64,000 bases of DNA from an uncultured Bacilli bacterium (GTDB lineage Bacteria; Bacillota_I; Bacilli_A; RF39; UBA660). The position numbers and the translations under genes are program-made. The stretch covers positions 3,194-67,193 of the forward strand of contig CAKOHR010000005.1 of NCBI GenBank assembly GCA_934085825.1, written 5' to 3'. Shown here piece by piece: positions 1 to 64,000 of the stretch. How positions within the stretch are numbered: the stretch's first letter is position 1; every line of letters begins with the position of its first letter. The notes below the pieces were generated by a model. The model saw only the letters and a program-made list of their open reading frames with translations. It made no database searches and was not told the origin of the DNA.

Positions 1-401
1 ATAAATATTAATAATCATGATATAAATTCATCATTGCTAATAGGCCATATAAATAGTAATGATATTATAAAACCAAGAAAAAGGTAAAGTTTACATATAA
101 TTTACAAATAAAGATTATATTTACTTTAAATATTATTACTCTTGCTTATCTTAGTTATATATTTACTTCTTAATAAAGTGGGCAGTAAGAGATGGTATTA
201 AAGAAGCGTATTGTGAAATAACTGGTAAATTAACTTATGAAGATAAGAAAAATCAAGAAACAACAAAAGAAATAGAAAAAGATATTAATAAAGTTGCTAA
301 AAAAAAGTACTAGCAAGAAAAAATAATATCTTTTTCTTTTGACATAGAATTTAACTTAAAATCACTATTGTGGTAAAATATAGCCCATAAGTGGGGAAAT
401 T

Positions 402-1799
402 ATGGATACTGAAACATTAAAAACACTTTATAGTGATATAAAAGGATATACCATGTTACTAACGAATCTTTTAGATGGAAATGCACAAGATTTTGAATAT
501 ATAATGGATAGTAAATACTTAAGCATAGCAAGTTTTAGTTTAGTAAGTTGTGTTTTATTAGCCATTAAGGAAGATTTTGTTGAAGGAACAAAAGAAAACT
601 ATGAAGCAAAGATTTTTTATGGTGAATTAATTCGTTCCGTAAATATGATAGCTATTAAAAAAAGTGATGGATTTTATATAGATAATCATAAGTTTAAAGA
701 TGCTGCATCTGTAGTGGGTGAATTAAGAAATAAAATAACACATGGTAGCTTTAAATTAGATGCAAAAGAAAATAAAGTTATTTTTAATATTGATGGTGAT
801 GAAGTTGCAGTTAACGTAAGTGATTTATCTAAAATGATAATTTCATGTTTAAAAGCAAGCTTAAAAAATCCTGAAAAACATATTTACAAAAGAGAATTGT
901 TAATTTCAAATAAAGAAGAAAGAAAAAGAACAAAACCATTTAAAAATAAAGATGAACTATTAAGATTTGCTAAAACATTTAAGATAAAAACTATTACCCT
1001 TAAAAGTCGTGATAATTCGATGATAAATGAGCTTTTAAAAGAAAAATTTGAATTAATGTTAGCAGCTTATAAAGACTTACAATCTAATCAAATAATAATG
1101 GACTTTGAAAGACAAATTAAGGAAAAACATTTAGTTGATGTTAAAGAAGAAAGAATACCATATCACATACTTCAGCAAGTTGTAGATGAAACATTTATGA
1201 ATTTAACAGATGACATGGAATATAAAGATGAAGTAAATTTACTTTCTAAAATAATAGAAATTAAAAGAAAACCAGATTTTAATTTACTATACTCACTATT
1301 AAAAAATCTGATATTAATTTCTGATTTGCAAAAGATTGAAATAAAAGATAAGAAAAACATGGTAGAAGCATTAAAAAGAAGACAAAGTGTAGATATAATT
1401 AGTTATAATGAACTTGTAGGGGTTGAAATTGCTTTGTTTCAAAGTTTATTTTCATATGGAAATGATACACTTTTTAAAAATGATAATGAATATAGTAAAA
1501 ATGAAAATACGGGTTTAGATTATGGCAATCTAGATTTAAGTAGCATAAATGTTTTATATTTTGAACCAGATGAAACTATCAAAAATGAAGTTTTAATTCA
1601 AATTGCTAAAGATAACCAAAATTTAGAAAACGTTAAGCAAAAAGGAAATTCAATTGCCATAAAAAGAATATCTGCTATTTTAACAAAAACTGAAACTCAA
1701 AAACAAATTTTAGAGGCACAAGCTGCTTTGTTAAATATAAGATTAAATGAAATTATTACTTATGAACAAGAAAATAGTGAACGCTTAAAAACAAAGTAA
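402..1799 (+). CDS. HEPN-motif (RNxxxH) protein, main reading frame; apparently interrupted at the 3' end (see 1781-2035)
   Basis: 465-aa ORF. GELRNKITHGS (R109/H114, nt 719-751) matches the Rx4H HEPN RNase motif. The ORF ends in three tandem TAA codons (1797-1805) just after an A-run. Confidence 0.5.
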   Translation: MDTETLKTLYSDIKGYTMLLTNLLDGNAQDFEYIMDSKYLSIASFSLVSCVLLAIKEDFVEGTKENYEAKIFYGELIRSVNMIAIKKSDGFYIDNHKFKDAASVVGELRNKITHGSFKLDAKENKVIFNIDGDEVAVNVSDLSKMIISCLKASLKNPEKHIYKRELLISNKEERKRTKPFKNKDELLRFAKTFKIKTITLKSRDNSMINELLKEKFELMLAAYKDLQSNQIIMDFERQIKEKHLVDVKEERIPYHILQQVVDETFMNLTDDMEYKDEVNLLSKIIEIKRKPDFNLLYSLLKNLILISDLQKIEIKDKKNMVEALKRRQSVDIISYNELVGVEIALFQSLFSYGNDTLFKNDNEYSKNENTGLDYGNLDLSSINVLYFEPDETIKNEVLIQIAKDNQNLENVKQKGNSIAIKRISAILTKTETQKQILEAQAALLNIRLNEIITYEQENSERLKTK

Positions 1800-2035
1800 T
1801 AATAAATGGTATTAGAAATAGTATAGCTCATGGAAATTATAAATTAGAAACATCAAAAAATAATGACATAAAAATAGTATTCGAAGATATCTACAAAGGA
1901 AAATTAACATTTAAATGTGAAATAGACATGATAGATTTCATAAATATGATATATGAAAATCAAAATATAATAATAGCATTCCTAAATAAAAATGAACAAA
2001 AATTAGTAAGAACAAAAAAATCACAAAGTATTTAA
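1781..2035 (+). pseudogene. Continuation of the 402 ORF in the -1 frame, carrying a second RNxxxH motif
   Basis: My translation of the frame open from 1781: TLKNKVIINGIRNSIAHGNYKLETSKNNDIKIVFEDIYKGKLTFKCEIDMIDF...KSQSI*, stop at 2033-2035. It has no own start codon or RBS, so it reads as the displaced C-terminus. Confidence 0.45.
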
Positions 2036-2083
2036 ATATAAACAAAATCGTAGTATAATAAACAGAGAAAAAGAGGTGAAAAA

Positions 2084-2233
2084 ATGGAAGAAAAAGAAAA
2101 ATGCAGTTGCGGTTGTGAATGTGAAGAATGTAATTGCGATGAAACTTGTGAATGTGGATGCAATTGTGAAGAATGTAATTGTGAAGATGATTGCAATTGC
2201 CAAGAATGTGATTGTGAAAACTGCAATTGTTAG
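2084..2233 (+). CDS. 49-aa cysteine-rich acidic peptide (metallothionein-like CxC repeats); not in the ORF track
   Basis: ATG at 2084 preceded by AGAGGTGA. Translation: MEEKEKCSCGCECEECNCDETCECGCNCEECNCEDDCNCQECDCENCNC* (18 Cys in 49 aa). A hairpin plus T-run follows. Confidence 0.6.
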   Translation: MEEKEKCSCGCECEECNCDETCECGCNCEECNCEDDCNCQECDCENCNC

Positions 2234-2247
2234 TTATAGATAAATTG

Positions 2248-2277
2248 AAGAAATCTTAAAACGGTTTCTTTTTTTTG
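2248..2277 (+). terminator. Rho-independent terminator after the Cys-rich peptide gene
   Basis: Stem AAGAAATC / GGTTTCTT (one G-U pair), 7-nt loop, followed by TTTTTT. Confidence 0.6.
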
Positions 2278-2286
2278 AATTATTTA

Positions 2287-2325
2287 TGTCAATAGTTTTT
2301 GAGACATTTTCAAAAACTATTGACA
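2287..2325. promoter_or_regulatory. Perfect 16-bp inverted repeat (candidate operator or hairpin) upstream of the Fic gene
   Basis: TGTCAATAGTTTTTGA (2287-2302) and TCAAAAACTATTGACA (2310-2325) separated by 7 nt. No T-run follows. Confidence 0.5.
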
Positions 2326-2388
2326 ACACTAACACATAAGACATTATCATAAACTAATCATATTATTCCGCAAATGGCATAAATTACA

Positions 2389-2417
2389 TTGACATATTAT
2401 TCCAGAAACGGTATAAT
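2389..2417 (+). promoter_or_regulatory. Consensus sigma-A-type promoter for the Fic gene
   Basis: TTGACA (2389-2394), 17-nt spacer, TATAAT (2412-2417). It lies inside the 5' extension of track ORF 2389..3351, which argues for the ATG at 2437 as the true start. Confidence 0.65.
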
Positions 2418-2436
2418 ATATATAGAGGCGATAACT

Positions 2437-3351
2437 ATGCAAATTAGAGAAGCTAGTGAAAAGTGGAATATTAGTGAAAGAAGAATAAGACAACTTATTC
2501 AAGATGGAAGAATTGAAAGGGCTAAAAAAATAGGCACAACATGGAATATTCCAAATGATGTTAATAAGCCAATTGATAAAAGGGTAAAAGATGAAATAGA
2601 ATTCAAAATAAATCTACCTGAAGATTATTTTAAAGAAGTTGATGAAAAACTTGCAAAATTAAATAGTAAAAGGCCATTATCTAAAGAAGCAACTGAGTCA
2701 TTACAAAATGCAATTAATCTAGAATGGACATATAACAGCAATGGTATTGAAGGTAATACATTAACATTAAAAGAAACTAAAGTAGTATTAGAGGGTATTA
2801 CTATAGGTGGTAAATCTGTAATAGAACACTTAGAAGCTATAAACCATGAAAATGCTATTGAATATCTAGAAGAATTAATTGGTACAAAAAGTGAAATATC
2901 TGAATGGAATATTAAAGGATTACATCAATTAGTTTTAAAAGGAATTGATGATGAAAATGCAGGAAAATATAGAAATCATGATGTAATAATTAGTGGAGCA
3001 CAACATAGACCGCCACAATATATAAAGGTTCCAGAATTAATGGAAAAATTAATAATGAATTATGATGAATGGGATAAATATCATCCAATAATAAGAGCAG
3101 TATTATTACATGGAGAATTAGTTAAGATCCATCCATTTATTGATGGAAATGGTAGAACATCTAGATTAATAATGAATATGGAATTAATGAGAAGTGGATA
3201 TGTACCAGTTATTATTAAAAAAGATGATAGATTAAAATATTATGAAGCACTTGATAAAGCACATACAACAGGGGATTATACAGATTTTGTTAAATTGGTA
3301 ACAGAAGCAGAAAATGAAATGTTAGATAGATATTTAGAAATTATTAAATAG
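2437..3351 (+). CDS. Fic-family protein (AMPylase-type) with an N-terminal HTH
   Basis: HPFIDGNGRTSR matches the Fic motif HxFx(D/E)GNGRxxR. SNGIEGN matches the (S/T)xxxE(G/N) inhibitory-helix motif. The N-terminus MQIREASEKWNISERRIRQLIQDGRI looks like a DNA-binding HTH. Start moved to the ATG downstream of the promoter. Confidence 0.8.
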   Translation: MQIREASEKWNISERRIRQLIQDGRIERAKKIGTTWNIPNDVNKPIDKRVKDEIEFKINLPEDYFKEVDEKLAKLNSKRPLSKEATESLQNAINLEWTYNSNGIEGNTLTLKETKVVLEGITIGGKSVIEHLEAINHENAIEYLEELIGTKSEISEWNIKGLHQLVLKGIDDENAGKYRNHDVIISGAQHRPPQYIKVPELMEKLIMNYDEWDKYHPIIRAVLLHGELVKIHPFIDGNGRTSRLIMNMELMRSGYVPVIIKKDDRLKYYEALDKAHTTGDYTDFVKLVTEAENEMLDRYLEIIK

Positions 3352-3416
3352 AACAAAATATTAATTAGTAACATTATATGATATAATATTTGTAAATTTC
3401 AGGGTGGTGAAGTATA

Positions 3417-4475
3417 TTGAGAAAAAATACTCCAGAATATAGAATTTGGAAAAAATATCATGATGAAAAGAATTTAAAAAAGAGAACTGCTAGAAAAAAG
3501 TCTAATAAAAGAAAGGTTACAAAAAAAGCTGGTAATAGTAAAAAAAGACAACCTGATAAAGTCTTTGTTGTTCCTGAAATCTTTAGTATAGTTAGTAATC
3601 CTGATACAACTATAAGTTTTTTAAATAAAGTAATAAGGTCGGTAGAAGGTGTAAGAAATCTTCAAAAACAGCATAGAAATAATTATATAAGAACATTTTT
3701 AATTGATATGTGTGACACTAAATATATAAGTAGCGATGCATTGATGTATTTATTAACAATAATTCAAAATACAAGAGGACAAAAAATATTGCCTATAGAC
3801 TGGATTGGAAATTTTCCTAAGGAAACTAATGTAAGAGAATTTTTGAAACGTTCTGGATATTTAAACTATATGAAAACATCTGCAGAAAATATAGTTCAAG
3901 TTGATGATAATATTCAAATAAAATCTGGAATAGGATATAATTATATTGAAAATAATCAAAATAAGGATATTAGGCAAGAAATAATTGATTTTAGTTGTCA
4001 GAAACTTAATAAAGATAAAAGGAATATTAATTATTTGATGACTATGCTTACAGAAATGATTACTAATATAATTGATCATGCATATCAAAAGCAAGGACTT
4101 TTTAAACATCAATGGTACATTTTTGTTGATAATAATATAGATAAGATAACATATACATTTATGGACAATGGGTTGGGAATACCAACAACCATACGAAAAA
4201 GCATAGTTGAAAAAATAATTGAAACAATTAATGCTGAAACTGAATATAAATATATTGAGACCGCCTTATCTGGTGTACACAAAAGAAGCGAAACCGGAAA
4301 GAGAGAAAGAGGAAATGGTTTGCCTTCTATATATGAACAATATTTAAACAAAAAAATTAAAAATTTTGTTATAATATCAAACAAGGCATATTATTCTGAA
4401 AATAAAAAGTATGATTTGCCAGAAGGCTTAAATGGAACAGTGTTCTATTGGGAAATAAAAAAGGAGGAAAAATGA
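3417..4475 (+). CDS. GHKL/HATPase_c (SpoIIAB-like kinase/ATPase) protein with a basic N-tail and a STAS-like middle region
   Basis: TTG start 6 nt after GGTGGTGA. ATPase motifs EMITNIIDHAY (N box), FMDNGLGIP (G1-like) and RGNGLPSIY (G2-like). The middle region FLIDMCDTKYISSDALMYLL...EFLKRSGYLNYM resembles a STAS fold. Confidence 0.6.
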   Translation: MRKNTPEYRIWKKYHDEKNLKKRTARKKSNKRKVTKKAGNSKKRQPDKVFVVPEIFSIVSNPDTTISFLNKVIRSVEGVRNLQKQHRNNYIRTFLIDMCDTKYISSDALMYLLTIIQNTRGQKILPIDWIGNFPKETNVREFLKRSGYLNYMKTSAENIVQVDDNIQIKSGIGYNYIENNQNKDIRQEIIDFSCQKLNKDKRNINYLMTMLTEMITNIIDHAYQKQGLFKHQWYIFVDNNIDKITYTFMDNGLGIPTTIRKSIVEKIIETINAETEYKYIETALSGVHKRSETGKRERGNGLPSIYEQYLNKKIKNFVIISNKAYYSENKKYDLPEGLNGTVFYWEIKKEEK

Positions 4476-4476
4476 T

Positions 4477-4830
4477 ATGGTTATGATTAATGTAGCAAAA
4501 GAATTCACTGAGACGCCTGGCGCTAGATATAAGACACAAGGAGCCTTTTCAGGCGAAGAATTTAGGGATGATATTTTATATCCTAAATTTATAGAATCAA
4601 TTAGTAATAATGAAAAGCTTGTGGTGAATTTAGATGGTGGATATGGATATGGTTCTTCATTTTTAGAAGAAGCATTTGGTGGATTAGTTAGAAAATTAAA
4701 AGAAGAAAAAAATATTCATTATAAGGATGTAAAAGAAATCGAGATTATTTCTGATGATAATATTGTATGGATAGATAAGATTAAAACATATATTGATGAT
4801 GAAATAAAAGCAGTAAAGGGAGGTAAATAA
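4477..4830 (+). CDS. STAS-like small protein (DUF4325-like, from memory)
   Basis: Starts 1 nt after the upstream stop, with GGAGG upstream. FTETPGARY...LVVNLDGGYGYGSSFLEEAFGGLVR resembles the DUF4325/STAS-like family that commonly pairs with a GHKL ATPase. Confidence 0.5.
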   Translation: MVMINVAKEFTETPGARYKTQGAFSGEEFRDDILYPKFIESISNNEKLVVNLDGGYGYGSSFLEEAFGGLVRKLKEEKNIHYKDVKEIEIISDDNIVWIDKIKTYIDDEIKAVKGGK

Positions 4831-4831
4831 T

Positions 4832-5377
4832 ATGAATAGTAAAAAAAGTTATATAATTACTTTTATAATTATTTTACTTATCTCTGGTTTTCTAATATGG
4901 CTTGGCTGTAAAAATAGTGATAAAACATTATTTCAATATAATTTAATTGAAATTTTGACTTGTGGTGTTGTCACTTATGGAATTTTCTATTTTACAATTG
5001 CAAATGAAAAAAAGAATAATCAAAATACAAGAATAGAAAACATAATTGAATTAATAGATAAAAAGCTACGAGTTGTATTTGAACCAAATATAGATGTTAC
5101 AAAACAGGATGAATACTTGCATTCTTTTAGATATTTAGATAATAAAATCTTAATTTTAGAGAAAATGACTAAAGGTCTTGGCTGTGATAAAGAAATAGCT
5201 GATATAAAAAATGAAAAAGATAAATTAGATGTGTATATAAATGAAAATTTAAATGAGGGTAATTCATACTTTGCTGATAAAAGTAGAAGCGAAAAAATAC
5301 CAAATATTATTGAGAACATTGAAACGAGACTTGATAGCATTCTTTTAAAAATATATGGATTTGAAAAAGATAAATAA
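4832..5377 (+). CDS. Membrane protein with two N-terminal TM helices and a helical cytoplasmic domain; third gene of the cassette
   Basis: GGAGGT RBS. Starts 1 nt after the upstream stop. Hydrophobic segments YIITFIIILLISGFLIWLG and LTCGVVTYGIFYFTI. Confidence 0.6.
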   Translation: MNSKKSYIITFIIILLISGFLIWLGCKNSDKTLFQYNLIEILTCGVVTYGIFYFTIANEKKNNQNTRIENIIELIDKKLRVVFEPNIDVTKQDEYLHSFRYLDNKILILEKMTKGLGCDKEIADIKNEKDKLDVYINENLNEGNSYFADKSRSEKIPNIIENIETRLDSILLKIYGFEKDK

Positions 5378-5383
5378 AAAAGC

Positions 5384-6130
5384 TTAGTCGTCTTCTAAGC
5401 TATCTATAACAGAAACAACAGAGTCGAGGGCAGTACTAAACATATGTGAATATGTATTTAGTGTTTCCTCGATTTTTATATGTCCTAAATATTTGGCCAC
5501 TAATGTAACATTAGCACCATTGTTAATAAGTAATGATGCACATGAATGCCTAAAATCATGGATCCTAATAACTTTTAAAGCAGCAAGATTTGCTAGTTTA
5601 GTTCTTCTAAGATATATATTAGAATCAGCTATAGGTTTAGCATCAGAAACCACAAAGAAATCATCATTAAATCCGTAATAGTCTTTTTTATCCTGCTCAT
5701 AGAGCATTTTAAGGTCATTTAACAAGACTTTAATAAGAGAACTATTCTTCTACTATCTCTTGTTTTAGTATCCGAGAATTCAAACTTTATATGGTTATTT
5801 CTTTGTGTTATTTGTTTATTAACAGATAATACTTTTTTATCAAAATAAATATCTTTCCAAGTAAGACCTTTTAGTTCTCCTTTACGAAGGCCACAATATA
5901 TAATATTTCAAATACATATTTCCATCTCAAATCATCTTCATAAGAAATAAATTTTTTAACTTCATCATAAGTATAATAAGATATTTCTTTTCTACGTTCA
6001 TTAGGATCTTAGAACTTTGTCATTTTATTATATACTGCTTGAAAGTTTAAATTATGCCATTTAACACCAAAGTTTAATATAGATTTAAGAAATTTATAAA
6101 TGTCATTTTTATATCATAAGAGATATATTA
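5384..6130 (-). pseudogene. Tyrosine recombinase/integrase, decayed
   Basis: The C-terminal 113-aa ORF has HDFRHSCASLLINNGANVTLVAKYLGH...TYSHM (catalytic R, H, Y region). The upstream minus-strand sequence still reads ...CGLRKGELKGLTWKDIYFDKK... but is broken by stops and frameshifts. Confidence 0.7.
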
Positions 6131-6189
6131 AGTTTATTTATTTCTCGTTTCCATTGCTCAAACTGCATGATATTAAAACAGTTATAGAT

Positions 6190-6369
6190 AAGAAAAAAAG
6201 CGAATGGATTAATAATCCTAAAATGAAACCATATCTTACACCTGAAACATTATTTGGCCCTAAATTTGAAAGATACTTACATCAACAAGCAAAAGCTAAA
6301 ACTATTCAAGATATATCTTTAGAAGATATTAGAAGAGCTAAAGAAATGAGAGATAAACAGAATGGATAA
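6190..6369 (+). pseudogene. Phage replication protein C-terminal fragment (conserved phage C-terminus type)
   Basis: SEWINNPKMKPYLTPETLFGPKFERYL matches the conserved phage replication C-terminus pattern (..RPeTLFg.KFe.Y). The N-terminal part of track ORF 6100..6369 overlaps the integrase remnant and looks non-coding. Confidence 0.45.
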
Positions 6370-6758
6370 GTTGGATTTTGTAGAAGGAATTAAAATATTA
6401 CCATTTTGTTATCAAAAAGTAATTAGTAATGATGATATTTCAATATGGTATGAAATGTTACAAGATATAGAGCCAGAAGTGTTTAAAAAAGCAATTATAG
6501 AACTATGTAAAGAAAGAGCTTATATGCCAACTATTACATGATATCTTAGATAAAACTAAAACAGTTAAGAATAATTATTATTTATCCATTTTAGAACAAA
6601 TGAAAAAAGATGGATACTTCAAATTAGGAATAGTACCATTATCACCAGAACAAAAGGATAGAAACTATGGTAAATCCATTAGATGGATAGAAAGAGGAAT
6701 CATACCGGGATTTTTATTAGAAGATATGCAAAAGTATATTAATCGTGGTAAAAACTAA
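6363..6758 (+). pseudogene. Phage G39P-like helicase loader/inhibitor gene, frameshifted
   Basis: MDKLDFVEGIKILPFCYQKVISNDDISIWYEMLQDIEPEVFKKAIIELCKERAYMPTIT* continues in another frame from about 6540 as HDILDKTKTVKNNYY...GIIPGFLLEDMQKYINRGKN*. Confidence 0.45.
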
Positions 6759-6903
6759 ATAGTAAAAACCATTATCAAATAGAACACAATAGGTAGTCCT
6801 CCCCCCTAGGGTATAGGAATAAAAAAATAAAAAATATCACGACCGACAGCCACCTATATTCACACAAATTAAATTTTTCTGTGAGTTTTTAGGAAAACAA
6901 AAA

Positions 6904-6938
6904 GAGTATTAGAACAAAAACTAATACTCAATTTTTTT
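6904..6938. terminator. Bidirectional hairpin terminator
   Basis: GAGTATTAG / CTAATACTC 9-bp stem, 8-nt loop, A-run upstream and T-run downstream. It includes the stop codon of the minus-strand gene. Confidence 0.6.
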
Positions 6939-7247
6939 AAAATCTAATGGATTTTCACTAATAATTTCTAAAGAATACTTCATTCTTAATAGCTTAATTA
7001 CTTCAGCTTTAACCGTATCATAATCTTCGTCATCACTGATATTAAAAGTATCTTTAGCAGAATTATAGTGTTGATAAAATGTTGCTTCCCACATAGCATT
7101 CCTACTAAAAGAACTAGCAATATAAAATGCAATTACTTCAGACATAACATAAGTAATAATATAATCATGATAATTATCATAAAAAGGATTTATCACTTTC
7201 TCTAATTCTTCATCAGAAATATCCTCATCAGTACATTTTCTAATCAT
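6921..7247 (-). CDS. Hypothetical acidic protein
   Basis: ORF with GGAGG 6 nt upstream of the internal ATG (MIRKCTDEDISDEE...). No recognisable motif. Confidence 0.45.
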   Translation of the reverse strand: MIRKCTDEDISDEELEKVINPFYDNYHDYIITYVMSEVIAFYIASSFSRNAMWEATFYQHYNSAKDTFNISDDEDYDTVKAEVIKLLRMKYSLEIISENPLDFKKIEY

Positions 7248-7375
7248 ACAATTCCTCCAATTCTTTATATTAATCACTTAAAAATTGATTTTTTGCAACA
7301 ATTTATGTCAATTTATTTTAAAATTAGACAAATTATGTTATACTTATTATTGTAAGGAAAGTAAGGAGGTATGAT

Positions 7376-7597
7376 ATGAAAGAAAATAATGAATTGTTAT
7401 CTTCGGCAAAGTTAACATCAAAAGGACAAATTACTGTTCCAAAGATTGTTCGAGAAACATTAAATATTGAAGAAGGAGATTCTGTAATCTTTTATTTGGA
7501 TGAAAAAAAGAATATAAAGATTTCAAATAGAAAAGATTGCAAAGTCAGTTCTGATAATGATAAAGAACAAATTGTAGTAAAGAAAGGTAGTAAGTAA
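7376..7597 (+). CDS. AbrB/MazE/SpoVT-family DNA-binding protein
   Basis: LTSKGQITVPKIVRETLNIEEGDSV is the swapped-hairpin SpoVT-AbrB signature. AAGGAGG RBS. The stop overlaps the hsdM start (TAATG). Confidence 0.75.
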   Translation: MKENNELLSSAKLTSKGQITVPKIVRETLNIEEGDSVIFYLDEKKNIKISNRKDCKVSSDNDKEQIVVKKGSK

Positions 7598-9324
7598 TGA
7601 GTAATATAACAAAAATAGTAAGTGAAAAAGCTTCGTTGATATGGAGCATAGCAGATAAATTAGTTGGTGTGTATAAACCCCATGAATATGGAGATGTTAT
7701 TCTTCCTTTGACTGTATTAAAAAGATTTGATTCTGTTTTATCTGATACAAAAGATAAAGTATTAGAAATGGCAAAAAAATATCCTGAAACATTTGCAAAG
7801 AGAGATTTTATTCTCAAAGAAACTGCAGGACAAAAGTTTTATAATACTTCAAAATATGATTTTAAAAAGTTATTAGATGATCCAGATAATATTGAAGAAA
7901 ACTTCTACAATTATATAAATGGATATTCAGATGAAGTAAAAGATATTATTAAAAACTTTGATTTAAATAAGCAAATAGAAAAAATGGCAGGAAATGGAAT
8001 TTTATATCAAGTAATAGATACATTTAATTCAGAAAAAGCAAATTTACATCCAAGTTATGTTTCAAATATTGAAATGGGATATATATTTGAAGAAATAATA
8101 AGAAGATTTAATGAACTTTCAAATGAAGAAGCAGGGCAACACTATACACCAAGGGAAGTTATCGAATTAATGGTTAATTTAATATTTGAAGATGAAGAAG
8201 ATTTAGCAGATTCTTCAAAGATAAAAACAGTATATGATGGAGCATGTGGTACAGGTGGGATGCTTACTGCTGGTATGGAATATGCAAAAAAGCTAAATTC
8301 ATCATCAAGAATGTTATGTTATGGACAAGAGTTAAATGCTCAAACATATGCTATTTGTAAAGCTGATATGTTAATTAAAGGAGAAGATTCCAATAATATA
8401 AGACATGGAAATACCTTATCTGGAGATTTATTTCCAGGTGAAACTTTTGATTATATTATAATGAATCCACCATTTGGAATTGAATGGAAAAATGAAAAAG
8501 CTGCAGTATTAAAAGAAGCAGAAAAGGGTAGTGATGGAAGATTCTCAGCAGGAACACCGGCAATATCCGATAGTCAACTATTGTTTTTACAAAATGCAGT
8601 ATCAAAAATGAAACCAGAAGGTTCTAAAATTGCAATAGTACATAATGGATCAGCATTATTTAAAGGAGATGCGGGATCAGGAGAATCTGAAATAAGAAGA
8701 TATGTTATAGAAAACGATCTATTAGATTGCATTATTCAATTACCTAATGATATGTTTTATAACACAGGAATAGCAACTTATATATGGATCCTATCAAATA
8801 AAAAACCAGGTCATAGAGTTGGCAAAGTACAATTGATAAATGCATCAGATTTTTATAATAAAATGAGAAAGAATTTAGGTAGTAAAAGAAACGAATTGTC
8901 AAAAGAACATATTGATAATATAACTAAAATATATGGTGACTTTGTTGAAAATGAATATTCAAAGATATTTGAAAATGAATATTTTGGATATCGAAAAGTA
9001 ACAGTTTTACAACCAGAACTAAATGACGATGGAACACCAAAGAAAAATAAAAAAGGAGATTATATTCCTAATAAAGAATTAACAGATACTGAAAATATTC
9101 CACTTCAAGAAACAATTGAAGATTATATGAATAGAGAAGTAATTCCATTTGCCAAATATGCTTACATTGATGACTCAAAAACAAAAATAGGATATGAAAT
9201 ATCTTTTACTAAATATTTTTATAAATATCAAGAACCACGTAAAACAGAAGATATAATGAATGAAATTCTTGAACTTGATAGAAAACTTGATGGTGTTTTA
9301 AGGGAGTTACAGAAAAATGAGTAG
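7597..9324 (+). CDS. hsdM: Type I restriction-modification system, N6-adenine DNA methyltransferase subunit
   Basis: N-terminal HsdM_N-like region, SAM motif DGACGTGGML, catalytic motif IIMNPPFG. Followed by S and R genes. Confidence 0.9.
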   Translation: MSNITKIVSEKASLIWSIADKLVGVYKPHEYGDVILPLTVLKRFDSVLSDTKDKVLEMAKKYPETFAKRDFILKETAGQKFYNTSKYDFKKLLDDPDNIEENFYNYINGYSDEVKDIIKNFDLNKQIEKMAGNGILYQVIDTFNSEKANLHPSYVSNIEMGYIFEEIIRRFNELSNEEAGQHYTPREVIELMVNLIFEDEEDLADSSKIKTVYDGACGTGGMLTAGMEYAKKLNSSSRMLCYGQELNAQTYAICKADMLIKGEDSNNIRHGNTLSGDLFPGETFDYIIMNPPFGIEWKNEKAAVLKEAEKGSDGRFSAGTPAISDSQLLFLQNAVSKMKPEGSKIAIVHNGSALFKGDAGSGESEIRRYVIENDLLDCIIQLPNDMFYNTGIATYIWILSNKKPGHRVGKVQLINASDFYNKMRKNLGSKRNELSKEHIDNITKIYGDFVENEYSKIFENEYFGYRKVTVLQPELNDDGTPKKNKKGDYIPNKELTDTENIPLQETIEDYMNREVIPFAKYAYIDDSKTKIGYEISFTKYFYKYQEPRKTEDIMNEILELDRKLDGVLRELQKNE

Positions 9325-10654
9325 AGTTTTAGTTGATAGTGGTATTAAATGGATTGGTTCATTGCCTAATACATGGAGTATTACAACTGTTAATAAAATT
9401 TTTTATCGAAGGAAAGAAGTTAATGATGTAGAAAATCCAACAGTCTTATCATTAGCTAGGGATGGAGTAAAAATAAGAGATATTTCGACTAATGAAGGGC
9501 AATTAGCAGAAAGCTATGATAATTATCACAAAGTGTATAAAGATGATTTGATGATCAATCCAATGGATTTAATAAGTGGGGCTAATTGTAGTTTGTCAGA
9601 AGTAGAGGGAGTAATAAGTCCGGCCTATATTAATTTAGCTAAAAAAGGAAATATATATCCAAAATATTATGATTATTTTTTCAAATATCAGTATTGGATA
9701 AATGCAATGTTTATACATGGAAAGGGAGTATCATTTGACAATAGATGGACATTAAATTGGGAAACAATGTCTAGTTACAAATTACCATTACCTTCATTTG
9801 AAGAACAAAAAAAAATAGCAAATTATCTTGATAAGCAAAGTGCTAAAATAGATGAAATAATTAGAGATAATAACAAAGAAATTGAGCTATTAAATGAATA
9901 TAAATTAAGTGAAATAGAAAAATCAATTTTTAAAGGCCTAAACGAAAACGAACAATATATTGAATGTAGAAAAAAATGGGTTGGAAAAATGAATAGTAAA
10001 TATGAATTAATTCCAATTAAATATTTAAAAAGTAAGAAGAAAAATGCTTTTGTTGATGGACCTTTTGGATCTAATTTAAAATCTGAACATTTTATAGACA
10101 ATGGTGATGTCTATGTTATCGAAAGTGGTTTTATCTCAACTGGAAAGTTTATTTTTAAAGATTTTAAAACAATATCTAATGAACATTTTGAAACTATAAA
10201 AAGAAGTGAATGTAATGAAAAAGATATAATAATTGCAAAAATAGGTGCTAGTTATGGGATGTGTGCAGAGTTGCCATACTTAGATAAAAAATCTGTTGTA
10301 TCGGGGAATTCACTTAAAATAACATTGGATAACAATAAAATATTAAACGAAATTTTTGTAAAGGAAATGCAAATTGCAAAAAATAAAGGTGGTTTTCTTG
10401 AACTTGTAAACGAAACGGCTCAACCAGCGTTGTCTTTAAGCGGATTAAACAATTTTAAGCTTGTAGTTCCTCCGATGGAAGAACAGGTAATAATTGTAAA
10501 AGAAATAAATCGAATTGAAACAAAAATAGATGAAGTTATTAAATACAGAAGAAATATTATTAATAGTTTAGAAGAATATAAAAGATCACTTATTTATGAA
10601 TGTGTGACAGGAAAAAGAGAGGTGCAGTATGGAAACTCAAGAAAAGAATTTTGA
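9317..10654 (+). CDS. hsdS: Type I R-M specificity subunit
   Basis: Two target-recognition halves, each followed by a conserved helical spacer (LPSFEEQKKIANYLDKQSAKIDEII and PPMEEQVIIVKEINRIETKIDEVI). Overlaps hsdM by 8 nt. Confidence 0.9.
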   Translation: MSRVLVDSGIKWIGSLPNTWSITTVNKIFYRRKEVNDVENPTVLSLARDGVKIRDISTNEGQLAESYDNYHKVYKDDLMINPMDLISGANCSLSEVEGVISPAYINLAKKGNIYPKYYDYFFKYQYWINAMFIHGKGVSFDNRWTLNWETMSSYKLPLPSFEEQKKIANYLDKQSAKIDEIIRDNNKEIELLNEYKLSEIEKSIFKGLNENEQYIECRKKWVGKMNSKYELIPIKYLKSKKKNAFVDGPFGSNLKSEHFIDNGDVYVIESGFISTGKFIFKDFKTISNEHFETIKRSECNEKDIIIAKIGASYGMCAELPYLDKKSVVSGNSLKITLDNNKILNEIFVKEMQIAKNKGGFLELVNETAQPALSLSGLNNFKLVVPPMEEQVIIVKEINRIETKIDEVIKYRRNIINSLEEYKRSLIYECVTGKREVQYGNSRKEF

Positions 10655-13613
10655 AGAAACCATTGAAAAATATTTAGTTACTAAAGGTGGATATCATATT
10701 AGTGATGGATTAGGGTATGATAGGTTAAAAGGATATAATCCAAAAGTATTAATTGATTTTATTGCATCTACTCAAAATAAAAAATGGATGAAATTAATGT
10801 CTATCCATGGTGAATATACTAAAGATTATTTCTTAAAAAAAGTCGAAGAACAAATAAAAGAACATGGTTTACTTTCTACTTTAAGAGATAAAATTAAACT
10901 TGATGGTATGGAATTTAGATTAGTATTCTTTAAACCAGAAACATCAATGAATCCTGAATTAGAAGAATTATATTCTGGTAATATATTAGAATGTGTAAGA
11001 CAATTACATTATTCTATGGATAATGAAAATAGTGTTGATATAACATTATTTGTTAATGGATTTCCAATTGTAATAATGGAATTAAAAAATCAATATACAG
11101 GACAAGATATAAATAATTCAATTCATCAATTTAAATTTGATAGAGATCCAGAAGATCCAATATTTAGATTTAATGAGAGAAGCTTAGTATATTTTGGCGT
11201 TGATTTGTTTGAATGTGTAATGACTACTAAACTTGCTAAAGGTGGTACATATTTCTTACCCTTTAATCAAGGATCTAATGGTGCTGGAAATGTTGGTGGC
11301 GCAGGTAATCCAAATAATCAAGACGGATTTGGAACAGCATATTTATGGGAAAAAGTTTTATGTAAAGATTCTTTATTAGAAATATTACAAAAATATATGC
11401 ATTTAGATTATGAGCCAACAAAATCATGGAAAACAGGAAAAATGATATTTCCTAGATATCATCAATTAGATGCTGTAACAAAGCTTGTTGCAGATGCTAA
11501 GGAAAATGGTAGTGGTAAAAATTATTTAATCCAGCATAGTGCAGGATCAGGAAAATCAAATTCAATAGCATGGCTTGCATATAGACTATCTTCACTACAT
11601 GATGATAATGACAATAAAGTATTTGACTCAGTAATCGTTGTAACAGATAGAAAAGTATTAGATAGCCAATTACAAAATACAATTTATCAGTTTGATCACG
11701 TACCAGGAACGGTAGTTAAAATAGATAAAGGAAAGACTTCAAAAGATTTATTAGAAGCAATTAATGATGGTAAAAAAATAATAATTACTACATTACAAAA
11801 ATTCCCAAGAATATATACAGAAATAAATAGTGTAGATAAGAAATTTGCTGTTATAGTTGATGAAGCACATTCTTCTCAAACTGGAGCAAGCGCTTCCAAA
11901 TTAAAAGAAGGATTAGGAAATATTGAAGAAGTATTAGAAGAATATGCTCGAAGTGAATTGTCAGAAGAAAACAATAGAGTAGAAGATGATGACCTTTTAA
12001 TGAATGAGTTGGCTTCTCATGGAGATCATTCTAATATGTCATTCTTTGCTTTTACTGCAACACCAAAAGATAAGACATTACAAATATTTGGAACTAAATA
12101 TCCGGATGGTAGTTATAGACCATATCATGTATATTCAATGCAACAAGCAATTGAAGAAGGATTTATTCTTGACGTACTTAAAAATTATATGACATATGAT
12201 ATGTATTATAAAATTGTTAAAAGTGCGGCAGAAGATCCAGAAGTTAAAACTTCAAAGGGTATGAAAGCAATAGCAAGATATGAATCATTACATCCACATA
12301 ATTTAAGCCAAAAAGCTGCAATAATGATAGAACATTTCTTGAATACAACAAGATATAAAATTGGTGGAAAAGCTAAAGCAATGGTGGTTACATCATCTAG
12401 ATTGCATGCAGTAAGATATTTAAAAGAATTTAGAAAATATATTAAAGATCATAAAATAACAGATGTTGATGTTTTAGTAGCTTTCTCAGGTGATTTAAAT
12501 GATGACGGAGAAATAGTAAGTGAAGAAAAATTAAATATTGATTATAAAGGAAATAATGAACATATTAAAGAAAATCAATTACCAAAGAGATTTAATGAAT
12601 CATATAATGTATTAATTGTTGCAGAAAAATATCAAACAGGTTTTGATGAACCTTTATTACATACAATGTTTGTTGATAAGCCTTTATATGGTGTAAAAGC
12701 AGTTCAAACTCTTTCGAGATTAAATAGAACATGTCCAGGTAAGACAGATACATTTGTACTTGATTTCGTTAATACTGCTGATGAGATTAGAGATTCATTC
12801 CAACCATATTATCAAGCTACTAATTTAACAGAAGGTGTGGATCCAAATAATGTTTATGCAATCTATAAAAGAGTAGAAGCATATAGATTGTTTTCTGAGG
12901 ACGAAGCTCTTGAGTTTGCAAAAGTATATTATAGTGGTAAGGAAGATATGTCTAAATTAAATTTCTATTTATATCCTGCTAGAAAAAAATATATGGATAT
13001 GAAGAAAGAGGATCAAAGAGAATTTAAGTCTATTCTTCAAGCATTTATTAGAAGCTATGGCTTTGTAGTTCAAGTGGCCAGAATGATGGATAAAGATATT
13101 CAAAGTAAATATATTTTCTGTAAATATCTTAATAAAACATTACCTAAAGAACATGAAACAGTAATTGATTTAGATGATAAAATTGAACTTGAATATTACA
13201 GATTAGAAAAGAAATTTGAAGGATCTATTGAATTAACTTCTGAAGAAGGAGAACTTAATCCTCCAAAGGGTATGATAGGTAAGAAGGAAGAAGAAAAAGA
13301 ACCATTAAGTGTACTTGTTGAAAAAATAAATCAAAGATACAAAACTAATTTTACAAATATGGATAAAGTAATGGAACAAATTACACAAGATTTCTTAGAT
13401 GATGAAGAAATGGTAAATCTTGCTAAGCATAACGATCCTGAGTCATTTAGAAAAGTATATAATGATGAATTTCAAAGAAAAGCATTTAAGAGATATCAAC
13501 AAAATACTGATATGTTTGAAAAGATGATGTCAGAACCAGGGTATATGGAAGACTTTATGACAAGTATGTTCAAGTTTATTTATGATAAATTAAAGAATAA
13601 AGAAGAGAAATAA
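10629..13613 (+). CDS. hsdR: Type I R-M restriction endonuclease/helicase subunit
   Basis: N-terminal PD-(D/E)xK region (DITLFVNGFPIVIMELKN), helicase Walker A SAGSGKSNS, DEAH box VIVDEAHSSQ, motif VAEKYQTGFDEP. Overlaps hsdS by 26 nt. Confidence 0.9.
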   Translation: METQEKNFEETIEKYLVTKGGYHISDGLGYDRLKGYNPKVLIDFIASTQNKKWMKLMSIHGEYTKDYFLKKVEEQIKEHGLLSTLRDKIKLDGMEFRLVFFKPETSMNPELEELYSGNILECVRQLHYSMDNENSVDITLFVNGFPIVIMELKNQYTGQDINNSIHQFKFDRDPEDPIFRFNERSLVYFGVDLFECVMTTKLAKGGTYFLPFNQGSNGAGNVGGAGNPNNQDGFGTAYLWEKVLCKDSLLEILQKYMHLDYEPTKSWKTGKMIFPRYHQLDAVTKLVADAKENGSGKNYLIQHSAGSGKSNSIAWLAYRLSSLHDDNDNKVFDSVIVVTDRKVLDSQLQNTIYQFDHVPGTVVKIDKGKTSKDLLEAINDGKKIIITTLQKFPRIYTEINSVDKKFAVIVDEAHSSQTGASASKLKEGLGNIEEVLEEYARSELSEENNRVEDDDLLMNELASHGDHSNMSFFAFTATPKDKTLQIFGTKYPDGSYRPYHVYSMQQAIEEGFILDVLKNYMTYDMYYKIVKSAAEDPEVKTSKGMKAIARYESLHPHNLSQKAAIMIEHFLNTTRYKIGGKAKAMVVTSSRLHAVRYLKEFRKYIKDHKITDVDVLVAFSGDLNDDGEIVSEEKLNIDYKGNNEHIKENQLPKRFNESYNVLIVAEKYQTGFDEPLLHTMFVDKPLYGVKAVQTLSRLNRTCPGKTDTFVLDFVNTADEIRDSFQPYYQATNLTEGVDPNNVYAIYKRVEAYRLFSEDEALEFAKVYYSGKEDMSKLNFYLYPARKKYMDMKKEDQREFKSILQAFIRSYGFVVQVARMMDKDIQSKYIFCKYLNKTLPKEHETVIDLDDKIELEYYRLEKKFEGSIELTSEEGELNPPKGMIGKKEEEKEPLSVLVEKINQRYKTNFTNMDKVMEQITQDFLDDEEMVNLAKHNDPESFRKVYNDEFQRKAFKRYQQNTDMFEKMMSEPGYMEDFMTSMFKFIYDKLKNKEEK

Positions 13614-13636
13614 GTTCGTTTTAATACGGACTTTTT
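13613..13636 (+). terminator. Weak hairpin terminator after hsdR
   Basis: AGTTCG / CGGACT (one G-U pair), 8-nt loop, then TTTTT. Confidence 0.4.
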
Positions 13637-13696
13637 GATTTGTTTAGGTAAAAAATGGTTTATTCTATGTTATAATTTATATATAGGTGATTACTT

Positions 13697-14083
13697 ATGA
13701 TGATTAAAGTAGTAGCATGTTTGATTGAAAAAGATAATAAAGTTTTCATTGCGAAACGTTCAACTGGTGATCCTAATGTTTTGGGTAAATGGGAATTTCC
13801 TGGAGGAAAGGTAGAACCTAATGAAGACGAAAAACATGCAATTGAAAGAGAAATAAAAGAAGAATTTGAATTAGAAATAAAGGCTAATAAATACTTAGTG
13901 AATAATATATGTGAATACCCTAAAAAAACTGTTGATTTGAGATTATACAGTTGTGAATATATTTCTGGTGATTTTAATCTTCATGATCATTCAGAATATA
14001 AATGGGTAGAAAAAGATAATTTATTAAATTATGATTTAGCACCTGCTGATATTCCGCTTGCTAAATATGTTAAGGAGAAATAA
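13697..14083 (+). CDS. NUDIX hydrolase (MutT-like nucleoside triphosphate pyrophosphohydrolase)
   Basis: Nudix box GKWEFPGGKVEPNEDEKHAIEREIKEEFELEI. AGGTGA RBS. Confidence 0.85.
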   Translation: MMIKVVACLIEKDNKVFIAKRSTGDPNVLGKWEFPGGKVEPNEDEKHAIEREIKEEFELEIKANKYLVNNICEYPKKTVDLRLYSCEYISGDFNLHDHSEYKWVEKDNLLNYDLAPADIPLAKYVKEK

Positions 14084-14085
14084 TT

Positions 14086-15366
14086 ATGAGTACTTTAAGA
14101 GAGATTGTTTATAATTCAGTTATTGCTATTCATAGAAGAACTGGAAAAGAGTGGATTCCACTAAAAGAAATCTATGAAGAAGTCGACAAAAATAGAGATG
14201 TAGGTATAAATAATGGTGGTGCTTCAGTAAGAGCAGCATTAGAAACACATAGTGCATTATCAGAAGCATTTTCTGGAACAGAAGAATACATTCTAAAAGA
14301 AAAAGGATCAGGTCTATATAAATCAATATATTATGATCAAATAAAATTTATAAACAATATGAATATTGGTGATGTATTTACACGAGATCAACTTATGGCA
14401 ATTTTTAAAATAAGTGGTCAGTCAGGCATAATGAAAACTAATTCATTAAACTGTTTAGTATTAACAACATCAGAAGAAAATGGTGTATATGGTGATAGTT
14501 TAGTTGAAAACGGTTTTATTACATATACTGGAGAAGGATTAACAGGAGATCAAACTATCACAAAAAACAATAAAACAATTTATGAATCAAACGAAAATGA
14601 TTTACCAATGTATTTATTCTCTAAAGATAATAATAAAAAATATATTTTCGAAGGACAAGTTAAACTATGTGCTGAACCATATCAAGTTGTAGAAAAGGAC
14701 ATAGATGGAAATGATAGACTCGTATGGAAATTTCCTTTATCAATTGTATATCCAAACGATTATAATTTTGAAAAAGATGAAAAATTTAGCGAAATAGTTT
14801 ATGAAATAACTGAAATCGAAAGCAAAGTATATTCTGACATGATTGAGGAACAAAATGATTTGGAATATAGGGAAGGTAAAATAAATATAAGAAAGTATAG
14901 GAAAACAGACAAAAAAATACAAAAAACTAAAAAGCCGGACTATATAGCTGAAGAAATCATAAAAACAAATCAGGGTATTATAAATGAGAAAGTTGTATAT
15001 GAAAATGAAATCAGGCACTTAATGGAAGAAGAAGCTCAAGAACAAGTTAGGAAAATGGAAGAATTTTTTAATAATAAAAAAGAGAATGAAGGATTTGATG
15101 TTTTATCATTTGAATTAAATGAAAATGGTGAATATGTTGAAAAATATATTGAAGTCAAATCAACAAAGGGTAATGAAGGAACACCAATTGATATTACGTC
15201 TGATGAAATAGATTTTGCAAAAAAACATATAGATAATTATTATTTGTATAGGATAATTAATAGTGAAAGTAAAGACCGTTATCTAAAAATAGTAAGAGGT
15301 AAAGATCTATTCAATAATACGGATTATAATTTTGTTCCAACAAGTTATAAAATATATTCAAATTAA
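14086..15366 (+). CDS. Putative modification-dependent (type IV-like) restriction protein: wHTH-like N-terminus, SRA/YDG-like domain, coiled coil, DUF3883-type PD-(D/E)xK nuclease
   Basis: GDVFTRDQL...SGQSGIM...ITYTGEGLTGDQTITKNNKTI fits the SAD/SRA pattern (G.F.R.eL, YTG.G, DQ, N). The C-terminus GFDVLSFE...EKYIEVKSTKG...YYLYRI fits the DUF3883 nuclease pattern. Starts 2 nt after the NUDIX stop, with an AAGGAG RBS. Confidence 0.55.
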   Translation: MSTLREIVYNSVIAIHRRTGKEWIPLKEIYEEVDKNRDVGINNGGASVRAALETHSALSEAFSGTEEYILKEKGSGLYKSIYYDQIKFINNMNIGDVFTRDQLMAIFKISGQSGIMKTNSLNCLVLTTSEENGVYGDSLVENGFITYTGEGLTGDQTITKNNKTIYESNENDLPMYLFSKDNNKKYIFEGQVKLCAEPYQVVEKDIDGNDRLVWKFPLSIVYPNDYNFEKDEKFSEIVYEITEIESKVYSDMIEEQNDLEYREGKINIRKYRKTDKKIQKTKKPDYIAEEIIKTNQGIINEKVVYENEIRHLMEEEAQEQVRKMEEFFNNKKENEGFDVLSFELNENGEYVEKYIEVKSTKGNEGTPIDITSDEIDFAKKHIDNYYLYRIINSESKDRYLKIVRGKDLFNNTDYNFVPTSYKIYSN

Positions 15367-15635
15367 AGGCCCAGAAAATTTAATTCTGAGCTTTTTAATT
15401 TGATAAAAGTAATTTTTGCTGCAATAATTATAATTCTATGAAGATCATCAACTTCAATATAACCTTTTATGCCAATTAAATCATTTTCTTTGATGTAATT
15501 ATCTAATTCTTTTTGAAAACCTTTTGAAATATTTATTCTGACAATTTGATGGTTTTCTAAACCTTCAACTTTTAAGAGTAATTCTTCATTTTCAATACCT
15601 TTAAAGCATCCTGAAATAACAACACTATTAACCAT
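15363..15635 (-). CDS. Hypothetical small protein
   Basis: ORF only, with a weak RBS at the internal Met (MVNSVVISG...). The 3' end runs through the convergent terminator. No motif recognised. Confidence 0.3.
   Translation of the reverse strand: MVNSVVISGCFKGIENEELLLKVEGLENHQIVRINISKGFQKELDNYIKENDLIGIKGYIEVDDLHRIIIIAAKITFIKLKSSELNFLGL
15369..15396 (+). terminator. Hairpin terminator after 14086..15366
   Basis: GCCCAGAA / TTCTGAGC (one mismatch), 7-nt loop, then TTTTT. Confidence 0.5.
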
Positions 15636-15734
15636 ATAATCATCCTTTTTAATAGTTGTTGTATTAATCACTTAATTATTGAGATTAGTCAAGTTATTTG
15701 TGATATAATATTAGTTAAATTTAGGGGGAATAAT

Positions 15735-16430
15735 ATGTACAAAGATATAGAAGAAATATATAAGAAAAAAAGTCCATATAACATTATTAAAAAAAGAACG
15801 TTTTGGATATATGTTATATTTATATTGATTTCATTAATATTCAATTTTTTAAACAAAGTAGTACCAATGATCTTAGTGTTTATAGCTATGTTATTAATTA
15901 TGAAAGTTGTAAGTGAAAAGGTATTAAATACAAAATTGCATTTAAGTATAGGTAAAAGAAACGAAAATGAGATAACATTACCATTTATTATTAGAAATGC
16001 TGAAAAAGAACTATTTAAAGATTACTTTATAAAAAATAATATGTATAATGAAAAAACACTTTTATGCATAATTGATCACTATAGGAATATGATTAAAACT
16101 AAAATAGTTGGAGGCAATTTGTTAGCTATATTATCAATAGCTATTCCAGCAATACTTTCATTTTATACTAAAGATGGCTTTGACTTTAATGGTTTGGCAA
16201 TTGCACTACCATATCTAGTAAGTTTTAGTTTCGTAATAATAATGTTATACTTTTCATATAGTCAATTTATAGAAGCAAAGAAATTTTTAAAAGGTGAAGA
16301 TGGTATGATTGAAAGATTAGAAGAAATATTTAGTGAATTATATATTGAATGTATTAATACAAATATTGTAGAAAAAAAGAAAAAATCTAAAAAACAAGTT
16401 AAGAAAAAAACAAAGGCATCAAAAAAGTAA
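15735..16430 (+). CDS. Hypothetical polytopic membrane protein with a Lys-rich C-tail
   Basis: GGGGGAATAATATG RBS. At least four hydrophobic segments. C-terminal KKKKSKKQVKKKTKASKK. Confidence 0.55.
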   Translation: MYKDIEEIYKKKSPYNIIKKRTFWIYVIFILISLIFNFLNKVVPMILVFIAMLLIMKVVSEKVLNTKLHLSIGKRNENEITLPFIIRNAEKELFKDYFIKNNMYNEKTLLCIIDHYRNMIKTKIVGGNLLAILSIAIPAILSFYTKDGFDFNGLAIALPYLVSFSFVIIMLYFSYSQFIEAKKFLKGEDGMIERLEEIFSELYIECINTNIVEKKKKSKKQVKKKTKASKK

Positions 16431-16702
16431 TTGATGTCTTTTTTAGGTACAATTTAGGTACAAAAATGCTAAAAAACCACGGTAAATGACGGTTTATTTC
16501 AATATAAAAAGGCCCGTATTTAAAGGGTTTAACACAATTTGGTCTCTTCTAACTGAAGAGAGCAATTAACTTATATTAACTCCTTACTTATTATGAGATA
16601 ATGTAGTTATATCAAAAATACAAAAAAAGAACATATAATATTTCTCTTTTTGTACATTCTTATCGCATCATTAATAAAGAGCCATATTTGATTAATAAAT
16701 AT

Positions 16703-16728
16703 AACAGTTTCCTATATTGGAAACTGTT
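16703..16728. terminator. Strong hairpin (10-bp stem), T-run on the plus strand
   Basis: AACAGTTTCC / GGAAACTGTT, 6-nt loop, followed by TTTTTAC..TTATTTTTTT on the plus strand. Confidence 0.5.
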
Positions 16729-16736
16729 TTTACTTC

Positions 16737-16802
16737 TTATTTTTTTCTATAATCAAAGAATTCCCAGATTATATAAGCAATAAATTTAAAAAAATTTACC
16801 AT
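16737..16802 (-). CDS. Candidate 21-aa hydrophobic peptide; not in the ORF track
   Basis: GGAGGTAAAATG on the minus strand. Translation MVNFFKFIAYIIWEFFDYRKK*. It ends 8 nt before the 16703-16728 hairpin. Confidence 0.3.
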   Translation of the reverse strand: MVNFFKFIAYIIWEFFDYRKK

Positions 16803-16927
16803 TTTACCTCCATCTATCAATAGATGCCCCTGACTTAGTCATTATATATTAGTATTAATATTTTGTAAAGTTATCTAGACAACTTTTTTAAATTGTATTA
16901 TCATAAATACATGAAAGGATTGATACA

Positions 16928-17371
16928 ATGAAAAGTAAAGTATATTTTACAAAAGAAATTACAAGTGAAAGTTTAGTTAAAATTTATGAAAGTTTAAATC
17001 ATGAACTAAAAGGTAAGGTAGCGATTAAAATCTCAACCGGTGAACCAGGTGGACATAATTTTTTTAAACCAAACTTAATTAAAGATTTAGTAAGTAAATT
17101 AAATGGTACAATCGTAGAATGTTGCACTGCTTATGCTGGAAAAAGAATGAATCCAAAAGCCCCCGAAATTGCTGATATTGGTATTTTTGCATCCCTAGAC
17201 CCAGTTGCTATAGATAAATGTTGTTACGATACTATAATGAATTTAACAGAAGAAGGAGCAAACTCACTAAAGAAGCGAATGCTTGATAAACACGCAATTC
17301 ATACCATTAATGAAGCAGAAAAACTGGGCTTAGGAACAACAGAATACGAACTAGTGAGCATAGATAGATAA
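16928..17371 (+). CDS. DUF362-like protein, apparently internally shortened
   Basis: The N-terminus KVYFTKEIT...VAIKISTGEPGGHNF and C-terminus DIGIFASLDPVAIDKCCYD...AEKLGLGTTEYELVSID match both ends of DUF362-type proteins as I recall them. The middle part (normally about 100 or more aa) is missing. Confidence 0.45.
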   Translation: MKSKVYFTKEITSESLVKIYESLNHELKGKVAIKISTGEPGGHNFFKPNLIKDLVSKLNGTIVECCTAYAGKRMNPKAPEIADIGIFASLDPVAIDKCCYDTIMNLTEEGANSLKKRMLDKHAIHTINEAEKLGLGTTEYELVSIDR

Positions 17372-17373
17372 TT

Positions 17374-17856
17374 ATGAAAATAGAGAAAATTGTAGAAATA
17401 TTAACAAAACAAAATAAGACAATATCAACAATGGAATCTTGTACCGGCGGAGGTCTAGCAAATGCCATAACCAACATACCTGGTGCAAGTGAAATCCTAA
17501 AATTTAGCGCAATAACATATTCAAATGAATTTAAAATCAAAATGGGTGTACCTAAAGAAACAATAGATGAATACTCAGTTTATAGCATGGCAACAGCTAT
17601 AGAAATGTCTAAGAAAATATCACAGTTTACTAGTTCAAATTATGCCATAGGTATAACTGGTAAACTAAATAGGGTAGATCCCCATAACTTATCTAGTGAT
17701 GATAATATAGTTTACTTTAGTATCTATAATAAAGATAAGGATATTGTTTATAGTGACTTTTTAAAAGTAACAAAATCATCTAGAAAAGAAAACAAAGAAG
17801 AAGTAATAGATAAAATTATTGACAACTTATATGAAATATTAAAAAAAGAGAACTAA
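17374..17856 (+). CDS. CinA C-terminal domain / nicotinamide-nucleotide amidohydrolase (PncC-like)
   Basis: MESCTGGGLANAITNIPGASE is the CinA-family signature. Confidence 0.8.
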   Translation: MKIEKIVEILTKQNKTISTMESCTGGGLANAITNIPGASEILKFSAITYSNEFKIKMGVPKETIDEYSVYSMATAIEMSKKISQFTSSNYAIGITGKLNRVDPHNLSSDDNIVYFSIYNKDKDIVYSDFLKVTKSSRKENKEEVIDKIIDNLYEILKKEN

Positions 17857-18764
17857 AATAGGTCCCCTTGATAAATATTTCTTTTAACCATCTCTTGATC
17901 AATTCCATTTAAAACCATAAACTTCTTTATGAGCCATTCTGGTGCCACCAATTCATTTAAAATAGGATCCCCAGTAATTCTCATCACCACAATATCTTCA
18001 TTTAATAGCCTAAGTTGAGAGCAAACAATATCAATGTACTCCTCTCTAGTTAAAATATGAAATTTATTTTTTTCATATAAACTAGCCAGCGGAGTATTTT
18101 TTGCTATATAAAGCATATGTATTTTAATCCCATCAACCTTGCAATCATTAACAAATTTAATGGTATTAATCATATCTTCCTTAGTTTCATAAGGAAGTCC
18201 ATTTATAATGTGAGCAACCACAAAAATATTTCTTGCATGCAATTTTTGGGCGGCATCTTTAAATGTTTTACTATCATGTCCACGATTTATAAATCTTAAA
18301 GTATTATCATTACTACTTTGAAGTCCAAGTTCTACGATTAAAAATGTTTTTTTATTTAACTCTTCCAAATAATCTAACCATTCATCTGATAAACAATCTG
18401 GTCTAGTAGCAATATCAATTCCCACAACTTTAGGTATCATAAGAAGTTTATCAACATAACCTTTAACTAAATTTTTATCATTAAAAGTATTTGTACCAGA
18501 TTGAAAATAAGGGATATACAAACTATCTGGCCATTTTTGTTCCATAATTTTTCTTCCATTTTCAAATTGCTCTAAAATATCTAAACTATTATCACTAATA
18601 CTAGCAACAGACTTATTAGAACAATATATACAACCACCACTTGCTTGATTCGGACATATACTATTTATATCTAAGGGTACTTTAAAAACTTTTTGCCCAA
18701 ACTTTTTCTTAAAAAAGTAATTCAAAGTATGATATCTTTTATTATCTAATGTATTTTTGAACAT
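17853..18764 (-). CDS. Radical SAM protein, TIGR01212/YtqA-like
   Basis: CPNQASGGCIYCS cluster motif near the N-terminus and family-like length (303 aa). Confidence 0.75.
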   Translation of the reverse strand: MFKNTLDNKRYHTLNYFFKKKFGQKVFKVPLDINSICPNQASGGCIYCSNKSVASISDNSLDILEQFENGRKIMEQKWPDSLYIPYFQSGTNTFNDKNLVKGYVDKLLMIPKVVGIDIATRPDCLSDEWLDYLEELNKKTFLIVELGLQSSNDNTLRFINRGHDSKTFKDAAQKLHARNIFVVAHIINGLPYETKEDMINTIKFVNDCKVDGIKIHMLYIAKNTPLASLYEKNKFHILTREEYIDIVCSQLRLLNEDIVVMRITGDPILNELVAPEWLIKKFMVLNGIDQEMVKRNIYQGDLF

Positions 18765-18848
18765 ATAACCACCTGTTAGTATTTTAACACGTAAAACAAC
18801 AAAATAAAAGTTGTTATTTTTAAGATTTGTGGTATACTATTATTAGTT

Positions 18849-18924
18849 GCTGGAATAGCTCAGTTGGTAGAGCAATGCCCTCGTAACGCATAGGTCATAG
18901 GTTCAAGTCCCATTTCCAGCACCA
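18849..18924 (+). tRNA. tRNA-Thr (anticodon CGT)
   Basis: Manual cloverleaf. Acceptor stem GCTGGAA/TTCCAGC, D arm GCTC-AGTTGGTA-GAGC, anticodon loop CT-CGT-AA, T loop TTCAAGT, encoded CCA. Two non-Watson-Crick pairs (C31-C39, A51-C63). Confidence 0.8.
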
Positions 18925-18936
18925 TTTAGAAATAAT

Positions 18937-18956
18937 CCCCGTAACATCGGGGTTTT
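18937..18956 (+). terminator. Terminator after the tRNA
   Basis: CCCCG / CGGGG stem, 6-nt loop, then TTTT. Confidence 0.6.
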
Positions 18957-19055
18957 ATTATGAAATAAAATTATTTTAAATAAATAATAAATTTTATATA
19001 TACAAAAAATATACGATATGTTATAATGAACATATCAGAAAAAGGAGGCGTAAAA

Positions 19056-19721
19056 ATGCGTGTATATGGAATGAATGTTTTAAAGGAACTAGACAAGAAA
19101 AAAATCAAAAAAGTATTCACATCACGTAAAGAAGTTTGTAAGTATTGTAGTGAAAACAAAATAAAATATGAGTTTGTCGATAACCACTTATTAAACAAAA
19201 TGTGTGAATATAATCATCAAGGTGTAGTAATAGATGCTTTTGACTATGATTATTATAGTTTAAAAGATCTTGAAGGCAACTTTGTTTTAATACTAGACCA
19301 CTTAGAAGACCCGCATAACTTTGGGGCAATTATAAGAACTTGTGCAGCAGTAGGAATAAAATCAATAATCATCCCAAAAGATAGGAGTGTCGGAGTAACA
19401 GATGTTGTTGTTAAAACGAGCGTAGGTACAATAAATTACGTGAAGATAATCATGGTTAATAACTTAGTGGCCACAATAAAATCCTTACAAAAAGATGGTT
19501 TCTTTGTTTATGCTGCATCAATGGAAGGTGAAGACTTTAGAAAAATTGACTATAGCACAAAAAGAGCATTAGTAATAGGCAATGAAGGTGCTGGAGTAAG
19601 TAGACTTGTCAAAGAAAACAGTGATGTTCTAGTAAGCATACCAATGAATAAAAATGTAGAGAGTTTAAATGCATCGGTAGCAGCCAGCATTCTCATCTAC
19701 CACATGGGTGAAAATGTTTGA
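19056..19721 (+). CDS. rlmB: 23S rRNA 2'-O-ribose methyltransferase, SpoU/TrmH family
   Basis: LDHLEDPHNFGAIIRTCAAVG, LVIGNEGAGVS and SLNASVAASILIY are the SpoU motifs. GGAGG RBS before the ATG at 19056. Conserved position upstream of the sigma factor-secE-nusG genes. Confidence 0.75.
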   Translation: MRVYGMNVLKELDKKKIKKVFTSRKEVCKYCSENKIKYEFVDNHLLNKMCEYNHQGVVIDAFDYDYYSLKDLEGNFVLILDHLEDPHNFGAIIRTCAAVGIKSIIIPKDRSVGVTDVVVKTSVGTINYVKIIMVNNLVATIKSLQKDGFFVYAASMEGEDFRKIDYSTKRALVIGNEGAGVSRLVKENSDVLVSIPMNKNVESLNASVAASILIYHMGENV

Positions 19722-20304
19722 TATTAGTGACTCTGAACTTGTAATGCTATATCGCGAAAATAATGAAGAAGCTGCATTAATTTTAAATCAAAAATATACA
19801 ATTATAATAAAAAAAATAATTAATAGATACTATCCACCTTTAAAAAAATTAAATATCAACATGGATGAGCTAATGCTAAATTGTCACGAACTTTTAAACA
19901 ATGCTCTAGAAACATACAATTCTTTATCTAAAGCATCCTTTCAAACATATTTAAATCTTATAATAGATCGAAATATAAAAAAAGTTATTATCAAGGAACT
20001 AAGAAAATTAAAAAATAACCCTGAAGATTCATTTACAAGCATTGATGACATATCAAATAATGATTTAAATACAAGTATTGATCCCTTAAATGTTTTATGT
20101 ACAAAAGAAAATGAACAAGATATAAACAAGTTAATTATAGAAAAACTAAACAATAAAGAACTTGCAATATTTTCACTTCTATTAGATGGTTTATCCTATA
20201 AAGATATAGCATGTACGTTAATGCAAAGTTATAAACAGATTTATAAAAAGGTACAAAATATAAGAAAAAAATTAGCTCCAGAACTTCAAAAAATGTTTTA
20301 TTAG
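19708..20304 (+). CDS. Sigma-70 family sigma factor (SigH-like by position)
   Basis: Has a region-2-like N-terminus and a region-4 HTH (LSYKDIACTLMQSYKQIYKKVQNIRKKL). It occupies the locus where Bacillus carries sigH (rlmB ... sigH ... secE-nusG). Confidence 0.6.
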   Translation: MKMFDISDSELVMLYRENNEEAALILNQKYTIIIKKIINRYYPPLKKLNINMDELMLNCHELLNNALETYNSLSKASFQTYLNLIIDRNIKKVIIKELRKLKNNPEDSFTSIDDISNNDLNTSIDPLNVLCTKENEQDINKLIIEKLNNKELAIFSLLLDGLSYKDIACTLMQSYKQIYKKVQNIRKKLAPELQKMFY

Positions 20305-20307
20305 AGC

Positions 20308-20336
20308 TTGCATTTTTCTGTTACATATGCTATATT
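20308..20336 (+). promoter_or_regulatory. Candidate promoter for secE-nusG
   Basis: TTGCAT, 17-nt spacer, TATATT. A GAAA-tetraloop hairpin (20339-20362) follows and probably terminates the sigma factor gene. Confidence 0.4.
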
Positions 20337-20382
20337 ATAAAAGAACACGAAAGTGTTTTTTTAAATGGAGGTTTTTAAAACT

Positions 20383-20649
20383 ATGGCAAAAGAAGCTGAA
20401 AAAGCAAAAAAAGTAACAGAAGTTACTAAAGACAACAAAAAGAAAAAAGACAAAATTAAAAGTAATAAGAAAGGTCCTAAAGAAAGTTATTTTAAAAAAG
20501 TAAAAAAAGAACTTAAGCTAGTAAAATGGCCAACAGCTAAAGATGTGTTAAAATATACAATTTCAACAATTGTATTTTGCATAATATTGTGTGCATTATT
20601 TATGGCACTTAACTTAATATTATCATTAGTAAAAGGATGGTTAGCATAA
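20383..20649 (+). CDS. secE: Preprotein translocase subunit SecE
   Basis: Lys-rich N-terminus, then KVKKELKLVKWPTAKDVLKYTISTIVF plus a single TM helix. Immediately upstream of nusG. Confidence 0.8.
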   Translation: MAKEAEKAKKVTEVTKDNKKKKDKIKSNKKGPKESYFKKVKKELKLVKWPTAKDVLKYTISTIVFCIILCALFMALNLILSLVKGWLA

Positions 20650-21182
20650 TGGAAAAACTTTGGTACGTAGTAAATACTTATTCAGGACATGAAAATAAAG
20701 TAAAAGAAAAATTAGAAGCAAGAACAGAATCAATGGGAATGCAAGATTACATTTTCCGCGTAATTGTTCCAGAAACAACAGAAGTTGAAGTAAAAGATGG
20801 AGTAAAAAAGGAAAAAGTAAAGAAAATGTTCCCAGGATATGTTCTAGTTGAAATGATAATGACAGATGAGGCATGGTACATTGTAAGAAATACTCCAGGT
20901 GTTACAGGATTTATTGGTTCAAGTGGAAAAGGAGCAAAACCAACTCCATTACTTCCTCAAGAAATTGATAGAATTTTAGCTAACATGGGTATGAGTAGAG
21001 TAGATGTTGAATCTGAACTTAAAGTCGGAGACACAGTTAATATTATTGATGGTCCATTCAGTGGTATGACAGGTAAAGTTGATAACATCGACATTGAAAA
21101 CAACAGATTAAACATTATAATTGATTTATTTGGTCAAGAAACAAATGTTGATGTTGAAGTCTTCCAAGTTAGTAAAATATAA
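20649..21182 (+). CDS. nusG: Transcription termination/antitermination factor NusG
   Basis: WYVVNTYSGHENKVKEKLE (NGN domain) and the KOW motif GDTVNIIDGPFSGMTGKV. Confidence 0.9.
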   Translation: MEKLWYVVNTYSGHENKVKEKLEARTESMGMQDYIFRVIVPETTEVEVKDGVKKEKVKKMFPGYVLVEMIMTDEAWYIVRNTPGVTGFIGSSGKGAKPTPLLPQEIDRILANMGMSRVDVESELKVGDTVNIIDGPFSGMTGKVDNIDIENNRLNIIIDLFGQETNVDVEVFQVSKI

Positions 21183-21190
21183 ATTAAAAA

Positions 21191-21218
21191 TTCGAAGTTT
21201 AATCTTCGGATTTTTTTT
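21191..21218. terminator. Terminator after nusG, shared with the convergent gene
   Basis: TTCGAAG / CTTCGGA stem, 6-nt loop, then T8. Confidence 0.6.
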
Positions 21219-22284
21219 CATCTTTAAATACCTCTAGATTCTTTTTAATTCTTTCATTATTAGGATTTATTTTTAAAGCCTCTTTGGCATTTTTAATAGC
21301 ATTTTCATAATCACCTAAATAAAAGTATGAGATGGATAATAAATCATTTAATGTTTCATCATAACTAAATAGTTCATTAATATACGATTTAGGGTTATAT
21401 TTAATTTCCAAAGCTTTATTACCATATTTACAAACATTTTCAAAATCTTCTAAAATAAAGTATAAAATAGTAAGTTCAACATATGGATCTCTAAGATATG
21501 GAGCTTCATCTATAGCTTTATAAAGCCACATAAGTGATTCATCATATCTATTTAAAGCTTTATAGCATCTAGCAATAAACCTCATAGATGCACATCTTTC
21601 ATCTTTCCAAGTAGCATTTTTCATATTTAGATGTTTAATGAGAGTATCAATAGCATCATTCCATTTTCCATAATACATATACTCTCTACCTAAATAATGC
21701 ATATTTCTATCATCATCTGGTTTTTCTTTCACAGCAAGCTCTAAAAGTGGTAAATAATTAGAACGTGATTTTTCTCTATCTGGATAATGATTTACAATAA
21801 CATCATCACTAACTACAACATTCTCATCATGATCGAATTCTAATATTTCATGCACCGGATTTACCCATTTACATCCATTCCTCTTATGTATTTTTTCAGC
21901 ATAATAAGTAATTTTAGGAATGCCTCCTTCTATATACCAATTATAGATATATCTAAGTCTATCAGTATCACTTTTCCATACCTTTAAAATATTTTCTTTC
22001 CATCCACATTCTAAAACCTCATCTAAATCTAAAGAAATACATATGTCAAAGTCTTTTGGAACCATTTTTAAAGCTTCACATCTAGCAACATCAAATCTCC
22101 ATGGTTTTATTTCCATTTGTTTTACACATACTCCATAATTCTTTAATTTTTCTATAGTATTATCAGTTGAACCAGTATCTAAAACAAATATTCCATCAGC
22201 ATCTTTAATTGATTCATACCATCTATCAACAAACTTTTCTTCATTTTTACATATTGCATAAACACATATTTTAATATCGACCAA
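21199..22284 (-). CDS. Family 2 glycosyltransferase fused to C-terminal TPR repeats
   Basis: ICVYAICKNEEKFVDRWYESI...VLDTGSTDNT is GT2-like. The C-terminal half has TPR-like repeats (YYLGDYENAIKNAKEALKINPNN). Confidence 0.65.
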   Translation of the reverse strand: MVDIKICVYAICKNEEKFVDRWYESIKDADGIFVLDTGSTDNTIEKLKNYGVCVKQMEIKPWRFDVARCEALKMVPKDFDICISLDLDEVLECGWKENILKVWKSDTDRLRYIYNWYIEGGIPKITYYAEKIHKRNGCKWVNPVHEILEFDHDENVVVSDDVIVNHYPDREKSRSNYLPLLELAVKEKPDDDRNMHYLGREYMYYGKWNDAIDTLIKHLNMKNATWKDERCASMRFIARCYKALNRYDESLMWLYKAIDEAPYLRDPYVELTILYFILEDFENVCKYGNKALEIKYNPKSYINELFSYDETLNDLLSISYFYLGDYENAIKNAKEALKINPNNERIKKNLEVFKDEKKSED

Positions 22285-22291
22285 ACCCTTT

Positions 22292-23188
22292 CTATATTCC
22301 TATATATTCAAATAAAATACTAACTGGTGAATTAACAAAATAAGAATCACTATTTATATTATTTAAATCCGGAGTTTTTAAATAAATGCTTTTTTTACCT
22401 AGATTAACTAAACTATATAAAATACTTGGATCAACAACTGCTACAATCCCATTTGCACTTATTTCTTTAGGCATTTCATCGCTTATAAAATTACTTGCAC
22501 CAACATATATATTATCACTATCATTAGGTTTAAAACCTATAGCAACAAAATCTTTAGAAGGGTCAAATACACCATCTTTTTTTACATAAGCATTTACTTT
22601 AAAAGTTATTTTATAATGACCAGCTTTATTAAATTTAATTTTATTATTATTTAAAGTAACAATATTCTTATTATCTATTTCTTTTCTGCTTATTGGAATA
22701 TCTTCCATTATTTTAACTTCAATTCCATCATCAGTAAAATTATCAATAAATTTAGCTACATATGCCATTTCAATTAAGTATGGTCCTTCTGGTCCAGTTG
22801 GTCCAATATCACCTTTTTCACCCTTTACTCCATCAAACCCTTGAGGTATATAGAAATCTAGTTTATGAGTATTTCCGTCAAATGTATCAATAACTTTTGC
22901 TCTAGCATTAGCATCTAAAGTTTCAGTTTTTCCAATTAATATTTTTTCGCCATTTCCATCATTACCTTTAGGAATGTAAAAATCTAGTATTACATTATCA
23001 TTAGTTCCACTATTTTGAACTTTAGCATTTTCATTAGAATTAACAGTATAAGTTTTTCCAACGCTAACAGTAGTAGGCCCTTGAGGCCCAGCAGGTCCCG
23101 TAGGTCCAGGAATAGGAATACAATTATATATTGGTCCATCTAATTTAGCACATTTAACTTTCTTTAAAGCTTTTTCCATATTATTCAT
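22292..23188 (-). CDS. Collagen-like (G-X-Y) repeat surface protein
   Basis: GPTGPAGPQGPTT and GVKGEKGDIGPTGPEGP stretches. Duplicated module ..LDFYIP(K/Q)G.DG. Confidence 0.6.
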   Translation of the reverse strand: MNNMEKALKKVKCAKLDGPIYNCIPIPGPTGPAGPQGPTTVSVGKTYTVNSNENAKVQNSGTNDNVILDFYIPKGNDGNGEKILIGKTETLDANARAKVIDTFDGNTHKLDFYIPQGFDGVKGEKGDIGPTGPEGPYLIEMAYVAKFIDNFTDDGIEVKIMEDIPISRKEIDNKNIVTLNNNKIKFNKAGHYKITFKVNAYVKKDGVFDPSKDFVAIGFKPNDSDNIYVGASNFISDEMPKEISANGIVAVVDPSILYSLVNLGKKSIYLKTPDLNNINSDSYFVNSPVSILFEYIGI

Positions 23189-23308
23189 GGCTTTTCAACT
23201 CCTTTAATATAATAGTATGTAAAATAAAAGTGCATAATTAATAATGAAGCCTAAAAAAGTTGAATAGAATAGTATATTATACTATAATATTAATGCGGAG
23301 AAATAATA

Positions 23309-24040
23309 ATGAAAGAGGATAAAGCTTATATTAAATACAAAAAATTTGCCAAAGATTACAAATTATCAAATTATGATATCAAAAGACTATGGCGTATAAT
23401 TGAACCAATCGCGGTTCACAAAGAGTTCTCTAAAAGATGTAGTGCCCCTTACTTTCATCATGATGTAAAAACTCTTGGTGACCATATTCTTTGTGATGCC
23501 ATTGTAACTTATAAACTAGCATCTAAACTTAAAAGAAATAACCATAGTATGAAAGATATTAATATACATAACGCTGTTGTTATTGCTATGTTCCATGATT
23601 TATATGAACTTCCTTGGCAAAATATTGGAGTAAAGAAAATAATGCGAAATAAGCACGGTTTTGTTCATCCAATTGAAGCTATAACTAATGCTATAACTTG
23701 GTTTCCAGAGTATTTTAAAAGTAAAGAAAGAGCAATGGTTATTATTGATGGAGTTATTCATCATATGTTTCCTTTAGCAGTTAGAAGAATTGATGAAGCT
23801 GATATGGAGTTAAATAATAAAGAAAAGTATGAACAATTACCCAAAATGTATAAAGATATGATTAAGTTATCAACAGATATTGGTAGAATAGGGCATTATT
23901 CATTAAGAAAATCATTCTTTATTGAAGGCCGGATTATGTCTAAAGCAGATAAAATAGTAGCTTTAAAAAAAGATATAGGTTCATTAAATGGTTACTTAGC
24001 ACTTTTAAGTGGTAAGAATAAAAATATAAATAAAAAGTAA
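23309..24040 (+). CDS. HD-domain phosphohydrolase-like protein
   Basis: His/Asp pattern HHDV...GDH...FHDLYE...HP...HH. Confidence 0.45.
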   Translation: MKEDKAYIKYKKFAKDYKLSNYDIKRLWRIIEPIAVHKEFSKRCSAPYFHHDVKTLGDHILCDAIVTYKLASKLKRNNHSMKDINIHNAVVIAMFHDLYELPWQNIGVKKIMRNKHGFVHPIEAITNAITWFPEYFKSKERAMVIIDGVIHHMFPLAVRRIDEADMELNNKEKYEQLPKMYKDMIKLSTDIGRIGHYSLRKSFFIEGRIMSKADKIVALKKDIGSLNGYLALLSGKNKNINKK

Positions 24041-24245
24041 AAAAGTTTATTATCAGATTAACTAAAAGTTTTCTAAAAATTTAACAAAAACAATGAAATC
24101 GACTGAAGAAATGGTTGAAATAGAGAATCAAAAGTTATAAATATAAAGAAGAATTTTATAATTATTATATGGAAGGAAATAGAACGTCTATAAATCTGAA
24201 TCTGAAATTAAAACTGAACCAATTCGCATAAACAAGTGACTAAAC

Positions 24246-24277
24246 AAAAACATCTATGCTTCGTAGATGTTTTTTTA
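24246..24277. terminator. Bidirectional terminator
   Basis: ACATCTA / TAGATGT stem flanked by an A-run and T7. Confidence 0.65.
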
Positions 24278-24278
24278 A

Positions 24279-24848
24279 CTAATATATCTTATTAGGAAGT
24301 AGGGTATCTAAATATTTAAGTATATCGTCTTTTTCATATTTATTTGGAAATTTAATATATTCTAAACACACATTAATAACAGCACTAACATAAAATTTAG
24401 AAATAATTTCCACAGGTATTTCTGTATTTAATATTTTATTACTTTTTCTAATATGATTTTCTACATCTCTATAAATAACATCATTTGCCATATCCATAAC
24501 AATACTATTATTATTTTTCTTAAGAATTGAAGAATAAACATTAATATTATTACTTATATGATCAAAAAATATTTCTATCATTTGCATATAATATTCTTTA
24601 GCATTATTATAATTTTCATTAGCTTCAAGTTTAGAAACTAAATCTTCTTCCAAATCATTAATTAAAGAATCTAAAAGTTCATACTTATCAGAAAAATGAT
24701 CATAAAATGTAGACCTATTAGTCAAAGCAGCACTACATATATCAGATACTTTTATTTCTTCAAAAGTTCTTTCTTTCATAAGAGTAAGCAAACCTTCATA
24801 AAGATTCTTTTTTGTTTTAATTATTCTTAAATCGACTTTTTTTGCCAT
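24279..24848 (-). CDS. TetR/AcrR-family transcriptional regulator
   Basis: N-terminal HTH TFEEIKVSDICSAALTNRSTFYDHFSDKYELL. Divergent from the MMPL transporter gene. Confidence 0.85.
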   Translation of the reverse strand: MAKKVDLRIIKTKKNLYEGLLTLMKERTFEEIKVSDICSAALTNRSTFYDHFSDKYELLDSLINDLEEDLVSKLEANENYNNAKEYYMQMIEIFFDHISNNINVYSSILKKNNNSIVMDMANDVIYRDVENHIRKSNKILNTEIPVEIISKFYVSAVINVCLEYIKFPNKYEKDDILKYLDTLLPNKIY

Positions 24849-24900
24849 TATTCTTCACCTACCTACATTATACAGCAAAAACATCATTTGTAAACATAAA

Positions 24901-24946
24901 CAACAAATGTTGGCACAAATATCGTACAATAAGCAACACTTTGTTG
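24901..24946. promoter_or_regulatory. Two similar short inverted repeats, candidate TetR operators
   Basis: CAACA-AA-TGTTG (24901-24912) and CAACA-CTT-TGTTG (24934-24946), in the divergent intergenic region. Confidence 0.4.
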
Positions 24947-25024
24947 GATAATATACAAATAAAGTGTTTTGCTTTTGAAAAATCTAAATTTTTATCATAG
25001 TATATATAGCGTGGTGAGAAAAAT

Positions 25025-28000
25025 ATGAAAAAATTTGCAAAGTTTATAGCAACACATAGTGCTCTTATTCTAATAATAAATTTTTTATTATTAGTACCAG
25101 CTATCTATGGTTATGTAAATACGAGGATTAACTATGATATCTTAGTTTATCTTCCTGATTCAGTAGATACCATTAAAGGTGAAAACATCTTAACAGATGA
25201 TTTTGGTCTAGGTGCTTATGCCTTTGTTATGGTGGATACATCTAATAACAAAAAAATATTAGATTTAGAAAAAGATATCAAAAAAATTGAAGGAGTAAAT
25301 GCTGTACTTAGTATTGCTGATGTAACAGACGCAGTTATTCCTGTAGATATGTTACCAACACAAGTAGCAGAAAAACTAAATAAAGATAATGAAACCATTA
25401 TTATGGTAACATTTGATGGTGGGGCTAGTGAAGATGTAACAATCAATGCCGTAAGAACCCTTCGTGAAGTTGTCGGGGACGCTACTAAAGTAAGTAGTAT
25501 GACTAGTATGGTAATTGACACAATGGACTTATCAAATAAAGAAATATTTGTCTATGTTACAATTGCAGTTATTCTATGTTTAGCAGTACTATTTATAGCA
25601 ACAGACTCTTATGTAATTCCATTCTTCTTACTTGGAAATATTGGTTTTGCTATTATTTATAACATGGGAACAAATATCTTCCTAGGACAAATATCTTATA
25701 TTACACAGGCAATAACCGCAGTTCTTCAACTTGGTGTTACAATGGACTTCTCAATATTCTTGTATCATAAATATGAACAAGCTAAAATGGACAATCCAAA
25801 TATGCCAAAAACCGAGGCAATGGCTAGTGCAATCGTGGCAACATTCCAATCAGTTCTAGGTTCTTCTCTTACAACATTTGCAGGATTTCTAGCATTATGT
25901 ACAATGGATTTAACCCTTGGTACTGATATTGGTATAGTTATGGCTAAAGGTGTTCTATGGGGCTTAATTTGTGTTCTTACGTTATTCCCAGCTCTACTTA
26001 TGGTCGGGGATAAATTAATAGATAAAACAAAGCACAAAGTATTACTTCCAGAATTCAAAAAATTACAAGAGTTTTCAACTAAACATTATAAAGGCATTAT
26101 TGCAACATTCCTAATTTTATTAGTGCCAGCTTTCTATGGAAATAACAACTATGATGTTTATTATAAATTAGATGAGTCACTTCCAAAAGATTTAGCATTT
26201 AATGTTGCAAACTCTGCTCTAGCAGACAAATTCAGTATTGTTTCTCCAGAAATAATATTACTTGACAAAAATATTAAGACAAATGATGTCAAAGAACTTG
26301 CAAACAAATTAGAAAATATCGAAGGTATTGACTTAGTTCTTGCTCCATCTACACTTATGGACCCAGCAGTTGCAATGTTACTTCCAAGCGACCTAAGTAA
26401 AATGATGGATAATGACAAATATCAACTTGTTATTGTAAACTCAACATATGAAATAGCATCAGATGAACTTGCAAGTCAAATTAAGAAAATCGACGATTTA
26501 GTTAAATCTTATGATAAAAACAGTATCATCGCTGGTGAAGGTCCACTTATGAATGACTTAGTAACTATCGCTGACCATGACTTTAAAATGGTTAATTATA
26601 CATCAATTTTAGTAATATTTATAATAATGATATTAGTACTAAAACAAATAAATTTACCAATAGTTTTAATACTTACCATAGAATTTGCTATATTCTGTAA
26701 TATGTCACTTGCATTTTACACTAACACAACTCTTCCATTTATAGCTTCAATTGTAGTGGGTACTATCCAACTCGGAGCAACAATTGACTATGCAATTTTA
26801 ATGTCAACAAAATACATGGAAGAAAGAAAATCTATTAAAGATAAAAAAGAAGCAATGCTTAAAACATTAAGTTTAACAGTTCCCTCAATTATAACATCCG
26901 CATTATGTTTCTTTGCTGCCACATTCGGAGTTGCAGCTTATACTAAAATAGATATGATAGGTAGCATATGTGATCTTTTATCAAGAGGAGCAATCATATC
27001 AATGTTAGTAGTTATCCTTATATTACCAGCATTATTAATGGTATGTGATAAATTTATTATAAAAAATAAGAAAGAAGGAAAAAATATGAAAAAAATGAAA
27101 ACTGTAGCAACAACACTCACAATCGGGGCTTTAACTTTAATTCCATTTAGTGCCAGTGCAGCTAAAACAGAAACCATTTACACAAATATGGATTACTCAG
27201 GTAATATAAAAAAAACAACAATAAGTAATCACATTGAAAACACAAAAGAAGGAGAAATTTCTGATAATTCACTACTTACTAATATTTTAAATGTAAACGG
27301 AAGTGAAAACTTTACACAAGATGATACTCATGTTACATGGTATGCCAAAGGAAAAGATATTTTTTACACCGGAGAAACAAAACAAGCAAATCCAATTAAT
27401 ATAGTTACAAAATATTATTTAGATGGAAAAGAAACTAAAGCCGAAGACATGATAGGTAAAAGTGGTAAAGTAAAAATAGAAATATCTCTTATTAACAATT
27501 CTTTACTTCGTACTAACAATACATTTACACCATATGTTGTTGCAATAGGTTCAATGATGGATAGTGATACAAATAAAAATATCACAGTTACAAATGGTAA
27601 AGTAACAGATACAGGAACACGTACAATGTTACTTGCAATAAGTGCTCCAGGACTATATGAATATACAAACATAAATGAATTTAAAAATTTAAATAAAGTA
27701 ACAATTATCTATGAAACAACAGATTTTGACATAAATGATATTTATATGGTAGCATCACCTAAAATTTTATCAGAACTTGATTTAGAAATTTTTGATAAAT
27801 TAGATAAGTTTTCATCCTCAATTGATACTTTAAGTTCTAGCATGGATGCTCTTGAAGAAGGAACAAAAAAATTATCTGATGGTACAAGTAGTTTACTTAC
27901 AAATACAACTGTATTTAATGAAAAAATAAAAACAGCATCAGATGCATTAAACAAAATTGCAAATGGCACAACGAAACTTACACAAGGTGTTGATGAAATG

Positions 28001-28675
28001 TATGCAACTCTTGAAGATGCTAAAAAAATGATGGAAAATAAAGATATCGCAGGTTCTCTTGCTAATCTAAAAGTTTTAAAAGCATCTAATGAAAATGCTA
28101 TTGCAAAGCTAACAAATCCAGAAGCTGAAACTGCATATAAAACATTTAAAATGAATGCAGCAGAAACAGAATCAGAAATGATAACAAGGCTTGCTTCATT
28201 ATCATTGCCTGAAGAAAAAATAAAAGAACTAGTAACAGTTAAATCAACTTATGAATTAAAATTACTTTTAACAGCAAATAATGAAGCAGTTAAAGAAATG
28301 ATAACTAATCTTGAAGATTTAAGTAAATTAATGGATACATTAACAGTAAAACTAGAAGAAGTAAAAGAAATGAAAACAAAAGTAGAATATCTAAATGCTA
28401 GCTTAAATGAAGTAAGTATTGGGCTTACAAAATTATCTGAAGCATCTTCTCAAATTAATGCCGGAGTTAAAAACCTAAATGATGGAGCAATAAAAGTATC
28501 AGATGGTACGCAAGCATTAAATGCTCAAGGTATAAAAACTTCAGTAAATTATACAAATAAAATAGTAACTTTCGGTAATAAACTAGAAAACCTAGTAAAC
28601 TTATCAAAATCTTATAAAGGTTATGCTTCAAATAATGCAGATAATACATTGTTTGTTTATAAACTAAGTAAATAA
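25025..28675 (+). CDS. MMPL-family (RND-like) membrane transporter fused to a YhgE/Pip-like C-terminal region
   Basis: Two 6-TM-type hydrophobic blocks (aa ~170-330 and ~525-680) typical of MMPL. Then a TM/signal-like segment and a long region with LSDGTSSLL..ANGTTKLTQGVDEM..LNDGAIKVSDGTQAL repeats typical of YhgE/Pip. Confidence 0.7.
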   Translation: MKKFAKFIATHSALILIINFLLLVPAIYGYVNTRINYDILVYLPDSVDTIKGENILTDDFGLGAYAFVMVDTSNNKKILDLEKDIKKIEGVNAVLSIADVTDAVIPVDMLPTQVAEKLNKDNETIIMVTFDGGASEDVTINAVRTLREVVGDATKVSSMTSMVIDTMDLSNKEIFVYVTIAVILCLAVLFIATDSYVIPFFLLGNIGFAIIYNMGTNIFLGQISYITQAITAVLQLGVTMDFSIFLYHKYEQAKMDNPNMPKTEAMASAIVATFQSVLGSSLTTFAGFLALCTMDLTLGTDIGIVMAKGVLWGLICVLTLFPALLMVGDKLIDKTKHKVLLPEFKKLQEFSTKHYKGIIATFLILLVPAFYGNNNYDVYYKLDESLPKDLAFNVANSALADKFSIVSPEIILLDKNIKTNDVKELANKLENIEGIDLVLAPSTLMDPAVAMLLPSDLSKMMDNDKYQLVIVNSTYEIASDELASQIKKIDDLVKSYDKNSIIAGEGPLMNDLVTIADHDFKMVNYTSILVIFIIMILVLKQINLPIVLILTIEFAIFCNMSLAFYTNTTLPFIASIVVGTIQLGATIDYAILMSTKYMEERKSIKDKKEAMLKTLSLTVPSIITSALCFFAATFGVAAYTKIDMIGSICDLLSRGAIISMLVVILILPALLMVCDKFIIKNKKEGKNMKKMKTVATTLTIGALTLIPFSASAAKTETIYTNMDYSGNIKKTTISNHIENTKEGEISDNSLLTNILNVNGSENFTQDDTHVTWYAKGKDIFYTGETKQANPINIVTKYYLDGKETKAEDMIGKSGKVKIEISLINNSLLRTNNTFTPYVVAIGSMMDSDTNKNITVTNGKVTDTGTRTMLLAISAPGLYEYTNINEFKNLNKVTIIYETTDFDINDIYMVASPKILSELDLEIFDKLDKFSSSIDTLSSSMDALEEGTKKLSDGTSSLLTNTTVFNEKIKTASDALNKIANGTTKLTQGVDEMYATLEDAKKMMENKDIAGSLANLKVLKASNENAIAKLTNPEAETAYKTFKMNAAETESEMITRLASLSLPEEKIKELVTVKSTYELKLLLTANNEAVKEMITNLEDLSKLMDTLTVKLEEVKEMKTKVEYLNASLNEVSIGLTKLSEASSQINAGVKNLNDGAIKVSDGTQALNAQGIKTSVNYTNKIVTFGNKLENLVNLSKSYKGYASNNADNTLFVYKLSK

Positions 28676-28676
28676 C

Positions 28677-28704
28677 AAAAAGTTCGGATAAAACCGAACT
28701 TTTT
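28677..28704 (+). terminator. Rho-independent terminator
   Basis: AAAAGTTCGG / CCGAACTTTT, 6-nt loop. Confidence 0.7.
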
Positions 28705-28722
28705 AAATATAAAATAAAACTC

Positions 28723-28762
28723 AGCCAAAATGTAAAATGAAAATGAGCCAAAATGTAAAATG
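28723..28762. repeat. Tandem direct repeat, 17-nt core at 23-nt period
   Basis: AGCCAAAATGTAAAATG at 28723-28739 and again at 28746-28762. Confidence 0.8.
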
Positions 28763-28888
28763 GTGTTTATAATAGCTATTTTTTTGGATTAAATATACGT
28801 CGTATCTATTGGTTCGTTAAAAGATTAGTACAAATAAAATAACTCTATATGACATAACTTACAGAGTTTTTAAATACCAATTATTCTT

Positions 28889-29641
28889 TTAAAAGTTTCT
28901 TATAACTACTAAATAAGGAGCTTCTTCATTAATTGTATTTCTATATTCCTTATAACCTATATTATTTTGTTTCAAATAATCCAGAACAACTTTTGCTTCT
29001 AATTTTCCTTCTGGATGTGGATAAAAAACTATTAAAATAAGTCCATTACTATCTAATATATCAAAACTATTTATAACAGCCTTTAAAGTACTTTCATGAT
29101 TCGTAGTAATAGATTTATCTCCACAAGGAAGATAACCTAAATTAAATAAAATCAACTTAATATTATGTTTATATTCCCATAAAACTTCATTAATTTTATC
29201 ATGACTAACACAAAATAATTCATAGTTATAAACATTATTTTCATCAAGTAATTTTATTGTATTTTCTATAGCAATACTTTGAATATCAAACCCAAAAACC
29301 TTCTTAGATAGACCAGCTAAAAATAATGTATCATGACCATTACCCACGGTCATATCTACCACTATATCATTTTTATTAATATTTTCATTACATATTTTCT
29401 TAACAGTATTTAATATACTTCTATTAAATCCCTGAAAAGTTTTTCTTTTTTTAAACTCCCTTTTAATTTCATCATAATATTTACTATTTATTATAATATT
29501 TTCTTTAACATCTTCCAAAATATCACAAAATAAATGAGTATCTATATTATCTCCATAAATATTAACTTCTTTAACTCCTTTAGGTAAATTAACAATTTTT
29601 TCTTTAAAATCAATATCATTATAATTTAAATCTATCTTCAT
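28889..29641 (-). CDS. Class I SAM-dependent methyltransferase (YtqB/rRNA-methylase-like) with an N-terminal extension
   Basis: Motif I VVDMTVGNGHDTLFLA. Confidence 0.6.
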   Translation of the reverse strand: MKIDLNYNDIDFKEKIVNLPKGVKEVNIYGDNIDTHLFCDILEDVKENIIINSKYYDEIKREFKKRKTFQGFNRSILNTVKKICNENINKNDIVVDMTVGNGHDTLFLAGLSKKVFGFDIQSIAIENTIKLLDENNVYNYELFCVSHDKINEVLWEYKHNIKLILFNLGYLPCGDKSITTNHESTLKAVINSFDILDSNGLILIVFYPHPEGKLEAKVVLDYLKQNNIGYKEYRNTINEEAPYLVVIRNF

Positions 29642-29671
29642 AAAATCACTTCAACTATATTCTATCACAGA

Positions 29672-29884
29672 TTACTTATTTTTAATATTTTTTAATTGTT
29701 TATTTAACTTTTTAATTTTCTTTTCATTTTCTTTAATAATATCAATGTTATTTTTAGTTTCATCATTTAACATATTACACCATTTATCATAATTAACATC
29801 ATTATTTTCATTTTTATAAATAGAATATATTATTACTAAACTTATAATTACAATCATAATAACAGCTATTTTAATCATTAACAT
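29672..29884 (-). CDS. Small single-TM protein
   Basis: ORF with an N-terminal TM helix (IAVIMIVIISLVIIYSI) and a Lys-rich tail. Confidence 0.4.
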   Translation of the reverse strand: MLMIKIAVIMIVIISLVIIYSIYKNENNDVNYDKWCNMLNDETKNNIDIIKENEKKIKKLNKQLKNIKNK

Positions 29885-30113
29885 TTTCCCGCTTTCTAAA
29901 TTTCTTTTTTAAATATAAATTAACTTTTTTCTTTAATATCATCTTTTTTTGTACTTTAATTATTTTTCTATGTTTTTCTAAATTAGTATCAAAGTATATA
30001 TCTTCACCATAATATTTTGTATGTTCTTTACTACCATTTTCACTAAGTAAAAAAATCATAACAAAAGATAAAACCCCAACTAAAACAAAGAAAATTAAAG
30101 ATAAAACTTCCAT
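29871..30113 (-). CDS. Small single-TM protein
   Basis: AGGAGG RBS upstream of the ATG. N-terminal TM helix (LSLIFFVLVGVLSFVMIFLL). Confidence 0.45.
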   Translation of the reverse strand: MEVLSLIFFVLVGVLSFVMIFLLSENGSKEHTKYYGEDIYFDTNLEKHRKIIKVQKKMILKKKVNLYLKKKFRKRENVND

Positions 30114-30238
30114 GTATGTATCCTCCTTTTTTATGGGTGCTCATCGATTATAGCAAAATAATAAATCCAAAACAAGTAAGTATTAATATAAATTATTTTT
30201 CTTTACACAAACTTTAAAAATATTAAAGAACTCTATTA

Positions 30239-31027
30239 CTAGAATTCTTTAATAAGCTTTTTCTCAATTAAAGTAATAATTTTATATAGCAAGAAAGAAA
30301 TAATTAAAAGGATTAATATACCAGCCATAACAAGGCTTAAATTAAATACTTGTGTTCCATAAATGATTAGATAACCAATACCAGCACGACTTACTAAAAA
30401 TTCACCCATGATTACACCTATTAAACTCATTGATATACATAATTTCATACTAGAAATAATTGTATTATATGAGCAAGGTACTACAAGTTTAAAAAGAATT
30501 TGCCTTCTAGTTGCACCAAATGACTTAATTAACTTAAGTTTTACTTTATCAGTATTCATAAAACCATTATATATAGTAATAATACTAATAATTAAATTAA
30601 TAAGCAGTGCCATAACAATAACACTTTTCATATTAGCACCCGCAATTATTATAATAAGGGGACCAAGTGCAACTTTAGGAAGTGAATTAAACATTGTCAA
30701 AAATGGGTCAAGAATGTTAGAAAGTATTGGAATTTCATAAAGAATAACAGCAATTATAAAACCTAATAAAGTACCAAGGACAAATGCAATTAAAACTTCT
30801 TCCAACGTAACAAAAATATGATTAAACAAATTATTTTGCACTGTCAGATTAATGATTGTATCTATAATTTTACTAGGTTTTGAAAAGACAAAACTATTTA
30901 TAATATTTTTATTTGCTAAGTATTCCCAAATTCCAAAGAAAGATACAACAATTAATATTTGCGATATAACTACAATTAACTTTCTTCTTTTAATCCTTTT
31001 TAAAAATTTCTTTTGTTCATTAGACAT
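30239..31027 (-). CDS. ABC transporter permease (NitT/TauT-type)
   Basis: Six hydrophobic segments. Overlaps the ATPase gene by 8 nt. Confidence 0.75.
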   Translation of the reverse strand: MSNEQKKFLKRIKRRKLIVVISQILIVVSFFGIWEYLANKNIINSFVFSKPSKIIDTIINLTVQNNLFNHIFVTLEEVLIAFVLGTLLGFIIAVILYEIPILSNILDPFLTMFNSLPKVALGPLIIIIAGANMKSVIVMALLINLIISIITIYNGFMNTDKVKLKLIKSFGATRRQILFKLVVPCSYNTIISSMKLCISMSLIGVIMGEFLVSRAGIGYLIIYGTQVFNLSLVMAGILILLIISFLLYKIITLIEKKLIKEF

Positions 31028-31766
31028 TTTTATCTAAATCCTTCCAAAGTAAGTCATAATAGTAACCAAATTCTTTTGCTTTTCTATTATTAATCGGGGT
31101 AGATTTATTAGTCAAATTTATTTCATAAACACTTTTAATTTTCGCAGGTCTCTTAGATAAAACAATAACTCTATCAGCAATACTAATAGCTTCTGCTAAA
31201 TCATGAGTAATCATAATAACTGATTTTTTTTCTAGCTTAATAATTTTTAAAACATCATCACTAACTGAAAGCCTTGAAACATAATCTAAAGCTGAAAATG
31301 GTTCATCAAGCATCAAAATATCTGGTTTAAGTGCAAGTGTTCTAATTAAAGCAACTCTTTGACGCATACCTCCGGATAACTCATGAGGATATTTTTCCAA
31401 AAAGTCGCCAAGACCATATTTAATAAGTAAACTTTTAACAAATTCAATATTTTCTTTATTTTTTTTCTTCTCAATATCAAGCCCTAAACAAGCATTATCT
31501 AAAATATTTAGCCAAGGGAAAAGTGCATCTTCCTGAAGCATGTAACCAAGTTTAACTCCATCTTTAATGTTTACTTCACCACTAGTTTTAGTATCAAGTC
31601 CCGCTAAAATATTTAAAAGTGTAGATTTACCACAACCACTTGAACCAACAATGCATAAAACTTCCTCATTATCTAAAGCAAAAGAAAGGTCATCTATAGC
31701 TTTTATTTCTCCTTTTATAGTTTGATAATTTTTACTTAAATTTTTAATTTCTAATATTTTATTCAT
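31020..31766 (-). CDS. ABC transporter ATP-binding protein
   Basis: Walker A GSSGCGKST, signature LSGGMRQRV, Walker B ILMLDEPFSALD. Confidence 0.9.
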   Translation of the reverse strand: MNKILEIKNLSKNYQTIKGEIKAIDDLSFALDNEEVLCIVGSSGCGKSTLLNILAGLDTKTSGEVNIKDGVKLGYMLQEDALFPWLNILDNACLGLDIEKKKNKENIEFVKSLLIKYGLGDFLEKYPHELSGGMRQRVALIRTLALKPDILMLDEPFSALDYVSRLSVSDDVLKIIKLEKKSVIMITHDLAEAISIADRVIVLSKRPAKIKSVYEINLTNKSTPINNRKAKEFGYYYDLLWKDLDKNV

Positions 31767-32748
31767 AGAAATTATTAACTAAAACATTGTATGGAACGTA
31801 TTCATCAAGTAAATCAAAATCTATTAAAAAATCCTCTAAGTTAGTAAATAATCCCTCGCTTATATATGGATTAGGTAGCCAAGAGTCATATTCTTTATAT
31901 CTTTTTATCATTTCTGTTAAGTCCTTAACACTTGTATCTGGAAATTGCCCAATTATATCTTTAGCAACAATATCTGATTCATTATCCATTGTATACTTAA
32001 TTCCTTTATTTATTGCATCAGTAAATTTTTTTATTATATCTTCATTATCTTTTATATAACTTTTACGTGCATAAAAAGCTGTATACGGAACTTCGCCAGA
32101 AAGCATGCCAACAGAAGCAACAACATTTCCATAGCCTTGTTTAACTAAAGCTGTTGCATTGGGTTCAAAAAGATTAACAAAATCACCGACACCACCAATA
32201 AATGACCCTGATAAAGCTGAAAACTCAACAGATGTATTAACATTTATTTTACTAGTATCAATATTGTTTTTCTTAAGAGCATTTAAGAAATTTAAAGCTG
32301 GCATCCCAGTGCTTCTACCCACTAAAATTTCCTTATCATATAAATCTTCTAATTTAAAATCTTTAATTTCTTTTCTAGAAACAATAAATTGACCATCTCT
32401 TTTAGTAAGACCTGCAAAAAGTGTCAAGTAATCACTTTCATCTTGTTTATAAACATATATTGCAGACTCAGCACCAGCAAAACCTATTTCTACATCACCA
32501 GATAAAACTGCACTACTAACCTTATCAGCACCAGGTGTAAGAATAAGTTCTAAATCAATACCATTTTCTTTAAAATAACCTTTTTCTATAGCCACATAAA
32601 GTGGACTATAAAATGAACTATGTGTAACCTCAGCAAGTCTAACTTTAGTTAAAGATGTATTTTTATCCTTTTTAAAGCCAAATGCTAGAAACACCACCCC
32701 AAGTAAAATTACCATGCATAATAATCCAATTATAATTCTTTTTTTCAA
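31759..32748 (-). CDS. ABC transporter substrate-binding protein (NMT1/THI5-like)
   Basis: TTG start after GGGAGG. N-terminal signal/anchor segment. YSPLYVAIEKGYFKENGIDLEL is typical of the NMT1/SsuA-like fold. Confidence 0.7.
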   Translation of the reverse strand: MKKRIIIGLLCMVILLGVVFLAFGFKKDKNTSLTKVRLAEVTHSSFYSPLYVAIEKGYFKENGIDLELILTPGADKVSSAVLSGDVEIGFAGAESAIYVYKQDESDYLTLFAGLTKRDGQFIVSRKEIKDFKLEDLYDKEILVGRSTGMPALNFLNALKKNNIDTSKINVNTSVEFSALSGSFIGGVGDFVNLFEPNATALVKQGYGNVVASVGMLSGEVPYTAFYARKSYIKDNEDIIKKFTDAINKGIKYTMDNESDIVAKDIIGQFPDTSVKDLTEMIKRYKEYDSWLPNPYISEGLFTNLEDFLIDFDLLDEYVPYNVLVNNFYE

Positions 32749-32869
32749 AAATAATTCCTCCCTCTAGGGTAATATATGACGATTAAAAAATTTTGATTAT
32801 ATAACTCTGTCAATAGTTTTTGAAAAAATTGGTGTTAAAAAGGTGACATATTTTAAATAAAATGTTAAA

Positions 32870-34075
32870 CTAATTATGTTGTTTTGAGTTATTCATGCAT
32901 AATGCATAAATAATTCTAATTAGTTTAGTAGAACAGACAGTTAAACAAGCGTAGAAATGTTTACCTTCCTGTTTTTTCTTTAAGTAATAAACATATATTG
33001 AATTTTCTTTATCACACTTTGCAGATAAAGTTATAATATTACGACTACAATTAAATAATACTTTTCTAGCATATCTATTTCCTCTTTTAGAAATAGGGCC
33101 ATGATAATTTATACTTTTATCTGATTGAACTATAGTGGGATCAAGACCGCAACTAGCATTAATTTGTTTAATATTATTGAATCTAGTAGTGCCTTTTAAT
33201 TCAGCAATTATCAAAGATGCTGATAATTTCCCAATACCAAATAATGAGTTAATACATTCAAAATCTTTAGTTTTTTTTGCAAGTTCAATCATTTGGCTTT
33301 TAACTTCATCTTTTTGTTTAGTTAAATCAATAATAATATTTGCTAATTGTTTTAAATTATCGACATCTTTAGAATTTTGATTTACTCCTGGGTATGAAGT
33401 AATTGCGTATTCTTTAATAATATTAGCTTTTCTTTTATAGTAATTAAGATGTCTGTTATTTGTATTAACCATATTATAAACAAGTGCATCAACTCTTTTT
33501 TCTTTTATAATATAAGCAAGTGGAAATTCTTTGATAAAGTTTAATGCGGTTAAATCATATATTTTTCCATCCTTAAAACATAATTCAAATTCTGGGAAAC
33601 ATAGATGTAATAATTCTTTATAACGATTTTTATGTCTGTTTAATCCTTCATCTAGATGATAATGCTGCCTAGATAATTCATTTAGCCTAGTATAAATTTC
33701 ATCTTCAGTATAGTTTCTATCTGGGATACTGCCTTTCCAAAATAAATTAGTTAATTTAATACAGTCTTGTTTATCAGTTTTTGTCTTTCTAATAGTATTA
33801 GTAATTTCTTTACCAATAAGAGGATTAAAAACAATAACATGATAATTATTTTCTTTAAAAAATCTTTCTGGTGCTTTGTGATAAATACTGGTTGCTTCCA
33901 TAACAATAGTTAAGTTATCTTTAATGTTAAGTTTATTAATATTATGATCAATCAGTTCAAAATCAGCTTTATTATGGTTATATTCTGTAGGTCCCAATAA
34001 AACTTCACCAACATCTGAAGATAACATAAACATACTTTTCCCTTTAACAACATCAAGTACTAAAACATACTTCAT
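32870..34075 (-). CDS. IS110-family DEDD transposase/recombinase
   Basis: N-terminal VLVLDVVKGKS and VMEATSIYH (DEDD_Tnp_IS110-like). C-terminal LFGIGKLSASLIIAEL...CGLDPTIVQSDKS...ISKRGNRYARKVL (Transposase_20-like). Confidence 0.85.
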   Translation of the reverse strand: MKYVLVLDVVKGKSMFMLSSDVGEVLLGPTEYNHNKADFELIDHNINKLNIKDNLTIVMEATSIYHKAPERFFKENNYHVIVFNPLIGKEITNTIRKTKTDKQDCIKLTNLFWKGSIPDRNYTEDEIYTRLNELSRQHYHLDEGLNRHKNRYKELLHLCFPEFELCFKDGKIYDLTALNFIKEFPLAYIIKEKRVDALVYNMVNTNNRHLNYYKRKANIIKEYAITSYPGVNQNSKDVDNLKQLANIIIDLTKQKDEVKSQMIELAKKTKDFECINSLFGIGKLSASLIIAELKGTTRFNNIKQINASCGLDPTIVQSDKSINYHGPISKRGNRYARKVLFNCSRNIITLSAKCDKENSIYVYYLKKKQEGKHFYACLTVCSTKLIRIIYALCMNNSKQHN

Positions 34076-34247
34076 ATAATACTTTCTTTCTTAGTTTGAC
34101 TCTTAGTGCTTAAAATTATCTTATCATGCTTGTTATATGGATTCAAGACCTTACTTTCTAAGACTAGATTAATAATAAGATAAGAGACGAGCAGTCATAA
34201 AAATGGATTCAAAGCCCCCTGATATAATCTGCCCTAACTCAAACGCG
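34076..34247 (-). ncRNA. Possible IS110 bridge (guide) RNA region in the 5' non-coding end
   Basis: Inference only. The IS110 subgroup encodes its bridge RNA upstream of the recombinase, and this element has the long non-coding end on that side. Confidence 0.3.
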
Positions 34248-34281
34248 TTTTTTAATCTTTCTTACAAGAAAGATTAAAAAA
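34248..34281. repeat. 34-nt perfect palindrome
   Basis: TTTTTTAATCTTTCTT-AC-AAGAAAGATTAAAAAA. A hairpin with built-in A/T runs on either strand. Confidence 0.8.
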
Positions 34282-34318
34282 TATTGTATCATAAACTAAT
34301 GAATTTTTATTTCATTAA

Positions 34319-34347
34319 TTTACATCTTAAAGTATACATGATATAAT
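34319..34347 (+). promoter_or_regulatory. Promoter for 34374..35000
   Basis: TTTACA, 17-nt spacer, TATAAT with a TGn extension. Confidence 0.6.
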
Positions 34348-34373
34348 TATATGTAGAATATGGGAGGTTCATT

Positions 34374-35000
34374 ATGAAAAATGTATATTTAATAAAACAT
34401 TCAGGCCCATTTGTTGATATAAAAAATTATGATGATTATGAAAATGTATTGTGGGAAGATTACAATAGAAATATGATATTATCATCAGTTGGTGAAAAAA
34501 GGGCAGAAGAATTATGCCATATTGAAGAATTAAATAATATTGATAGAATATTTACAAGTAATTCGGTTAGAGCTATAGCAACAGCTAAATATTTAGCAGA
34601 AAAGAATAATATTAAAATTGAATTGGATAAAAGAATTGATGAAAGAATATTTGGCGTAGAAACATTAAATGATTTACCAAAAGATTTTAATAAGTTATCT
34701 TTTGATGATAAGAATTTTAAAATGGAAAAAGGAGAATCATTTAATGAAGTTGATAGTAGATTTATTAATTTTATAAATGATTTATTAGAACAGGATAGTA
34801 ATAAACATGTTTTAGTTATTCATGGATTGATATTACTTTCTTATTTAGAAACTATTTGTGATTTTAGTTTTGACGGAAATACATTTGATATAAAATACAA
34901 AAATAAAGAAATAATTAATGGAAATCTTAAAAGTCCTAGTGTTTATAAAATAATTTATGATGATAATAAAAAAGTTATAGATGTAGATATAATTAGATAG
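34374..35000 (+). CDS. Histidine phosphatase (phosphoglycerate mutase-like) family protein with a non-canonical active-site motif
   Basis: VYLIKHSGP stands in place of the canonical LvRHGeT. Also SNSVRAIATA and VLVIHGLIL. Confidence 0.5.
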   Translation: MKNVYLIKHSGPFVDIKNYDDYENVLWEDYNRNMILSSVGEKRAEELCHIEELNNIDRIFTSNSVRAIATAKYLAEKNNIKIELDKRIDERIFGVETLNDLPKDFNKLSFDDKNFKMEKGESFNEVDSRFINFINDLLEQDSNKHVLVIHGLILLSYLETICDFSFDGNTFDIKYKNKEIINGNLKSPSVYKIIYDDNKKVIDVDIIR

Positions 35001-35219
35001 GAGATGATAGAATGACAATTAAAGAACAATATATAGAATTACAAAAATCGAGAAAAATTCAATCATCTGATATTTTAAAAAACAAAAAAATAATTGCTTG
35101 GGAATTTTTTTAGAAATTATACAAATGTCAGTAATTTAGAAAAAAATTTATCTTTAAATTTTGTTTTATATTTAGCACCATTGAAAACTATAAGAGGAAC
35201 AAATATGGTTTGTTAGCCA

Positions 35220-35634
35220 GTGGGTGAAAATATAGAGATATATGTAGATAATAATTTTGCAACAACAAATCCAGAATTAACAAATATTCAATTACAACAT
35301 TCAGGAATTCGTAGGAGATGGTTTATGGAATTATTTAAGGGAAAATATTTGAAAGTTGTATTTGTTAATTTTTGTTGTCAAAATTTTCCTGGTAATTGTA
35401 TTATTTCATGTAAAAGAGAATCGTTAAGCAAATTAACAAAATAAGAATGAGAAGAATTAGATATTTTAGAAAGAGTTACTAAAAAGTTGATTAATGTAAC
35501 TATGTTTAATGAATAATTTGTATAGAGATAAACAAACACCACATGTTCATTTCCATTTTATTCCTAGATATGATGGAGAAAGAATAATATTAAATAAAAA
35601 ATATAAAGATAGACATTTTGGATATAATATGTGA
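35220..35634 (+). pseudogene. HIT-family (histidine triad) gene, heavily decayed
   Basis: DKQTPHVHFHFIPRYDGE (HxHxHxx triad) at about 35527-35634. Upstream pieces FPGNCIISCKRESLSKLTK*E*EELDILERVTKKLINV are interrupted by in-frame stops and a frameshift. Confidence 0.6.
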
Positions 35635-35763
35635 AAATAAACATTAAGTAAATTTAAGTGTCAAAAGGATATATTTATAAAAGAAGAGAAAATTGAAATA
35701 TTTAATTTAATGAAAAAAGAATTGAATATAAAATTATAAATTTAAAGTTTTGGAGTTGATATT

Positions 35764-38700
35764 ATGGAAAAGCAAGAATATATTATTAGTTATGTAAAAG
35801 AAAAAATAAATTATTTAAATAATTTAGGAATTTCTGTGTCTGAAGAACAAATAAATGAACTTTTTAATAATCGTATTGATATGACTAAAGATGAATCTGA
35901 TATTATTAATACAATTGATGTTCTTGTGGAAAGAGTAATTGAAAACTTTAATAAAAAACAAGAAGACAGACAAAGATTTATTGAAAAACTTTCTGAGATT
36001 AAAGAATTGCAGGATTTACCTTTACAATATACAGGAATTACTCTTAACAATCAGGATATTGATTTAATGTTGATAGCAACTTCAGAAAATTTGGAAGAAA
36101 CTCTAAAACAAATTACAAATATTAAAACAACTATTGATCCAAATGCTGATATTGAGTCAGAAAGACAGAGAATTTTTGATTTATATATGAGTTCTTTATC
36201 TTCAAGAGTAGATTATTATACAGATAAAAGTATTGAATTATCAAAGAAATTTGAATATCTAAAAACAAGTGAATTATTAAGCCCTGAAGAAATAACTTTG
36301 ATTGATAGAATTGTTTCACAAAGCAAAGATCAAAGAGAGATGGTGACTTACTTAACAAGAATGTATAGTCAAAATCCTGATAGATTACATCAAATATATG
36401 AAACAATAAGAGATTATACACCAATTGAAAAAACTGGGATTATTGGAACAAGTATAGAAGCATATAAAAATTTATATAAACAAATATTACAAAATTATAA
36501 TTCTCTTACAATTGATGGAGAAGAAAAATATGGTTCTTTAGCTTTACAAGACGGAACTTTCGATTTTAAACATTTAAAAAAATCCTTAGATTTTGCTAAA
36601 GCTAACAATAAAAAAGTTAGGTTAAATGCTTTAATATTTTATATGGATTGCCCAGAATATTTATATCAAATGGAAAAGAGTGAACAATCCAAACAATTAG
36701 TAAAACAAAGATTAATGAATTATGTTAGTTCTACAACCAAATTTATTGGTGAAAACGGATATAGTGATGTAGTAAGAAGTTCTGATGTTTTCAATGAACT
36801 ATTAAATAGATACCCTATGGATGGTGAAGTTCCATACCAATATAGAGGTGCAATAAATCAAGAACCATCATTATACAGAGATTTTGATAATGTTAAATCT
36901 GGTTGGTTAAAACATCTAGATATTGAAGATTTATGTGATGTTATTGCTGAAGCTAGAAGGAATTTGCCTAGTGTAGATTTTATGTTTAACGATGATAACT
37001 TAACAGATCCTAGAAAAATTGATGCAAATATAGAATTAATTTCACAAATTAGAAAATATGAAGAAGAACATGGAACCAAATTAATAGATAGTATTGGAAC
37101 ACAAATGCATATAGATAATAATTTATCAAAAGCTGATATAGAAAATATGGTGAGAGGTTTAGCTCAGTTTGGACTACCAATAGAGATAACTGAATTTGAT
37201 ATAGCAATGACAAGAAATGTTGAAGGATTATCTGATATTCAAATAGAAACATTAAGACAACAAAAAATTAATGAGGTATATTCTGTTATAGAACAATTAA
37301 AAGATGAATGTAATATTAGAGGTTTTACAATTTGGAGCAAGACTGATAAACAAAATTTTAGAGTGTCTTTAGCAAATGAAGAAAGAATAAAAAATGGTCT
37401 AGAACCTATAACGACATTACATGGTGGAGCATTTACTGAAGATATGAAACCTAAAAGTAAGGTATATGAGAAAGCTTTATTAAAGAATAATTTTCAATCA
37501 TTTAATTATCATACACATACAAATAGATGTGGACATGCAGGTATTTTAGCAGACAGTGAATATGTTGCGGCAGCGAGGGTAAATGGTATTACACAATTAG
37601 GGTTTTCGGATCATGTTCCTGTTCCTGAATTGGAATATCAAGATGATAATCAAAGAATGCATATCTCTGAAGTGGATGAATATGTTGCAAGTATTAGAAG
37701 TTTGCAACAACAAAATACAGATATGAAAATTAATGTAGGTTTTGAAGCTGAATTTGATCCTATGAAAGAACAATTTTTAGGCGAAATAAGAGAAAAAGTT
37801 GATTATTTAATTTTAGGACAACATTATGTATCTAATGGGCTAAGCAGGGAACAACAAAAAAATAATCCTTATTATCCGTTACAATATGCAAATATCGTTT
37901 GTAAAGCAATGGAAAGTGGATTATTTGATATAGTTGCACATCCAGATATATTTATGCAATTTAGAGATAGCATGGATTCAGAAGAAGCTAAACAACTATT
38001 TGATTCAAATGCTCAAATTGCTAGTCAAGCAATATGTGATAAAGCAAAAGAAATTGGAATACCTGTAGAATTAAATTTTGCTGGCATAGATAAAAATCAA
38101 ATTATGACTGATGGTGAGTATTCTTACCCACATTCAATGTTCTGGAAAATAGCATCAGAAACTGGTGTTCAAGTATTATATGGAATAGATGCCCATACAC
38201 CAAAACAATTTGAAACAATGATGGGGAATAAGCAAGTTGCAGACAAAATTATTGATCCACGAACATTAAATTTAGTAGCACCAAATTATAATCCTGTAGA
38301 AGCTAGAAAAAACAATCCACAATTGCAAGAATTATATGCTAAAGGTCAAGAAAAAGCTATAACATATGAAACTCATTTAGTTACGCAATTAGTAGGTGGA
38401 ATGTTATCTAGATTTCCAGAAGAAACAAGTATGGATGATATTGCTTATGGGACTGAACAATTATTTGAACAAACAAGTATATCTATGCAACAAGAAGCTA
38501 CAAAAAAAGATCAAGATACAGTTTTTGAAATAGAATCTATATCTTCAAATGATTCTTTATCAAAAGAAGAAAAATCATTTCAATTAGAAAGAACAAAACA
38601 AGCAATTCAACATACAAATGAAACTTTGGCACATAGACAAGGTGCTTTAGATAGAGCAAGACAATCTGTTCAATATTCTATTGAAATGGGTTGTAAAACA

Positions 38701-38982
38701 AAAAATGAGGTAGTTACTACAGTTGCACAAATAACTGAAGCAAATACTACTAAAAAAGAAGAAACTAAGGGAAAAATGCAAGAATGTGTCGGTAGAACAA
38801 TTCAAATGAATCAAGGACAACAATTGCAACATGATAAACAAAAACAATTAGTTAGAACAAACAATAATTTTAATAATGCAGGGTTTACAAATTTTATTAC
38901 TTTAGCATTAATGGTAATTTTTGGTTGTGGATTTCTAGCAGGTATTGGATATATGGTATATAAGATTATGATTGGAGGGTAA
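35764..38982 (+). CDS. 1072-aa multidomain protein: helical N-region, GH10-like TIM-barrel glycosidase domain, PHP (HisJ-type) phosphoesterase domain, C-terminal TM anchor
   Basis: GH10-like: FDFKHLKKSLDFAKANNKKVRLNALIF, DVFNEL (acid/base Glu) and PIEITEFDIAM (nucleophile Glu). PHP: FNYHTHTNRCGHA, GFSDHVP, GFEAEF, IVAHPDIF, GIDAHTP. C-terminal TM FITLALMVIFGCGFLAGIGYMVY. No signal peptide. Confidence 0.55.
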   Translation: MEKQEYIISYVKEKINYLNNLGISVSEEQINELFNNRIDMTKDESDIINTIDVLVERVIENFNKKQEDRQRFIEKLSEIKELQDLPLQYTGITLNNQDIDLMLIATSENLEETLKQITNIKTTIDPNADIESERQRIFDLYMSSLSSRVDYYTDKSIELSKKFEYLKTSELLSPEEITLIDRIVSQSKDQREMVTYLTRMYSQNPDRLHQIYETIRDYTPIEKTGIIGTSIEAYKNLYKQILQNYNSLTIDGEEKYGSLALQDGTFDFKHLKKSLDFAKANNKKVRLNALIFYMDCPEYLYQMEKSEQSKQLVKQRLMNYVSSTTKFIGENGYSDVVRSSDVFNELLNRYPMDGEVPYQYRGAINQEPSLYRDFDNVKSGWLKHLDIEDLCDVIAEARRNLPSVDFMFNDDNLTDPRKIDANIELISQIRKYEEEHGTKLIDSIGTQMHIDNNLSKADIENMVRGLAQFGLPIEITEFDIAMTRNVEGLSDIQIETLRQQKINEVYSVIEQLKDECNIRGFTIWSKTDKQNFRVSLANEERIKNGLEPITTLHGGAFTEDMKPKSKVYEKALLKNNFQSFNYHTHTNRCGHAGILADSEYVAAARVNGITQLGFSDHVPVPELEYQDDNQRMHISEVDEYVASIRSLQQQNTDMKINVGFEAEFDPMKEQFLGEIREKVDYLILGQHYVSNGLSREQQKNNPYYPLQYANIVCKAMESGLFDIVAHPDIFMQFRDSMDSEEAKQLFDSNAQIASQAICDKAKEIGIPVELNFAGIDKNQIMTDGEYSYPHSMFWKIASETGVQVLYGIDAHTPKQFETMMGNKQVADKIIDPRTLNLVAPNYNPVEARKNNPQLQELYAKGQEKAITYETHLVTQLVGGMLSRFPEETSMDDIAYGTEQLFEQTSISMQQEATKKDQDTVFEIESISSNDSLSKEEKSFQLERTKQAIQHTNETLAHRQGALDRARQSVQYSIEMGCKTKNEVVTTVAQITEANTTKKEETKGKMQECVGRTIQMNQGQQLQHDKQKQLVRTNNNFNNAGFTNFITLALMVIFGCGFLAGIGYMVYKIMIGG

Positions 38983-38983
38983 T

Positions 38984-40960
38984 ATGAACGAGCCTAATTA
39001 TGGTAAAGAAAAACCTTTATATTTATATAGAGGTGTAATAATTAATTATGATATATTACAATCTTTTAGTTTTTCTGGTGTTGACTTAGTTCCACAACAT
39101 CCACCAGTAATTGATTCCCAAGGAAGAAAAACAGTTGGTGATGGTAATGAATATGGTGTATATATGACAGATCATGAAAATGTTGCAAGAAATGCTTATG
39201 GAAAAGTTAGTTTGTCTGATGGGACTCCTTTAAATCGAGATGTTATGTTTGGTTATGACAAAAGTAGAACAGTAATTCCGTCAATAGGAATTGTTTATAA
39301 AATAAACACAACTGGGCTTGATGTACATATACCATGGATTACTTCTCATTTAAAAGGTCATTATAATAATGGAATGGATGGAGATGAATGGATATCAGAA
39401 ATAGTTCCGGCAAGTAATTATGTTGTAGATGCTGTTACTTTAGGAGATGATACATTACATGAATCCGAAAGTATTAGTGTTGAAAATCCAAAAGAGTTAA
39501 AAACAATTGTTTTAAATAAAATAAAACAAAGAAGGGAAAGACTTGAATTATTTGAAAAGAAAATTGAAAGTTTTTCCGAAAGAGATAGATATCTTTTAGA
39601 TCAATCAAAAATAAATGTTTTAAAATCAATTTATAAACTAAATGGAATCATGGATATAGATCTTAATAAATTTAAACCAAATAGTCCAGATGAATATCTT
39701 GATTACTTAATGGCTATTTCTTATTCAAATGATAAAGATAATATTGATTTTGCCACAATAAGTTATATTCAATCTTTAAAAGATAAAATGAAACAACACA
39801 GTGATATATCTCTTGAAAGTATTATTGAATTTGTTAAAGATGATATATCATTAAATGAAACCAAGAAAAGTGAATTTTTAAACAAAAATGCAGGTAGAGA
39901 TGTTTCAACTATAAATTTTGATAAAAAAAATGAAAGATATAATGAAATATTAATTTTTTTAAATACTGTTGTTAGTAAGAAGTCTCAAAAAACAGATGCT
40001 GAATATCTTGCTGAATATACAGAAAAATTAGATGAATTGAGAATTAAGTATAGACAAGTAGCAAATGAAATTGAAAATTTAATGATAAAAAATAGTCAAT
40101 CTCCTATTGCTGATTATCAAAAACAATTAGAAAATTTAATTAGTCAAAGAGATTTGATTAATGAAAGGATGGAACAAACCAATAGCTCTAGAAAAACTTA
40201 TGAATGGATTATTCAAAATCAAAAAGAAACAGAACATAAAAATAGAATTGGACAGGTTGAAAGATTATTAGGTATTCAGATAACATCTAATGCTGGGTTC
40301 ATTTATGATAATGAATTACAAGTTCCTAGGTCTGTATCTAAAGATACTTCAACTTTAAGACAAGAACAAGGAAAAATAAATCAACAATTAGATGAGTTAT
40401 ATTATGATGGAAAAATAGATATAAAAACTTGGCAAACAATGAAATCAGAAATCGGAAAAGAATATGATAAGATGATTACATCTGCACCAAAACCAGTGAA
40501 TCAGGCTCAATCTAATACACAATCAAGTAATGTAAATAAAAATAATCAACAAAATCCTCAAGGAGAAACAACTCCAATTTCAAAAGAAGAAATTGTTGAT
40601 AAAACGGAGAATATTCCAGAAAGATTTGCATCAGCTTATGACAATGTTTTTGATTCTAAACTTGTTGAAAGTATGAGAGAAAAATATGGATATGCTGATA
40701 TGAGTGAGGATGAGCAAGAAAGATTTGATCAAAAACTTTATCAATCAATGAAAGAGATGAAAGCAGAAGAAAATGTTGAAGATAAAAAATCATCAGCAGA
40801 TTTAAGAAGAGAAGCCTGGCAAAAAATTAGGAAACAATATTTTTCAAATCCGGATTTAGATTTAGAAACAATAATAAGACAACAAAAATTCAATGAAATG
40901 CAAAAAGAAGAAATTGAGCAAATAAATAATGTTGAAGGTCATAGACGAGAAATATTTTGA
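38984..40960 (+). CDS. Large hypothetical protein: globular N-terminal domain (~165 aa) plus a long coiled-coil/low-complexity region
   Basis: GGAGGG RBS before the ATG at 38984. Overlaps the end of the upstream gene. No secure family motif. Confidence 0.5.
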   Translation: MNEPNYGKEKPLYLYRGVIINYDILQSFSFSGVDLVPQHPPVIDSQGRKTVGDGNEYGVYMTDHENVARNAYGKVSLSDGTPLNRDVMFGYDKSRTVIPSIGIVYKINTTGLDVHIPWITSHLKGHYNNGMDGDEWISEIVPASNYVVDAVTLGDDTLHESESISVENPKELKTIVLNKIKQRRERLELFEKKIESFSERDRYLLDQSKINVLKSIYKLNGIMDIDLNKFKPNSPDEYLDYLMAISYSNDKDNIDFATISYIQSLKDKMKQHSDISLESIIEFVKDDISLNETKKSEFLNKNAGRDVSTINFDKKNERYNEILIFLNTVVSKKSQKTDAEYLAEYTEKLDELRIKYRQVANEIENLMIKNSQSPIADYQKQLENLISQRDLINERMEQTNSSRKTYEWIIQNQKETEHKNRIGQVERLLGIQITSNAGFIYDNELQVPRSVSKDTSTLRQEQGKINQQLDELYYDGKIDIKTWQTMKSEIGKEYDKMITSAPKPVNQAQSNTQSSNVNKNNQQNPQGETTPISKEEIVDKTENIPERFASAYDNVFDSKLVESMREKYGYADMSEDEQERFDQKLYQSMKEMKAEENVEDKKSSADLRREAWQKIRKQYFSNPDLDLETIIRQQKFNEMQKEEIEQINNVEGHRREIF

Positions 40961-41187
40961 ATAGAAAAAAGGTAAAGGTTGAAAAAAATAATTAAATTAA
41001 AACACACAAAAGAAGTTAAAAAATATACAATTTTTTTTGAACTTAGAGTAAGTCAATGAAGACCATAAAATAAGTTGTTCTTTGAAATAGTAAACTGTTA
41101 TTAGGTATTCTGCAAAGTAATATTGTAACCTAAATTAGTTAAATAAGAAATCATTTGTTCTGGAGTATTTTGAATATTTTTATGAGA

Positions 41188-42066
41188 TTAAAAATTTTTA
41201 TTCATCAGGTTTTCAAATCTGCTGTAGTCAAAAACCTCACCAGTGAGTAAAATATGGTATGCACTTGTAAGTAGCAATCTAGCTATAGCAATAATTGCTT
41301 TCTTGTGATCACGACGTCGTTTTAATGATTCATGTCTCGCATTAATATATGGGCATGAATTATCTTTAATGGTGCATAAAGCACATTGAACAAGTAAAGG
41401 TTTGATATAAATACCTGCTTTAGTAATTCTAACAGATTTCTTTTTCTTGGCAGATTCATTACATCTAGGAGTCAATCCAGCCCAAGAACAAAGATGTTTA
41501 TCATCAATAAAAGTGTTCATATTTGTACCAATTTCTGGTATAATAAATATAGCTGATATTTCTTTTATACCAGGAATGGTTAAAAGAAGATTAATTTCAG
41601 TTGAATATTTGAGAGCAAGTTTTAAAATTTGTTCTTCTAGTTCATCAATACCTTCATTAATTGAATCGTAATGTTTTAGAACAATATTAATTTTTGATGA
41701 TTGAAATTCGTCAAAATTACCATTGATAGATTTCAAAATCTCTTCTGGTGATGATTTCAAATTTTTGCGAAGTAAAGGTGTGATATCATCTAAAGTTAAA
41801 TTAGGGTTAGAAAGCATTAACTTTAAGATTGATTGAGGTGTTTGCCAAAAACATCACTTACAACATTTGCAATTTGAACATTAGACATTGTAAGAGAGTT
41901 TTGAAATCTATTTTTTTCGCCAGAACGAATATTAATAAGTTTATTTCTGTAACGCATTAAATCTCTTAATTGTCTAATATCTGCAGGTGGCATAAAAGAA
42001 GGTTCAACAAGACCATGCTTAAACATATCGGCAATCCATATTGAATCTTTTTTGTCAGTTTTTTTT
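41188..42066 (-). pseudogene. IS110-family transposase remnant (N-terminally truncated, one frameshift)
   Basis: ..KKDSIWIADMFKHGLVEPSFMPPADIRQLRDLMRYR.. then a frame change near 41820 into LTIPGIKEISAIFIIPEIG...CSWAGLTPRCNESAKKKKSVRITKAG (Transposase_20-like). The DEDD N-domain is absent. Confidence 0.75.
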
Positions 42067-42472
42067 ACCTAGTAGGACATGTTTATTGGAATTGTTAAAA
42101 TTAAGATTCCACTGATAGGATATCCCACTGTATTACTTAATGAGAGGTGGTAAAAATGATAAAGGATGTACATTGTACTGAAAGTAAAAAATAGTAAAAA
42201 TATACTAAAATAATAAACAAGTATGATAAATTTATTAATAAAATATTAAAAGAATATAAGTAAAAACAGCAACATTTCCGATGAAAAAAACTACAAAGCG
42301 GTACTAATTAATAATTTTAATGAATTAAAAGATGTACGAGATAATTTAAGTGCTCCAATCATGTTGCATAATACTAAAGACCTCAAAATGTCAAAGCTTT
42401 ATATTCTTAATGATAATAATTTATATTTGTATACAATAAGTTCAAGAGACATAAATGGTGGTGATAAAAAGT

Positions 42473-43999
42473 ATGAAACTAAAAAAATTTAAAAAAAATA
42501 ATAATAATTTGATTTATTTTGGATCTATAATAGTAGTTTTAACTATTATACTCTTAAGTGTTGGATTTTCCGCTTTTCAAAATGAATTAGCTATTGAAAA
42601 TATAAGTGCTAATGTAAAAATAGATAAAGATGTAAGAGTGACAAAAGTTGGGGTTGAAAGTGTAAACGATGCTACTAGTTATTATGAAGATTATAATGTT
42701 TCTAATATTTCTAGCAGTATTGTATTAAATAATAGTAATTCTTATGTTATTTACAATGTCGAAGTTCATAACTTAGGTAATGTTATTATGGGGATAAGTG
42801 ATGCATCAATTGATAATGAAAATTTAAAATTTGAATTTTTGGATTATAATTTAAAAGATAAAATTTGCGATAATAATCAATGCACTTTAGGGGTAAAAAA
42901 AACATTAAAAATTAAAGTGTCATATAAAGAAGATGCAAATATTAACAATGTTGAAAATAAATTTGTATTAGATTTTAAATTTGGAAGAATTTTTAATATT
43001 ACTTATTATAATATTTCTAACAGTGATACATTTCCTACAGAGATAATAGAGGGTGATACATTAAATTTAAATATACCAAATAAAGAAGATTATCTTTTAA
43101 AGATATTTATGAATAATACGTTGTTATATAATGGCAAAGATTATCAATATACAAACGATAATTTAATCATTCCAAATATTTTGGGCGATATTCAAATTCA
43201 TTACAAAATGCCGATATGTCAAAGGGCAACGCTACTTCATACAGAGGAATGTTTAGGGGGATATTGCTCTGCTATGGGCTATAAAGTGAATGGTAAATAC
43301 GGAACCTCTACCATTACATATGGTTCGTTAGGAACATCTAATATACTTTCACCTGGTGATGCATTTGACTGTGACGTGAATGGGGATGGAATTTATGATT
43401 CAAATACAGAAAGATTTTATTATGTTACTGATATGGAAAAAAATGATAGCATAGCTGTTTTAATTTATTATAATAATGTTAGTGCTGGAAAGCCTGATAA
43501 TGAAAAATATTATCCATATGATAGTTCTAAAGAAAATTGGCATGGACCTAGAAATGCAATAGAACAACTTCCAACTGTTAGCCAATGGAGTAATGTACGA
43601 CTATCAAACACAGAAAGAAGGATAGTAAATGAATATAATACAACAAGTACCAAAGATGGTCATAATTTTCCTGAAGTATTTAGTTATTCGAAGTATGCAG
43701 CACGATTTTTAACACTAGCAGAAGTAAAAAGTCTTGTAGATTTTTATATTCCAACTTGGAAAAATGGAGAATTAGATGATCACCTTTATCTTGTTGAAAA
43801 CACCAATTTTTCAAAAAAAGATAATTCTAAATTTGATGGATATTGGTTAGAAACACCAAGAAACACTATGTCAAACCATAGTTGGATAATTTATGCTACA
43901 GCAAGGCGTGTTCATAGTATAGAAGTACAAAGAACAGATGTTTTAGTTGGTGTTCGTCCTGTAATAGAGGTAGCTAAAAGTGATATTGCATATAAATAA
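42473..43999 (+). CDS. Secreted/surface protein with a SipW-type-like signal peptide and a C-terminal YWL..GVRP module
   Basis: GGTGGTGA RBS before the ATG at 42473. The N-terminus KKFKK..IVVLTIILLSVGFSAFQNE resembles TasA/camelysin-type signals (G.FA.F.D). The C-terminus GYWLETPRN....VGVRPVIEV resembles a domain common in Firmicute surface proteins. Confidence 0.5.
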   Translation: MKLKKFKKNNNNLIYFGSIIVVLTIILLSVGFSAFQNELAIENISANVKIDKDVRVTKVGVESVNDATSYYEDYNVSNISSSIVLNNSNSYVIYNVEVHNLGNVIMGISDASIDNENLKFEFLDYNLKDKICDNNQCTLGVKKTLKIKVSYKEDANINNVENKFVLDFKFGRIFNITYYNISNSDTFPTEIIEGDTLNLNIPNKEDYLLKIFMNNTLLYNGKDYQYTNDNLIIPNILGDIQIHYKMPICQRATLLHTEECLGGYCSAMGYKVNGKYGTSTITYGSLGTSNILSPGDAFDCDVNGDGIYDSNTERFYYVTDMEKNDSIAVLIYYNNVSAGKPDNEKYYPYDSSKENWHGPRNAIEQLPTVSQWSNVRLSNTERRIVNEYNTTSTKDGHNFPEVFSYSKYAARFLTLAEVKSLVDFYIPTWKNGELDDHLYLVENTNFSKKDNSKFDGYWLETPRNTMSNHSWIIYATARRVHSIEVQRTDVLVGVRPVIEVAKSDIAYK

Positions 44000-44025
44000 T
44001 TTATAAGCATTGACAAACTTATAGA

Positions 44026-44372
44026 ATCTTTAACTTCTTTCCAAGAAACAATAAACTGTCCATCTCTTTTAGTAAGACCTTCAAAAAGTGTTAAATAATC
44101 CCTTTCATCTTGTTAATAAACATATATTGCAGACTCAGCACCAGGTGTAAGAATAAGTTCTAAATCTATACCATTTTTTACTGAGCGTAAAGTGGCCATA
44201 TAAAATGAACTATGAGTAATTTCTGACGATTTTACTTTGTTAAAGGTGTATCTTTATCTTTTTTAAAACAAAGTAAGAAAGCAGAAACTCCAAGTAAAAC
44301 CGCCTTGCATAATAATTCAATTATAATTCTTTTTTTTCAAAAATAATACCTTTCTCTAAAGTAATACATGAA
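44026..44372 (-). pseudogene. Decayed second copy of the 5' end, RBS and upstream region of the ABC substrate-binding protein gene
   Basis: Aligns by eye to 32357-32782 (first ~120 nt about 90% identical, the rest more diverged). It has a 57-nt deletion between two copies of TCAGCACCAG that are present in the intact gene, a mutated RBS and indels. Confidence 0.8.
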
Positions 44373-44465
44373 TAGAAACACCATTATGTTATAAAGAAAA
44401 TAACTATATAATTTATTGCTTAATTTAATTAATCATGGTAAAATAACATCATAAGGAGAAACGTT

Positions 44466-44846
44466 ATGAAAAATGAATTAATAATAAAAAAGTGTTTAAA
44501 ATGTGGTGCATTATTTGAAGTAATTAATGATTGCAAATGTGATAAATGTCAAATAAAATGTTGTGAAGAACCACTCACAGAATTAATTCCAAATAGTATT
44601 GATGCTTCATTTGAAAAACACATACCAACATATGAAGTAATAAATGATGAAATATATGTAAAAGTAAATCATGTCATGGAAGAGGATCACTTTATTATGT
44701 GGATAGCTCTAGTAAATGAAACAGCAACTGAAAAAGTTAAATTATTAGTAAATAAACCTGCTGAATGTAAGTTTAAATATATAAAGGGATCAAAATTATA
44801 TGCATATTGCAATAAACATGGCCTTTGGACTTGCAACGTAAAATGA
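44466..44846 (+). CDS. dfx: Desulfoferrodoxin (class I superoxide reductase)
   Basis: N-terminal CxxC...CC desulforedoxin-like motif (CLKCGALFEV...CC). SOR centre II residues EKHIP, HVMEEDHFIMWI and CNKHGLW. Confidence 0.75.
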   Translation: MKNELIIKKCLKCGALFEVINDCKCDKCQIKCCEEPLTELIPNSIDASFEKHIPTYEVINDEIYVKVNHVMEEDHFIMWIALVNETATEKVKLLVNKPAECKFKYIKGSKLYAYCNKHGLWTCNVK

Positions 44847-44863
44847 AAAATCTTGGAGCTAAG

Positions 44864-46402
44864 ATGAAAAAGTATAAAATAATAATTATAATCGGAGTAA
44901 TATTATCATTAATAATATTAGATATTTCTATAGCTTTAATATTTAACACTAGTCCAATAATAAAAATCAGAAATAATAAAAATGATAACTTAACATTATA
45001 TATAGATAAAGGAATACTAACCAAAACTTATAAATGTGCTGATAACACGGTTAAAACTATGCTTAAAACAACAAAATATGAGTGTCATAAAGAAAAAAAT
45101 AATACAATTGAGATTATTGATTTAACTAAAAATAACTCTGATACTTCTTGTTTAAATGAAGAAGAATTTTACAAAGATGATACATATATCTACTATCTAC
45201 CATGTAATAGCAAAAATATAAGTGTTATTTATAATGAAGAAAAATTTGATATTAAAACAGCATTAACCAATAAAATAATTAAATTAACAGACTTAGACAA
45301 ATATAATATTAAATATATAAAAAAAGAAATTCCTAAAGAAGAAATAAATAAAACGATAACAATTTCATTTGATACCAAAGGTGGAAGTAAAGTAGATAGT
45401 ATCTCATTAGATAATAATCAACCCTTTACATTGCCCAAAGAGCCAACATATAATGGCTATATTTTTAAAGGCTGGATAGATAAAAATAACAATAAGATTA
45501 CAAATGAGACTATATTTAATGAAGACACAACTCTTTATGCTATCTGGGAAAAGGTAGACAAAAAGAACAATGTAGTAACAGAAAAACCAACAAATAATAA
45601 TAGTGTGAATAATAATCAAAATAATGAAAATACTAGTAAAGAGCCAGATAAAGTTGATAAACCACAACAAGAAGAACCCCCTAAAGAAACAGAAAAAACT
45701 CAAGCTCAAAAAAACAATGAATATCGAAATCAAATTCAAAACAAATATTCAATTAAAATAGCATATAAAGATGAAATGGACTATTATTCGATGAATGGCT
45801 ATACAAGACAAATAATCAAGGATGATAATGAAATAAATAAGTATCTTATAGAAATAGATAAAGCACTTGCAAAATATCCTGAAGGCTTTTTTAAAGAAAT
45901 GAAAAACTTTAATATGCCAGCAACTATATATTTAGTTAAAAGTATAAGTGGTAATGTATCCGGGGTTACAGATGCTCATATAAAAACAAATATCATAATA
46001 ATGATAGAACCATCACTATTATTTGAATACGTACTTCATCACGAAATAATGCATTATATAGATTCATATATTAGTGTTAAAGGCTATCCAATAGATATAA
46101 ATAAAAGTATGAATGAAGTAAACCCAGATGGCTTTATATATGGAGATGAAAGTAATGATTATGTCTATAATTTCACAGATGTAAAAAATGCTTATTTTGT
46201 ATCAAAATATGGAAAAACAAATTATTTAGAAGATAGAGCAGTTATTTTTGCAGAATTAATGTTTAGAACTTACACAAAAGATTGTTATGCAAAAAATACA
46301 CCTATAAATAAAAAAGCAAACTTTATAAGTTCACAAATAAAAGAACATTTTTCCATTTTAAAAAGTACCGAAAAATATTATTGGGATAGATTTATTAAAT
46401 GA
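44864..46402 (+). CDS. Membrane-anchored surface protein: Listeria-Bacteroides (Flg_new) repeat plus a C-terminal HExxH metallopeptidase-like domain
   Basis: GGAG RBS before the ATG at 44864. TM helix IIIIIGVILSLIILDISIALIF. ISFDTKGGSKV...YIFKGWIDKNN...TTLYAIW repeat. HHEIMHY motif. Confidence 0.55.
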   Translation: MKKYKIIIIIGVILSLIILDISIALIFNTSPIIKIRNNKNDNLTLYIDKGILTKTYKCADNTVKTMLKTTKYECHKEKNNTIEIIDLTKNNSDTSCLNEEEFYKDDTYIYYLPCNSKNISVIYNEEKFDIKTALTNKIIKLTDLDKYNIKYIKKEIPKEEINKTITISFDTKGGSKVDSISLDNNQPFTLPKEPTYNGYIFKGWIDKNNNKITNETIFNEDTTLYAIWEKVDKKNNVVTEKPTNNNSVNNNQNNENTSKEPDKVDKPQQEEPPKETEKTQAQKNNEYRNQIQNKYSIKIAYKDEMDYYSMNGYTRQIIKDDNEINKYLIEIDKALAKYPEGFFKEMKNFNMPATIYLVKSISGNVSGVTDAHIKTNIIIMIEPSLLFEYVLHHEIMHYIDSYISVKGYPIDINKSMNEVNPDGFIYGDESNDYVYNFTDVKNAYFVSKYGKTNYLEDRAVIFAELMFRTYTKDCYAKNTPINKKANFISSQIKEHFSILKSTEKYYWDRFIK

Positions 46403-46422
46403 TAAAAAAGAAAGGAGGGCAA

Positions 46423-46782
46423 ATGAAAAATACTTTATTATTAAAAATAATTGCTGTAGTAATTGTTTTAATAGGAGTTGGATTTGGAATATACAAAAGC
46501 ATAACCAAAGAAAAAGATCTTGTTTTTGAAGCTACAATTAAAGATGTTGTAACTAGAGATAATAAATATACTATTTTAGTTGAAAAAAAAGACAAAGATA
46601 ATGTCATAGAATACGAATTTGAAATAGATAACAAAACTAAAATAATATATGAAAATAAAGAAGTTACATTAGATAAATTAAAAGCAAATCAACAAGTATC
46701 TATAACAGCAGAAGATGTAATGATGCCAAGTGATCCTGCTAAGTTAGCTAATGTTAAAAAAATAGTTATCTTAAAGGACTAA
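46423..46782 (+). CDS. Small membrane-anchored protein
   Basis: GGAGGG RBS. N-terminal TM helix LLLKIIAVVIVLIGVGFGIY. Confidence 0.5.
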   Translation: MKNTLLLKIIAVVIVLIGVGFGIYKSITKEKDLVFEATIKDVVTRDNKYTILVEKKDKDNVIEYEFEIDNKTKIIYENKEVTLDKLKANQQVSITAEDVMMPSDPAKLANVKKIVILKD

Positions 46783-46785
46783 AGA

Positions 46786-46812
46786 GAAAATAAGAAATTA
46801 TTTTCTTTTTTT
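46786..46812 (+). terminator. Rho-independent terminator
   Basis: GAAAATAA / TTATTTTC stem, GAAA loop, then T7. Confidence 0.6.
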
Positions 46813-46845
46813 AAAAAATTTTGCTATAATAAAATTGTGATTTAT

Positions 46846-47610
46846 ATGAATATAGAAATAAAAAAATATGACCAAGAAAATGCTAGTATTTGTAATGATT
46901 TATTAACAAAACTAATAAATGATGAAACAAAATATGATGAAAATTTAAAAAATAACATTATAATTAACAATTATTATAATAAATTAAATGAAAACTCAGT
47001 TATATATATAGCACTTATAAATAATAAAGTAATAGGATATATATATGGATATGTAACTGAAGATATTCTTGTTAAAGAAAAAGCAGCTAAATTAGATGCA
47101 TTATATGTTATAGAAGAATGTCGTGGTAATAAAATTGCTAGTAAATTAATTGAAAAATTTAAAAATTGGTGTTTTAGTAAAAATATAAAATACATCGAAG
47201 TAACAGCATGGAACGATAATATTGATGCTACTAAAATATATTTAAAACATGGTTTTGTTTCAAAGAAAACAATCTATATTTATGGATACCCAAAAAAACA
47301 ATATCAAAAGCTTGTGAGAGACAAAATACCTGAAATAATAAAAAACAATAATGAAACTCCAATAACTAGAACATTAAATAATAAAGAATATATAAAGGAA
47401 TTAGAAAAGAAATTATACGAAGAATATATTGAAGTATTAAGTGCTAAAGGTAATGATAAATTAGAAGAACTTGCAGATATGCTTGAAGTTATAACAGCAC
47501 TTGCAAATTCTGAAAATAAAACTTTAGATGATATTATTAAAATTGCAAATAACAAAAAGGATAAACGAGGAGCATTTAATGATAAAATTTATTTAGAGGG
47601 AACAAAATGA
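46846..47610 (+). CDS. GNAT N-acetyltransferase fused to a MazG-like (PRA-PH-type) NTP pyrophosphohydrolase domain
   Basis: GNAT motif A LYVIEECRGNKIASKLIEKF. The C-terminal half KLVRDKIPEII...EELADMLEVITALA is typical of the MazG-like all-alpha NTP-PPase family. Confidence 0.6.
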   Translation: MNIEIKKYDQENASICNDLLTKLINDETKYDENLKNNIIINNYYNKLNENSVIYIALINNKVIGYIYGYVTEDILVKEKAAKLDALYVIEECRGNKIASKLIEKFKNWCFSKNIKYIEVTAWNDNIDATKIYLKHGFVSKKTIYIYGYPKKQYQKLVRDKIPEIIKNNNETPITRTLNNKEYIKELEKKLYEEYIEVLSAKGNDKLEELADMLEVITALANSENKTLDDIIKIANNKKDKRGAFNDKIYLEGTK

Positions 47611-49097
47611 AACAATATAAAATAGATTATGAAATTTTAACTTTAGAAAAATTACAAAAAAGAATAGAGGGAATTATATCTAACACCGAAAATAAATTTA
47701 AAGTAACAAAACTAGAAAATATAGGATATACAACATGTGGATTTCCCATTGAACATTATTCCATAGGAAGAGGTCCGTTACATATAACTTATATGGGAGG
47801 GGCACATGGCAATGAAATAATAAGTGTAGATTTTGTTACTCAACTAATGAAAAATTTAGCTCTTGGCAATGATTTTAGTAATTTTGACCCCGAGGTTTTT
47901 ACAATAGACTTTATACCGGTTCAAAATCCTGAAGGATTTGCAGTTACAACATACGCTTTAGATAGCATAATGAAAAATATGAATATTGAAGAAATTGAAA
48001 GATTTAGTAAACACTATTGGCAATTACTAAAAATAGACGATCAAAATGTGCTAAAAATAAACAGACTATTAAAATTAATCAGTGAAGAAAACAAATTACA
48101 GATAGATCTTGATTCATTTTGGTTATATTTTCAAAATAAAGACATAACCAAAAAAGTAATATTAAATTATTTAACGGGAAAATATCCATTAGAAGTTAAT
48201 AAATTGGCCCTATTAATTGAAAAAACTTTGAATTTCGATATACCTAAAGATCGAAAACATACAGATGTGTTTAATAAAGTAACTCCAGAGTGTATTCCTG
48301 AGATAAGTGCTGCTCATAGTAAATTGAAAGAAAAAATCATAAAAATGTATACCAATAATGTATTTCCATACGGCACATTAGCTAATTTTTACGCTAATTC
48401 AAATGGTGTTAATTTAAATGATAATAATCCTGAGTACTATCAATTTATAAAAAATAAAATTAAAGAATATGGCAAAGTTTTAGGAAACTTGCGAGATAAT
48501 CATCTTACTAAAAGTATTACAGGTCCGATAGGTATGCCAAACCACAACATGAATGAAAATTTTAAATACGAAGCTGAAAATATTGCTATATTAAATTATT
48601 TGCATGAATTGGAACACAGTGGTGATAATATGGCTTTTTTTAATTGCCATGGAACTGGGGGACTATTATATATTTATCCGGTATTTGACAATGAAGTTGG
48701 TAATAAGATAATGCCTAGAGATTTTTCCTTTTTTATTAACAACAGACTTGCAACAGAGTACGTAAAAACAATTGGGGAAGTATATAAACAAGAAACAAAT
48801 ATTTTTGACCCCTATAAAACAATGGGACATCCCGAAAAAATAACAGGTGTAGGGGATTTACTTCGTCAAAAATACATTGCATCATTTATAGTTGAGTTAT
48901 CAAAAATGGGAGGCAATCCCATTGCCCCATATGGAGACAAAGAAGGTAACTACTATTTAACGATGATCAGTAATTTTAAAGCATTTAATAAAACTCTAGA
49001 AACTGTTTTAGAATTAAGGCATCTTTATGATATAGAATATGAAATGTCTTATGATGAATTTGGAAAGGTTCACTATAAAAAAAGTTTACGAAAGTAG
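47607..49097 (+). CDS. M14-like zinc carboxypeptidase / AstE-AspA-like protein
   Basis: GGAHGNEIISVDF (HxxE zinc motif). Overlaps the upstream gene by 4 nt. Confidence 0.45.
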   Translation: MKQYKIDYEILTLEKLQKRIEGIISNTENKFKVTKLENIGYTTCGFPIEHYSIGRGPLHITYMGGAHGNEIISVDFVTQLMKNLALGNDFSNFDPEVFTIDFIPVQNPEGFAVTTYALDSIMKNMNIEEIERFSKHYWQLLKIDDQNVLKINRLLKLISEENKLQIDLDSFWLYFQNKDITKKVILNYLTGKYPLEVNKLALLIEKTLNFDIPKDRKHTDVFNKVTPECIPEISAAHSKLKEKIIKMYTNNVFPYGTLANFYANSNGVNLNDNNPEYYQFIKNKIKEYGKVLGNLRDNHLTKSITGPIGMPNHNMNENFKYEAENIAILNYLHELEHSGDNMAFFNCHGTGGLLYIYPVFDNEVGNKIMPRDFSFFINNRLATEYVKTIGEVYKQETNIFDPYKTMGHPEKITGVGDLLRQKYIASFIVELSKMGGNPIAPYGDKEGNYYLTMISNFKAFNKTLETVLELRHLYDIEYEMSYDEFGKVHYKKSLRK

Positions 49098-49186
49098 TAA
49101 ATAGACTTATTTAGTGGCCTAAAAAAAGAACTTTACAACTTTAAAATTATTTGCTATAATTTATTCATAATAAAGGGCGTGATTGA

Positions 49187-50449
49187 ATGAAGATATCAAA
49201 TGAAGCGAAAGCAATCTTAGATAAACTATACAATCTTCGTGGTGAAGATAGTGTAATACTAAGCAAAATGAATAAAGAAAGAGAAGAAGCTATTGAAACT
49301 GGAGAAAGAACTAAAAACGAAAAAGAAGTTTTACTAGAAAAAATAGCAAAATTAACAAAAGAAGAAGAAACTCTTCAAGAAGAAGGAAATAAACTTACTT
49401 CTTTACTTAGCAACATTAATAGAGATGAATTTGCTAATGTTTTAGATCGTCTACAAATAGATTTTGATCCAGCTTCAATAAATGACAAAGTTAATAAAAT
49501 GCTTCCATCAACAATCGAAAAAGTTGTAGCGGAAAATAAATTAGCTAGTGAAGAACTTGAAAATGTTGAAGCAGAAATGAATAATGCAATAACCAAAGTT
49601 GAAGAATTAGGTATTAGAAAAGATGAAGCGTTGGCTAATCAAGCAAAACTTAATGAATACTTTTCACTTGCTTTGGAAGGTAATATTAATATTACCAGAG
49701 ATGCTATCACAAGTTTGTTAGAAAAATTTGACTTTAATGAAGATGAACAAAGAGAAGCCGCTAAAATATTAATGTTCCCAGAAGATGCATTATATGAATA
49801 TGATGGAATTTATAAAAGTCGTGACAAAGCAAGTAGAAAAACAATAACAGATGTTTTAGTTGAAGCAAAAAAAGAATCAAGCGCTGAGGCTAATGAAGTA
49901 AAGGTTGAAGAAACAAATTCTTCAGAAATTGAAGCAAGTTTAGAATCTCCATCAGCACTAGAGGATATATTTGATAAGGTTATTAGTGAAAATAATATTC
50001 CTGAGGTAGAAATATCTCAAGAAGAAACTCCAGTTCTTAATGAACAAGAGGAAAGCTCTGTAATACGAAATGTAACCGATGCAAAAACAGAAAAAGAAAA
50101 ATTAATTGATTTATTAACATCATTAGAAATAAATGCCAATATTTTAACTAATGAACAATTAGAAAAAATTCTAGCAAACTACGATGAAAATCAAATTAAA
50201 TCAAATATAAATGCATTAAAGGAATATAAAATAACACTTGACATTATAAATGAAAATCCTGAAATTCTTTATGACAAAGAATTAAAAGAAAAGTTAGAAA
50301 GATTACTAAATATTGGTAAAGAAGCACGCGATATTTGCCTAATGCCAAGTATCTTAGTTAAGTATGATTTAAAAGGTTTAAATAATACTATAAATGTATT
50401 ACAAATAAGTGGTTTAGATCCTAAAAAGGTTCCGTTAATGGCTTATTAG
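49187..50449 (+). CDS. Hypothetical coiled-coil protein with a C-terminal helical-repeat region
   Basis: TGCTATAAT extended -10 element upstream. N-terminal coiled coil, acidic linker, C-terminal L..xG-type helical repeats. Confidence 0.5.
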   Translation: MKISNEAKAILDKLYNLRGEDSVILSKMNKEREEAIETGERTKNEKEVLLEKIAKLTKEEETLQEEGNKLTSLLSNINRDEFANVLDRLQIDFDPASINDKVNKMLPSTIEKVVAENKLASEELENVEAEMNNAITKVEELGIRKDEALANQAKLNEYFSLALEGNINITRDAITSLLEKFDFNEDEQREAAKILMFPEDALYEYDGIYKSRDKASRKTITDVLVEAKKESSAEANEVKVEETNSSEIEASLESPSALEDIFDKVISENNIPEVEISQEETPVLNEQEESSVIRNVTDAKTEKEKLIDLLTSLEINANILTNEQLEKILANYDENQIKSNINALKEYKITLDIINENPEILYDKELKEKLERLLNIGKEARDICLMPSILVKYDLKGLNNTINVLQISGLDPKKVPLMAY

Positions 50450-50462
50450 AAAGGAGTATATT

Positions 50463-51125
50463 ATGAAATCATTTGAAGAAGTAAAAAATATATACGAAGA
50501 AGAAAAAAAAGAGTTTGATGAAGGTAAAGAACGTCCAGAAAAGTTCTTAATATCACTAGAGCTAGCAAATGATGAAAATAAAGCGTTATTAAAAGAATAT
50601 GGAATAAATTTAAAACCAAGTGATTGGATAGTTTTAACTATAGAACCTGAAATTCTAAAAAAAGCCATATTAAGAGCAAAAGATTTAGGTTTTTTAGAAG
50701 CATATATACAAACACCATCATTTTTAAAACAAGATGTGGATAAAGTTATAAAAAGAATAGGTGAGCTTGAACACTTAGGCATTCCTTATAAAAGTGAAAA
50801 AGGAAAATATCAATCATTCTTATTTAGCGAAAGGGGTTACAACTATATACTACAAAATAATGGTGTATCCCATGATATAACTCCCAGTATAATGGATATA
50901 GAATTAAAAGATTTAGCTGATAGAGTGATGGAAACTTTTGCGATTGAAGATAAAAAAGACGAAATCTATGCTAATTTAGCAAAAATAGAAAAAGAAGGTT
51001 TAGGATTAAAAGAAACTTTAGTAGAAACATTTAAATCCTATAGTGATAACCTTGAATATCTAAGCTCAAATATCGACACGATTATTGAAGCTAACAAAGA
51101 AGAAGTAAAAGGGAGAGTAGCATGA
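50463..51125 (+). CDS. Hypothetical helical-repeat protein
   Basis: AGGAG RBS. Repeats such as LLKEYGINLKPSDWIVLTIEPEIL and AKDLGFLEAYIQTPSFL. Confidence 0.5.
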   Translation: MKSFEEVKNIYEEEKKEFDEGKERPEKFLISLELANDENKALLKEYGINLKPSDWIVLTIEPEILKKAILRAKDLGFLEAYIQTPSFLKQDVDKVIKRIGELEHLGIPYKSEKGKYQSFLFSERGYNYILQNNGVSHDITPSIMDIELKDLADRVMETFAIEDKKDEIYANLAKIEKEGLGLKETLVETFKSYSDNLEYLSSNIDTIIEANKEEVKGRVA

Positions 51126-51409
51126 GTTTTTTAAAAGAATATGGGTTTTTAGATAATGATATTAGTGAATTTGAAAATAACACTCCAGATAAAATAAAAG
51201 AAGTTATTTCCAAACATGAAAGTTTAGTAAAAATAAATTTAGAATATTTAAAAAATCTAGGTATAGAAACATATAAAGAAATATTTATAAATTATCCAGA
51301 TATGTTTTTAATGGATGCTAGCAATTTTGAAGAAAGTTTTGCTAAATATGATAGAGAAGAATTAGTTACTAAATTAAATGCAAATTTTAAAATGGTAAAA
51401 TACTTATAA
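51122..51409 (+). CDS. Hypothetical small helical-repeat protein
   Basis: Overlaps the upstream gene by 4 nt. LKEYGFLDNDISEF and LKNLGIETYKEIFINYPDMFL. Confidence 0.5.
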   Translation: MSFLKEYGFLDNDISEFENNTPDKIKEVISKHESLVKINLEYLKNLGIETYKEIFINYPDMFLMDASNFEESFAKYDREELVTKLNANFKMVKYL

Positions 51410-51413
51410 AAAA

Positions 51414-51439
51414 AATCGCTTTATGCGATTATTTTTTTT
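51414..51439. terminator. Bidirectional terminator
   Basis: AATCGC / GCGATT stem, flanked by an A-run and T8. Confidence 0.7.
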
Positions 51440-52238
51440 GAATTCTATAAAGATTGATTTCTGGTTTATTAAAAAGTCTAAATTCTACTTTTGGGGCTCC
51501 AATTCCTCCTGAAATAAATAGTTTTGTATTATTTTCTTCAAAAATTCCACTTGTATACTTTTTAGAACCATTAGGTTTAATCAACCCGCCGTAAAAGGGC
51601 ATAGTTATTTGTCCATTTAAGGAATGCCCTGCAAGAATAATGTCAACATTTTCATTTTTTAATACTTCAAAATTATCTGGATAATGGGTAATAACTAAAT
51701 TAAGCGTAGTTTCTAAATTATCTTCTAGAGTGAGAGCTTTACTTACATTATCCAAATTTGTAATACCTGTAATCTTAATTGGCTTAACATCTTTATAAAA
51801 AATATAACTTGATTCATTATTTAAAATTTTAAAGTCTGCTTCATTCATGATAGTTTCAAAAGAATTAATATCATCATTATCCCCAATAACTGCATACTTG
51901 TATAAAGTACAAGTCATTTTTTTTAATAATTTTTGTAAATTTTTAATATCTTCATTACTTAAATTATTTTCTTTATATAATAAATCTCCAGTAAAAACAA
52001 TAATATCAGGAGCTAATTCATTAACCTTATTTGAAATTTTTTGGATTCTATCAATATCTTTACTATCCTTTATCAAAAAATCACTTATTTGCAGTATTTT
52101 AAAACCATTAAATGAATCAGTTAAGTCCTGAATTTCAATGTTTTTTGAGTTAATTTTATAGCCTTTTGGATTAATTAAAAATCCATCTATAATAATAATT
52201 GTTACTATTATGAATATCATTAAAAAAACTTTTTTCAT
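51429..52238 (-). CDS. Membrane-anchored metallophosphoesterase-like protein (YkuE-like) with degenerate metal-ligand motifs
   Basis: N-terminal TM helix. SDFL in place of the DxH motif, GDLL present, GDND in place of GNHD, GHSLNGQ in place of GHTHGGQ. Confidence 0.55.
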   Translation of the reverse strand: MKKVFLMIFIIVTIIIIDGFLINPKGYKINSKNIEIQDLTDSFNGFKILQISDFLIKDSKDIDRIQKISNKVNELAPDIIVFTGDLLYKENNLSNEDIKNLQKLLKKMTCTLYKYAVIGDNDDINSFETIMNEADFKILNNESSYIFYKDVKPIKITGITNLDNVSKALTLEDNLETTLNLVITHYPDNFEVLKNENVDIILAGHSLNGQITMPFYGGLIKPNGSKKYTSGIFEENNTKLFISGGIGAPKVEFRLFNKPEINLYRIQKK

Positions 52239-52299
52239 TATCTACCCCGATTTCTATATTTTAAATATAACATATTTAAAAATTATTATCAATTTAGAA

Positions 52300-52328
52300 T
52301 TGAAAAAAAACAAATAATATGGTAAACT
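52300..52328 (+). promoter_or_regulatory. Candidate promoter of the pilus-like cluster
   Basis: TTGAAA, 17-nt spacer, TAAACT with a TGn extension. Confidence 0.4.
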
Positions 52329-52350
52329 ATAGCATAGGTAGGTGGACTAA

Positions 52351-53115
52351 ATGAATAAATTGAAAAAAAAGGCTTTTATTGCTTTTTCTTCAATGTTTAT
52401 GCTAGCAAATGTAAATGCTGCAACGTGTGGATACGAAGAGAAAGCCAAGCTAAATAATGAAATAGCTAATGTAAAATCAAATTATGAAATTAAGGAAAGA
52501 ACAATGAGCAAAGATGAATACAGTATTTCGGATGCTCTACTTGGGACTGAGTACGAAGATTCATACGAGTCAACAACAGAATACATTCAAGTAAATATAT
52601 TAAATCTTACTGAAAATATGTATGTTGAAATATCGAATGATTACAATGATGAAGTTGCAGTTTATCAATATAGTGATACGCAAAATGGTAATATCTCATT
52701 TAATTGGCAAGAAATAGACGAATTAGTAACTTATACAATTAAAGTTTATGCCTCAGATAAAACTGGTTGTGAAGGAAGCGTTTTAAAAACTTTATATCAA
52801 GCCTTACCAAGATATAATGACTATTCAACATACGATATTTGTAAAAATATTCCTGACTACTACTTATGTCAAAGATATGTAACATATGAAGACGTTGGGT
52901 TTGATGTTTTTACAGAAAGAGTATTTAATGAAGTAGAAAAGAAGCTACAAAAAGAAGAACAACAAACAAAAGAAAATGAAAAATGGTACAAAAAAGTTCA
53001 AAACTTTGTTAAAGAACATAAAGTTCCATTCATCATCGGGGGAGTCGTATTGGTTGTCGCAGCTGGTGGAACCACATTTGTAATAATAAAAAAACGTAGG
53101 AGAAGTATAATATGA
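52351..53115 (+). CDS. Secreted protein with a C-terminal TM anchor and a basic tail
   Basis: Signal peptide ..SSMFMLANVNA. C-terminus FIIGGVVLVVAAGGTTFVII-KKRRRS with no LPxTG. Six Cys. Confidence 0.6.
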   Translation: MNKLKKKAFIAFSSMFMLANVNAATCGYEEKAKLNNEIANVKSNYEIKERTMSKDEYSISDALLGTEYEDSYESTTEYIQVNILNLTENMYVEISNDYNDEVAVYQYSDTQNGNISFNWQEIDELVTYTIKVYASDKTGCEGSVLKTLYQALPRYNDYSTYDICKNIPDYYLCQRYVTYEDVGFDVFTERVFNEVEKKLQKEEQQTKENEKWYKKVQNFVKEHKVPFIIGGVVLVVAAGGTTFVIIKKRRRSII

Positions 53116-56100
53116 AAAAGAATATAGGAAAAATATTAATAATTATGACATTAATGTTTAGTTTAGGAAACACTAATGTCAAAGCTAAAGCAATAGAAAA
53201 AAATGAACAATTTTCTAAAGAAATTGACAAACGATATACTGTAAATGGTATGACAATTGGATCAAAGAGTTTCAATCTTCTAGAATATACATTTACAGAT
53301 CCAACTGGAGAAAACTTTACAGGTTACTGTATGGACCCACATAAAGACTCAGCTAATGGATACAAAACTGATCGTATATTAGGGGATCCAACAAAATCTT
53401 TACAAGTTAGAGCTTTTGACCTTGGTATAATTGAAATAATGAAAAACGGTTATAACCAATATAACAAGAGTTATACATTCCAATTAAATGGTGCAAGCAA
53501 AACTGTAAGTGGAGATTCATTATATGCAGCAACTAGTATTGCCATTCGTACATATTCACTTGGTGTATTTGGTTATGGTGGAGACATCGACTACGGAAGA
53601 AGTGATTTAAGACAATACTTCATTAACGAAGCATCAGTTCATATCACCAGAGGTATTCAATGGGGATACTATGCAAGTTCTAAAGTAAATAATATAACAA
53701 AAACAAATTGTAGTGGTACTGAAGCAGAATTTAAAAAATGTTATGCAGATTCATTTATAAGAAATAAATTAAAAAATACATGGTATAACAGTTCTGTAGA
53801 CTTCGGTTATAAAAAATCAACTGAATCATATGATGTAATTTATGCAGCGCAATCACTATTCTATAAAGGAATTGATAAAGCCAATGAAGTTATGACTGGA
53901 AATGTTTCTAGTGCAACTATAAACACAAGTGTAAATGCATCACCAGCTGATAAAGAAATAAATGGAGATACAATTAATGAATATTACTATAGTGAATTGA
54001 GTTTTGAAAAGTTTAGTGCAACAAGTGGTACAATTAATAACGTTTCATTGACATGTCAAGATTGTGCTAAAAATGGTATAACTTTAGGAAGCCTTGAAGT
54101 ATATCATGATGGATTTGGATGGGAAACATTAAGTTCCAACACTAATATTTTAACTTACTTTACTGCTGAAAATGGTTTAATAAGTGGCAAATTACAACTA
54201 AGATTTAAAGTAACTAGAATTAAAGACAATGAAAATTGTAATTCAACTAGCTATAAAATAAATTATAATTATTCAGATCCAAGCTTAACATATACTGGTG
54301 CACTTTTAAAAACCAACAGTACTAGTAAACAAAGATTCTTTATCCTTCAAAAAGTAGGAGGTCAAGGAACAGGATCATTATCTGGTACAATAAAATGTGG
54401 CGTTAGTTGTGATACAGAATTACAATTACCTGTATGTAGTACTAATGAAGAAGATGCTGTTGCTAAAATAGATGGTCCTTCAAAAATTAAATCTTGCGTA
54501 ATAGATAATCAAGATGATGCTGGTAACTCATATCAATTCACATCTGAAGCTGGCGGAGTAGACAATGCATATTGTAAAGTTTACTGTAAAGAAGATTATG
54601 CAGAAATTAAGTTGAATCCGATAGTACAAAATGTAAAATGTGGTGGATACTTTAAATTAACGAGCAAAATAAATGGTACAAAAACATGTTACACAGGTGG
54701 AAATACCACAGATAAGAGTATTAACAAAGATCAATTTGTCAAAGATATAATTCAAGCTCAACAACAAATGATAGACAAATACAATGAATATTATAGATGG
54801 AAACAATCATTAAATTTCATTGAAGTTGAATCAAATAAATATAATAGCAAATCAGAAGGCGAATCTTGTTCAACTGATAAAGATGGTAATGAACATTGTC
54901 ATAGAACTTGCGACTCATATGCAGATTGTGATGGATACAATGTTGATATGACAGAAAGTTCAGGTGTTCGTGGATATACAATTAGTTGTAACAATACCAC
55001 TGGTGTATGTACATATGCTCAAGATAAAGTCTTAACAAATAGTTATGGCGAAGACGGTGGTAGAAGCGGAGCTTGCTACAACGGCAAATGTAGAGCTGGA
55101 AAAGAATCTACTTTAAAAAGTAATATTCAATCTAAAATTAATAGTGCTAAAAAAGAATTAGATACAGCAATTAAAGCTTATGAAAAAATAATAAACGATT
55201 ATAACTCATGTACAACAGCATGGACAAATGAGTTTGCTTTTGCTCAAAAAGTTAAATATTATTATGATGAAAATCGTGGTAAAAACAATGAAAATTATGC
55301 GCCATATTATGATTTATTAGATGATAAAGAAGATTTAAAATACTTAGAAAAATATGGTAATGAAAAAGTAGAAACTAAAATAAGTGTATGTACTGGTGCT
55401 ACAGATGAAGCATATAATTGCTTAAATAATGCTGAAAAAACATTTGACTTATCAATTGACAAAAACAAATTATCAACTTACAGTTATAACACATCTTATG
55501 GTGATGTATTTGAACATCTAAACTATATTAAATGTAGTGATAAATCATGTGCAGTAGATACAAAATCATATGTATCTAAAGCAACATTCGTTAAAAAAGA
55601 AGTAACAAAAGAACAAAATTACATAACACCAACAGCCTTCTATCAAATAGCAGCGAATGGTAAAGTAATAGCTTATGATGATTACAAATTTGATAAAATT
55701 CAACTAGAACCATTAGAAAATAAACTTCCAATATCAACAAGTTCAGTTGGAGGTGGAGTATTCAAATTGTTAGTTGAAAATCTTGGTGAATTCTATGGTG
55801 AAAAGAATGTTTATGGTAGATTAATAGATTTCAATCAAAAAAATGAAACAAAGAGTGTAGCTTATACAAAAGGTGTAGATACATTTAACGGTGAATATAC
55901 ATGCTATTATAAAAATACATGTAGACCAAAAGATTGTCCAAACTGTGACTTTGTTTGTGAAGGAGATGGCTGTGAATGGAAAGATTGTCCAACTTGCAAC
56001 TTCACATGTGAAAACTGTATTTTTAATCTAGGTGAATTAAATGTTAATGTTAAGACAATTACAACAACAAATGTAAATGCTGCTAACAGAACACATGGTT

Positions 56101-56564
56101 ATAACTGGATAACAACAAGCAGTATGGAATCTCTAAACTTGTTAACAAAGAAAGCAGCAACTACTATTTCAGAAATAGAAAGTGCAAACGAAATGATTTA
56201 TGACGATAAAACAACTGATGGATCAACACTTGCATTTAGTATTAAATTAACGCCAGACGTAATAAGTAAAATAACTAAATACAATAGTGATAATGAAGCT
56301 TCCGGAGGATATTTAAATAATTCATTAACATGTTATGACGCAACAATAGATGATAAAACTTATAAAAACATTTATTGTTATAGTGAACTAATTGATAAAC
56401 TAGTTGAAGAAAATGGTGATAATGTTACAGTACTTCCAAGCAGAGTAAATGATGAAGCTAGACGTCTTAATGATACAGAAAGTAGTGGTTACTGGACACT
56501 ATGGACAAATTATAAAATAGATAAAACAAGTGAATCCGTTATAGGCGGACCATCTTGGAAATAA
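53112..56564 (+). CDS. 1150-aa Cys-rich secreted protein (candidate adhesin or filament-associated protein)
   Basis: Signal peptide ILIIMTLMFSLGNTNVKAKA. Many Cys, including the tandem KDCPxCxFxCE mini-repeat at nt ~55917-56022. ATGA overlap with the upstream gene. Confidence 0.6.
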   Translation: MKKNIGKILIIMTLMFSLGNTNVKAKAIEKNEQFSKEIDKRYTVNGMTIGSKSFNLLEYTFTDPTGENFTGYCMDPHKDSANGYKTDRILGDPTKSLQVRAFDLGIIEIMKNGYNQYNKSYTFQLNGASKTVSGDSLYAATSIAIRTYSLGVFGYGGDIDYGRSDLRQYFINEASVHITRGIQWGYYASSKVNNITKTNCSGTEAEFKKCYADSFIRNKLKNTWYNSSVDFGYKKSTESYDVIYAAQSLFYKGIDKANEVMTGNVSSATINTSVNASPADKEINGDTINEYYYSELSFEKFSATSGTINNVSLTCQDCAKNGITLGSLEVYHDGFGWETLSSNTNILTYFTAENGLISGKLQLRFKVTRIKDNENCNSTSYKINYNYSDPSLTYTGALLKTNSTSKQRFFILQKVGGQGTGSLSGTIKCGVSCDTELQLPVCSTNEEDAVAKIDGPSKIKSCVIDNQDDAGNSYQFTSEAGGVDNAYCKVYCKEDYAEIKLNPIVQNVKCGGYFKLTSKINGTKTCYTGGNTTDKSINKDQFVKDIIQAQQQMIDKYNEYYRWKQSLNFIEVESNKYNSKSEGESCSTDKDGNEHCHRTCDSYADCDGYNVDMTESSGVRGYTISCNNTTGVCTYAQDKVLTNSYGEDGGRSGACYNGKCRAGKESTLKSNIQSKINSAKKELDTAIKAYEKIINDYNSCTTAWTNEFAFAQKVKYYYDENRGKNNENYAPYYDLLDDKEDLKYLEKYGNEKVETKISVCTGATDEAYNCLNNAEKTFDLSIDKNKLSTYSYNTSYGDVFEHLNYIKCSDKSCAVDTKSYVSKATFVKKEVTKEQNYITPTAFYQIAANGKVIAYDDYKFDKIQLEPLENKLPISTSSVGGGVFKLLVENLGEFYGEKNVYGRLIDFNQKNETKSVAYTKGVDTFNGEYTCYYKNTCRPKDCPNCDFVCEGDGCEWKDCPTCNFTCENCIFNLGELNVNVKTITTTNVNAANRTHGYNWITTSSMESLNLLTKKAATTISEIESANEMIYDDKTTDGSTLAFSIKLTPDVISKITKYNSDNEASGGYLNNSLTCYDATIDDKTYKNIYCYSELIDKLVEENGDNVTVLPSRVNDEARRLNDTESSGYWTLWTNYKIDKTSESVIGGPSWK

Positions 56565-56575
56565 GGGGTGACTAA

Positions 56576-57004
56576 ATGAAGAATGCATTCTGGGCATATT
56601 GGTTGATACTATTAGGAATAGTAATCGTAGTAATAATGCTACTTGTTCAAAATCTTACAACAAGTAGCACTCAAGATTACTATCTAATTAAAGAAATAAC
56701 TGAAGCATCAATGGTTGATGCAGTAGATTATTCTTATTATCGAACCTATGGTGAAATTAAAATAAATAAAGAAAAATTTTATGAAAGTTTTATACGTCGT
56801 TTTTCAGAAAATGCCGCATTAAATACAACATACACAGTTAGTTTTTATGGAGTTTATGAAGCTCCACCTAAAGCTAGTGTAGAAATTAAAAGTAAATCTA
56901 ATACTTTCACTGTTGTTGGTGATTCCACTACATTCGATATGGTAGAAAGAATAGACTCAATACTTGAAGGTAATACACTTGAAAGTAATACAACCAATGA
57001 ATAA
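56576..57004 (+). CDS. N-terminally TM-anchored small protein (minor-pilin-like topology)
   Basis: GGGGTGA RBS. WAYWLILLGIVIVVIMLLV followed by a ~110-aa soluble domain. Confidence 0.5.
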   Translation: MKNAFWAYWLILLGIVIVVIMLLVQNLTTSSTQDYYLIKEITEASMVDAVDYSYYRTYGEIKINKEKFYESFIRRFSENAALNTTYTVSFYGVYEAPPKASVEIKSKSNTFTVVGDSTTFDMVERIDSILEGNTLESNTTNE

Positions 57005-57024
57005 AAATATAAGGAGGAATAAAA

Positions 57025-57792
57025 ATGGGTGGTAAAAAAAATGTATTTACAAAGTTTTTAACAAATAAAACAACAGTGACTTTAATTGGCATTGTTCTAG
57101 GACTAGGAGTTTTAGTGGGATTTTACATATATCGTGTTAATAAACAAGTAAATCCCACCCGTATTCCTGTTGCTAAAAGAGCTATTAGTGCAACTGAAGA
57201 AATTACTAAGGATGATATTGAATATGTTAAAGTTAGTAAAAGTTTTTTAAAGAAAAGAGATATTTATAAATCAGCAACTAATCTAGTTGGTAAATATGTA
57301 TCAACAGGAACGTCAATTCCAAAAGGAGGAATGTTCTATACAGCACAAGTTGTTGAAAAAAAGGAATTACCAAATGCTATATTTGATGAAATTCCTGAGG
57401 GTTATACAATATACCAATTAAAAGTAGATAATACGACAACGTATGCTAATTCAATTTATCCAGGTGATAAAATTGATTTATGGCTTAAAACAACTGAAAA
57501 TGGTATCTTAGTATTTGGGGAATTCATATCAAATATTGAAGTTCTAGGCGTACGAGATAATAATGGTCAAAATGTTTTTGATGTAACAAGTGGCAGAACA
57601 CCTGCATGGCTATTATTTGCCGTTAAAACAGACATGTACAGATACCTAAAATTAGCAGAAAGTATATCAGGAATGAGTGTAATACCTGTTCCAAAAAATA
57701 ATTTAGTAAATCCAGATGTTGGCTCAACAGAATATTCAAGTCAAGAATTGATTGACATATTGGATAGAGAAACAACAAGAATGGGGGCCTAG
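57025..57792 (+). CDS. CpaB/RcpC-like Flp pilus assembly protein (SAF domain), paralogue 1
   Basis: N-terminal TM helix. RIPVAKRAISATEEITKDDIEYVKV is a SAF-type motif. Paralogous to the next gene. Confidence 0.65.
   Translation: MGGKKNVFTKFLTNKTTVTLIGIVLGLGVLVGFYIYRVNKQVNPTRIPVAKRAISATEEITKDDIEYVKVSKSFLKKRDIYKSATNLVGKYVSTGTSIPKGGMFYTAQVVEKKELPNAIFDEIPEGYTIYQLKVDNTTTYANSIYPGDKIDLWLKTTENGILVFGEFISNIEVLGVRDNNGQNVFDVTSGRTPAWLLFAVKTDMYRYLKLAESISGMSVIPVPKNNLVNPDVGSTEYSSQELIDILDRETTRMGA
57421..57493 (+). repeat. Near-identical 73-nt tract shared by the two CpaB paralogues (copy 1)
   Basis: 72 of 73 nt identical to 58191-58263. Encodes KVDNTTTYANSIYPGDKIDLWLKT. Confidence 0.9.
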
Positions 57793-57794
57793 AA

Positions 57795-58622
57795 ATGAGT
57801 AATATTTTAGCAAAAATCAAAAATTTATTTTTAAACAAAAACACTGTTACAATTCTAGGTGTTTTAGCTGGAGTTATTGCTTTATGGTTTGCATATAGCG
57901 TCACATTAGATAAAGCAGTAAAACCACAAAGAGTACCTGTGGCATCCAAAGATTTGACTGCTGGTACAATTATAACAAAAGATGATATCGAATATGTAGA
58001 TGTAAATTCTGATGCTTTAAAAAAAGCAAGTGTTATAACAAATTCATCACAACTTATTGGATATTATGTAACAAATAATACATCCGTAGTTCGTGGATCA
58101 ATGTTTTATAAAAGCCAAGTCGTATCTAAAGATAAACTTATAGATAGAGATTTGGAAATAGTTCCTGAAGGATATAGACTTTACTGGCTTAAAGTAGATA
58201 ATACAACAACGTATGCTAATTCAATTTATCCAGGTGATAAAATTGATTTATGGCTTAAAACAAAGTATGACGGTAAATATATCTATGAAGAATTTATTAC
58301 AAATATTGAAGTACTTAGTGTAAAAGATTCAAAAGGACAAAATGTCTTTGATGTAACAACTGGAAGAACTCCAGCAGTATTGGTATTTGCAGTACCTGAT
58401 GAATTGTTTGCATACCTTAGCAAAATAGGTTATTTAAGTAATATGGATCTATATCCAGTTCCAATAAACAAGAAAAATTCAGACAAAGATGCTACAACAG
58501 AAATAACTAATCAAGAACTTGTTAAGCTAATAGATAGTCAAGCAAGAAGCATCACAACAGATACTAATGTATCAACTGATGAAAGTAACAATAATGATAA
58601 TAATGTAACAAATAATGAATAA
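57795..58622 (+). CDS. CpaB/RcpC-like Flp pilus assembly protein (SAF domain), paralogue 2
   Basis: N-terminal TM helix. RVPVASKDLTAGTIITKDDIEYVDV. Asn/Asp-rich C-tail. Confidence 0.65.
   Translation: MSNILAKIKNLFLNKNTVTILGVLAGVIALWFAYSVTLDKAVKPQRVPVASKDLTAGTIITKDDIEYVDVNSDALKKASVITNSSQLIGYYVTNNTSVVRGSMFYKSQVVSKDKLIDRDLEIVPEGYRLYWLKVDNTTTYANSIYPGDKIDLWLKTKYDGKYIYEEFITNIEVLSVKDSKGQNVFDVTTGRTPAVLVFAVPDELFAYLSKIGYLSNMDLYPVPINKKNSDKDATTEITNQELVKLIDSQARSITTDTNVSTDESNNNDNNVTNNE
58191..58263 (+). repeat. Near-identical 73-nt tract (copy 2)
   Basis: See 57421-57493. The only difference is G57435 versus A58205. Confidence 0.9.
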
Positions 58623-58638
58623 AAGAGGGTGAAAAATT

Positions 58639-59745
58639 GTGAATGATGCTGTATTTTCACAAATAGATTTTGGGCCTTTAAAAGAGTTTTTAGAGGAAGA
58701 TAACATAACTGACGTATCATATTCAAATGGTGGTCAAGTTTGGCTAAAAACTCTTGATAAAGGTGTTTATAGAGTAGAAAGACCAGAAATAAATAATGCT
58801 TTAATGGAAAAGCTGGCTTTTCAATGTTCAAATGTAATGGGAAAAACATTTAATATGGCTCATCCATTCTTGGATGCTGAGTCTGCTGAATTACGTTTAA
58901 ACTTTGTACATGAATCTATAGCTACAAATGGAATATGTTGTGTTATAAGAAAGACGCCTGCCAAAATCCGTCTAAACAAAGATAAACTAATTAATGAACA
59001 ATATGTAACAGAAGATTTACATGACTTTTTAATGACTTGTGTTGAGGGTCATTGTAATATCATAGTAAGTGGGGAAACTGGTTCAGGTAAAACCGAGCTT
59101 GTTAAATATTTAGCAAGTCATACTAAAGAAAATGAAAAAATAATAACAATCGAAGATACACTAGAACTTCACTTAGACAAGATATTTCCTCATCGTGATA
59201 TTGTAGCTATGAAAACAAATAATATAGCATCATATTCAGATGTGCTAGTAACATGTATGAGACAAAATCCAAGATGGATTTTACTTTCCGAAGTACGTAG
59301 TGCTGAAGCCGTTACCGCAGTACGTAACTCAATTTCATCTGGGCATAACATTATATCAACAATTCACTCAGATAGAGCTTTAAACATACCTATGCGTCTA
59401 TACAGTTTGCTTGAAAATAGTCAAGATATTGATCAGTTTTTAAAGTCAATTCACAGATATGTCCAAATCGGTGTGCATGTTAAAGGGTACATGAGTAAAG
59501 AACTAGGTAGATTTCAACGTGAAATAATTGAAGTCGTAGAGTTTTATGTTGATGATAACAATGAAGCTAAAGCAAACATAATTTTTAAAAAGAGTTTAGA
59601 TGGCAAATTTAGTTTTAATAATCCAAGTAAATATCTAATTGATTATTTAGGTGTTCAAGGGGTTACTTTAAGACCAGATTATTTTGTAAAAGCTAAAACT
59701 AACGAATTAAATGAAAATAAAGTAATAGAAATAGAAAGCTTATAA
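58639..59745 (+). CDS. CpaF/TadA-type (VirB11-like) secretion ATPase
   Basis: GTG start after AGAGGGTGA. Walker A SGETGSGKTE, Asp box ITIEDTLEL, Walker B RWILLSEVR, His box ISTIHSD. Confidence 0.85.
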   Translation: MNDAVFSQIDFGPLKEFLEEDNITDVSYSNGGQVWLKTLDKGVYRVERPEINNALMEKLAFQCSNVMGKTFNMAHPFLDAESAELRLNFVHESIATNGICCVIRKTPAKIRLNKDKLINEQYVTEDLHDFLMTCVEGHCNIIVSGETGSGKTELVKYLASHTKENEKIITIEDTLELHLDKIFPHRDIVAMKTNNIASYSDVLVTCMRQNPRWILLSEVRSAEAVTAVRNSISSGHNIISTIHSDRALNIPMRLYSLLENSQDIDQFLKSIHRYVQIGVHVKGYMSKELGRFQREIIEVVEFYVDDNNEAKANIIFKKSLDGKFSFNNPSKYLIDYLGVQGVTLRPDYFVKAKTNELNENKVIEIESL

Positions 59746-59764
59746 TACAGAAAGGAGCATTGAT

Positions 59765-60670
59765 ATGAATTATTTACCAGAGTTAATAATACTTTTAATT
59801 ATAGCTGCAGTAGTTTTAATAGCTCGTCGAAATCCTGGAGAAAATGTATATAAATATGTTACAAATAAAGCAACAGACGTTTATGATAAATATGCTCCGT
59901 ACTCGTTTAAAATGGTTAGAGAAAAAGCTGTTGAGTTAGGGCAAGAATTTACACCACGCCAATATTTAACTCAAGTATTAATTTTAGGTGGCTTGGCTGC
60001 TATAGTAGGATATTTTTACTTTTATAGTATTATAGTAGCTGCTATATATGCAGTGGTAGCAATAGCATTTATACCATATCTTGCCTATCTAAGACTTCAA
60101 AGAGTATATAGTGAGTATATTTTTGAACAAATACAAACATATACAACCAATGTCATTATGGAATTTAATACAACACAAAGTTTTGTTAAAGCCCTAGAGG
60201 GCGTTAGGGATTCTGGCATTCTTGAAGAACCAGTTGTAAGCGATGTAAAGAAAATGATAGAAATGTCATATCAAAATGGTACAATCGATGAATCAATCAC
60301 TTATTTTAATAATAAATATCCATTTTATATGGTAAAAAATATGCATCAATTATTTTTACAAATTACTAAAGAAGGTGCTAGAGATTCAGGACAAGCACTT
60401 GAAAATATGTCTCTTGACATAGATGCTTTAGTTGAAGGTGTATACCGTGACCAAATGGACAGAAATAATTTCCATGGCAGATTCTTAAGATTTGGCTTAA
60501 TTCTTTATTTATTAGTAATAGTTTTAAGATTTATGCTAGGTGAAGAAAACTACATTAAATTATTAGATATATGGTACGTACAAATAATATTACACGCCAT
60601 TGTCATTATAAATGCCTTCTTCATGTTAAGTGGAGAAAAATATTATAATGAAGATGTAGGAGGGGAATAA
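59765..60670 (+). CDS. TadB-like (T2SSF-type) membrane platform protein
   Basis: Position after the ATPase. Topology is TM, soluble helical domain, then TM pairs. Assignment rests on context and topology. Confidence 0.55.
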   Translation: MNYLPELIILLIIAAVVLIARRNPGENVYKYVTNKATDVYDKYAPYSFKMVREKAVELGQEFTPRQYLTQVLILGGLAAIVGYFYFYSIIVAAIYAVVAIAFIPYLAYLRLQRVYSEYIFEQIQTYTTNVIMEFNTTQSFVKALEGVRDSGILEEPVVSDVKKMIEMSYQNGTIDESITYFNNKYPFYMVKNMHQLFLQITKEGARDSGQALENMSLDIDALVEGVYRDQMDRNNFHGRFLRFGLILYLLVIVLRFMLGEENYIKLLDIWYVQIILHAIVIINAFFMLSGEKYYNEDVGGE

Positions 60671-61458
60671 TGCAAATAGAAGTTATTATTGTTGCTATAA
60701 TTGTATTTGGTATAATGACTATAACTGGACAAATCAGTATAAATCAACTTATTAGTGATAATCAAATTCTTTTTATGAAATTAAAAGAAAAAGATTGGGA
60801 TTTTCTAGTTAGAGCTAAATATGGAAATAATATAAATCCAGATATTCTCTTTAACAAAAGAATAAAAAATGCTTTAATTTCTATGGCAATAGCTTTAGCA
60901 TTTTTAATAAAAGACTTAAATGCTGTTAAAGTATTATTAATATTTGTCCTTGGAGTATTTGTATTTAAAACCTCATACAATGACATAAAAAAATATTATC
61001 AAAGACATATGGCAGAAATTGATTCTATGCTGCCACATTATTTAAAGAACTTAGAAATATTAATACAACATTATACAGTACCAGTTGCTATCGGAAAATC
61101 AATGGCTGAATCTCCAGAAATATTTAAAGATGGACTTCAAGAAATGATAGATTCAATAAATTCCGGTGATGATACAATAGAACCATATATGGAATTTGCT
61201 AGAAAATATCCAGTGCGTGATTCAATGCGTATGATGCGTTTGCTATATCGTTTAAGTTTAGGGCGCCAAGAAAGAAAACAAGAACAAATTCTAACCTTTT
61301 CAAGATCTATTTCATCATTACAACAAAAAGCTCGTGAAACAAGATATAAAAATAGATTGGAAAAAATGGAAGGAAAGACCATGAGTATGTTAATAACAAC
61401 TGGTGTAGGATTAATGATTCTATTGGTATTAGCTGTTATACAACTTATGGACATATAA
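60670..61458 (+). CDS. TadC-like (T2SSF-type) membrane platform protein
   Basis: TAATG overlap with the upstream gene. Same topology class. Assignment rests on context and topology. Confidence 0.55.
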   Translation: MQIEVIIVAIIVFGIMTITGQISINQLISDNQILFMKLKEKDWDFLVRAKYGNNINPDILFNKRIKNALISMAIALAFLIKDLNAVKVLLIFVLGVFVFKTSYNDIKKYYQRHMAEIDSMLPHYLKNLEILIQHYTVPVAIGKSMAESPEIFKDGLQEMIDSINSGDDTIEPYMEFARKYPVRDSMRMMRLLYRLSLGRQERKQEQILTFSRSISSLQQKARETRYKNRLEKMEGKTMSMLITTGVGLMILLVLAVIQLMDI

Positions 61459-61481
61459 TTTACAAAAAAATTAAAATATAA

Positions 61482-61510
61482 TTGATATTTTCCTAAAATT
61501 CAGTTATAAT
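61482..61510 (+). promoter_or_regulatory. Internal promoter directly upstream of the pilin genes
   Basis: TTGATA, 17-nt spacer, TATAAT. The AAGGAGG RBS follows. Confidence 0.6.
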
Positions 61511-61538
61511 AAAAGTATATTAAAAGGAGGATGACAAA

Positions 61539-61784
61539 ATGAAAGAAGCTACAGGAGAATTAAATATGACCGTAGTCACTGTAGTTGCAATTGCTGCTGT
61601 TGGGGCTTTCTTCTATTTCTTTATCTGGCCTGGTATTCAAGCTGGACTTTCAAGAAATACATGTCTTAATCTATGTCCAGGTGGAGAACTAGATACATCA
61701 CAAGGACGTGGTGGCGTAGATGTTAATAGTAAAACTTGCTATTGTGCTGATGGAGACCCAATACAATTTGGCGACGAAGAATAA
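61539..61784 (+). CDS. Small pilin-like protein 1 (Flp-size, atypical leader)
   Basis: 81 aa. MKEATGELNMT leader, hydrophobic helix VVTVVAIAAVGAFFYFFIW, C-terminal domain with 4 Cys. Confidence 0.6.
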   Translation: MKEATGELNMTVVTVVAIAAVGAFFYFFIWPGIQAGLSRNTCLNLCPGGELDTSQGRGGVDVNSKTCYCADGDPIQFGDEE

Positions 61785-61804
61785 GACAAATAAAGAGGTG
61801 AAAA

Positions 61805-62065
61805 ATGAAAGAGGCTACAGGAGAATTAAATATGACGATAATAGTTTCTATATCGATCGGGATCTTGGCAGCCTTTTTTTTCGGCTTTTTATGGCCATTA
61901 ATAAACACCAATTTTCAGAAAAATTCTCAATGTAACAAGGCAGTATGTGATTGTTCATCTGTGACTAGAGAAAACATTGAAAGTGAGACTGGTCAAAAAA
62001 ATTATTGTCGTTGTCATGATAAAGCATCAGAAGATAACACGTTTTATTGTCCATTCAAAGGTTAG
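61805..62065 (+). CDS. Small pilin-like protein 2
   Basis: 86 aa. Identical MKEATGELNMT leader (first 32 nt differ at 1 position), hydrophobic helix, 5 Cys. Confidence 0.6.
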   Translation: MKEATGELNMTIIVSISIGILAAFFFGFLWPLINTNFQKNSQCNKAVCDCSSVTRENIESETGQKNYCRCHDKASEDNTFYCPFKG

Positions 62066-62074
62066 GAGGAAGAT

Positions 62075-62572
62075 ATGAAAGAATCATTAAGCGTAACGTA
62101 TATTTTTCAAATAGTAATATTATTTATTCTATTATTTACAGCTATTATGGCTTTAACTATCAATAATTCAAATGCCTTTGGAATTAAAGATCAAATAGTA
62201 AATATATTAGAAGCTAATGGCGGAAATTACATGGAAAATGGTAATTTGAGTGAAGAAATAGTTGATTTAATTGAAAGTACATCATATCGCACAACTGGAA
62301 AATGTGATGAAGACTATCAAGGATTTGATAGAACTGGAGCATCTGTTTCTGCCAATCAAGATGCATCAATATGCATTAAAGAAGTAAATGCAACAGATGG
62401 TGTAGATAAGTATTTAACAGAAGTAATAGGTGAGGGAAAAATAGCAACGGGTGATTTTATGCCTGGAAAATATTATCAAATAGTAGTATTTTTTCAATTA
62501 GATTTGCCAGTTGTTAAACAAGTATATAATTTTTCTTCCAAAGCCGAAACAAAAGTTTTATATCAAAAGTAG
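62075..62572 (+). CDS. TM-anchored minor-pilin/TadE-like protein, paralogue A
   Basis: MKESLSVTYIFQIVILFILLFTAIMAL followed by a soluble domain with YRTTGKCDEDYQGF. Confidence 0.5.
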   Translation: MKESLSVTYIFQIVILFILLFTAIMALTINNSNAFGIKDQIVNILEANGGNYMENGNLSEEIVDLIESTSYRTTGKCDEDYQGFDRTGASVSANQDASICIKEVNATDGVDKYLTEVIGEGKIATGDFMPGKYYQIVVFFQLDLPVVKQVYNFSSKAETKVLYQK

Positions 62573-62584
62573 GAGACATAATAA

Positions 62585-63034
62585 ATGAAAACCGTAAGTG
62601 AATCAACTTGGACATTTCAAATGATTATTTTCTTCATTCTAATATTTGCTTGCTTTCTAACATTAGTTATAAGTTATAATAAGGCCTATACCATAAAAAA
62701 TAGAATGCTAAATATGATTGAAAAATATGAAGGTGTTACACCAACATCTGCTGAATTCATAAATGATTTTATATATAATAAAGGTTATACAAATACTGGT
62801 AAATGTCCAGAAAGTTGGATGGGGGCAATAAACTTAGAAGGTGACTTTGAAGTGTCTAAAAATAATACAAAATATTTTTATTGTTTTAAAAGAAGTGTTA
62901 GAAATAATCAAGATTATTACGATGTAAAAGTTTTTTTCAGATTTAATCTACCAGTAATAGGCAACATAGCAAATTATGAGATCGATGGAACTACAAAAAC
63001 ATTTATAGGTGCCAATGATCAAATAGAGGAGTAA
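62585..63034 (+). CDS. TM-anchored minor-pilin/TadE-like protein, paralogue B
   Basis: MKTVSESTWTFQMIIFFILIFACFLTL followed by a soluble domain with YTNTGKCPESWMGA. Confidence 0.5.
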   Translation: MKTVSESTWTFQMIIFFILIFACFLTLVISYNKAYTIKNRMLNMIEKYEGVTPTSAEFINDFIYNKGYTNTGKCPESWMGAINLEGDFEVSKNNTKYFYCFKRSVRNNQDYYDVKVFFRFNLPVIGNIANYEIDGTTKTFIGANDQIEE

Positions 63035-63038
63035 TAAA

Positions 63039-64000
63039 ATGAATGTAATAATATCAAATAAATATCAATCATTATTAGCCAGTCTGAATATTGACGTAAT
63101 AAAGAGCATAAACGGAGAATTTACAGTAGAAGAATTAGTTAATCAATTTCAAAGTTTTTATTTTAACAAGATGATTATAGACATTACAGCAATTAAGAAT
63201 TATGAAAATATAAACATAATGCAAAGTTTATCTGTAAATTTTGACATGACCAAAGTTATCTTGTTACTAGACGATTCTGAAAAGGTTAATTCACCAATGT
63301 ACATATCACAATTAATATCAATGGGAATATACAATTTCACAAATGATATTAATACTGTAAAATACTTAATTAATAATCCAAATCAATATAAAGATGTAGC
63401 GAATTATCATCATATAGGAGGATTTAGAAAGCCACCTTTAAACGAAAAAGCGGTAGATACGACCCGTGGAAAAATGGGCCAAAAGATAATTGGTTTTAAG
63501 AATGTAACAGAACATGCCGGAGCAACAACATTAATATATTTACTTAAACTACATCTAGAAAAATCATACAATGTTAAAGCTGTAGAAATTGATAAAAATG
63601 ATTTTATATATTTTAATGACCGAAGTTTAGAAAGTATTTCGAGCATCGAATTTATTGACTTTTTAAGTATTAATAGCAATTATGATGTAATTTTAGTAGA
63701 TTTAAATGACGCTGAAATTTCAGAATACTGTCATGACATTGTATATTTAATAGAACCTGGCTTAATTAAATTAAACAAATTAATAAGACAAGATAATGCA
63801 ATATTTACTAAATTAGCGGATAAGAAAATAGTTTTAAATCGAAGCGTTCTTGACACTAAAGATGTATCAGATTTTGAAAAGGAAAGTGGTAGTAAAGTAT
63901 TTTTCAATATACCTTACTTAGATGATAAACTTGATGATCAAATGGTTGTAAATGCATTTTTGACTGCACTAGGATTTACTAGAATAGATGATAAAAATAA
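63039..64000 (+). CDS. TadZ/CpaE-like protein (receiver-like N-domain plus degenerate ParA/MinD-like domain), truncated by the window end; not in the ORF track
   Basis: GAGGAG RBS. My translation shows no stop from 63039 to 64000: MNVIISNKYQSLLASLNIDVIKS...KIIGFKNVTEHAGATTLIYLLKLHL...DVILVDLND... Track ORF 63410..63679(-) lies antisense inside it. Confidence 0.6.
   Translation, partial: MNVIISNKYQSLLASLNIDVIKSINGEFTVEELVNQFQSFYFNKMIIDITAIKNYENINIMQSLSVNFDMTKVILLLDDSEKVNSPMYISQLISMGIYNFTNDINTVKYLINNPNQYKDVANYHHIGGFRKPPLNEKAVDTTRGKMGQKIIGFKNVTEHAGATTLIYLLKLHLEKSYNVKAVEIDKNDFIYFNDRSLESISSIEFIDFLSINSNYDVILVDLNDAEISEYCHDIVYLIEPGLIKLNKLIRQDNAIFTKLADKKIVLNRSVLDTKDVSDFEKESGSKVFFNIPYLDDKLDDQMVVNAFLTALGFTRIDDKN

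Follow-up and report, generated by a model that had tools for sequence, protein, structure and literature searches.

A mobile-element cassette of a CapK/VapK-like kinase, a DUF4325 STAS protein and a membrane protein, likely a variant of a known defence switch

Three adjacent genes in the window (the whole 64,000-nucleotide stretch of DNA analysed), referred to here as A, B and C, form a cassette that is likely, from sequence comparisons, to be a variant of the CapK/CapS–VapKSC type of defence switch in which a membrane protein replaces the nuclease toxin. [quoted passage not shown] CapKS precedes CBASS, Bub or Thoeris operons. CapS, which combines a STAS domain with a winged-helix DNA-binding domain, is a repressor whose output is transcription; VapKSC provides approximately 2 log of protection, which is abolished by VapS S48A and by VapC D28A (PMC13373217). 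The initial annotation of this stretch knew of no described function for the trio, which no longer holds for the kinase and the STAS gene. The membrane-protein version appears to be the sole undescribed part of the module, as no description of it was found in the literature searched. As the initial annotation had anticipated, the trio was unassigned in PADLOC-DB v2.0.0 (2023, older than CapKS/VapKSC), where A and B had no match and C matched KwaA in the TM region alone (E 0.0065).

The positions of the genes and other features are listed in Table 1. The initial annotation had described three translationally coupled genes 1–2 nt apart, a basic N-terminal tail, STAS-like middle region and SpoIIAB-like GHKL domain in A, a 117-aa DUF4325-type STAS-like protein, and a two-TM protein with a helical domain, and all of these descriptions were borne out by the evidence given below. 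The A/B and B/C junctions, read from the sequence, are TGA-t-ATG and TAA-t-ATG, leaving a gap of 1 nt in each case, and the ribosome binding sites of B and C (AGGAGG and GGGAGG) sit within the gene preceding each. The ribosome binding site of A, GGTGGTGA (3403–3410), was read 7 nt upstream of the start codon. A promoter belonging to the cassette itself was considered and set aside, as consensus matches were no commoner than in shuffled sequence (24 promoter-like sites found, 29.9 expected; not above chance in AT-rich DNA). The terminator-like site was called on the minus strand and starts 4 nt past the stop codon of C.

Table 1. Features of the cassette and of the adjoining DNA (positions in the window)
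Feature	Position	Strand	Basis
Possible own promoter and RBS ahead of gene A	3379–3410	+	Extended -10 TGATATAAT at 3379–3387; prediction only
Gene A (K), 352-aa STAS-GHKL Ser/Thr-kinase-type protein, CapK/VapK-like	3417–4475	+	ORF, TTG start
A residues 1–46, Lys/Arg-rich N-terminal helix with conserved Trp11	3417–3554	+	AF2, composition of relatives
A residues 47–182, STAS-like domain	3555–3962	+	Motifs FS..N, (T/S)xDA(I/L)MY and G-N-x-P; AF2, Foldseek, hhalign
A residues 183–352, SpoIIAB-type GHKL ATP-binding/kinase domain	3963–4475	+	Foldseek, conserved catalytic residues
Gene B (S), 117-aa DUF4325 STAS-like protein, predicted phospho-substrate and switch	4477–4830	+	ORF, Pfam
Ser60-Ser61 codons of B, predicted phospho-acceptor, N-terminus of helix alpha-2	4654–4659	+	Alignment
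Gene C, 181-aa membrane protein, predicted effector	4832–5377	+	ORF, hydropathy, AF2
TM1 of C, residues 8–26	4853–4909	+	Hydropathy
TM2 of C, residues 38–56	4943–4999	+	Hydropathy
GC-containing hairpin, probable terminator	5381–5401		Between the end of gene C and the convergent integrase fragment
Decayed mobile element, context	5384–6541		Integrase fragment and phage replication gene fragments
Integrase C-terminal fragment, 113 aa	5384–5725	-	Pfam Phage_integrase E 1.8e-13
Phage replication initiator and helicase loader fragments	6100–6541	+	PHROG matches on 89-aa and 59-aa ORFs

The product of gene A is a STAS-GHKL protein with an intact kinase/ATPase site, homologous to CapK and VapK. The GHKL motifs comprise an N-box (E213/N217/H221), a G1 box (D250-x-G252-x-G254) and a G2 box (R298-G-x-G301-L-P), and residues E213, N217, H221, A222, W233, D250 and G252 were invariant in all 143 diverse relatives (representatives sharing ≤50% identity). 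A matched Pfam HATPase_c under the gathering score (E 2.8e-4) and NCBIfam SpoIIAB with E 4.4e-4. The best PDB matches of its AlphaFold2 (AF2) model, which had a pLDDT of 82, were the SpoIIAB structures 1th8, 1l0o and 1til (Foldseek probability 1.00, TM-score on target 0.66–0.70). The middle region has a beta-alpha-beta-alpha secondary structure in the AF2 prediction, and its assignment as STAS-like has a twofold basis, namely weak Foldseek matches to the STAS domains of RsbV and SLC26 and an hhalign alignment with the STAS part of CapK from helix alpha-2 onward. Towards the N-terminus, AF2 predicted a helix at residues 6–38, and the basic tail KKRTARKKSNKRKVTKKAGNSKKRQ corresponds to residues 21–45. 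The median K+R fraction of this region was 0.35 in 136 relatives and W11 was present in 97 of 143. The basic helix stands where CapK has an HTH domain, and no HTH was detected in A by Pfam.

The sequences of VapS, VapK and CapK used for comparison were obtained from the AlphaFold3 files of PMC13373217. The closest sequence relative detected for A was CapK, which aligned with a broad A profile over a stretch that starts at STAS helix alpha-2 and ends in the G2 box (hhalign 95.9%, E 5.7e-9, 195 columns). The broad profile also aligned with VapK (hhalign 82.9%, E 9.2e-6), and a narrower profile gave E 8.8e-4 with VapK over 200 collinear columns. When the PDB was searched with the sequences of A and B nothing useful was recovered; profile searches returned weak histidine-kinase matches and a borderline match to CapS (9Z71), and missed VapS (PDB 9Z7O) even at E ≤10.

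B was assigned to DUF4325 (PF14213) by Pfam with E 2.9e-10 and 40.1 bits vs a cut-off of 23, and VapS is also above the threshold for this family (E 2.7e-17). DUF4325 is the sole domain of B, and no DNA-binding or other output domain was detected by Pfam. Ser61 was present in all 27 B-like sequences, and 24 of these also have Ser60. Both hhalign and MAFFT placed VapS Ser48 at B position 60, adjoining the invariant Ser61, and the SSF motif of CapS aligns with S60-S61-F62, the match between B and CapS (9Z71) being weak and restricted to the STAS part (E 1). This invariant Ser stands at the place where SpoIIAA, CapS and VapS receive their phosphate. The reading of A and B as a kinase with its STAS partner, made in the initial annotation, is supported. 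In all complete loci B lies directly after A. Where a TM gene follows, B almost always carries a PGxR(Y/F)...SGE.FR motif, with variants in two lineages. This motif is missing from VapS, which is partnered by a PIN protein, and from the B of Streptococcus phages, which have no TM gene, a distribution that favours coupling of B to C.

C is the putative effector. It had no significant match in Pfam, NCBIfam or PHROG, and neither a PIN domain nor a holin family was among the matches. The AF2 model is all-helical with a helical C-terminal domain, and is of moderate confidence (pLDDT 73, from a 6-sequence alignment). A fold search returned generic helical bundles (alpha-catenin, vinculin; best E 0.029) that were treated as uninformative, and no recognisable toxin, pore or holin fold, nor any enzymatic or pore-forming signature, was seen. 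In the relatives, B is followed by a third open reading frame with one or two N-terminal TM segments. However, no homology was detectable by hhalign between the profile of C and the third genes of Marinobacter phage AS1 and a Helicobacter prophage, and across phyla the third genes share a small N-terminal TM region and a helical tail, and nothing more.

A total of 112 homologues of A were found. The A family comprised 3237 cluster representatives at E ≤1e-3 and 644 at E ≤1e-30 (50% identity clusters), nearly all of them full-length among the best 150 listed, and A itself falls in phrog_3364 (E 5e-33). The A-B-C order was seen in 19/19 complete loci of other genomes, in which A identity ranged from 38 to 99%, and in 12 of the 13 viral contigs with enough downstream DNA (A identity 28–37%). 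Because the same gene order recurs in genome loci and in viral contigs, the cassette is a genuine unit and not a chance arrangement. A and B without a membrane gene were found in Streptococcus phages. The carriers are phages and mobile elements of several phyla, including prophages and mobile elements of many gut Firmicutes/'Tenericutes', and a diverged form is present in phages of Marinobacter, Francisella and Helicobacter.

The cassette is usually cargo of mobile elements. In several prophages it lies at the end, after the holin and endolysin genes (loci L031–L034 and L035), and in mobilisable elements it adjoins an integrase together with Mob_Pre or a relaxase; it also occurs beside an IS element. 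In Marinobacter phage AS1 it was found in the cI-side operon, opposite cro; in Francisella phage KIRK it is flanked by cI and the integrase. Phage genomes thus carry it at varying places, behind the lysis genes, ahead of the terminase or close to cI. In one lineage (L022–L026) the neighbours were of housekeeping type, and no mobility or defence genes were present within 10 kb. The initial annotation had placed the trio in a defence island, between a Fic toxin-like gene, a HEPN protein, an integrase remnant and a type I R-M system. In the window, the Fic gene (E 1.7e-22), the integrase fragment and hsdM/S/R were all recovered; the protein at 402–1799 annotated as HEPN had no family match, an R-x4-H motif alone being seen. 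The Fic and R-M neighbours are strain-specific and not conserved partners; apart from the near-identical assembly L001, a single unrelated Fic was found (L021). A defence island was also rejected as the general setting, as prophage ends, integrases, relaxases and cI/cro are the commonest context across the relatives and known defence genes are infrequent. Only YhcG/DUF1016 stood out among these, at 4–5 of 139 proteins. The conflict or defence role proposed in the initial annotation gains weight because the A/B pair is homologous to the experimentally tested CapK/CapS and VapK/VapS.

We give about an even chance to the reading in which the cassette is mobile-element cargo and works as a conflict module with a phospho-switch, on the plan of VapKSC but with the PIN toxin exchanged for a membrane protein. 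In a resting lysogen, B would act as the antitoxin and keep the cytoplasmic helical domain of C inactive. An incoming phage would generate a cue, by analogy ssDNA or another nucleic acid, that is possibly read via the Lys/Arg-rich N-terminal helix of A, and the activated A would phosphorylate B on Ser60/61. Phospho-B would then release C, and the freed C would disturb the membrane, by depolarising it, making it leaky or bringing on lysis early. The infection would be halted and the cell sacrificed, in the manner of lambda RexAB. The occurrence of A and B alone in Streptococcus phages counts against this reading, as it indicates that the pair can work without C. So do the missing effector fold of C, the substitution of CapK K237/K239 and VapK F54, the scarcity of known defence genes among the neighbours and the housekeeping-type surroundings in lineage L022–L026. 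The further proposal, that the cassette is a widespread prophage superinfection-exclusion or abortive-infection system in which a new membrane effector is freed by a switch that works through phosphorylation and not through proteolysis or a second messenger, is made tentatively and falls somewhat short of an even chance. The signal for such a system may be other than ssDNA, since A has other residues in place of the DNA-contacting lysines of CapK and possesses an extra Lys/Arg-rich helix.

The Streptococcus phages also lend support to a different arrangement, in which signalling needs A and B alone, C is a membrane anchor or co-sensor that brings the kinase to the point of phage DNA entry, and the output is directed at an unlinked target in the host or the phage. 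In its favour, C lacks any enzymatic or pore-forming signature, the basic helix at the N-terminus of A might attach to acidic membranes and not just to nucleic acid, and CapS demonstrates that the output of a STAS partner can be transcription instead of toxin release. However, B is only 117 aa long and has no domain through which such an output could be delivered to DNA or elsewhere, C is kept in nearly every locus across wide divergence, and the third gene of the one characterised three-gene relative, VapKSC, is the toxin. We therefore consider this arrangement unlikely. A partner switch of the classical SpoIIAB/SpoIIAA or RsbW/RsbV kind, acting on a host sigma factor encoded elsewhere, would account for the kinase fold of A, which is closest to SpoIIAB, and for a STAS protein with a phospho-Ser position. 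It is very improbable, as no sigma factor or PP2C phosphatase is encoded in the operon, among its scanned neighbours in the window or among the conserved neighbours of relatives, in agreement with the initial annotation, which had noted that a sigma factor is missing. In addition, the cassette is carried by phages and other mobile DNA across several phyla, and A has a STAS domain of its own and is approximately 200 residues longer than the anti-sigma kinases.

The positions of the cassette in phage genomes bear on a role in the phage life cycle, in which it would sense DNA damage independently of RecA/LexA and C would be a holin/antiholin-like lysis timer or would tune induction. The cassette comes directly after the holin and endolysin genes in several prophages and adjoins the cI/cro switch in other phages, the relative CapK answers DNA damage, the classical induction signal, and C is small with one or two TM helices, like many holins. 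However, those same prophages already have a separate holin (Phage_holin_4_1) and endolysin, and C has no holin family match. The cassette is also found in relaxase-bearing mobilisable elements that lack lysis genes, beside an IS element, and the decayed element in this window has no lysis module. Its unfixed position in phage genomes is a pattern typical of accessory cargo. A life-cycle role is accordingly judged distinctly unlikely.

If the conflict-module reading is true, the CapK/VapK kinase and DUF4325 STAS pair would be a general, portable sensor for phages and mobile elements, one that they connect to a variety of killing devices: a repressor or a PIN nuclease and, in this cassette, a membrane protein. 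The family occupies the accessory regions of temperate phages that infect gut bacteria, a group in which few defence systems have been tested. It would offer a new membrane effector, a case of phosphorylation-gated toxin release and possibly a second input signal for the kinase family, as well as a first functional lead for the TM-linked DUF4325 branch and for phrog_3364 and phrog_5816, both of which are listed as 'unknown function'.

Among known systems, VapKSC has the same operon order of kinase, small STAS protein and third gene. VapK, like A, combines STAS with a SpoIIAB-type GHKL domain and has no HTH, and VapS (116 aa) and B (117 aa) are both DUF4325 proteins whose conserved Ser lies where the same helix begins. 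In contrast, the third gene encodes a PIN nuclease there and the two-TM helical protein C here, A has an additional Lys/Arg-rich N-terminal helix of 46 residues, and VapS lacks the PGxRY...SGEEFR motif found near the N-terminus of B. VapK F54, the proposed ssDNA binder, aligns with Y103 of A in a column that is variable (K, Y, N, S, E and others) in the 143 relatives. The cassette, for its part, travels on prophages and mobile elements in gut Firmicutes/'Tenericutes'.

A and CapK have the N-box Asn at a near-equal residue number (N217 and N218, respectively), and in both systems the STAS partner gene is immediately downstream and has an SSF motif at the phospho-site. The two differ at the N-terminus, which is an HTH in CapK and a basic helix in A, and in the winged-helix domain of CapS, which B lacks. 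No immune operon is found downstream of the pair here, where C is followed by the opposite-strand integrase fragment. The ssDNA lysines K237 and K239 of CapK align with D238 and N240 of A, and most members of the family have Glu at 238. CapK W68, in the ssDNA groove, is a possible match for A F56 (Phe in 107 and Leu in 31 of 143), this alignment having been made by eye only. As K237/K239 of CapK and F54 of VapK are not conserved in A, the activating signal may differ from that of these kinases.

SpoIIAB/SpoIIAA and RsbW/RsbV share with the cassette the GHKL Ser-kinase fold, which is the top structural match of A, and a STAS substrate with the phospho-site at the N-terminus of helix alpha-2. 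They differ in that A has a fused STAS domain, the cassette genes are mobile and neither a sigma factor nor PP2C is present here. RexA and RexB of lambda are prophage-encoded by two genes, and neither a kinase nor a STAS protein is involved. No sequence or fold relationship of the cassette to RexA/RexB was found, and the likeness is a functional analogy: both are prophage-encoded, in some phages (AS1, KIRK) in the repressor-side operon, and both pair a cytoplasmic sensor, here the predicted kinase, with a small membrane protein.

The kinase-like gene A, the DUF4325 STAS-like gene B and the membrane protein gene C (together the cassette) lie on the forward strand of a window with a G+C content of ~26%. 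The initial annotation had described three open reading frames with near-abutting stops and starts, and this was confirmed, with 1 base between stop and start codon at both the A/B and B/C junctions. B and C each have a strong Shine-Dalgarno sequence located within the preceding gene. Upstream of A is GGTGGTGA, with an extended -10 TGATATAAT at 3379–3387, and promoter-like matches in this AT-rich window were no more frequent than expected by chance.

Features of the cassette and its surroundings in the window
Feature	Position	Strand	Remarks
465-aa ORF	402–1799		initially annotated as HEPN
A	3417–4475	+	352 aa, TTG start
B	4477–4830	+	117 aa
C	4832–5377	+	181 aa
Hairpin	5381–5401		3′ of C
Decayed mobile element	5384–6541		directly 3′ of cassette
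Integrase C-terminal fragment	within 5384–6541		113 aa, on the − strand
Short ORFs	within 5384–6541		beyond integrase fragment; match parts of phage replication initiator and helicase loader
MazE/AbrB-type (SpoVT_AbrB) gene	7376–7597		73 aa
hsdM	7597–9324
hsdS	9317–10654
hsdR	10629–13613
NUDIX hydrolase	13697–14083		directly after hsdR
426-aa protein	14086–15366		weak SAD/SRA match, NOV_C (DUF3883) domain

The integrase and phage replication fragments behind the cassette are those of a decayed element. The Fic gene upstream of A was common only to the window and the closest strain. A perfect sigma-70 consensus (TTGACA, 17 nt, TATAAT; 12/12) at 2389–2417 overlies the TTG listed as the Fic start, so the true start is probably the ATG at 2437 (Met17), with its own strong promoter. 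The 465-aa product had been called a HEPN protein; it does contain an R-x4-H motif (R109-NKIT-H114, nt 726–743), but no family match was found in Pfam, NCBIfam, PADLOC or PHROG. In the near-identical assembly L001 the upstream protein is only 28% identical to this product, hence the upstream flank varies between strains. The SpoVT_AbrB gene ends at the start of hsdM, which means that the type I R-M operon is translationally coupled to a gene for an antitoxin-like DNA-binding protein. The 426-aa protein matches the PADLOC candidate PDC-S36 and the C-terminus of TmtA, and may be the product of a modification-dependent restriction gene.

In the closest public contig, which comes from the uncultured gut 'Tenericutes' MAG UMGS1658, the cassette is 99% identical. 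When one genome per species was scanned, 20 loci were found, in Clostridia, Bacilli/'Tenericutes', Oscillospiraceae and an Endomicrobiaceae MAG. B and then C were directly behind A in all 19 loci not cut by a contig end, among which the lowest identities were 38% (A), 48% (B) and 23% (C). A broader profile recovered 17 IMG/VR viral contigs (A identity 28–37%); a B-like gene (HMM E ~1e-30 to 1e-41) was present in 12 of the 13 having downstream DNA, and the third ORF in those 12 encodes 134–202 aa with one or two N-terminal transmembrane (TM) segments. The A family is large: of 1.84 billion cluster representatives, 3237 matched at E<=1e-3, with 1947 and 644 remaining at the stricter cut-offs of E<=1e-10 and E<=1e-30, and nearly all of the best 150 were full-length. 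One copy (L021, 10001–12279) is decaying, with A intact, B cut to 59 aa and C gone, and is followed by a Fic gene unrelated to that of the window; an A protein identical to this one is part of a full cassette in five other contigs.

Genomic context is the most informative feature of the cassette. In L031–L034 it directly follows holin and endolysin genes at the ends of different prophages, and in L035 it lies between endolysin and integrase. Elsewhere it adjoins an integrase with Mob_Pre or an ISL3 transposase, or is found just inside an integrative mobilisable element with a relaxase, TnpV and a type I R-M system, an element present at three different insertion sites. Among 139 proteins within 4.5 kb of the cassette at 18 genome loci, the recurrent families were recombinases, Mob_Pre/relaxase, endolysin domains, HTH regulators, YhcG/DUF1016 nucleases and NUDIX. 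One lineage (L022–L026) had no mobility genes within 10 kb. Distant A relatives followed by a DUF4325 gene were also found in GenBank phages, the third gene encoding a TM protein of 159 aa in Marinobacter phage AS1 and of 134 aa in a Helicobacter prophage. Francisella phage KIRK resembles these in gene layout: between cI and integrase it encodes a first protein of 293 aa, then a DUF4325 protein and a TM protein.

In Streptococcus phage phiGBSVK-D (L036, 3563–5361), a 298-aa kinase and a 99-aa DUF4325 protein are encoded between lysis genes and paratox, with a CsbD-like 66-aa gene downstream of this two-gene version; the gene behind the holin, although annotated 'integrase family protein', probably encodes the lysin. 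Behind the cassette in one viral contig (L055, 6001–12125) are a SIR2-like 240-aa ORF and a 1071-aa ORF; the two may form another pair of defence genes within the accessory region of this phage.

A had been read as a basic tail, a STAS-like middle region and a SpoIIAB-like GHKL domain. Pfam and NCBIfam matches to GHKL and SpoIIAB were sub-threshold only. A confident AlphaFold2 model (pLDDT 82, pTM 0.77; 32 homologues) supports the tail, a long Lys/Arg-rich helix at residues 6–38, and a GHKL domain at residues ~183–352, for which every top PDB match in Foldseek was a SpoIIAB structure (probability 1.00, TM-score on target 0.66–0.70). The middle region (residues ~47–182) forms an alpha/beta domain in the model, and its Foldseek matches to the STAS domains of RsbV and SLC26 were weak. 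Across 143 relatives with pairwise identity of at most 50%, E213, N217, H221, A222, W233, D250 and G252 were invariant and R298 and G301 nearly so, and this conservation of catalytic residues indicates selection to keep A active in ATP binding. The N-terminal helix has a median K+R fraction of 35% in the family, with Trp11 in 97 of 143. Where helix alpha-2 begins, at position 105, the STAS domain of A retains Thr (95 of 143) or Ser (37 of 143). Residues 104–105 (window 3726–3731) are near the phosphorylation spot of free STAS proteins, and position 105 is, speculatively, a candidate auto-phosphorylation or pseudo-substrate site.

B scored above the Pfam threshold for DUF4325 ("STAS-like domain"), in agreement with the initial annotation of this 117-aa protein. 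The motif G-Y-x-[S/P/Q]-S-F-L-E-E-x-F-G was almost invariant; Ser61 was present in 27/27 B-like sequences compared and position 60 was Ser in 24. In the B family (window, L037, L038 and L046–L062), nearly all proteins preceding a TM gene share an N-terminal motif, PGxR(Y/F)...G.SGE.FR, with variants in two lineages. VapS, whose partner is a PIN toxin, and the Streptococcus phage B, which lacks a TM partner, do not have it, a small yet consistent hint that it serves the B–C relationship. B matches only positions 340–439 of the 441 in phrog_5816, so DUF4325 is apparently fused to a larger N-terminal part in some phages, which might represent a kinase-STAS fusion. A belongs to phrog_3364, and both PHROGs are listed with function unknown.

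The initial description of C as a two-TM protein with a helical cytoplasmic domain fits its two hydrophobic segments (residues 8–26 and 38–56) and an all-helical model of moderate confidence (pLDDT 73, six sequences), in which TM2 is continuous with a long cytoplasmic helix, beyond which lie three further helices. The Lys distribution suggests that both termini are cytoplasmic. No meaningful match to C was found in family libraries or among solved structures.

Related kinase/STAS pairs were described by Chambers et al. (EMBO J 2026, PMC13373217). CapK phosphorylates CapS, which combines STAS with a winged helix, at Ser54; CapS is thereby released from DNA, and CBASS, Bub and other operons are de-repressed. 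In vapKSC, VapK is a STAS-GHKL kinase and VapS, a 116-aa STAS protein, binds and inhibits the PIN toxin VapC, a neutralisation lost in the phospho-mimic VapS S48E. Protection against phage Bas42 was ~2 log and was abolished by VapS S48A, VapC D28A or VapK F54A. Transmembrane partners and DUF4325 are not mentioned in that paper; an older survey reported VapC group PIN.4 as transcriptionally coupled to DUF4325 genes. Using VapS, VapK and CapK sequences from the AlphaFold3 files of PMC13373217, we found that VapS falls within DUF4325 (E 2.7e-17), the Pfam family of B. VapS Ser48 aligns to B position 60 (hhalign), and in the alignment with CapS (9Z71) the SSF motif falls on B S60-S61-F62. For an A profile built from 143 diverse sequences, the match to CapK had a probability of 95.9% (E 5.7e-9) and spanned 195 columns, starting at STAS helix alpha-2 and reaching the G2 box, and the match to VapK had a probability of 82.9% (E 9.2e-6); a narrower profile was collinear with VapK over 200 columns, STAS part included. 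Judged by these profile matches, the common family and the aligned Ser, the A/B pair belongs to the CapK/VapK and CapS/VapS class.

The domain make-up, conserved active site, conserved Ser, three-gene order and mobile/prophage context of the cassette are established. By analogy with VapKSC, the most likely mechanism is a phospho-switch that releases C, the predicted effector, against phage. B would bind the cytoplasmic domain of C and silence it; infection would activate A, which would phosphorylate B at Ser60/61, and freed C would damage or depolarise the membrane, so that infection is aborted or a superinfecting phage excluded. The input signal may be single-stranded DNA, as for CapK, but the altered groove and added basic helix of A would also be compatible with a different cue, either a nucleic acid or one close to the membrane.

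Alternatively, the cassette could regulate prophage lysis or induction by sensing DNA damage; in Marinobacter phage AS1 the three genes lie within the cI-like repressor operon, opposite cro. A and B could also form a complete device, with C an anchor or co-sensor; Streptococcus phages Javan132, LYGO9 and phiGBSVK carry A and B only, after lysis genes and before paratox. Classical sigma-factor partner switching is unlikely.

The interpretation given in the initial annotation was partly supported. Its kinase/STAS reading stood, while its view that the genes have no described function did not hold for the A/B pair, which is of the kind described in PMC13373217. No description of the three-gene version with a membrane protein was found in the literature searched or in PADLOC v2, and as far as these show, this version is undescribed, and widespread on temperate phages and mobile elements. 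It differs from the known systems in several respects. The N-terminus of A is a conserved Lys/Arg-rich helix, where CapK has an HTH and VapK has nothing. VapK F54 and CapK K237/K239, implicated in single-stranded DNA binding, have no conserved equivalents: F54 aligns to the variable Y103 of A, and K237/K239 align to D238/N240, position 238 being mostly Glu in the family. B carries the N-terminal motif that VapS lacks and, while the third gene of VapKSC encodes a PIN nuclease, that of the window cassette encodes a membrane protein.

Follow-up and report, generated by a model that had tools for sequence, protein, structure and literature searches.

The e14 element and phage 21 of Escherichia coli integrate inside the icd gene and carry with them a replacement for the end of the gene that they enter. 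In both cases it is the 3' end that is duplicated, integration uses a tyrosine integrase, and there is a defined att core. Elements of the IS110 family, which encode a DEDD transposase and have a long left end, insert site-specifically without terminal inverted repeats. Foreign DNA can also be added by homology-facilitated illegitimate recombination (HFIR; definition in PMC3240628), which has been described in natural transformation or conjugation in Acinetobacter baylyi, Streptococcus pneumoniae, Pseudomonas stutzeri, and E. coli. Such products have a homologous exchange as the anchor at one end of the foreign DNA and, at the other end, an illegitimate joint that usually shows a few bp of microhomology.

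Within the 64,000-nucleotide stretch of DNA from an uncultured Bacilli bacterium that is analysed here (the window), the 5' segment of a gene for a substrate-binding protein (SBP) is present twice in direct orientation, at 32355-32808 and 44022-44398, each on the minus strand, as found by pairwise alignment, blastn, and a repeat finder (Table 1). A preliminary description had suggested that a foreign segment integrated into this gene, bringing a new 5' end and displacing the original, and the duplicate on which it was based is real, with significant alignment and blastn matches of 80-98% by block. The first block (32355-32477 against 44022-44144) is 91% identical over 123 nt (E = 2e-41), in agreement with an estimate by eye of ~90% over the first ~120 nt; the others are 98% (32525-32567 against 44135-44177) and 80% identical (32597-32779 against 44188-44371, E = 2e-31). 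The spacing of the copies changes from 11667 to 11610 across a 57-nt deletion in the decayed copy, which lies, as had been noted, exactly between two TCAGCACCAG repeats (32468-32477 and 32525-32534 of the intact copy). The homology had been thought to end at 32782 and 44372, but weaker similarity runs on for ~25 nt, to ~32808 and 44398, through a conserved TATAAY -10 box.

Table 1. Features of the locus (positions are counted from the first nucleotide of the window).
Feature	Position	Strand	Evidence or content
Probable homologous crossover in ABC ATPase gene, left limit of imported tract	31400..31515		Mismatch-density switch, dS
SBP gene, NMT1/THI5-type substrate-binding protein, 329 aa, TTG start	31759..32748	-	Pfam NMT1 4e-21
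Intact copy of repeat	32355..32808	-	-10 box, 5' UTR, RBS, SBP nt 1-392
Candidate hybrid promoter of intact operon	32796..32824	-	TTCAAA -35, 17-nt spacer, TATAAT -10; consensus scan 10/12
IS-A, IS110-family	32815..34340	-	Transposase 32870-34075 (401 aa); Pfam DEDD_Tnp_IS110 + Transposase_20
His-phosphatase-family gene (HisPhos), 208 aa, intact	34374..35000	+	Pfam His_Phos_1 8e-19
Remnant of 284-aa gene, N-terminal 99 aa	35009..35300	+	tblastn of L120 orf284, 74-82%
Frameshifted pseudogene of 144-aa HIT-like (HVHFHFIPR) gene	35325..35724	+	tblastn of L120 orf144, 56-77%, two frames
GH10-PHP fusion gene, 1072 aa	35764..38982	+	Pfam Glyco_hydro_10 3e-31, PHP 6e-12
orf662, partner gene of GH10-PHP	38972..40960	+	74% aa to 664-aa gene after GH10-PHP in L098
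IS-B, stump of second IS110-family transposase	41188..42026	-	209-aa + 67-aa ORFs; Pfam Transposase_20 6e-17, DEDD tail 1.5e-4
SipW-like signal peptidase remnant, last 25 aa	42076..42150	+	blastn to L092/L090/L095 86-92%; tblastn
DUF5305 remnant, aa 278-376	42201..42486	+	blastn to L092/L090/L095 86-92%; tblastn
orf514, intact surface protein	42455..43999	+	Last gene of orf217-SipW-DUF5305-orf514 operon of relatives
25-nt unmatched stretch, TTTATAAGCATTGACAAACTTATAG, ending at joint 44024/25	44000..44024		Flanking homology breaks
Decayed resident copy, now pseudogene fragment	44022..44398	-	Native promoter region, RBS, SBP nt 1-392
dfx, desulfoferrodoxin-type, native divergent neighbour of SBP gene	44466..44846	+	Pfam Desulfoferrodox 3e-11

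The SBP gene is the first of an SBP-ATPase-permease operon, and its orthologues in 80 relatives have 60-94% aa identity. A partial duplication of this target gene flanks the insert, with the full ORF (329 aa) preserved on one side and the displaced 5' fragment at the far junction. The fragment has the mutated RBS seen earlier (GGGAGG to GAAAGG), together with a further ~19-nt deletion, single-base indels, and frameshifts, and its translation contains 6 stops.

Comparison with the empty site, one of the checks proposed at the outset, involved the three closest relatives (L002, L003, and L005), all of which are without the insertion. Their genes run orf257-orf127-Flg-dfx and then SBP-ATPase-permease; cargo is absent, and 125 nt separate dfx from the SBP gene. 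The dfx-SBP intergenic region of these genomes aligns with 44373-44465 of the window, bearing out the idea that native intergenic DNA lies beyond 44372 and leads up to dfx (96-97% for 44389-44463), and the decayed copy occupies the native position of the SBP 5' end. The surrounding backbone is closely related to the same genomes: to the left of ~31400 the window is 96-99% identical at the nt level to L003, and to the right of 44400 it is 93-100% identical to L002, L003, and L005, reaching 100% to L002 for 44464-44763 in dfx.

Phylogenetic analysis of the two 5' fragments shows that they are different alleles and not sister sequences. The decayed copy joins the allele of L003 and L005 with support of 98/100, a type that it shares with the flanking backbone; the intact copy falls with alleles of its own species, nearest to those of L002 and L001. 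This allelic difference means that the intact copy was imported from another lineage and did not arise by duplication within the genome. There are 93 differences between the copies, 50 of them common to the decayed copy and a close relative, 43 private to the decayed copy, and none private to the intact one; roughly half (50/93) were thus allelic from the start and do not reflect decay. In addition, the intact SBP gene and the 5' half of the ATPase gene have a dS of 0.36-0.49 against L002, which is 3-4 times that of backbone genes (~0.08-0.16), and the sequence upstream of the intact copy is of an 'ACCC' type, that of L002, L003, and L005 being of an 'ACTT' type.

The DNA between the copies is a decayed patchwork of three modules that are found separately elsewhere: HisPhos/HIT-like, GH10-PHP/orf662, and the remnants of SipW-DUF5305-orf514. 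HisPhos has homologues of 74-85% aa identity in other contexts (L120-L125), and in other genomes it is followed by the 284-aa gene that is a remnant here. The neighbouring 'HIT pseudogene' of the preliminary description is indeed a pseudogene, frameshifted here and represented by an intact 144-aa HxHxH-motif gene in other genomes, but its identity as HIT is weak (Pfam HIT E = 0.12). The GH10-PHP/orf662 module is 85-88% identical at the nt level to L098, and no Pfam domain was found in orf662. Remnants of SipW and DUF5305, which had been missed, lie just upstream of orf514 with ~760 nt deleted internally (42076..42486). Homologues of orf514 with 86-92% aa identity immediately precede this ABC operon in L092, L094, L095-97, and L103, and this part of the cargo belongs to the same chromosomal neighbourhood in related lineages; the carriers of the orf514 operon are more distant relatives, their backbone being just 75-77% identical to the window. 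As originally envisaged, then, the replacement and displacement of a 5' end are upheld by the empty sites, the native position, and the allele types, but the insert, instead of being one foreign element, is a patchwork that is in part native to this neighbourhood in related lineages.

Two IS110-family elements are present among these modules. The first, IS-A, had been described as intact, which is correct for the transposase ORF and the left end but not for the right end. Its left end is complete at 265 nt, is shared with more than 1400 relatives, and terminates in CATG at 34340, adjoining the flank ATTATAT. Full copies of IS-A (L116-L119 and L106-L115) have a right end of ~150 nt that terminates in AGAAAGTCACA; here it is cut after ~55 nt with ~95 nt missing, and homology ceases at ~32815 inside a hairpin. 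Alignment with the IS right end places the TTCAAA -35 element of the candidate hybrid promoter inside this remnant, and the TATAAT -10 element is the conserved native box, so arranged that the hybrid may drive the intact operon. The second element, IS-B, is a remnant as reported (Transposase_20 6e-17) and has lost both its 5' end and the DEDD domain at its N terminus. Both elements are truncated passengers, and the junctions were not made by them.

The two limits of the imported DNA appear to be of different types. On the left, mismatches against L003 number 22 per 100 nt in 31600-31501 but 0-3 per 100 nt in 31400-31001, although mosaicism of the SBP operon is seen in all close relatives (L002 and L003 are just 84-91% identical there), so this switch may be an unrelated recombination scar. 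On the right, homology to L090, L092, and L095 ends at the orf514 stop codon and SBP homology (nt ~392) begins at 44025; the 25-nt stretch between them had no match in metagenome contigs. A search for the donor haplotype did not find it, and no att core or inverted repeat shared by 32808-32815 and 44000-44025 was found.

We favour, with moderate confidence, an HFIR-like event that paired a single homologous exchange within the ABC operon with a single illegitimate joint at 44024/25. Before it, the genome would have had an L003-like backbone, with dfx and the SBP gene as divergent neighbours separated by 125 nt. DNA of a related lineage, carrying another allele of the ABC operon and an upstream variable region that was already scrambled, would then have recombined in, with an ordinary homologous exchange in the ATPase gene (~31400-31515) at one end and, at the other, illegitimate joining from just past the orf514 stop to nt ~392 of the resident SBP gene. 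Since the incoming DNA would have brought its own -10 box, RBS, and 5' coding region, the operon would have remained whole. The promoter and first 392 nt of the resident gene would have been stranded next to dfx, and their decay since would comprise the ~43 private substitutions, the 57-nt and 19-nt deletions, the frameshifts, the 6 stops, and the spoiled RBS. The linear form of the incoming DNA, the precise site of crossover, and the sequence in which the IS insertions and deletions took place are inferred, whereas the duplication, the empty site, where the decayed copy sits and which allele it is, the sources of the modules, and the truncation of both IS are established.

An unlikely alternative is Campbell-type integration, in which a circle containing the cargo and SBP from ~-60 to +392 would have entered through one homologous crossover somewhere in this 450-nt segment. 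The topology is identical to that of insertion-duplication by suicide vectors bearing a 5' gene fragment (promoter-proximal truncated copy, insert, full copy), the truncated copy retains its native upstream sequence with the full copy preceded only by what would be circle-borne sequence, and the two copies are different alleles. However, divergence of the operon from the L003-like backbone seems to continue for ~900-1000 nt outside the repeat, to ~31400-31515, which is not predicted by a crossover inside it. No circular vehicle is evident here; the cargo is without replication, excision, or recombinase functions able to make a circle, and the truncated IS-A cannot form one.

The timing of the event bears on a further reading, which we consider distinctly improbable, that the double copy, formed by either of these routes, predates the split from L002, L003, and L005, which would later have lost the cargo through recombination across the direct repeats or by taking in an allele without the interruption. 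Divergence private to the decayed copy (~11% raw, ML branch 0.2) is at least as large as the whole synonymous divergence between the window and L003 (0.08-0.16). The event may predate that split and the absence of the insert from the three relatives would then be secondary, but these rate estimates rest on 122-390 nt and are very imprecise. It is also the case that L002 joins decayed-type upstream sequence ('ACTT') to an intact-type coding 5' end, as a repeat-mediated deletion would, although alleles at the SBP 5' end are often shuffled in any event. With 3/3 sampled close relatives empty and the decayed copy specifically L003/L005-like, one late insertion is more parsimonious.

Movement of an island or composite transposon by IS110 enzymes or a lost integrase, with the SBP repeat as an att-like target duplication, is very improbable. 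Two IS110-family genes in the same orientation do bracket the HisPhos-GH10PHP-orf662 block, the HisPhos module lies near a large serine recombinase in L120, and in L013 a serine recombinase targets the ABC operon. Against this, IS-A and IS-B are unrelated (28% aa over 86 residues, with no nt similarity by blastn or the repeat finder), both are truncated, and neither reaches the right junction, IS-B ending 2.2 kb short of it. Intact IS-A copies elsewhere insert only their own 1.6 kb, beside ATTATAY. No tyrosine or serine recombinase was found in 32783-44021, where Pfam searches of all cargo ORFs gave only the two IS110 DEDD transposases, and the repeats, at 350-450 nt and 80-91% identity, were allelically different from the outset, unlike an att core. 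A chimeric join of contigs from two strains at their common SBP sequence might be imagined for what is probably a metagenome-assembled genome with two different alleles, but it is scarcely credible given that the full arrangement, including both junctions, is fixed, at 99.5-100% identity, in 15-18 independent assemblies (metagenome contigs from different samples and assemblers), and that the deletions and stops of the decayed copy are absent from every functional allele.

Several cassettes have been seen in the slot upstream of SBP, namely the SipW-DUF5305-orf514 operon, dfx-Flg, and HisPhos/GH10-PHP blocks. It is a rather doubtful proposition that the conserved SBP 5' end and promoter may be a recurrent recombination anchor through which surface-protein and accessory cassettes are swapped between species of the clade. 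If it were true, one-sided recombination, combining homology with an illegitimate joint, would be among the main ways in which organisms that are not known to be competent acquire genes, and the window would provide a fixed, datable example from an uncultured, reduced-genome gut clade. More exotic still would be capture and insertion of the block by aberrant IS110 (bridge-RNA) recombination.

Placed beside the described systems, the locus is a clear but ordinary recombination footprint of a known kind of event and not a new kind of mobile element. It resembles e14 and phage 21 in that a substitute end keeps the target gene functional and the displaced end persists at the far junction as a partial, divergent duplicate, but here it is the 5' end with promoter and RBS that was replaced, there is no integrase, and the cargo is incoherent. 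IS-A has the domains of the IS110 family, the 265-nt left end, and the usual ATTATAY flank; unlike a complete element, its truncated right end is fused to the SBP promoter region, and it is a passenger and not the cause of the 11-kb insertion. The likeness to HFIR would lie in what is probably a single homologous anchor, in the ABC operon, and a probable illegitimate joint (44024/25), with foreign DNA beside the anchor, in the lack of need for a recombinase gene or att site, and in a donor from a related lineage. It differs in that the insert, at ~11 kb, exceeds the usual size of HFIR products in the laboratory, and in being visible only as an old footprint that arose naturally in an uncultured gut lineage.

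The 5′ end of the gene for the NMT1-type ABC binding protein (SBP) is present twice, and nucleotides 1 to ~392, together with the ribosome-binding site and upstream region, are repeated 11.6 kb away with unchanged orientation. This duplication, proposed in the preliminary description, was confirmed by matches of 32355-32477 with 44022-44144 (91%, E 2e-41), 32525-32567 with 44135-44177 (98%), and 32597-32779 with 44188-44371 (80%, E 2e-31). Homology had been thought to stop at 32782 and 44372; a weaker similarity runs ~25 nt further, to ~32808/44398, and spans a TATAAY box upstream of the SBP gene that is kept in all relatives. The 57-nt deletion bounded exactly by two TCAGCACCAG repeats, the indels (of single bases) and the mutated ribosome-binding site (GGGAGG to GAAAGG) were all borne out in the second copy. 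Together with a further deletion of ~19 nt and six stops in the former SBP frame, they identify it as a dead fragment, and 44022-44398 should be annotated as a pseudogene fragment. In the homologous operon of other loci, the NMT1-type SBP is reduced to its C-terminal 178 aa (L101 and L102, ~15132-15893) or is absent (L103, 6718-7079), with the ATPase and permease kept. Erosion of the SBP 5′ end appears to have been repeated across the clade.

Features of the SBP gene and of the block (cargo) between the two copies of its 5′ end
Feature	Position	Strand	Description
SBP gene	31759-32748	minus	TTG start; Pfam NMT1 4e-21; first gene of the SBP-ATPase-permease operon
IS-A	~32815-34340		IS110-family transposase and complete 265-nt left end, common to many copies elsewhere
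HisPhos	34374-35000		intact
Gene remnant	35009-35300		N-terminal 99 aa of a 284-aa gene
HIT-like gene	35325-35724		144 aa, frameshifted
IS-B	41188-42026		5′-truncated IS110-family stump, unrelated to IS-A
SipW-like peptidase, DUF5305 gene and orf514	42076-43999		last 25 aa of the peptidase; 760-nt internal deletion in the DUF5305 gene; orf514 intact

A scan with one genome per species gave 80 related loci, all of them on MAGs of uncultured gut ‘Bacilli/Tenericutes’, ‘Firmicutes bacterium CAG:460’ among them. The three closest relatives (L002, L003, and L005; SBP 92-94% at the amino acid level) provide the empty site. Their gene order is orf257-orf127-Flg-dfx followed by SBP-ATPase-permease-methylase-MMPL, with dfx (a desulfoferrodoxin-type gene) and SBP divergent, 125 nt apart, and no cargo between them. 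The decayed copy and the next 93 nt align with this intergenic region as far as dfx (96-97%), and dfx itself is 100% identical to that of L002 over 300 nt. Therefore, the decayed copy is the resident SBP start, still in its original place.

Phylogeny of the two 5′ fragments resolved them as different alleles. In a maximum likelihood tree of SBP nucleotides 1-392, the decayed copy, whose terminal branch is long (0.2), joins L003 and L005 (support 98/100), and the intact copy clusters with alleles of its own species, adjoining L002 and L001. The copies differ at 93 aligned sites; 50 of these differences are allelic, because there the decayed copy agrees with a close relative, and its state is private at 43 (about 11%), which may be read as decay. 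Private states in the intact copy number zero among the differing sites. Its upstream region is of an ‘ACCC’ type, distinct from the resident type and 77% identical to the three relatives, which are 97-99% identical to one another there. Judged from these sequences, the two copies are two alleles and not a fresh duplication. Empty sites and allele types support the earlier proposal that a replacement 5′ end arrived and displaced the original, which now decays.

The extent of the imported DNA can be followed in its divergence from the backbone. Identity of the window to L003 is 96-99% left of ~31400; between 31400 and 31600 the mismatches per 100 nt climb from 0-3 to 22. Backbone genes have dS values of 0.08-0.16 against L003, L002, and L005, those against L002 being 0.36 for the intact SBP and 0.49 for the ATPase, and right of the decayed copy identity to the three relatives is back to 93-100%. 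The diverged tract therefore begins at ~31400-31515, takes in both the 5′ end of the intact SBP and the cargo, and ends at 44024. As the left limit of an imported tract, ~31400-31515 is suggestive rather than proven, because the operon is mosaic in all close relatives (L002 and L003 are 84-91% identical there).

These arrangements could be explained by a donor haplotype, consisting of the operon to the SBP 5′ end, the cargo and orf514 (a surface-protein gene of the cargo), having become joined to the resident SBP from nucleotide 392 to 1, the intergenic region and dfx. This would require a single homologous exchange within the operon plus one illegitimate joint, a combination that defines homology-facilitated illegitimate recombination (PMC3240628). 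At the right junction, homology to orf514-bearing relatives stops at the orf514 stop codon (43999/44000), followed by a 25-nt stretch without a match and by SBP homology from 44025. Neither a recombinase (tyrosine or serine) nor an att core or inverted repeat was found in the cargo or its junctions, and IS-A and IS-B are mutually unrelated, both truncated, and neither lies at the right junction. Searches of cargo DNA (34374-41000) against phage and plasmid collections gave no match, and nothing was returned by an Rfam scan of 28000-48000 (E<=1) or by a search of metagenome contigs for exact patterns from the 3′ flank of orf514. The 80 related loci did not yield the donor haplotype, only fragments: L012 has a remnant of orf514, L027 an IS end, and L016 a PHP gene. 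A candidate extension of homology past IS-A into the starts of HisPhos and dfx (34276-34397 and 44376-44489, 63%) was rejected as chance similarity of AT-rich DNA and ribosome-binding sites; the region upstream of HisPhos is native to its module.

Different models have been weighed against this one. Early insertion of the cargo with later loss in L002, L003, and L005 is judged less probable, though in its favour the private divergence of the decayed copy is as large as the entire synonymous divergence between the window and L003. The main rival, Campbell integration of a circle by a single crossover, predicts the same topology but is disfavoured, as the diverged tract seems to reach ~1 kb past the repeat. 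The opposite reading, with the dfx side and the decayed copy as the imported part, ranks low because the two far flanks resemble the backbone equally well, the decayed copy is the backbone (L003/L005) allele, and the diverged part is the SBP-ATPase 5′ tract. Assembly artefact is excluded by an identical transposase on 18 contigs and an identical orf514 protein on 15, from independent samples and always in the same context, with loci 99.5-100% identical across both junctions.

The cargo list of the preliminary description needs correction, and the single foreign segment envisaged there gives way to a patchwork of separate modules, not one element. Other genomes have the HisPhos module in intact form and in other contexts (L120-L124). 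Its supposed HIT pseudogene is indeed frameshifted, and the HIT assignment is weak (Pfam E 0.12). L120 (11891-13474) has the intact series HisPhos-orf284-HIT-like-orf188 at a distance of 1.4 kb from a large serine recombinase of 527 aa, a hint that some genomes carry the module on an integrative element. GH10-PHP and the large protein orf662, taken earlier for an orphan, have 85-88% nucleotide identity to a module in L098, where they are preceded by the 188-aa gene that closes the HisPhos module in L120 and L124. Gene calling on one further sample of this species (L089) gave two orf662 products, of 322 and 307 aa, from 6531-8506, which corresponds to 38972-40960 in the window. This occurs although the DNA is 99.97% identical to that of the window across 13.6 kb, and it points to a polymorphism of orf662 in the population, either a frameshift or a stop.

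An intact orf217-SipW-DUF5305-orf514 operon lies immediately upstream of the same ABC operon in L092, L094, L095-97, and L103, and at this position L012 retains a remnant of orf514, 237 nt long. Orf514-bearing relatives have only 75-77% identity to the window across the operon but 87-92% across orf514. The donor is therefore taken to be a related lineage with another version of the variable slot. The C-terminal half of orf514 (42455-43999) is common to proteins with prepilin-type N_methyl N-termini (PF07963; ~50-58% identity, P0088-P0119), and the family has >2000 members in gut metagenomes, usually placed after a SipW-like peptidase and DUF5305. GH10-PHP, orf662, and orf514 belong to modules with homologues elsewhere rather than being orphans of a single island. 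Throughout the clade, surface-protein cassettes occupy a variable slot in the region upstream of the ABC operon. Within that operon, a 5.2-kb element in L013 (11403-16630) interrupts the ATPase gene at residue 139; its genes encode a large serine recombinase, GtrA, a PMT_2 glycosyltransferase, and a GT2. In L021, L022, L023, L029, L033, and L035 the break in the ATPase falls at the same residue, about 139-142 (locus position close to 11340-11400), which suggests a recurrent serine-recombinase attachment site.

IS-A had been described as intact, which holds for its transposase and left end. Its right end breaks off within a hairpin after ~55 nt, that of full copies (~1.62 kb; L106-L115, L116-L119) being ~95 nt longer, up to AGAAAGTCACA, and it should be annotated as a truncated IS. 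The broken end is joined to SBP position ~-66, and a TTCAAA in the remnant, 17 nt from the native TATAAT, may form with it the current operon promoter. In more than 10 unrelated contexts (the window, L106-L119, and L027) the left end of every copy finishes with CATG beside an ATTATA(Y) flank, which is TATAAT on the other strand. This end provides TTTACA 17 nt away, giving a predicted outward-facing promoter (11/12, 34319-34347) directed at the neighbouring gene in the window and L027. A 34-nt left-end hairpin (34249-34282) has compensatory changes between copies (AATC/GATT and ATTC/GAAT). The second IS110 remnant reported in the cargo is IS-B.

Acquisition by homology-facilitated illegitimate recombination would leave here a clean, datable natural footprint of a reduced-genome uncultured gut bacterium (RF39-like) gaining ~11 kb without dedicated integration machinery, with the interrupted operon kept working. 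It is neither a new mechanism nor a new element. The event is of a known type, in which genes are gained through one-sided recombination with partial target duplication, and offers a well-resolved natural example from an uncultured gut clade. The outcome is analogous to that of elements with a replacement gene end, but the event in the window proceeded without an integrase.

Follow-up and report, generated by a model that had tools for sequence, protein, structure and literature searches.

A conserved, uncharacterised operon of uncultured gut Bacilli with Tad-like and T4SS-like features

Introduction

Thirteen ORFs at 52351-64000 of the window (the whole 64,000-nucleotide stretch of DNA analysed here, from an uncultured Bacilli bacterium) raise the question of which surface machine, if any, they encode. 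A sequence-only reading had proposed that they form a divergent Tad/Flp-like type IV filament cluster. We read the cluster as an uncharacterised filament machine that is Tad-like but has T4SS-like additions. That the operon of this single-membrane bacterium specifies a type IV filament machine of the Tad-like kind is the likeliest explanation, and we regard it as somewhat probable.

Gene layout and conservation

We found the cluster of co-directional, packed or overlapping genes to be present as described. All 13 ORFs lie on the + strand with intergenic gaps of -4 to 20 nt, the sole exception being 80 nt before g09. The operon comprises 15 genes, two of which (g14 and g15) lie just past the window end. 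When the cluster was compared across related genomes, as the sequence-only reading had advised, its gene order was found in about 50-70 of 78 related loci, each from a different species genome of uncultured gut Bacilli. The cluster is therefore more than a chance run of ORFs. Furthermore, different species have the locus at one and the same chromosomal position (uvrA, lgt, and trxB lie downstream), which indicates that it is not a mobile element. A contig from the same species (L001) contains core genes that are 97-100% identical to those of the window.

ATPase and putative platform proteins

We found that g06 (58639-59745, 368 aa), which is 75-96% identical across related loci, contains the readable motifs GETGSGKT, ITIEDT, RWILLSEVR, and GHNIISTIHS (Walker A, Asp, Walker B, and His boxes, respectively) and matches PF00437 (T2SSE; E 2.8e-29). 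These sequence features identify g06 as a CpaF/VirB11-family secretion ATPase. The earlier assignment to CpaF/TadA stood with respect to the family and all four boxes, but the PDB matches to CpaF (2.4e-18), FlaI (6.9e-16), and VirB11 (about 6e-15) score about equally. Among NCBIfam models VirB11 ranked best (1.4e-33), followed by TadA-conjugal (6.7e-31) and TrbB (2.5e-28), all of them below cut-off.

Directly after the ATPase gene lie g07 (59765-60670, 301 aa) and g08 (60670-61458, 262 aa), two polytopic proteins of TadB/TadC-like size and topology that may serve as platform subunits. g07 contains TM regions at about 1, 68, 90, 236, and 263 and a cytoplasmic helical domain of about 130 aa, and its AF2 model is poor (pLDDT 61). 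Neither protein matched Pfam or PDB entries, including the T2SSF profile that had been suggested as a check. Using hhalign, the g08 family aligned with TadB+TadC at 72% (3.5e-5) and with TadB at 31%, while negative controls reached 0.2% or less. The corresponding values for g07 were 25% for M1 of the B. cereus Tad cluster (8e-4), 13% for plasmid M1 (2e-3), and 3% for TadB over 205 colinear columns, so that the g07 signal as a whole is near noise. g07 and g08 are also not detectably paralogous, unlike TadB and TadC (hhalign 97.5%). The claim of two TadB/TadC-like proteins thus holds for their polytopic nature, but a TadB/TadC identity is at most hinted at, and more so for g08 than for g07.

CpaB proteins and DUF5411

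Two CpaB/RcpC-like proteins with SAF domains had been predicted, and SAF and RcpC domains were found in both. g04 (57025-57792, 255 aa) contains an N-terminal TM region and matches SAF (3.9e-4), RcpC (4.1e-4), and TIGR03177 (1e-9), and its family profile aligns by hhalign with CpaB from B. cereus (100%, E 1e-23) and from proteobacteria (96%, E 1.4e-9). Its paralogue g05 (57795-58622, 275 aa) matches SAF (1.6e-7) and RcpC (7.4e-7), above the Pfam cut-off, and TIGR03177 (8e-15). Judged by these profiles, g04 and g05 are true CpaB proteins. The duplication is present in the window, but synteny indicates that most relatives contain a single CpaB.

The first three genes of the cluster had been thought to be without counterpart. 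This does not hold for g03 (56576-57004, 142 aa), which matches PF17424 (DUF5411; E 5.4e-58), a family of 590 representative clusters. In g03 an N-terminal TM helix runs into a long helix, followed by a small alpha/beta domain, and the AF2 model (pLDDT 81.7) contains a helix at 3-48, two helices, and five strands. The model had no significant Foldseek or PDB match; its non-significant Foldseek neighbours are NTF2-like folds, not pilins, and the fold of VirB8 is NTF2-like. Clostridial operons in which DUF5411 adjoins CpaF have been predicted to be secretion- or pilus-related (PMC9523054). Such DUF5411-CpaF operons were flagged computationally in 2022 and have never been studied since. DUF5411 and both CpaB proteins contain 0 Cys, and the claim that nearly every extracellular component contains Cys is therefore restricted to g01, g02, g09-g12, and g14/g15.

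Relationship to plasmid modules

The operon core is colinear and homologous with a "VirB11" module, so far uncharacterised, that belongs to the tra region of plasmids of the pXO2/pAW63 type (missed as the nearest core relative in the sequence-only reading), in which a DUF5411-like gene is followed by the ATPase, two membrane proteins, a 120-aa protein, and VirB2. Position-matched homology was found for three proteins by hhalign. For g03 it is with the 119-128-aa protein encoded immediately before the ATPase on plasmids of the pXO2, Peribacillus, and Listeria modules (94%, E 1e-7; Pfam DUF5411 on the plasmid proteins, E 1e-3 and 3e-4), for g08 with plasmid M2 (79%, 1.6e-5), and for g12 with the 120-aa family (78%, E 1.9e-5), while g11 aligned with the 120-aa protein at 17%. 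Among plasmids, the ATPase likewise finds its best matches on conjugative ones, namely those of Peribacillus (32%, 4e-43), pXO2 (31%, 7e-39), and Listeria. The two genes past the window, g14 and g15, encode PF18895-like (i.e., VirB2-like) proteins with 2 TM regions, and 25 of 42 g14/g15 members match PF18895 T4SS_pilin (best E 1.6e-7). At the same relative position pXO2 contains TrbC/VirB2 (4.9e-14), which also matches PF18895. The sequence-only reading had missed these VirB2-like genes. Our comparisons indicate that the operon core is most closely related to the "VirB11" modules found on conjugative plasmids of Gram-positive bacteria (Bacillus, Listeria), and that the operon unites components characteristic of Tad pili with others characteristic of conjugation systems.

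Given this relationship, the operon could be a chromosomally fixed descendant of the pXO2/pAW63-type module that works in the same way. The ATPase would then assemble the VirB2-like g14/g15 and a VirB8-like bitopic DUF5411 into a contact structure or channel, DNA or protein would be passed from cell to cell, and the MKEATG proteins g09 and g10 would be accessory membrane proteins. The colinear modules, the plasmid and VirB11 scores of the ATPase, the PF18895 matches, and the NTF2-like neighbours of DUF5411 speak for such a transfer module, which we consider unlikely but the least unlikely of the alternatives. VirB4, the one universal T4SS component (PMC12857230), was found neither upstream in the window nor in the 10 kb downstream, and the same applies to VirD4, a VirB6-like protein, and a relaxase. 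The chromosomal place is fixed across species, and g14/g15 gave no hhalign match to two plasmid VirB2 proteins. Furthermore, the pXO2 module, itself uncharacterised, contains neither CpaB nor promoter-driven small subunits, both of which are Tad-type features of this operon.

Pilin-like proteins and their promoter

Two small pilin-like proteins sharing the start MKEATGELNMT had been noted, and both were confirmed. g09 (61539-61784, 81 aa) contains an MKEATG leader, a hydrophobic helix of about 21 residues, a WP motif, and a variable head with 4 Cys, while g10 (61805-62065, 86 aa) contains the same leader, 6 Cys, and a conserved C-terminal F-x-C-x-[FYW]-K-G. More than 100 sequences of these two paralogous proteins retain MKEATGELN almost without change, whereas their Cys-rich heads diverge. 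Public data hold 1810 clusters for g09, all of which are without Pfam domain and informative name. Among 81 pilin, g11, and g12 sequences, 0 matched Pfam pilin, Flp (including the proposed Flp_Fap check), TadE, or N-methylation models.

The view that the leader is without a processing motif proved too simple. M-K-E-A-T-G has 6 residues and ends in Gly, and in both respects it agrees with a type IVa class III signal; cleavage may occur after Gly6. The N-terminal tail of the pilins, as read from the sequence, bears no net positive charge, an unusual property among class III signals. After the helix, g09/g10 and the Flp-type pilins of the B. cereus Tad cluster have the motif [VI]W[KP]xIQxG in common. 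The internal consensus promoter proposed upstream of the pilin genes (61482-61510, TTGATA-17-TATAAT, sigma-70-type) is the best site of the region with 11 of 12 matches, and an AAGGAGG ribosome-binding site lies after it. Its hexamers and spacing recur, identical or nearly so, in about 47 of 51 related loci, where 29-37 nt separate the promoter from the start codon of the first pilin gene. The near-invariant leader and the diverging heads make g09 and g10 candidate pilins, and the promoter and the B. cereus Flp motif speak for a filament machine.

The next two genes, g11 (62075-62572, 165 aa) and g12 (62585-63034, 149 aa), encode TM-anchored paralogues, as had been supposed (hhalign 100%, E 4.6e-48), and g11 is a candidate minor subunit. 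The g11 family begins with M-[KR]-E-[AS]-I-G-G-T-W-x-F-Q and contains 2 conserved Cys. M-[KR]-E-x-x-G is the consensus start of g11 and g12, as in the pilins; position 6 in the window's own copies is Ser or Glu, not Gly. No relative of g12 was found in the PDB.

The cytoplasmic g13 (63039-64000) is cut by the window end, is complete in L001 (329 aa, 10455-11444), and is conserved at 49-86% in 53 loci. Its earlier description as TadZ-like found no support in Pfam, NCBIfam, PDB, or hhalign to TadZ/CpaE references. The window contains no A24 prepilin peptidase, as the sequence-only reading had stated, and none was found when the search was extended to the 10 kb downstream and to the 10 kb around each of about 80 related loci.

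The secreted and anchored proteins g01 and g02

The operon begins with g01 (52351-53115, 254 aa) and g02 (53112-56564, 1150 aa), which are translationally coupled, the stop of g01 overlapping the g02 start by 4 nt. g01 contains an N-terminal signal peptide, a C-terminal TM anchor with a KKRRR tail, and 4 Cys, and has homologues at the same position in 70 loci (25-83% identity). g02 contains a signal peptide, no anchor, and 39 Cys, 10 of which are clustered at aa 931-969. Its positional homologues in about 70 loci comprise 750-1970 aa (22-40% identity), with the C-terminal two thirds conserved in 55-66 of 70 loci and the N-terminal 400 aa in about half. Neither protein matched a family in Pfam, NCBIfam, or PHROG. 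Compared to the L001 copies, g01 is 83% and g02 is 86% identical against 97-100% for core genes, which favours surface exposure of both. We consider g02 a candidate adhesin or cargo.

We also weighed whether g09-g12 form the piston of a short-pseudopilus secretion machine (T2SS-like, in a single-membrane bacterium) that exports or surface-loads g02, and perhaps g01, with no long adhesive filament. The coupled pair at the head of the operon would fit this, as would the giant secreted or surface protein at the relative position of g02 in plasmid modules (pAW63 CDS26, 1416 aa; a Peribacillus 860-aa fimbrial protein) and the class "secretion-related" that Miller et al. gave to DUF5411 operons (PMC9523054). 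However, g02 has its own Sec-type signal peptide, as read from the sequence, and therefore needs no dedicated exporter across the membrane. A separate, near-consensus, conserved promoter suits a bulk structural polymer better than a piston, and the fast-diverging heads of the small subunits are as expected of exposed filament surfaces. We thus judge a secretion piston to be improbable as well.

Discussion

The description of the core as clearly Tad-type was overstated, given that the ATPase is ambiguous, the TadB/TadC resemblance is weak, TadZ is unsupported, and no pilin model matched. The broader proposal of a conserved, uncharacterised surface-machine operon with an ATPase, CpaB, pilin-like proteins, and unusual accessory genes is supported, and the cluster matches no characterised Tad or Com system gene for gene. 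A comparably unrecognisable Tad-like cluster occurs in the gut clade TANB77 (PMC11680825). A Tad-like filament that captures DNA for a nucleotide-dependent, small-genome bacterium would accord with the reduced genome of the host lineage (PMC12306168) and with the use of Tad-type pili for DNA uptake in some bacteria (PMC8467076), as is reported for Micrococcus and Liberibacter, but is very improbable, as ComEA, ComEC, and DprA-type genes were found neither in nor next to the cluster, whether in the window or in the flanks, and a competence system has no place for the giant, hypervariable g02 and for g01.

The Tad-like filament reading is favoured by the ATPase family, the CpaB homology, the two platform candidates, the pilin candidates with their promoter, and the conserved gene order in a chromosomal setting. 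Against it stand the missing matches to pilin, T2SSF, and TadZ models, the failure to find an A24 peptidase, the uncharged leader tail, the residue at position 6 of g11 and g12, the NTF2-like neighbours of DUF5411, and the plasmid conjugation regions in which the nearest core relatives lie.

In the favoured Tad-like filament machine, a hexameric g06 ATPase would lie beneath the two polytopic platform proteins g07 and g08 and would use ATP to extract the pilin-like g09 and g10 from the membrane and assemble them as a filament on the surface. These pilins would be made in excess from their own strong promoter; each consists of the 6-residue leader, a hydrophobic helix, and a small head, which disulfides probably stabilise. 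g11, g12, and possibly DUF5411 would be TM-anchored subunits of low abundance with a role in priming or capping the filament. One or two CpaB proteins (g04, g05) may encircle the platform as a ring anchored in the membrane. The giant g02, which is fast-evolving and Cys-rich, and its membrane-anchored partner g01 would provide the adhesive payload, which the filament may either carry or export. The VirB2-like g14/g15 may be extra membrane subunits inherited from a plasmid-type ancestor of the module. Such a machine would probably allow a metabolically dependent gut bacterium to attach to host mucus, host cells, or other microbes.

Results

A 15-gene chromosomal operon is conserved among uncultured gut Bacilli

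The sequence-only reading described a cluster of 13 co-directional genes. We found that 13 ORFs are present on the + strand, the first starting at 52351 and the last running past the window end, with spacers that range from a 4-nt overlap up to 20 nt, the sole exception being 80 nt before two small genes. The ORFs encode a 254-aa anchored protein (g01), a 1150-aa secreted protein (g02), a DUF5411 protein (g03), two CpaB proteins (g04 and g05), an ATPase (g06), two polytopic proteins (g07 and g08), two pilin-like proteins (g09 and g10), two TM-anchored proteins (g11 and g12), and g13. Since a 469-kb contig from the same species (L001) carries a complete g13 (329 aa) followed by two more small co-directional genes, g14 and g15, the full unit comprises 15 genes and the count of 13 applies to the window; a convergent gene, uvrA, lgt, and trxB come next on L001.

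The window has a G+C content of approximately 27%, and identical proteins were found on human-gut metagenome contigs (Hadza and other). A scan with a DUF5411 alignment, using one genome per species, found a relative in more than 533 species genomes, and the best 78 loci were compared. These loci are labeled 'uncultured Bacilli', 'uncultured Tenericutes', Clostridium sp. CAG:609, Mycoplasma sp. CAG:472, Ca. Onthocola (placed by NCBI under Bacilli incertae sedis), and Ca. Ventrenecus, names which we take to represent the reduced-genome order RF39. When the window proteins were compared by BLAST with every ORF of the loci, the entire gene order proved to be kept in related loci. Identity across these loci is 75-96% for the ATPase, 64-95% for g07, 52-98% for g08, 55-96% for DUF5411, and 49-86% for g13, while it falls to 20-35% for g01, g02, g11, and g12; in the pilin-like proteins, the Cys-rich head diverges fast beyond a conserved N-terminus and helix. 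We found uvrA 3' of the cluster in 15 loci, distant ones among them, and no VirB4, VirD4, or relaxase domains (Pfam) among the genes called between approximately 42 kb in the window and 10 kb beyond the window end. Therefore, our data indicate a chromosomal, lineage-conserved operon; an origin as a mobile element or ICE was rejected given the same chromosomal flanks across species and the absence of transfer genes, and a phage origin since PHROGs matched the ATPase alone.

Several neighboring genes were recorded. The convergent gene (L001 12368-13915, - strand) encodes a 515-aa TM-anchored, Ser/Thr/Asn-rich protein with a poly-Asn run, 11 Cys, and no family match, and it is kept beside the cluster in 22 loci. 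Upstream, three genes at 49187-51409 (+) encode acidic proteins of 420, 220, and 95 aa that belong to no family, the smallest having a weak mTERF match (E 0.006); in approximately 26 loci they are kept together, upstream of both the cluster and the divergent metallophosphoesterase (51429-52238, -). Further upstream, a protein of approximately 520 aa with a Flg_new domain (44825-46402, +), probably a surface protein, adjoins a desulfoferrodoxin, an acetyltransferase, and a faint Peptidase_M14 protein. Positions 1-16500 form a defense and mobile-element island with Fic, DUF4325, an integrase fragment, a MazE antitoxin, NUDIX, an SRA/ScoMcrA-like protein, and a type I restriction-modification system (HsdM/HsdS/HsdR, 7597-13613). 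An IS110-family transposase (DEDD_Tnp_IS110 and Transposase_20; 32870-34075, -) and a second Transposase_20 fragment (41188-41817, -) are insertion sequences within otherwise housekeeping DNA.

The ATPase falls between subfamilies and is accompanied by CpaB and polytopic proteins

We found that g06 matches PF00437 (Pfam, E 2.8e-29) and that its Walker A (GETGSGKT), Asp box (ITIEDT), Walker B (RWILLSEVR), and His box (GHNIISTIHS) are readable in the sequence, giving the cluster the CpaF/TadA-clade ATPase of a Tad system. NCBIfam ranks VirB11 (116 bits) ahead of the TadA-type conjugal ATPase (108) and TrbB (99), each far under its cut-off, while among PDB sequences CpaF (69.7 bits, 2.4e-18) is followed by FlaI (61.6) and VirB11 (58.6). 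Judged by these scores, g06 sits between ATPase subfamilies, with VirB11, TrbB, and FlaI nearly matching the CpaF score. The second recognizable Tad component is CpaB: g04 and g05 contain SAF and RcpC domains, and the family profile aligned to B. cereus CpaB at 100% (E 1e-23) and to proteobacterial CpaB at 96% (E 1.4e-9) by hhalign. Most relatives have a single CpaB copy.

Both g07 and g08 are polytopic and contain a conserved cytoplasmic helical domain of approximately 130 aa. Neither matched T2SSF (PF00482) in Pfam at E 0.1, neither has a PDB relative in a profile search of PDB sequences, and hhalign found no homology between the two. Reference alignments of TadB and TadC were built from three annotated Tad loci; in hhalign comparisons, the control of TadB against TadC gave 97.5%, and negative controls gave 0.2% or less. 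Under these conditions, g08 matched TadB plus TadC at 72% (E 3.5e-5), so that a platform role for g08 is plausible by sequence comparison. The g07 protein matched TadB at 3% over 205 colinear columns and, at 25%, the first membrane protein after the ATPase in a B. cereus Tad cluster; on these values, a platform role for g07 is unproven. The g07 profile retrieved close relatives only, none of them Pfam-labeled, and its AF2 model was poor (shallow alignment, pLDDT 61), which makes its Foldseek matches meaningless.

Pilin-like proteins share an N-terminal start and have their own promoter

Across more than 100 sequences, g09 and g10 begin with a nearly invariant MKEATGELN(M)T. Next come a hydrophobic stretch of approximately 21 residues and a WP motif, and then a head that varies and contains 4-6 Cys; the C-terminus of g10-type proteins is F-x-C-x-[FYW]-K-G. 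None of 47 pilin sequences matched a Pfam pilin family, Flp (PF04964) included. The G/xxxxEY motif is absent, the N-terminus reading MKEATG/ELNMT with no EY at +5/+6. In public data, g09-type proteins form 1810 clusters, none with a domain or an informative name, and one pilin cluster alone spans at least 1000 contigs.

The g11 and g12 proteins are paralogous (hhalign 100%, E 4.6e-48), and their family consensus begins M-[KR]-E-[AS]-I-G-[GST]-T-W-x-F-Q. Pfam TadE (PF07811) matched 0 of 34 members, leaving the cluster with no recognizable TadE/TadF, and a profile search of PDB sequences returned no relative of g12. We found that the pilin-like proteins and g11/g12 share a six-residue M-K/R-E-x-x-G start, and the DUF5411 consensus starts MKESxWG. 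This shared start is probably a common recognition or processing signal that would be cleaved after Gly6; in the g11 and g12 of the window itself, residue 6 is Ser or Glu.

A promoter, TTGATA-17-TATAAT, at 61482-61510 is the top-scoring site of a region in which promoter-like sites are at chance level (94 found vs 87 expected). In approximately 47 of 51 loci, the same hexamers at this spacing are found 29-37 nt upstream of the start codon of the first pilin gene, and a strong AAGGAGG site follows. We read this promoter as a phylogenetic footprint, and its conservation across loci rules out a chance match in AT-rich DNA.

We also asked whether a prepilin peptidase accompanies the cluster. As the sequence-only reading had stated, the 64-kb window contains no A24 peptidase, and extending the contig as it proposed revealed none in the 10 kb downstream, nor is there one within 10 kb of approximately 80 related loci. 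The linked A24 peptidase of Tad systems (TadV/CpaA) is thus missing from the window, its flank, and the related loci. Two candidates for a hidden peptidase were discarded: a 4-TM protein at 15735-16430, which has no GxGD motif, and g07 or g08, which have no A24 similarity.

Proteins predicted to be exposed diverge and carry the cysteines

Between the window and L001, g01 and g02 are 83 and 86% identical while core genes are 97-100% identical, a pattern that would be expected of exposed, diversifying proteins. Neither protein matched LRR or internalin families in Pfam or NCBIfam. The cluster encodes 4 Cys in g01, 39 in g02, 4 and 6 in the pilin-like proteins, 2 and 3 in g11 and g12, and 4 and 5 in g14 and g15, and none in DUF5411, either CpaB, g07, or g08. 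Since Cys are confined to parts predicted to lie outside, our data suggest that the exposed domains may be disulfide-stabilized.

The g03 protein is a clear DUF5411 member (PF17424, E 5.4e-58, Pfam), a family with 590 representative clusters, many with long C-terminal extensions. An AF2 model built from 53 diverse sequences (pLDDT 81.7) predicts a helix spanning residues 3-48 along with two short helices and five strands, an order of elements that could be pilin-like. Foldseek returned nothing below E 0.2 for this model, a profile search of PDB sequences found no relative, and hhalign found no homology to g11 or g12. VirB8 consists of a TM helix and an NTF2-like domain. Since the top Foldseek neighbors, although non-significant, are almost all NTF2-like or cystatin-like (ketosteroid isomerase, PhzA/B, LEH, CaMKII hub), DUF5411 may be VirB8-like rather than pilin-like, and we retain this as an open alternative.

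The earlier proposal that g13 is TadZ-like found no support in Pfam, NCBIfam, PDB, or hhalign. Pfam gave no consistent family across 36 members (CbiA in 1 of 36, at E 0.31), NCBIfam and PDB sequences gave nothing relevant, and hhalign found no match to three CpaE/TadZ proteins or to a B. cereus AAA protein. We did not find in g13 the ParA/MinD-like ATPase with N-terminal receiver-like domain of TadZ/CpaE; a degenerate 'HAGATT' loop was read by eye.

Directly 3' of the window end, g14 and g15 (L001 11463-11813 and 11872-12210) close the operon and encode paralogous 2-TM proteins of approximately 115 aa. A charged loop separates their two TM segments; of the conserved Cys, one lies close to the N-terminus and three lie in the C-terminal tail, and both ends are predicted outside. 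We found that 25 of 42 members match PF18895 (T4SS_pilin; best E 1.6e-7) and that 6 of 42 match the NCBIfam Mbov_0395 pilin-like model, every one under the cut-off; there was no TrbC match, no hhalign link to plasmid VirB2, and no PDB relative. In other species, the N-terminal module carries extensions of 300-500 aa.

The operon core is related to a module of Firmicute conjugative plasmids

A tblastn search of 72,556 plasmids with the ATPase indicated that its top matches are Firmicute conjugative plasmids: Peribacillus pA (32% identity, E 4e-43), B. anthracis pXO2 (31%, E 7e-39), and Listeria pGMI16-004 (28%, E 7e-32). Proteobacterial CpaF and VirB11 were 24-30% identical in the same search. 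The closest ATPase relatives in the plasmid collection (31-32%) thus lie in the pXO2/pAW63/pBT9727-type module of the B. cereus group, which also occurs in Peribacillus and Listeria. Annotated plasmid neighborhoods and the pAW63 gene table (PMC1196294) give the order of this module as a giant surface protein (pAW63 CDS26, 1416 aa), two TM proteins of 125 and 50 aa, a 120-aa protein, and a 'VirB11' ATPase, followed by 278-, 250-, and 121-aa proteins, small proteins, and a 92-aa TrbC/VirB2. The order is that of the window cluster, from giant surface protein through DUF5411-like protein, ATPase, and polytopic pair to VirB2-like protein, and the plasmid polytopic proteins (approximately 280 and 250 aa) likewise precede a 120-aa TM-anchored protein.

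Nine RF39 family profiles were compared with twenty reference families by hhalign (threshold, probability of at least 20% or E of 0.01 or below), and nearly all matches over threshold were position-concordant. DUF5411 matched the plasmid 119-128-aa family over 111 columns (94%, E 1e-7), g08 the second plasmid membrane protein (79%, E 1.6e-5), g12 the plasmid 120-aa family (78%, E 1.9e-5), and g07, weakly, the first plasmid membrane protein (13%, E 2e-3). The Pfam DUF5411 model weakly matches the pXO2 (E 1.3e-3) and Peribacillus (E 2.8e-4) proteins. The colinear set of the module is therefore represented in the window cluster, g14/g15 being linked to it through PF18895 alone: the pXO2 VirB2 protein matches both TrbC (E 4.9e-14) and PF18895 (E 8.4e-5), whereas the VirB2-like proteins of the operon match PF18895 and not TrbC. 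Because the hhalign and Pfam matches agree in position, the core of the window cluster is, on sequence evidence, homologous to and colinear with the plasmid tra-region module. The window cluster differs in being chromosomal with no VirB4, VirD4, or relaxase near, in having one or two CpaB and the 329-aa g13 in addition, and in its pilin-like proteins, which are larger and Cys-rich, start with the MKEATG leader, and have a promoter of their own. The giant proteins of the plasmid loci showed no similarity to g01 or g02 by tblastn.

Recent reviews describe Gram-positive T4SSs as having no VirB11 and VirB2 homologues (PMC12857230, PMC12102498). In conflict with this, the pXO2/pAW63-type and Listeria plasmids contain a CpaF/VirB11-family ATPase beside a clear TrbC/VirB2 (pXO2, L087 11710-15786; likewise L088 and L093). 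Either the plasmid module is an overlooked exception to the reviews' statement, or else it lies outside T4SS proper. The literature searched appears to contain no description of a link between this chromosomal RF39 operon and the 'VirB11' module of pXO2/pAW63.

Comparison with Tad pili and other CpaF operons

Canonical Tad/Flp systems (Aggregatibacter, Caulobacter, and a 590-kb B. cereus plasmid) have in common with the window cluster the broad ATPase family (CpaF being the best solved relative), CpaB, and the order of ATPase, two membrane proteins, tandem small pilin genes, and TM-anchored small proteins. The B. cereus Tad cluster (L094 1230-13966), a classical Firmicute one, encodes DUF4320, CpaB, a TadZ-like AAA protein, CpaF, and two proteins of approximately 300 aa, together with a 181-aa A24-like peptidase and Flp-like pilins of 67 aa (leader ...SSENG|MLIAL) from three tandem genes. 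Its Flp-type pilins share with the pilin-like proteins of the window a motif after the pilin helix. The A24-like gene lies right after its Flp genes, whereas none adjoins the window cluster. The window cluster also has no Flp, TadE match, G/xxxxEY motif, or recognizable TadZ, and it adds DUF5411, g01, g02, and the VirB2-like genes. The proposed mechanism resembles that of Tad pili. Of the Tad components, only the ATPase and CpaB are recognizable; g07 and g08 are putative TadB/TadC counterparts, and Flp, TadE, TadZ, and a linked peptidase were not found. A 149-aa TM protein of the B. cereus plasmid gave a weak DUF5411 signal (22%), and its cluster is useful as an outgroup.

Two further systems were compared by published description. 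The TANB77 Tad-like cluster, from an uncultured small-genome gut Firmicute, has recognizable CpaB and TadA/CpaF ATPase and a run of short TM proteins, some with their own promoters, among which no sequence or structure search finds pilins (PMC11680825). TANB77 has structure-supported TadZ, CpaE, and fused TadC-TadB; DUF5411, VirB2-like proteins, and a giant Cys-rich protein are not reported for TANB77. Gene-context embedding flagged a DUF5411-CpaF operon, predicted to be secretion-related, in Clostridia, namely Roseburia, Ruminococcus, and Eubacterium (Miller, Stern and Burstein 2022, PMC9523054). That operon shares with ours a CpaF-type ATPase, DUF5411, a large surface protein, one or more platform-like membrane proteins, and several genes in which no homology to pili is recognizable. 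The clostridial operon has 8-9 genes with a PilC/GspF annotation and an internalin-like protein, whereas the window cluster has 15 genes, an uncultured Bacilli host, and no LRR match in g01 or g02 and no T2SSF match in g07 or g08. With the ATPase three genes downstream of DUF5411, the window cluster belongs to this loosely defined DUF5411-CpaF operon group.

Discussion

We lean, with moderate confidence, toward a machine that assembles a Tad-like filament. The parts that in combination point to it are the secretion ATPase with two polytopic proteins encoded after it, CpaB, the tandem and probably highly expressed small subunits, in which a leader that is short and ends in Gly precedes a hydrophobic helix, and several TM-anchored proteins of probably low abundance. 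On this reading, g02 with g01 would be the adhesive payload.

A broader reading, which we regard as unlikely, is that the cluster and its plasmid relatives constitute an unrecognized class of single-membrane surface machine mixing parts of two superfamilies. The ATPase, platform, CpaB, and leader-bearing small subunits would come from type IV filaments (Tad), and the VirB2-like subunits, the VirB11-like ATPase, and possibly a VirB8-like DUF5411 from type IV secretion. If true, Gram-positive conjugation would have in the pAW63/pXO2 module its missing mating-contact organelle. In uncultured small-genome gut Bacilli, the machine would have become fixed in the chromosome, carrying a giant hypervariable adhesin for attachment to host or partner cells, and a factor other than a linked A24 peptidase would process its subunits.

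A contact or transfer module derived from a T4SS is consistent with the plasmid homology and PF18895 matches; the VirB4, coupling protein, and relaxase of a conjugative T4SS were not found among genes called between position 42 kb (approximately) of the window and 10 kb beyond it, and we hold this explanation to be rather improbable. A pseudopilus-type exporter would have g02, whose homologues range from approximately 750 to 1970 aa, as its substrate; set against tandem pilin genes with their own promoter, we consider this quite doubtful. A DNA-uptake pilus is very improbable.

The cluster is recognizably related to Tad-type machinery, and still no part of the system has been characterized previously. 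None of the sources examined annotates the families of the pilin-like proteins, the platform-like proteins, or g13; current Pfam and NCBIfam pilus models do not detect them, and automated annotation therefore overlooks such systems. Homology to pXO2/pAW63 offers a culturable, genetically tractable system in which the role of this machinery could be found. The host lineage has not been cultured and is common in the guts of humans and animals; an effect on the host has been reported for a pilin of a different uncultured gut clade (PMC11680825). An operon of 15 genes kept in a reduced genome, with surface parts that diversify between strains, is probably central to the attachment and persistence of these bacteria.
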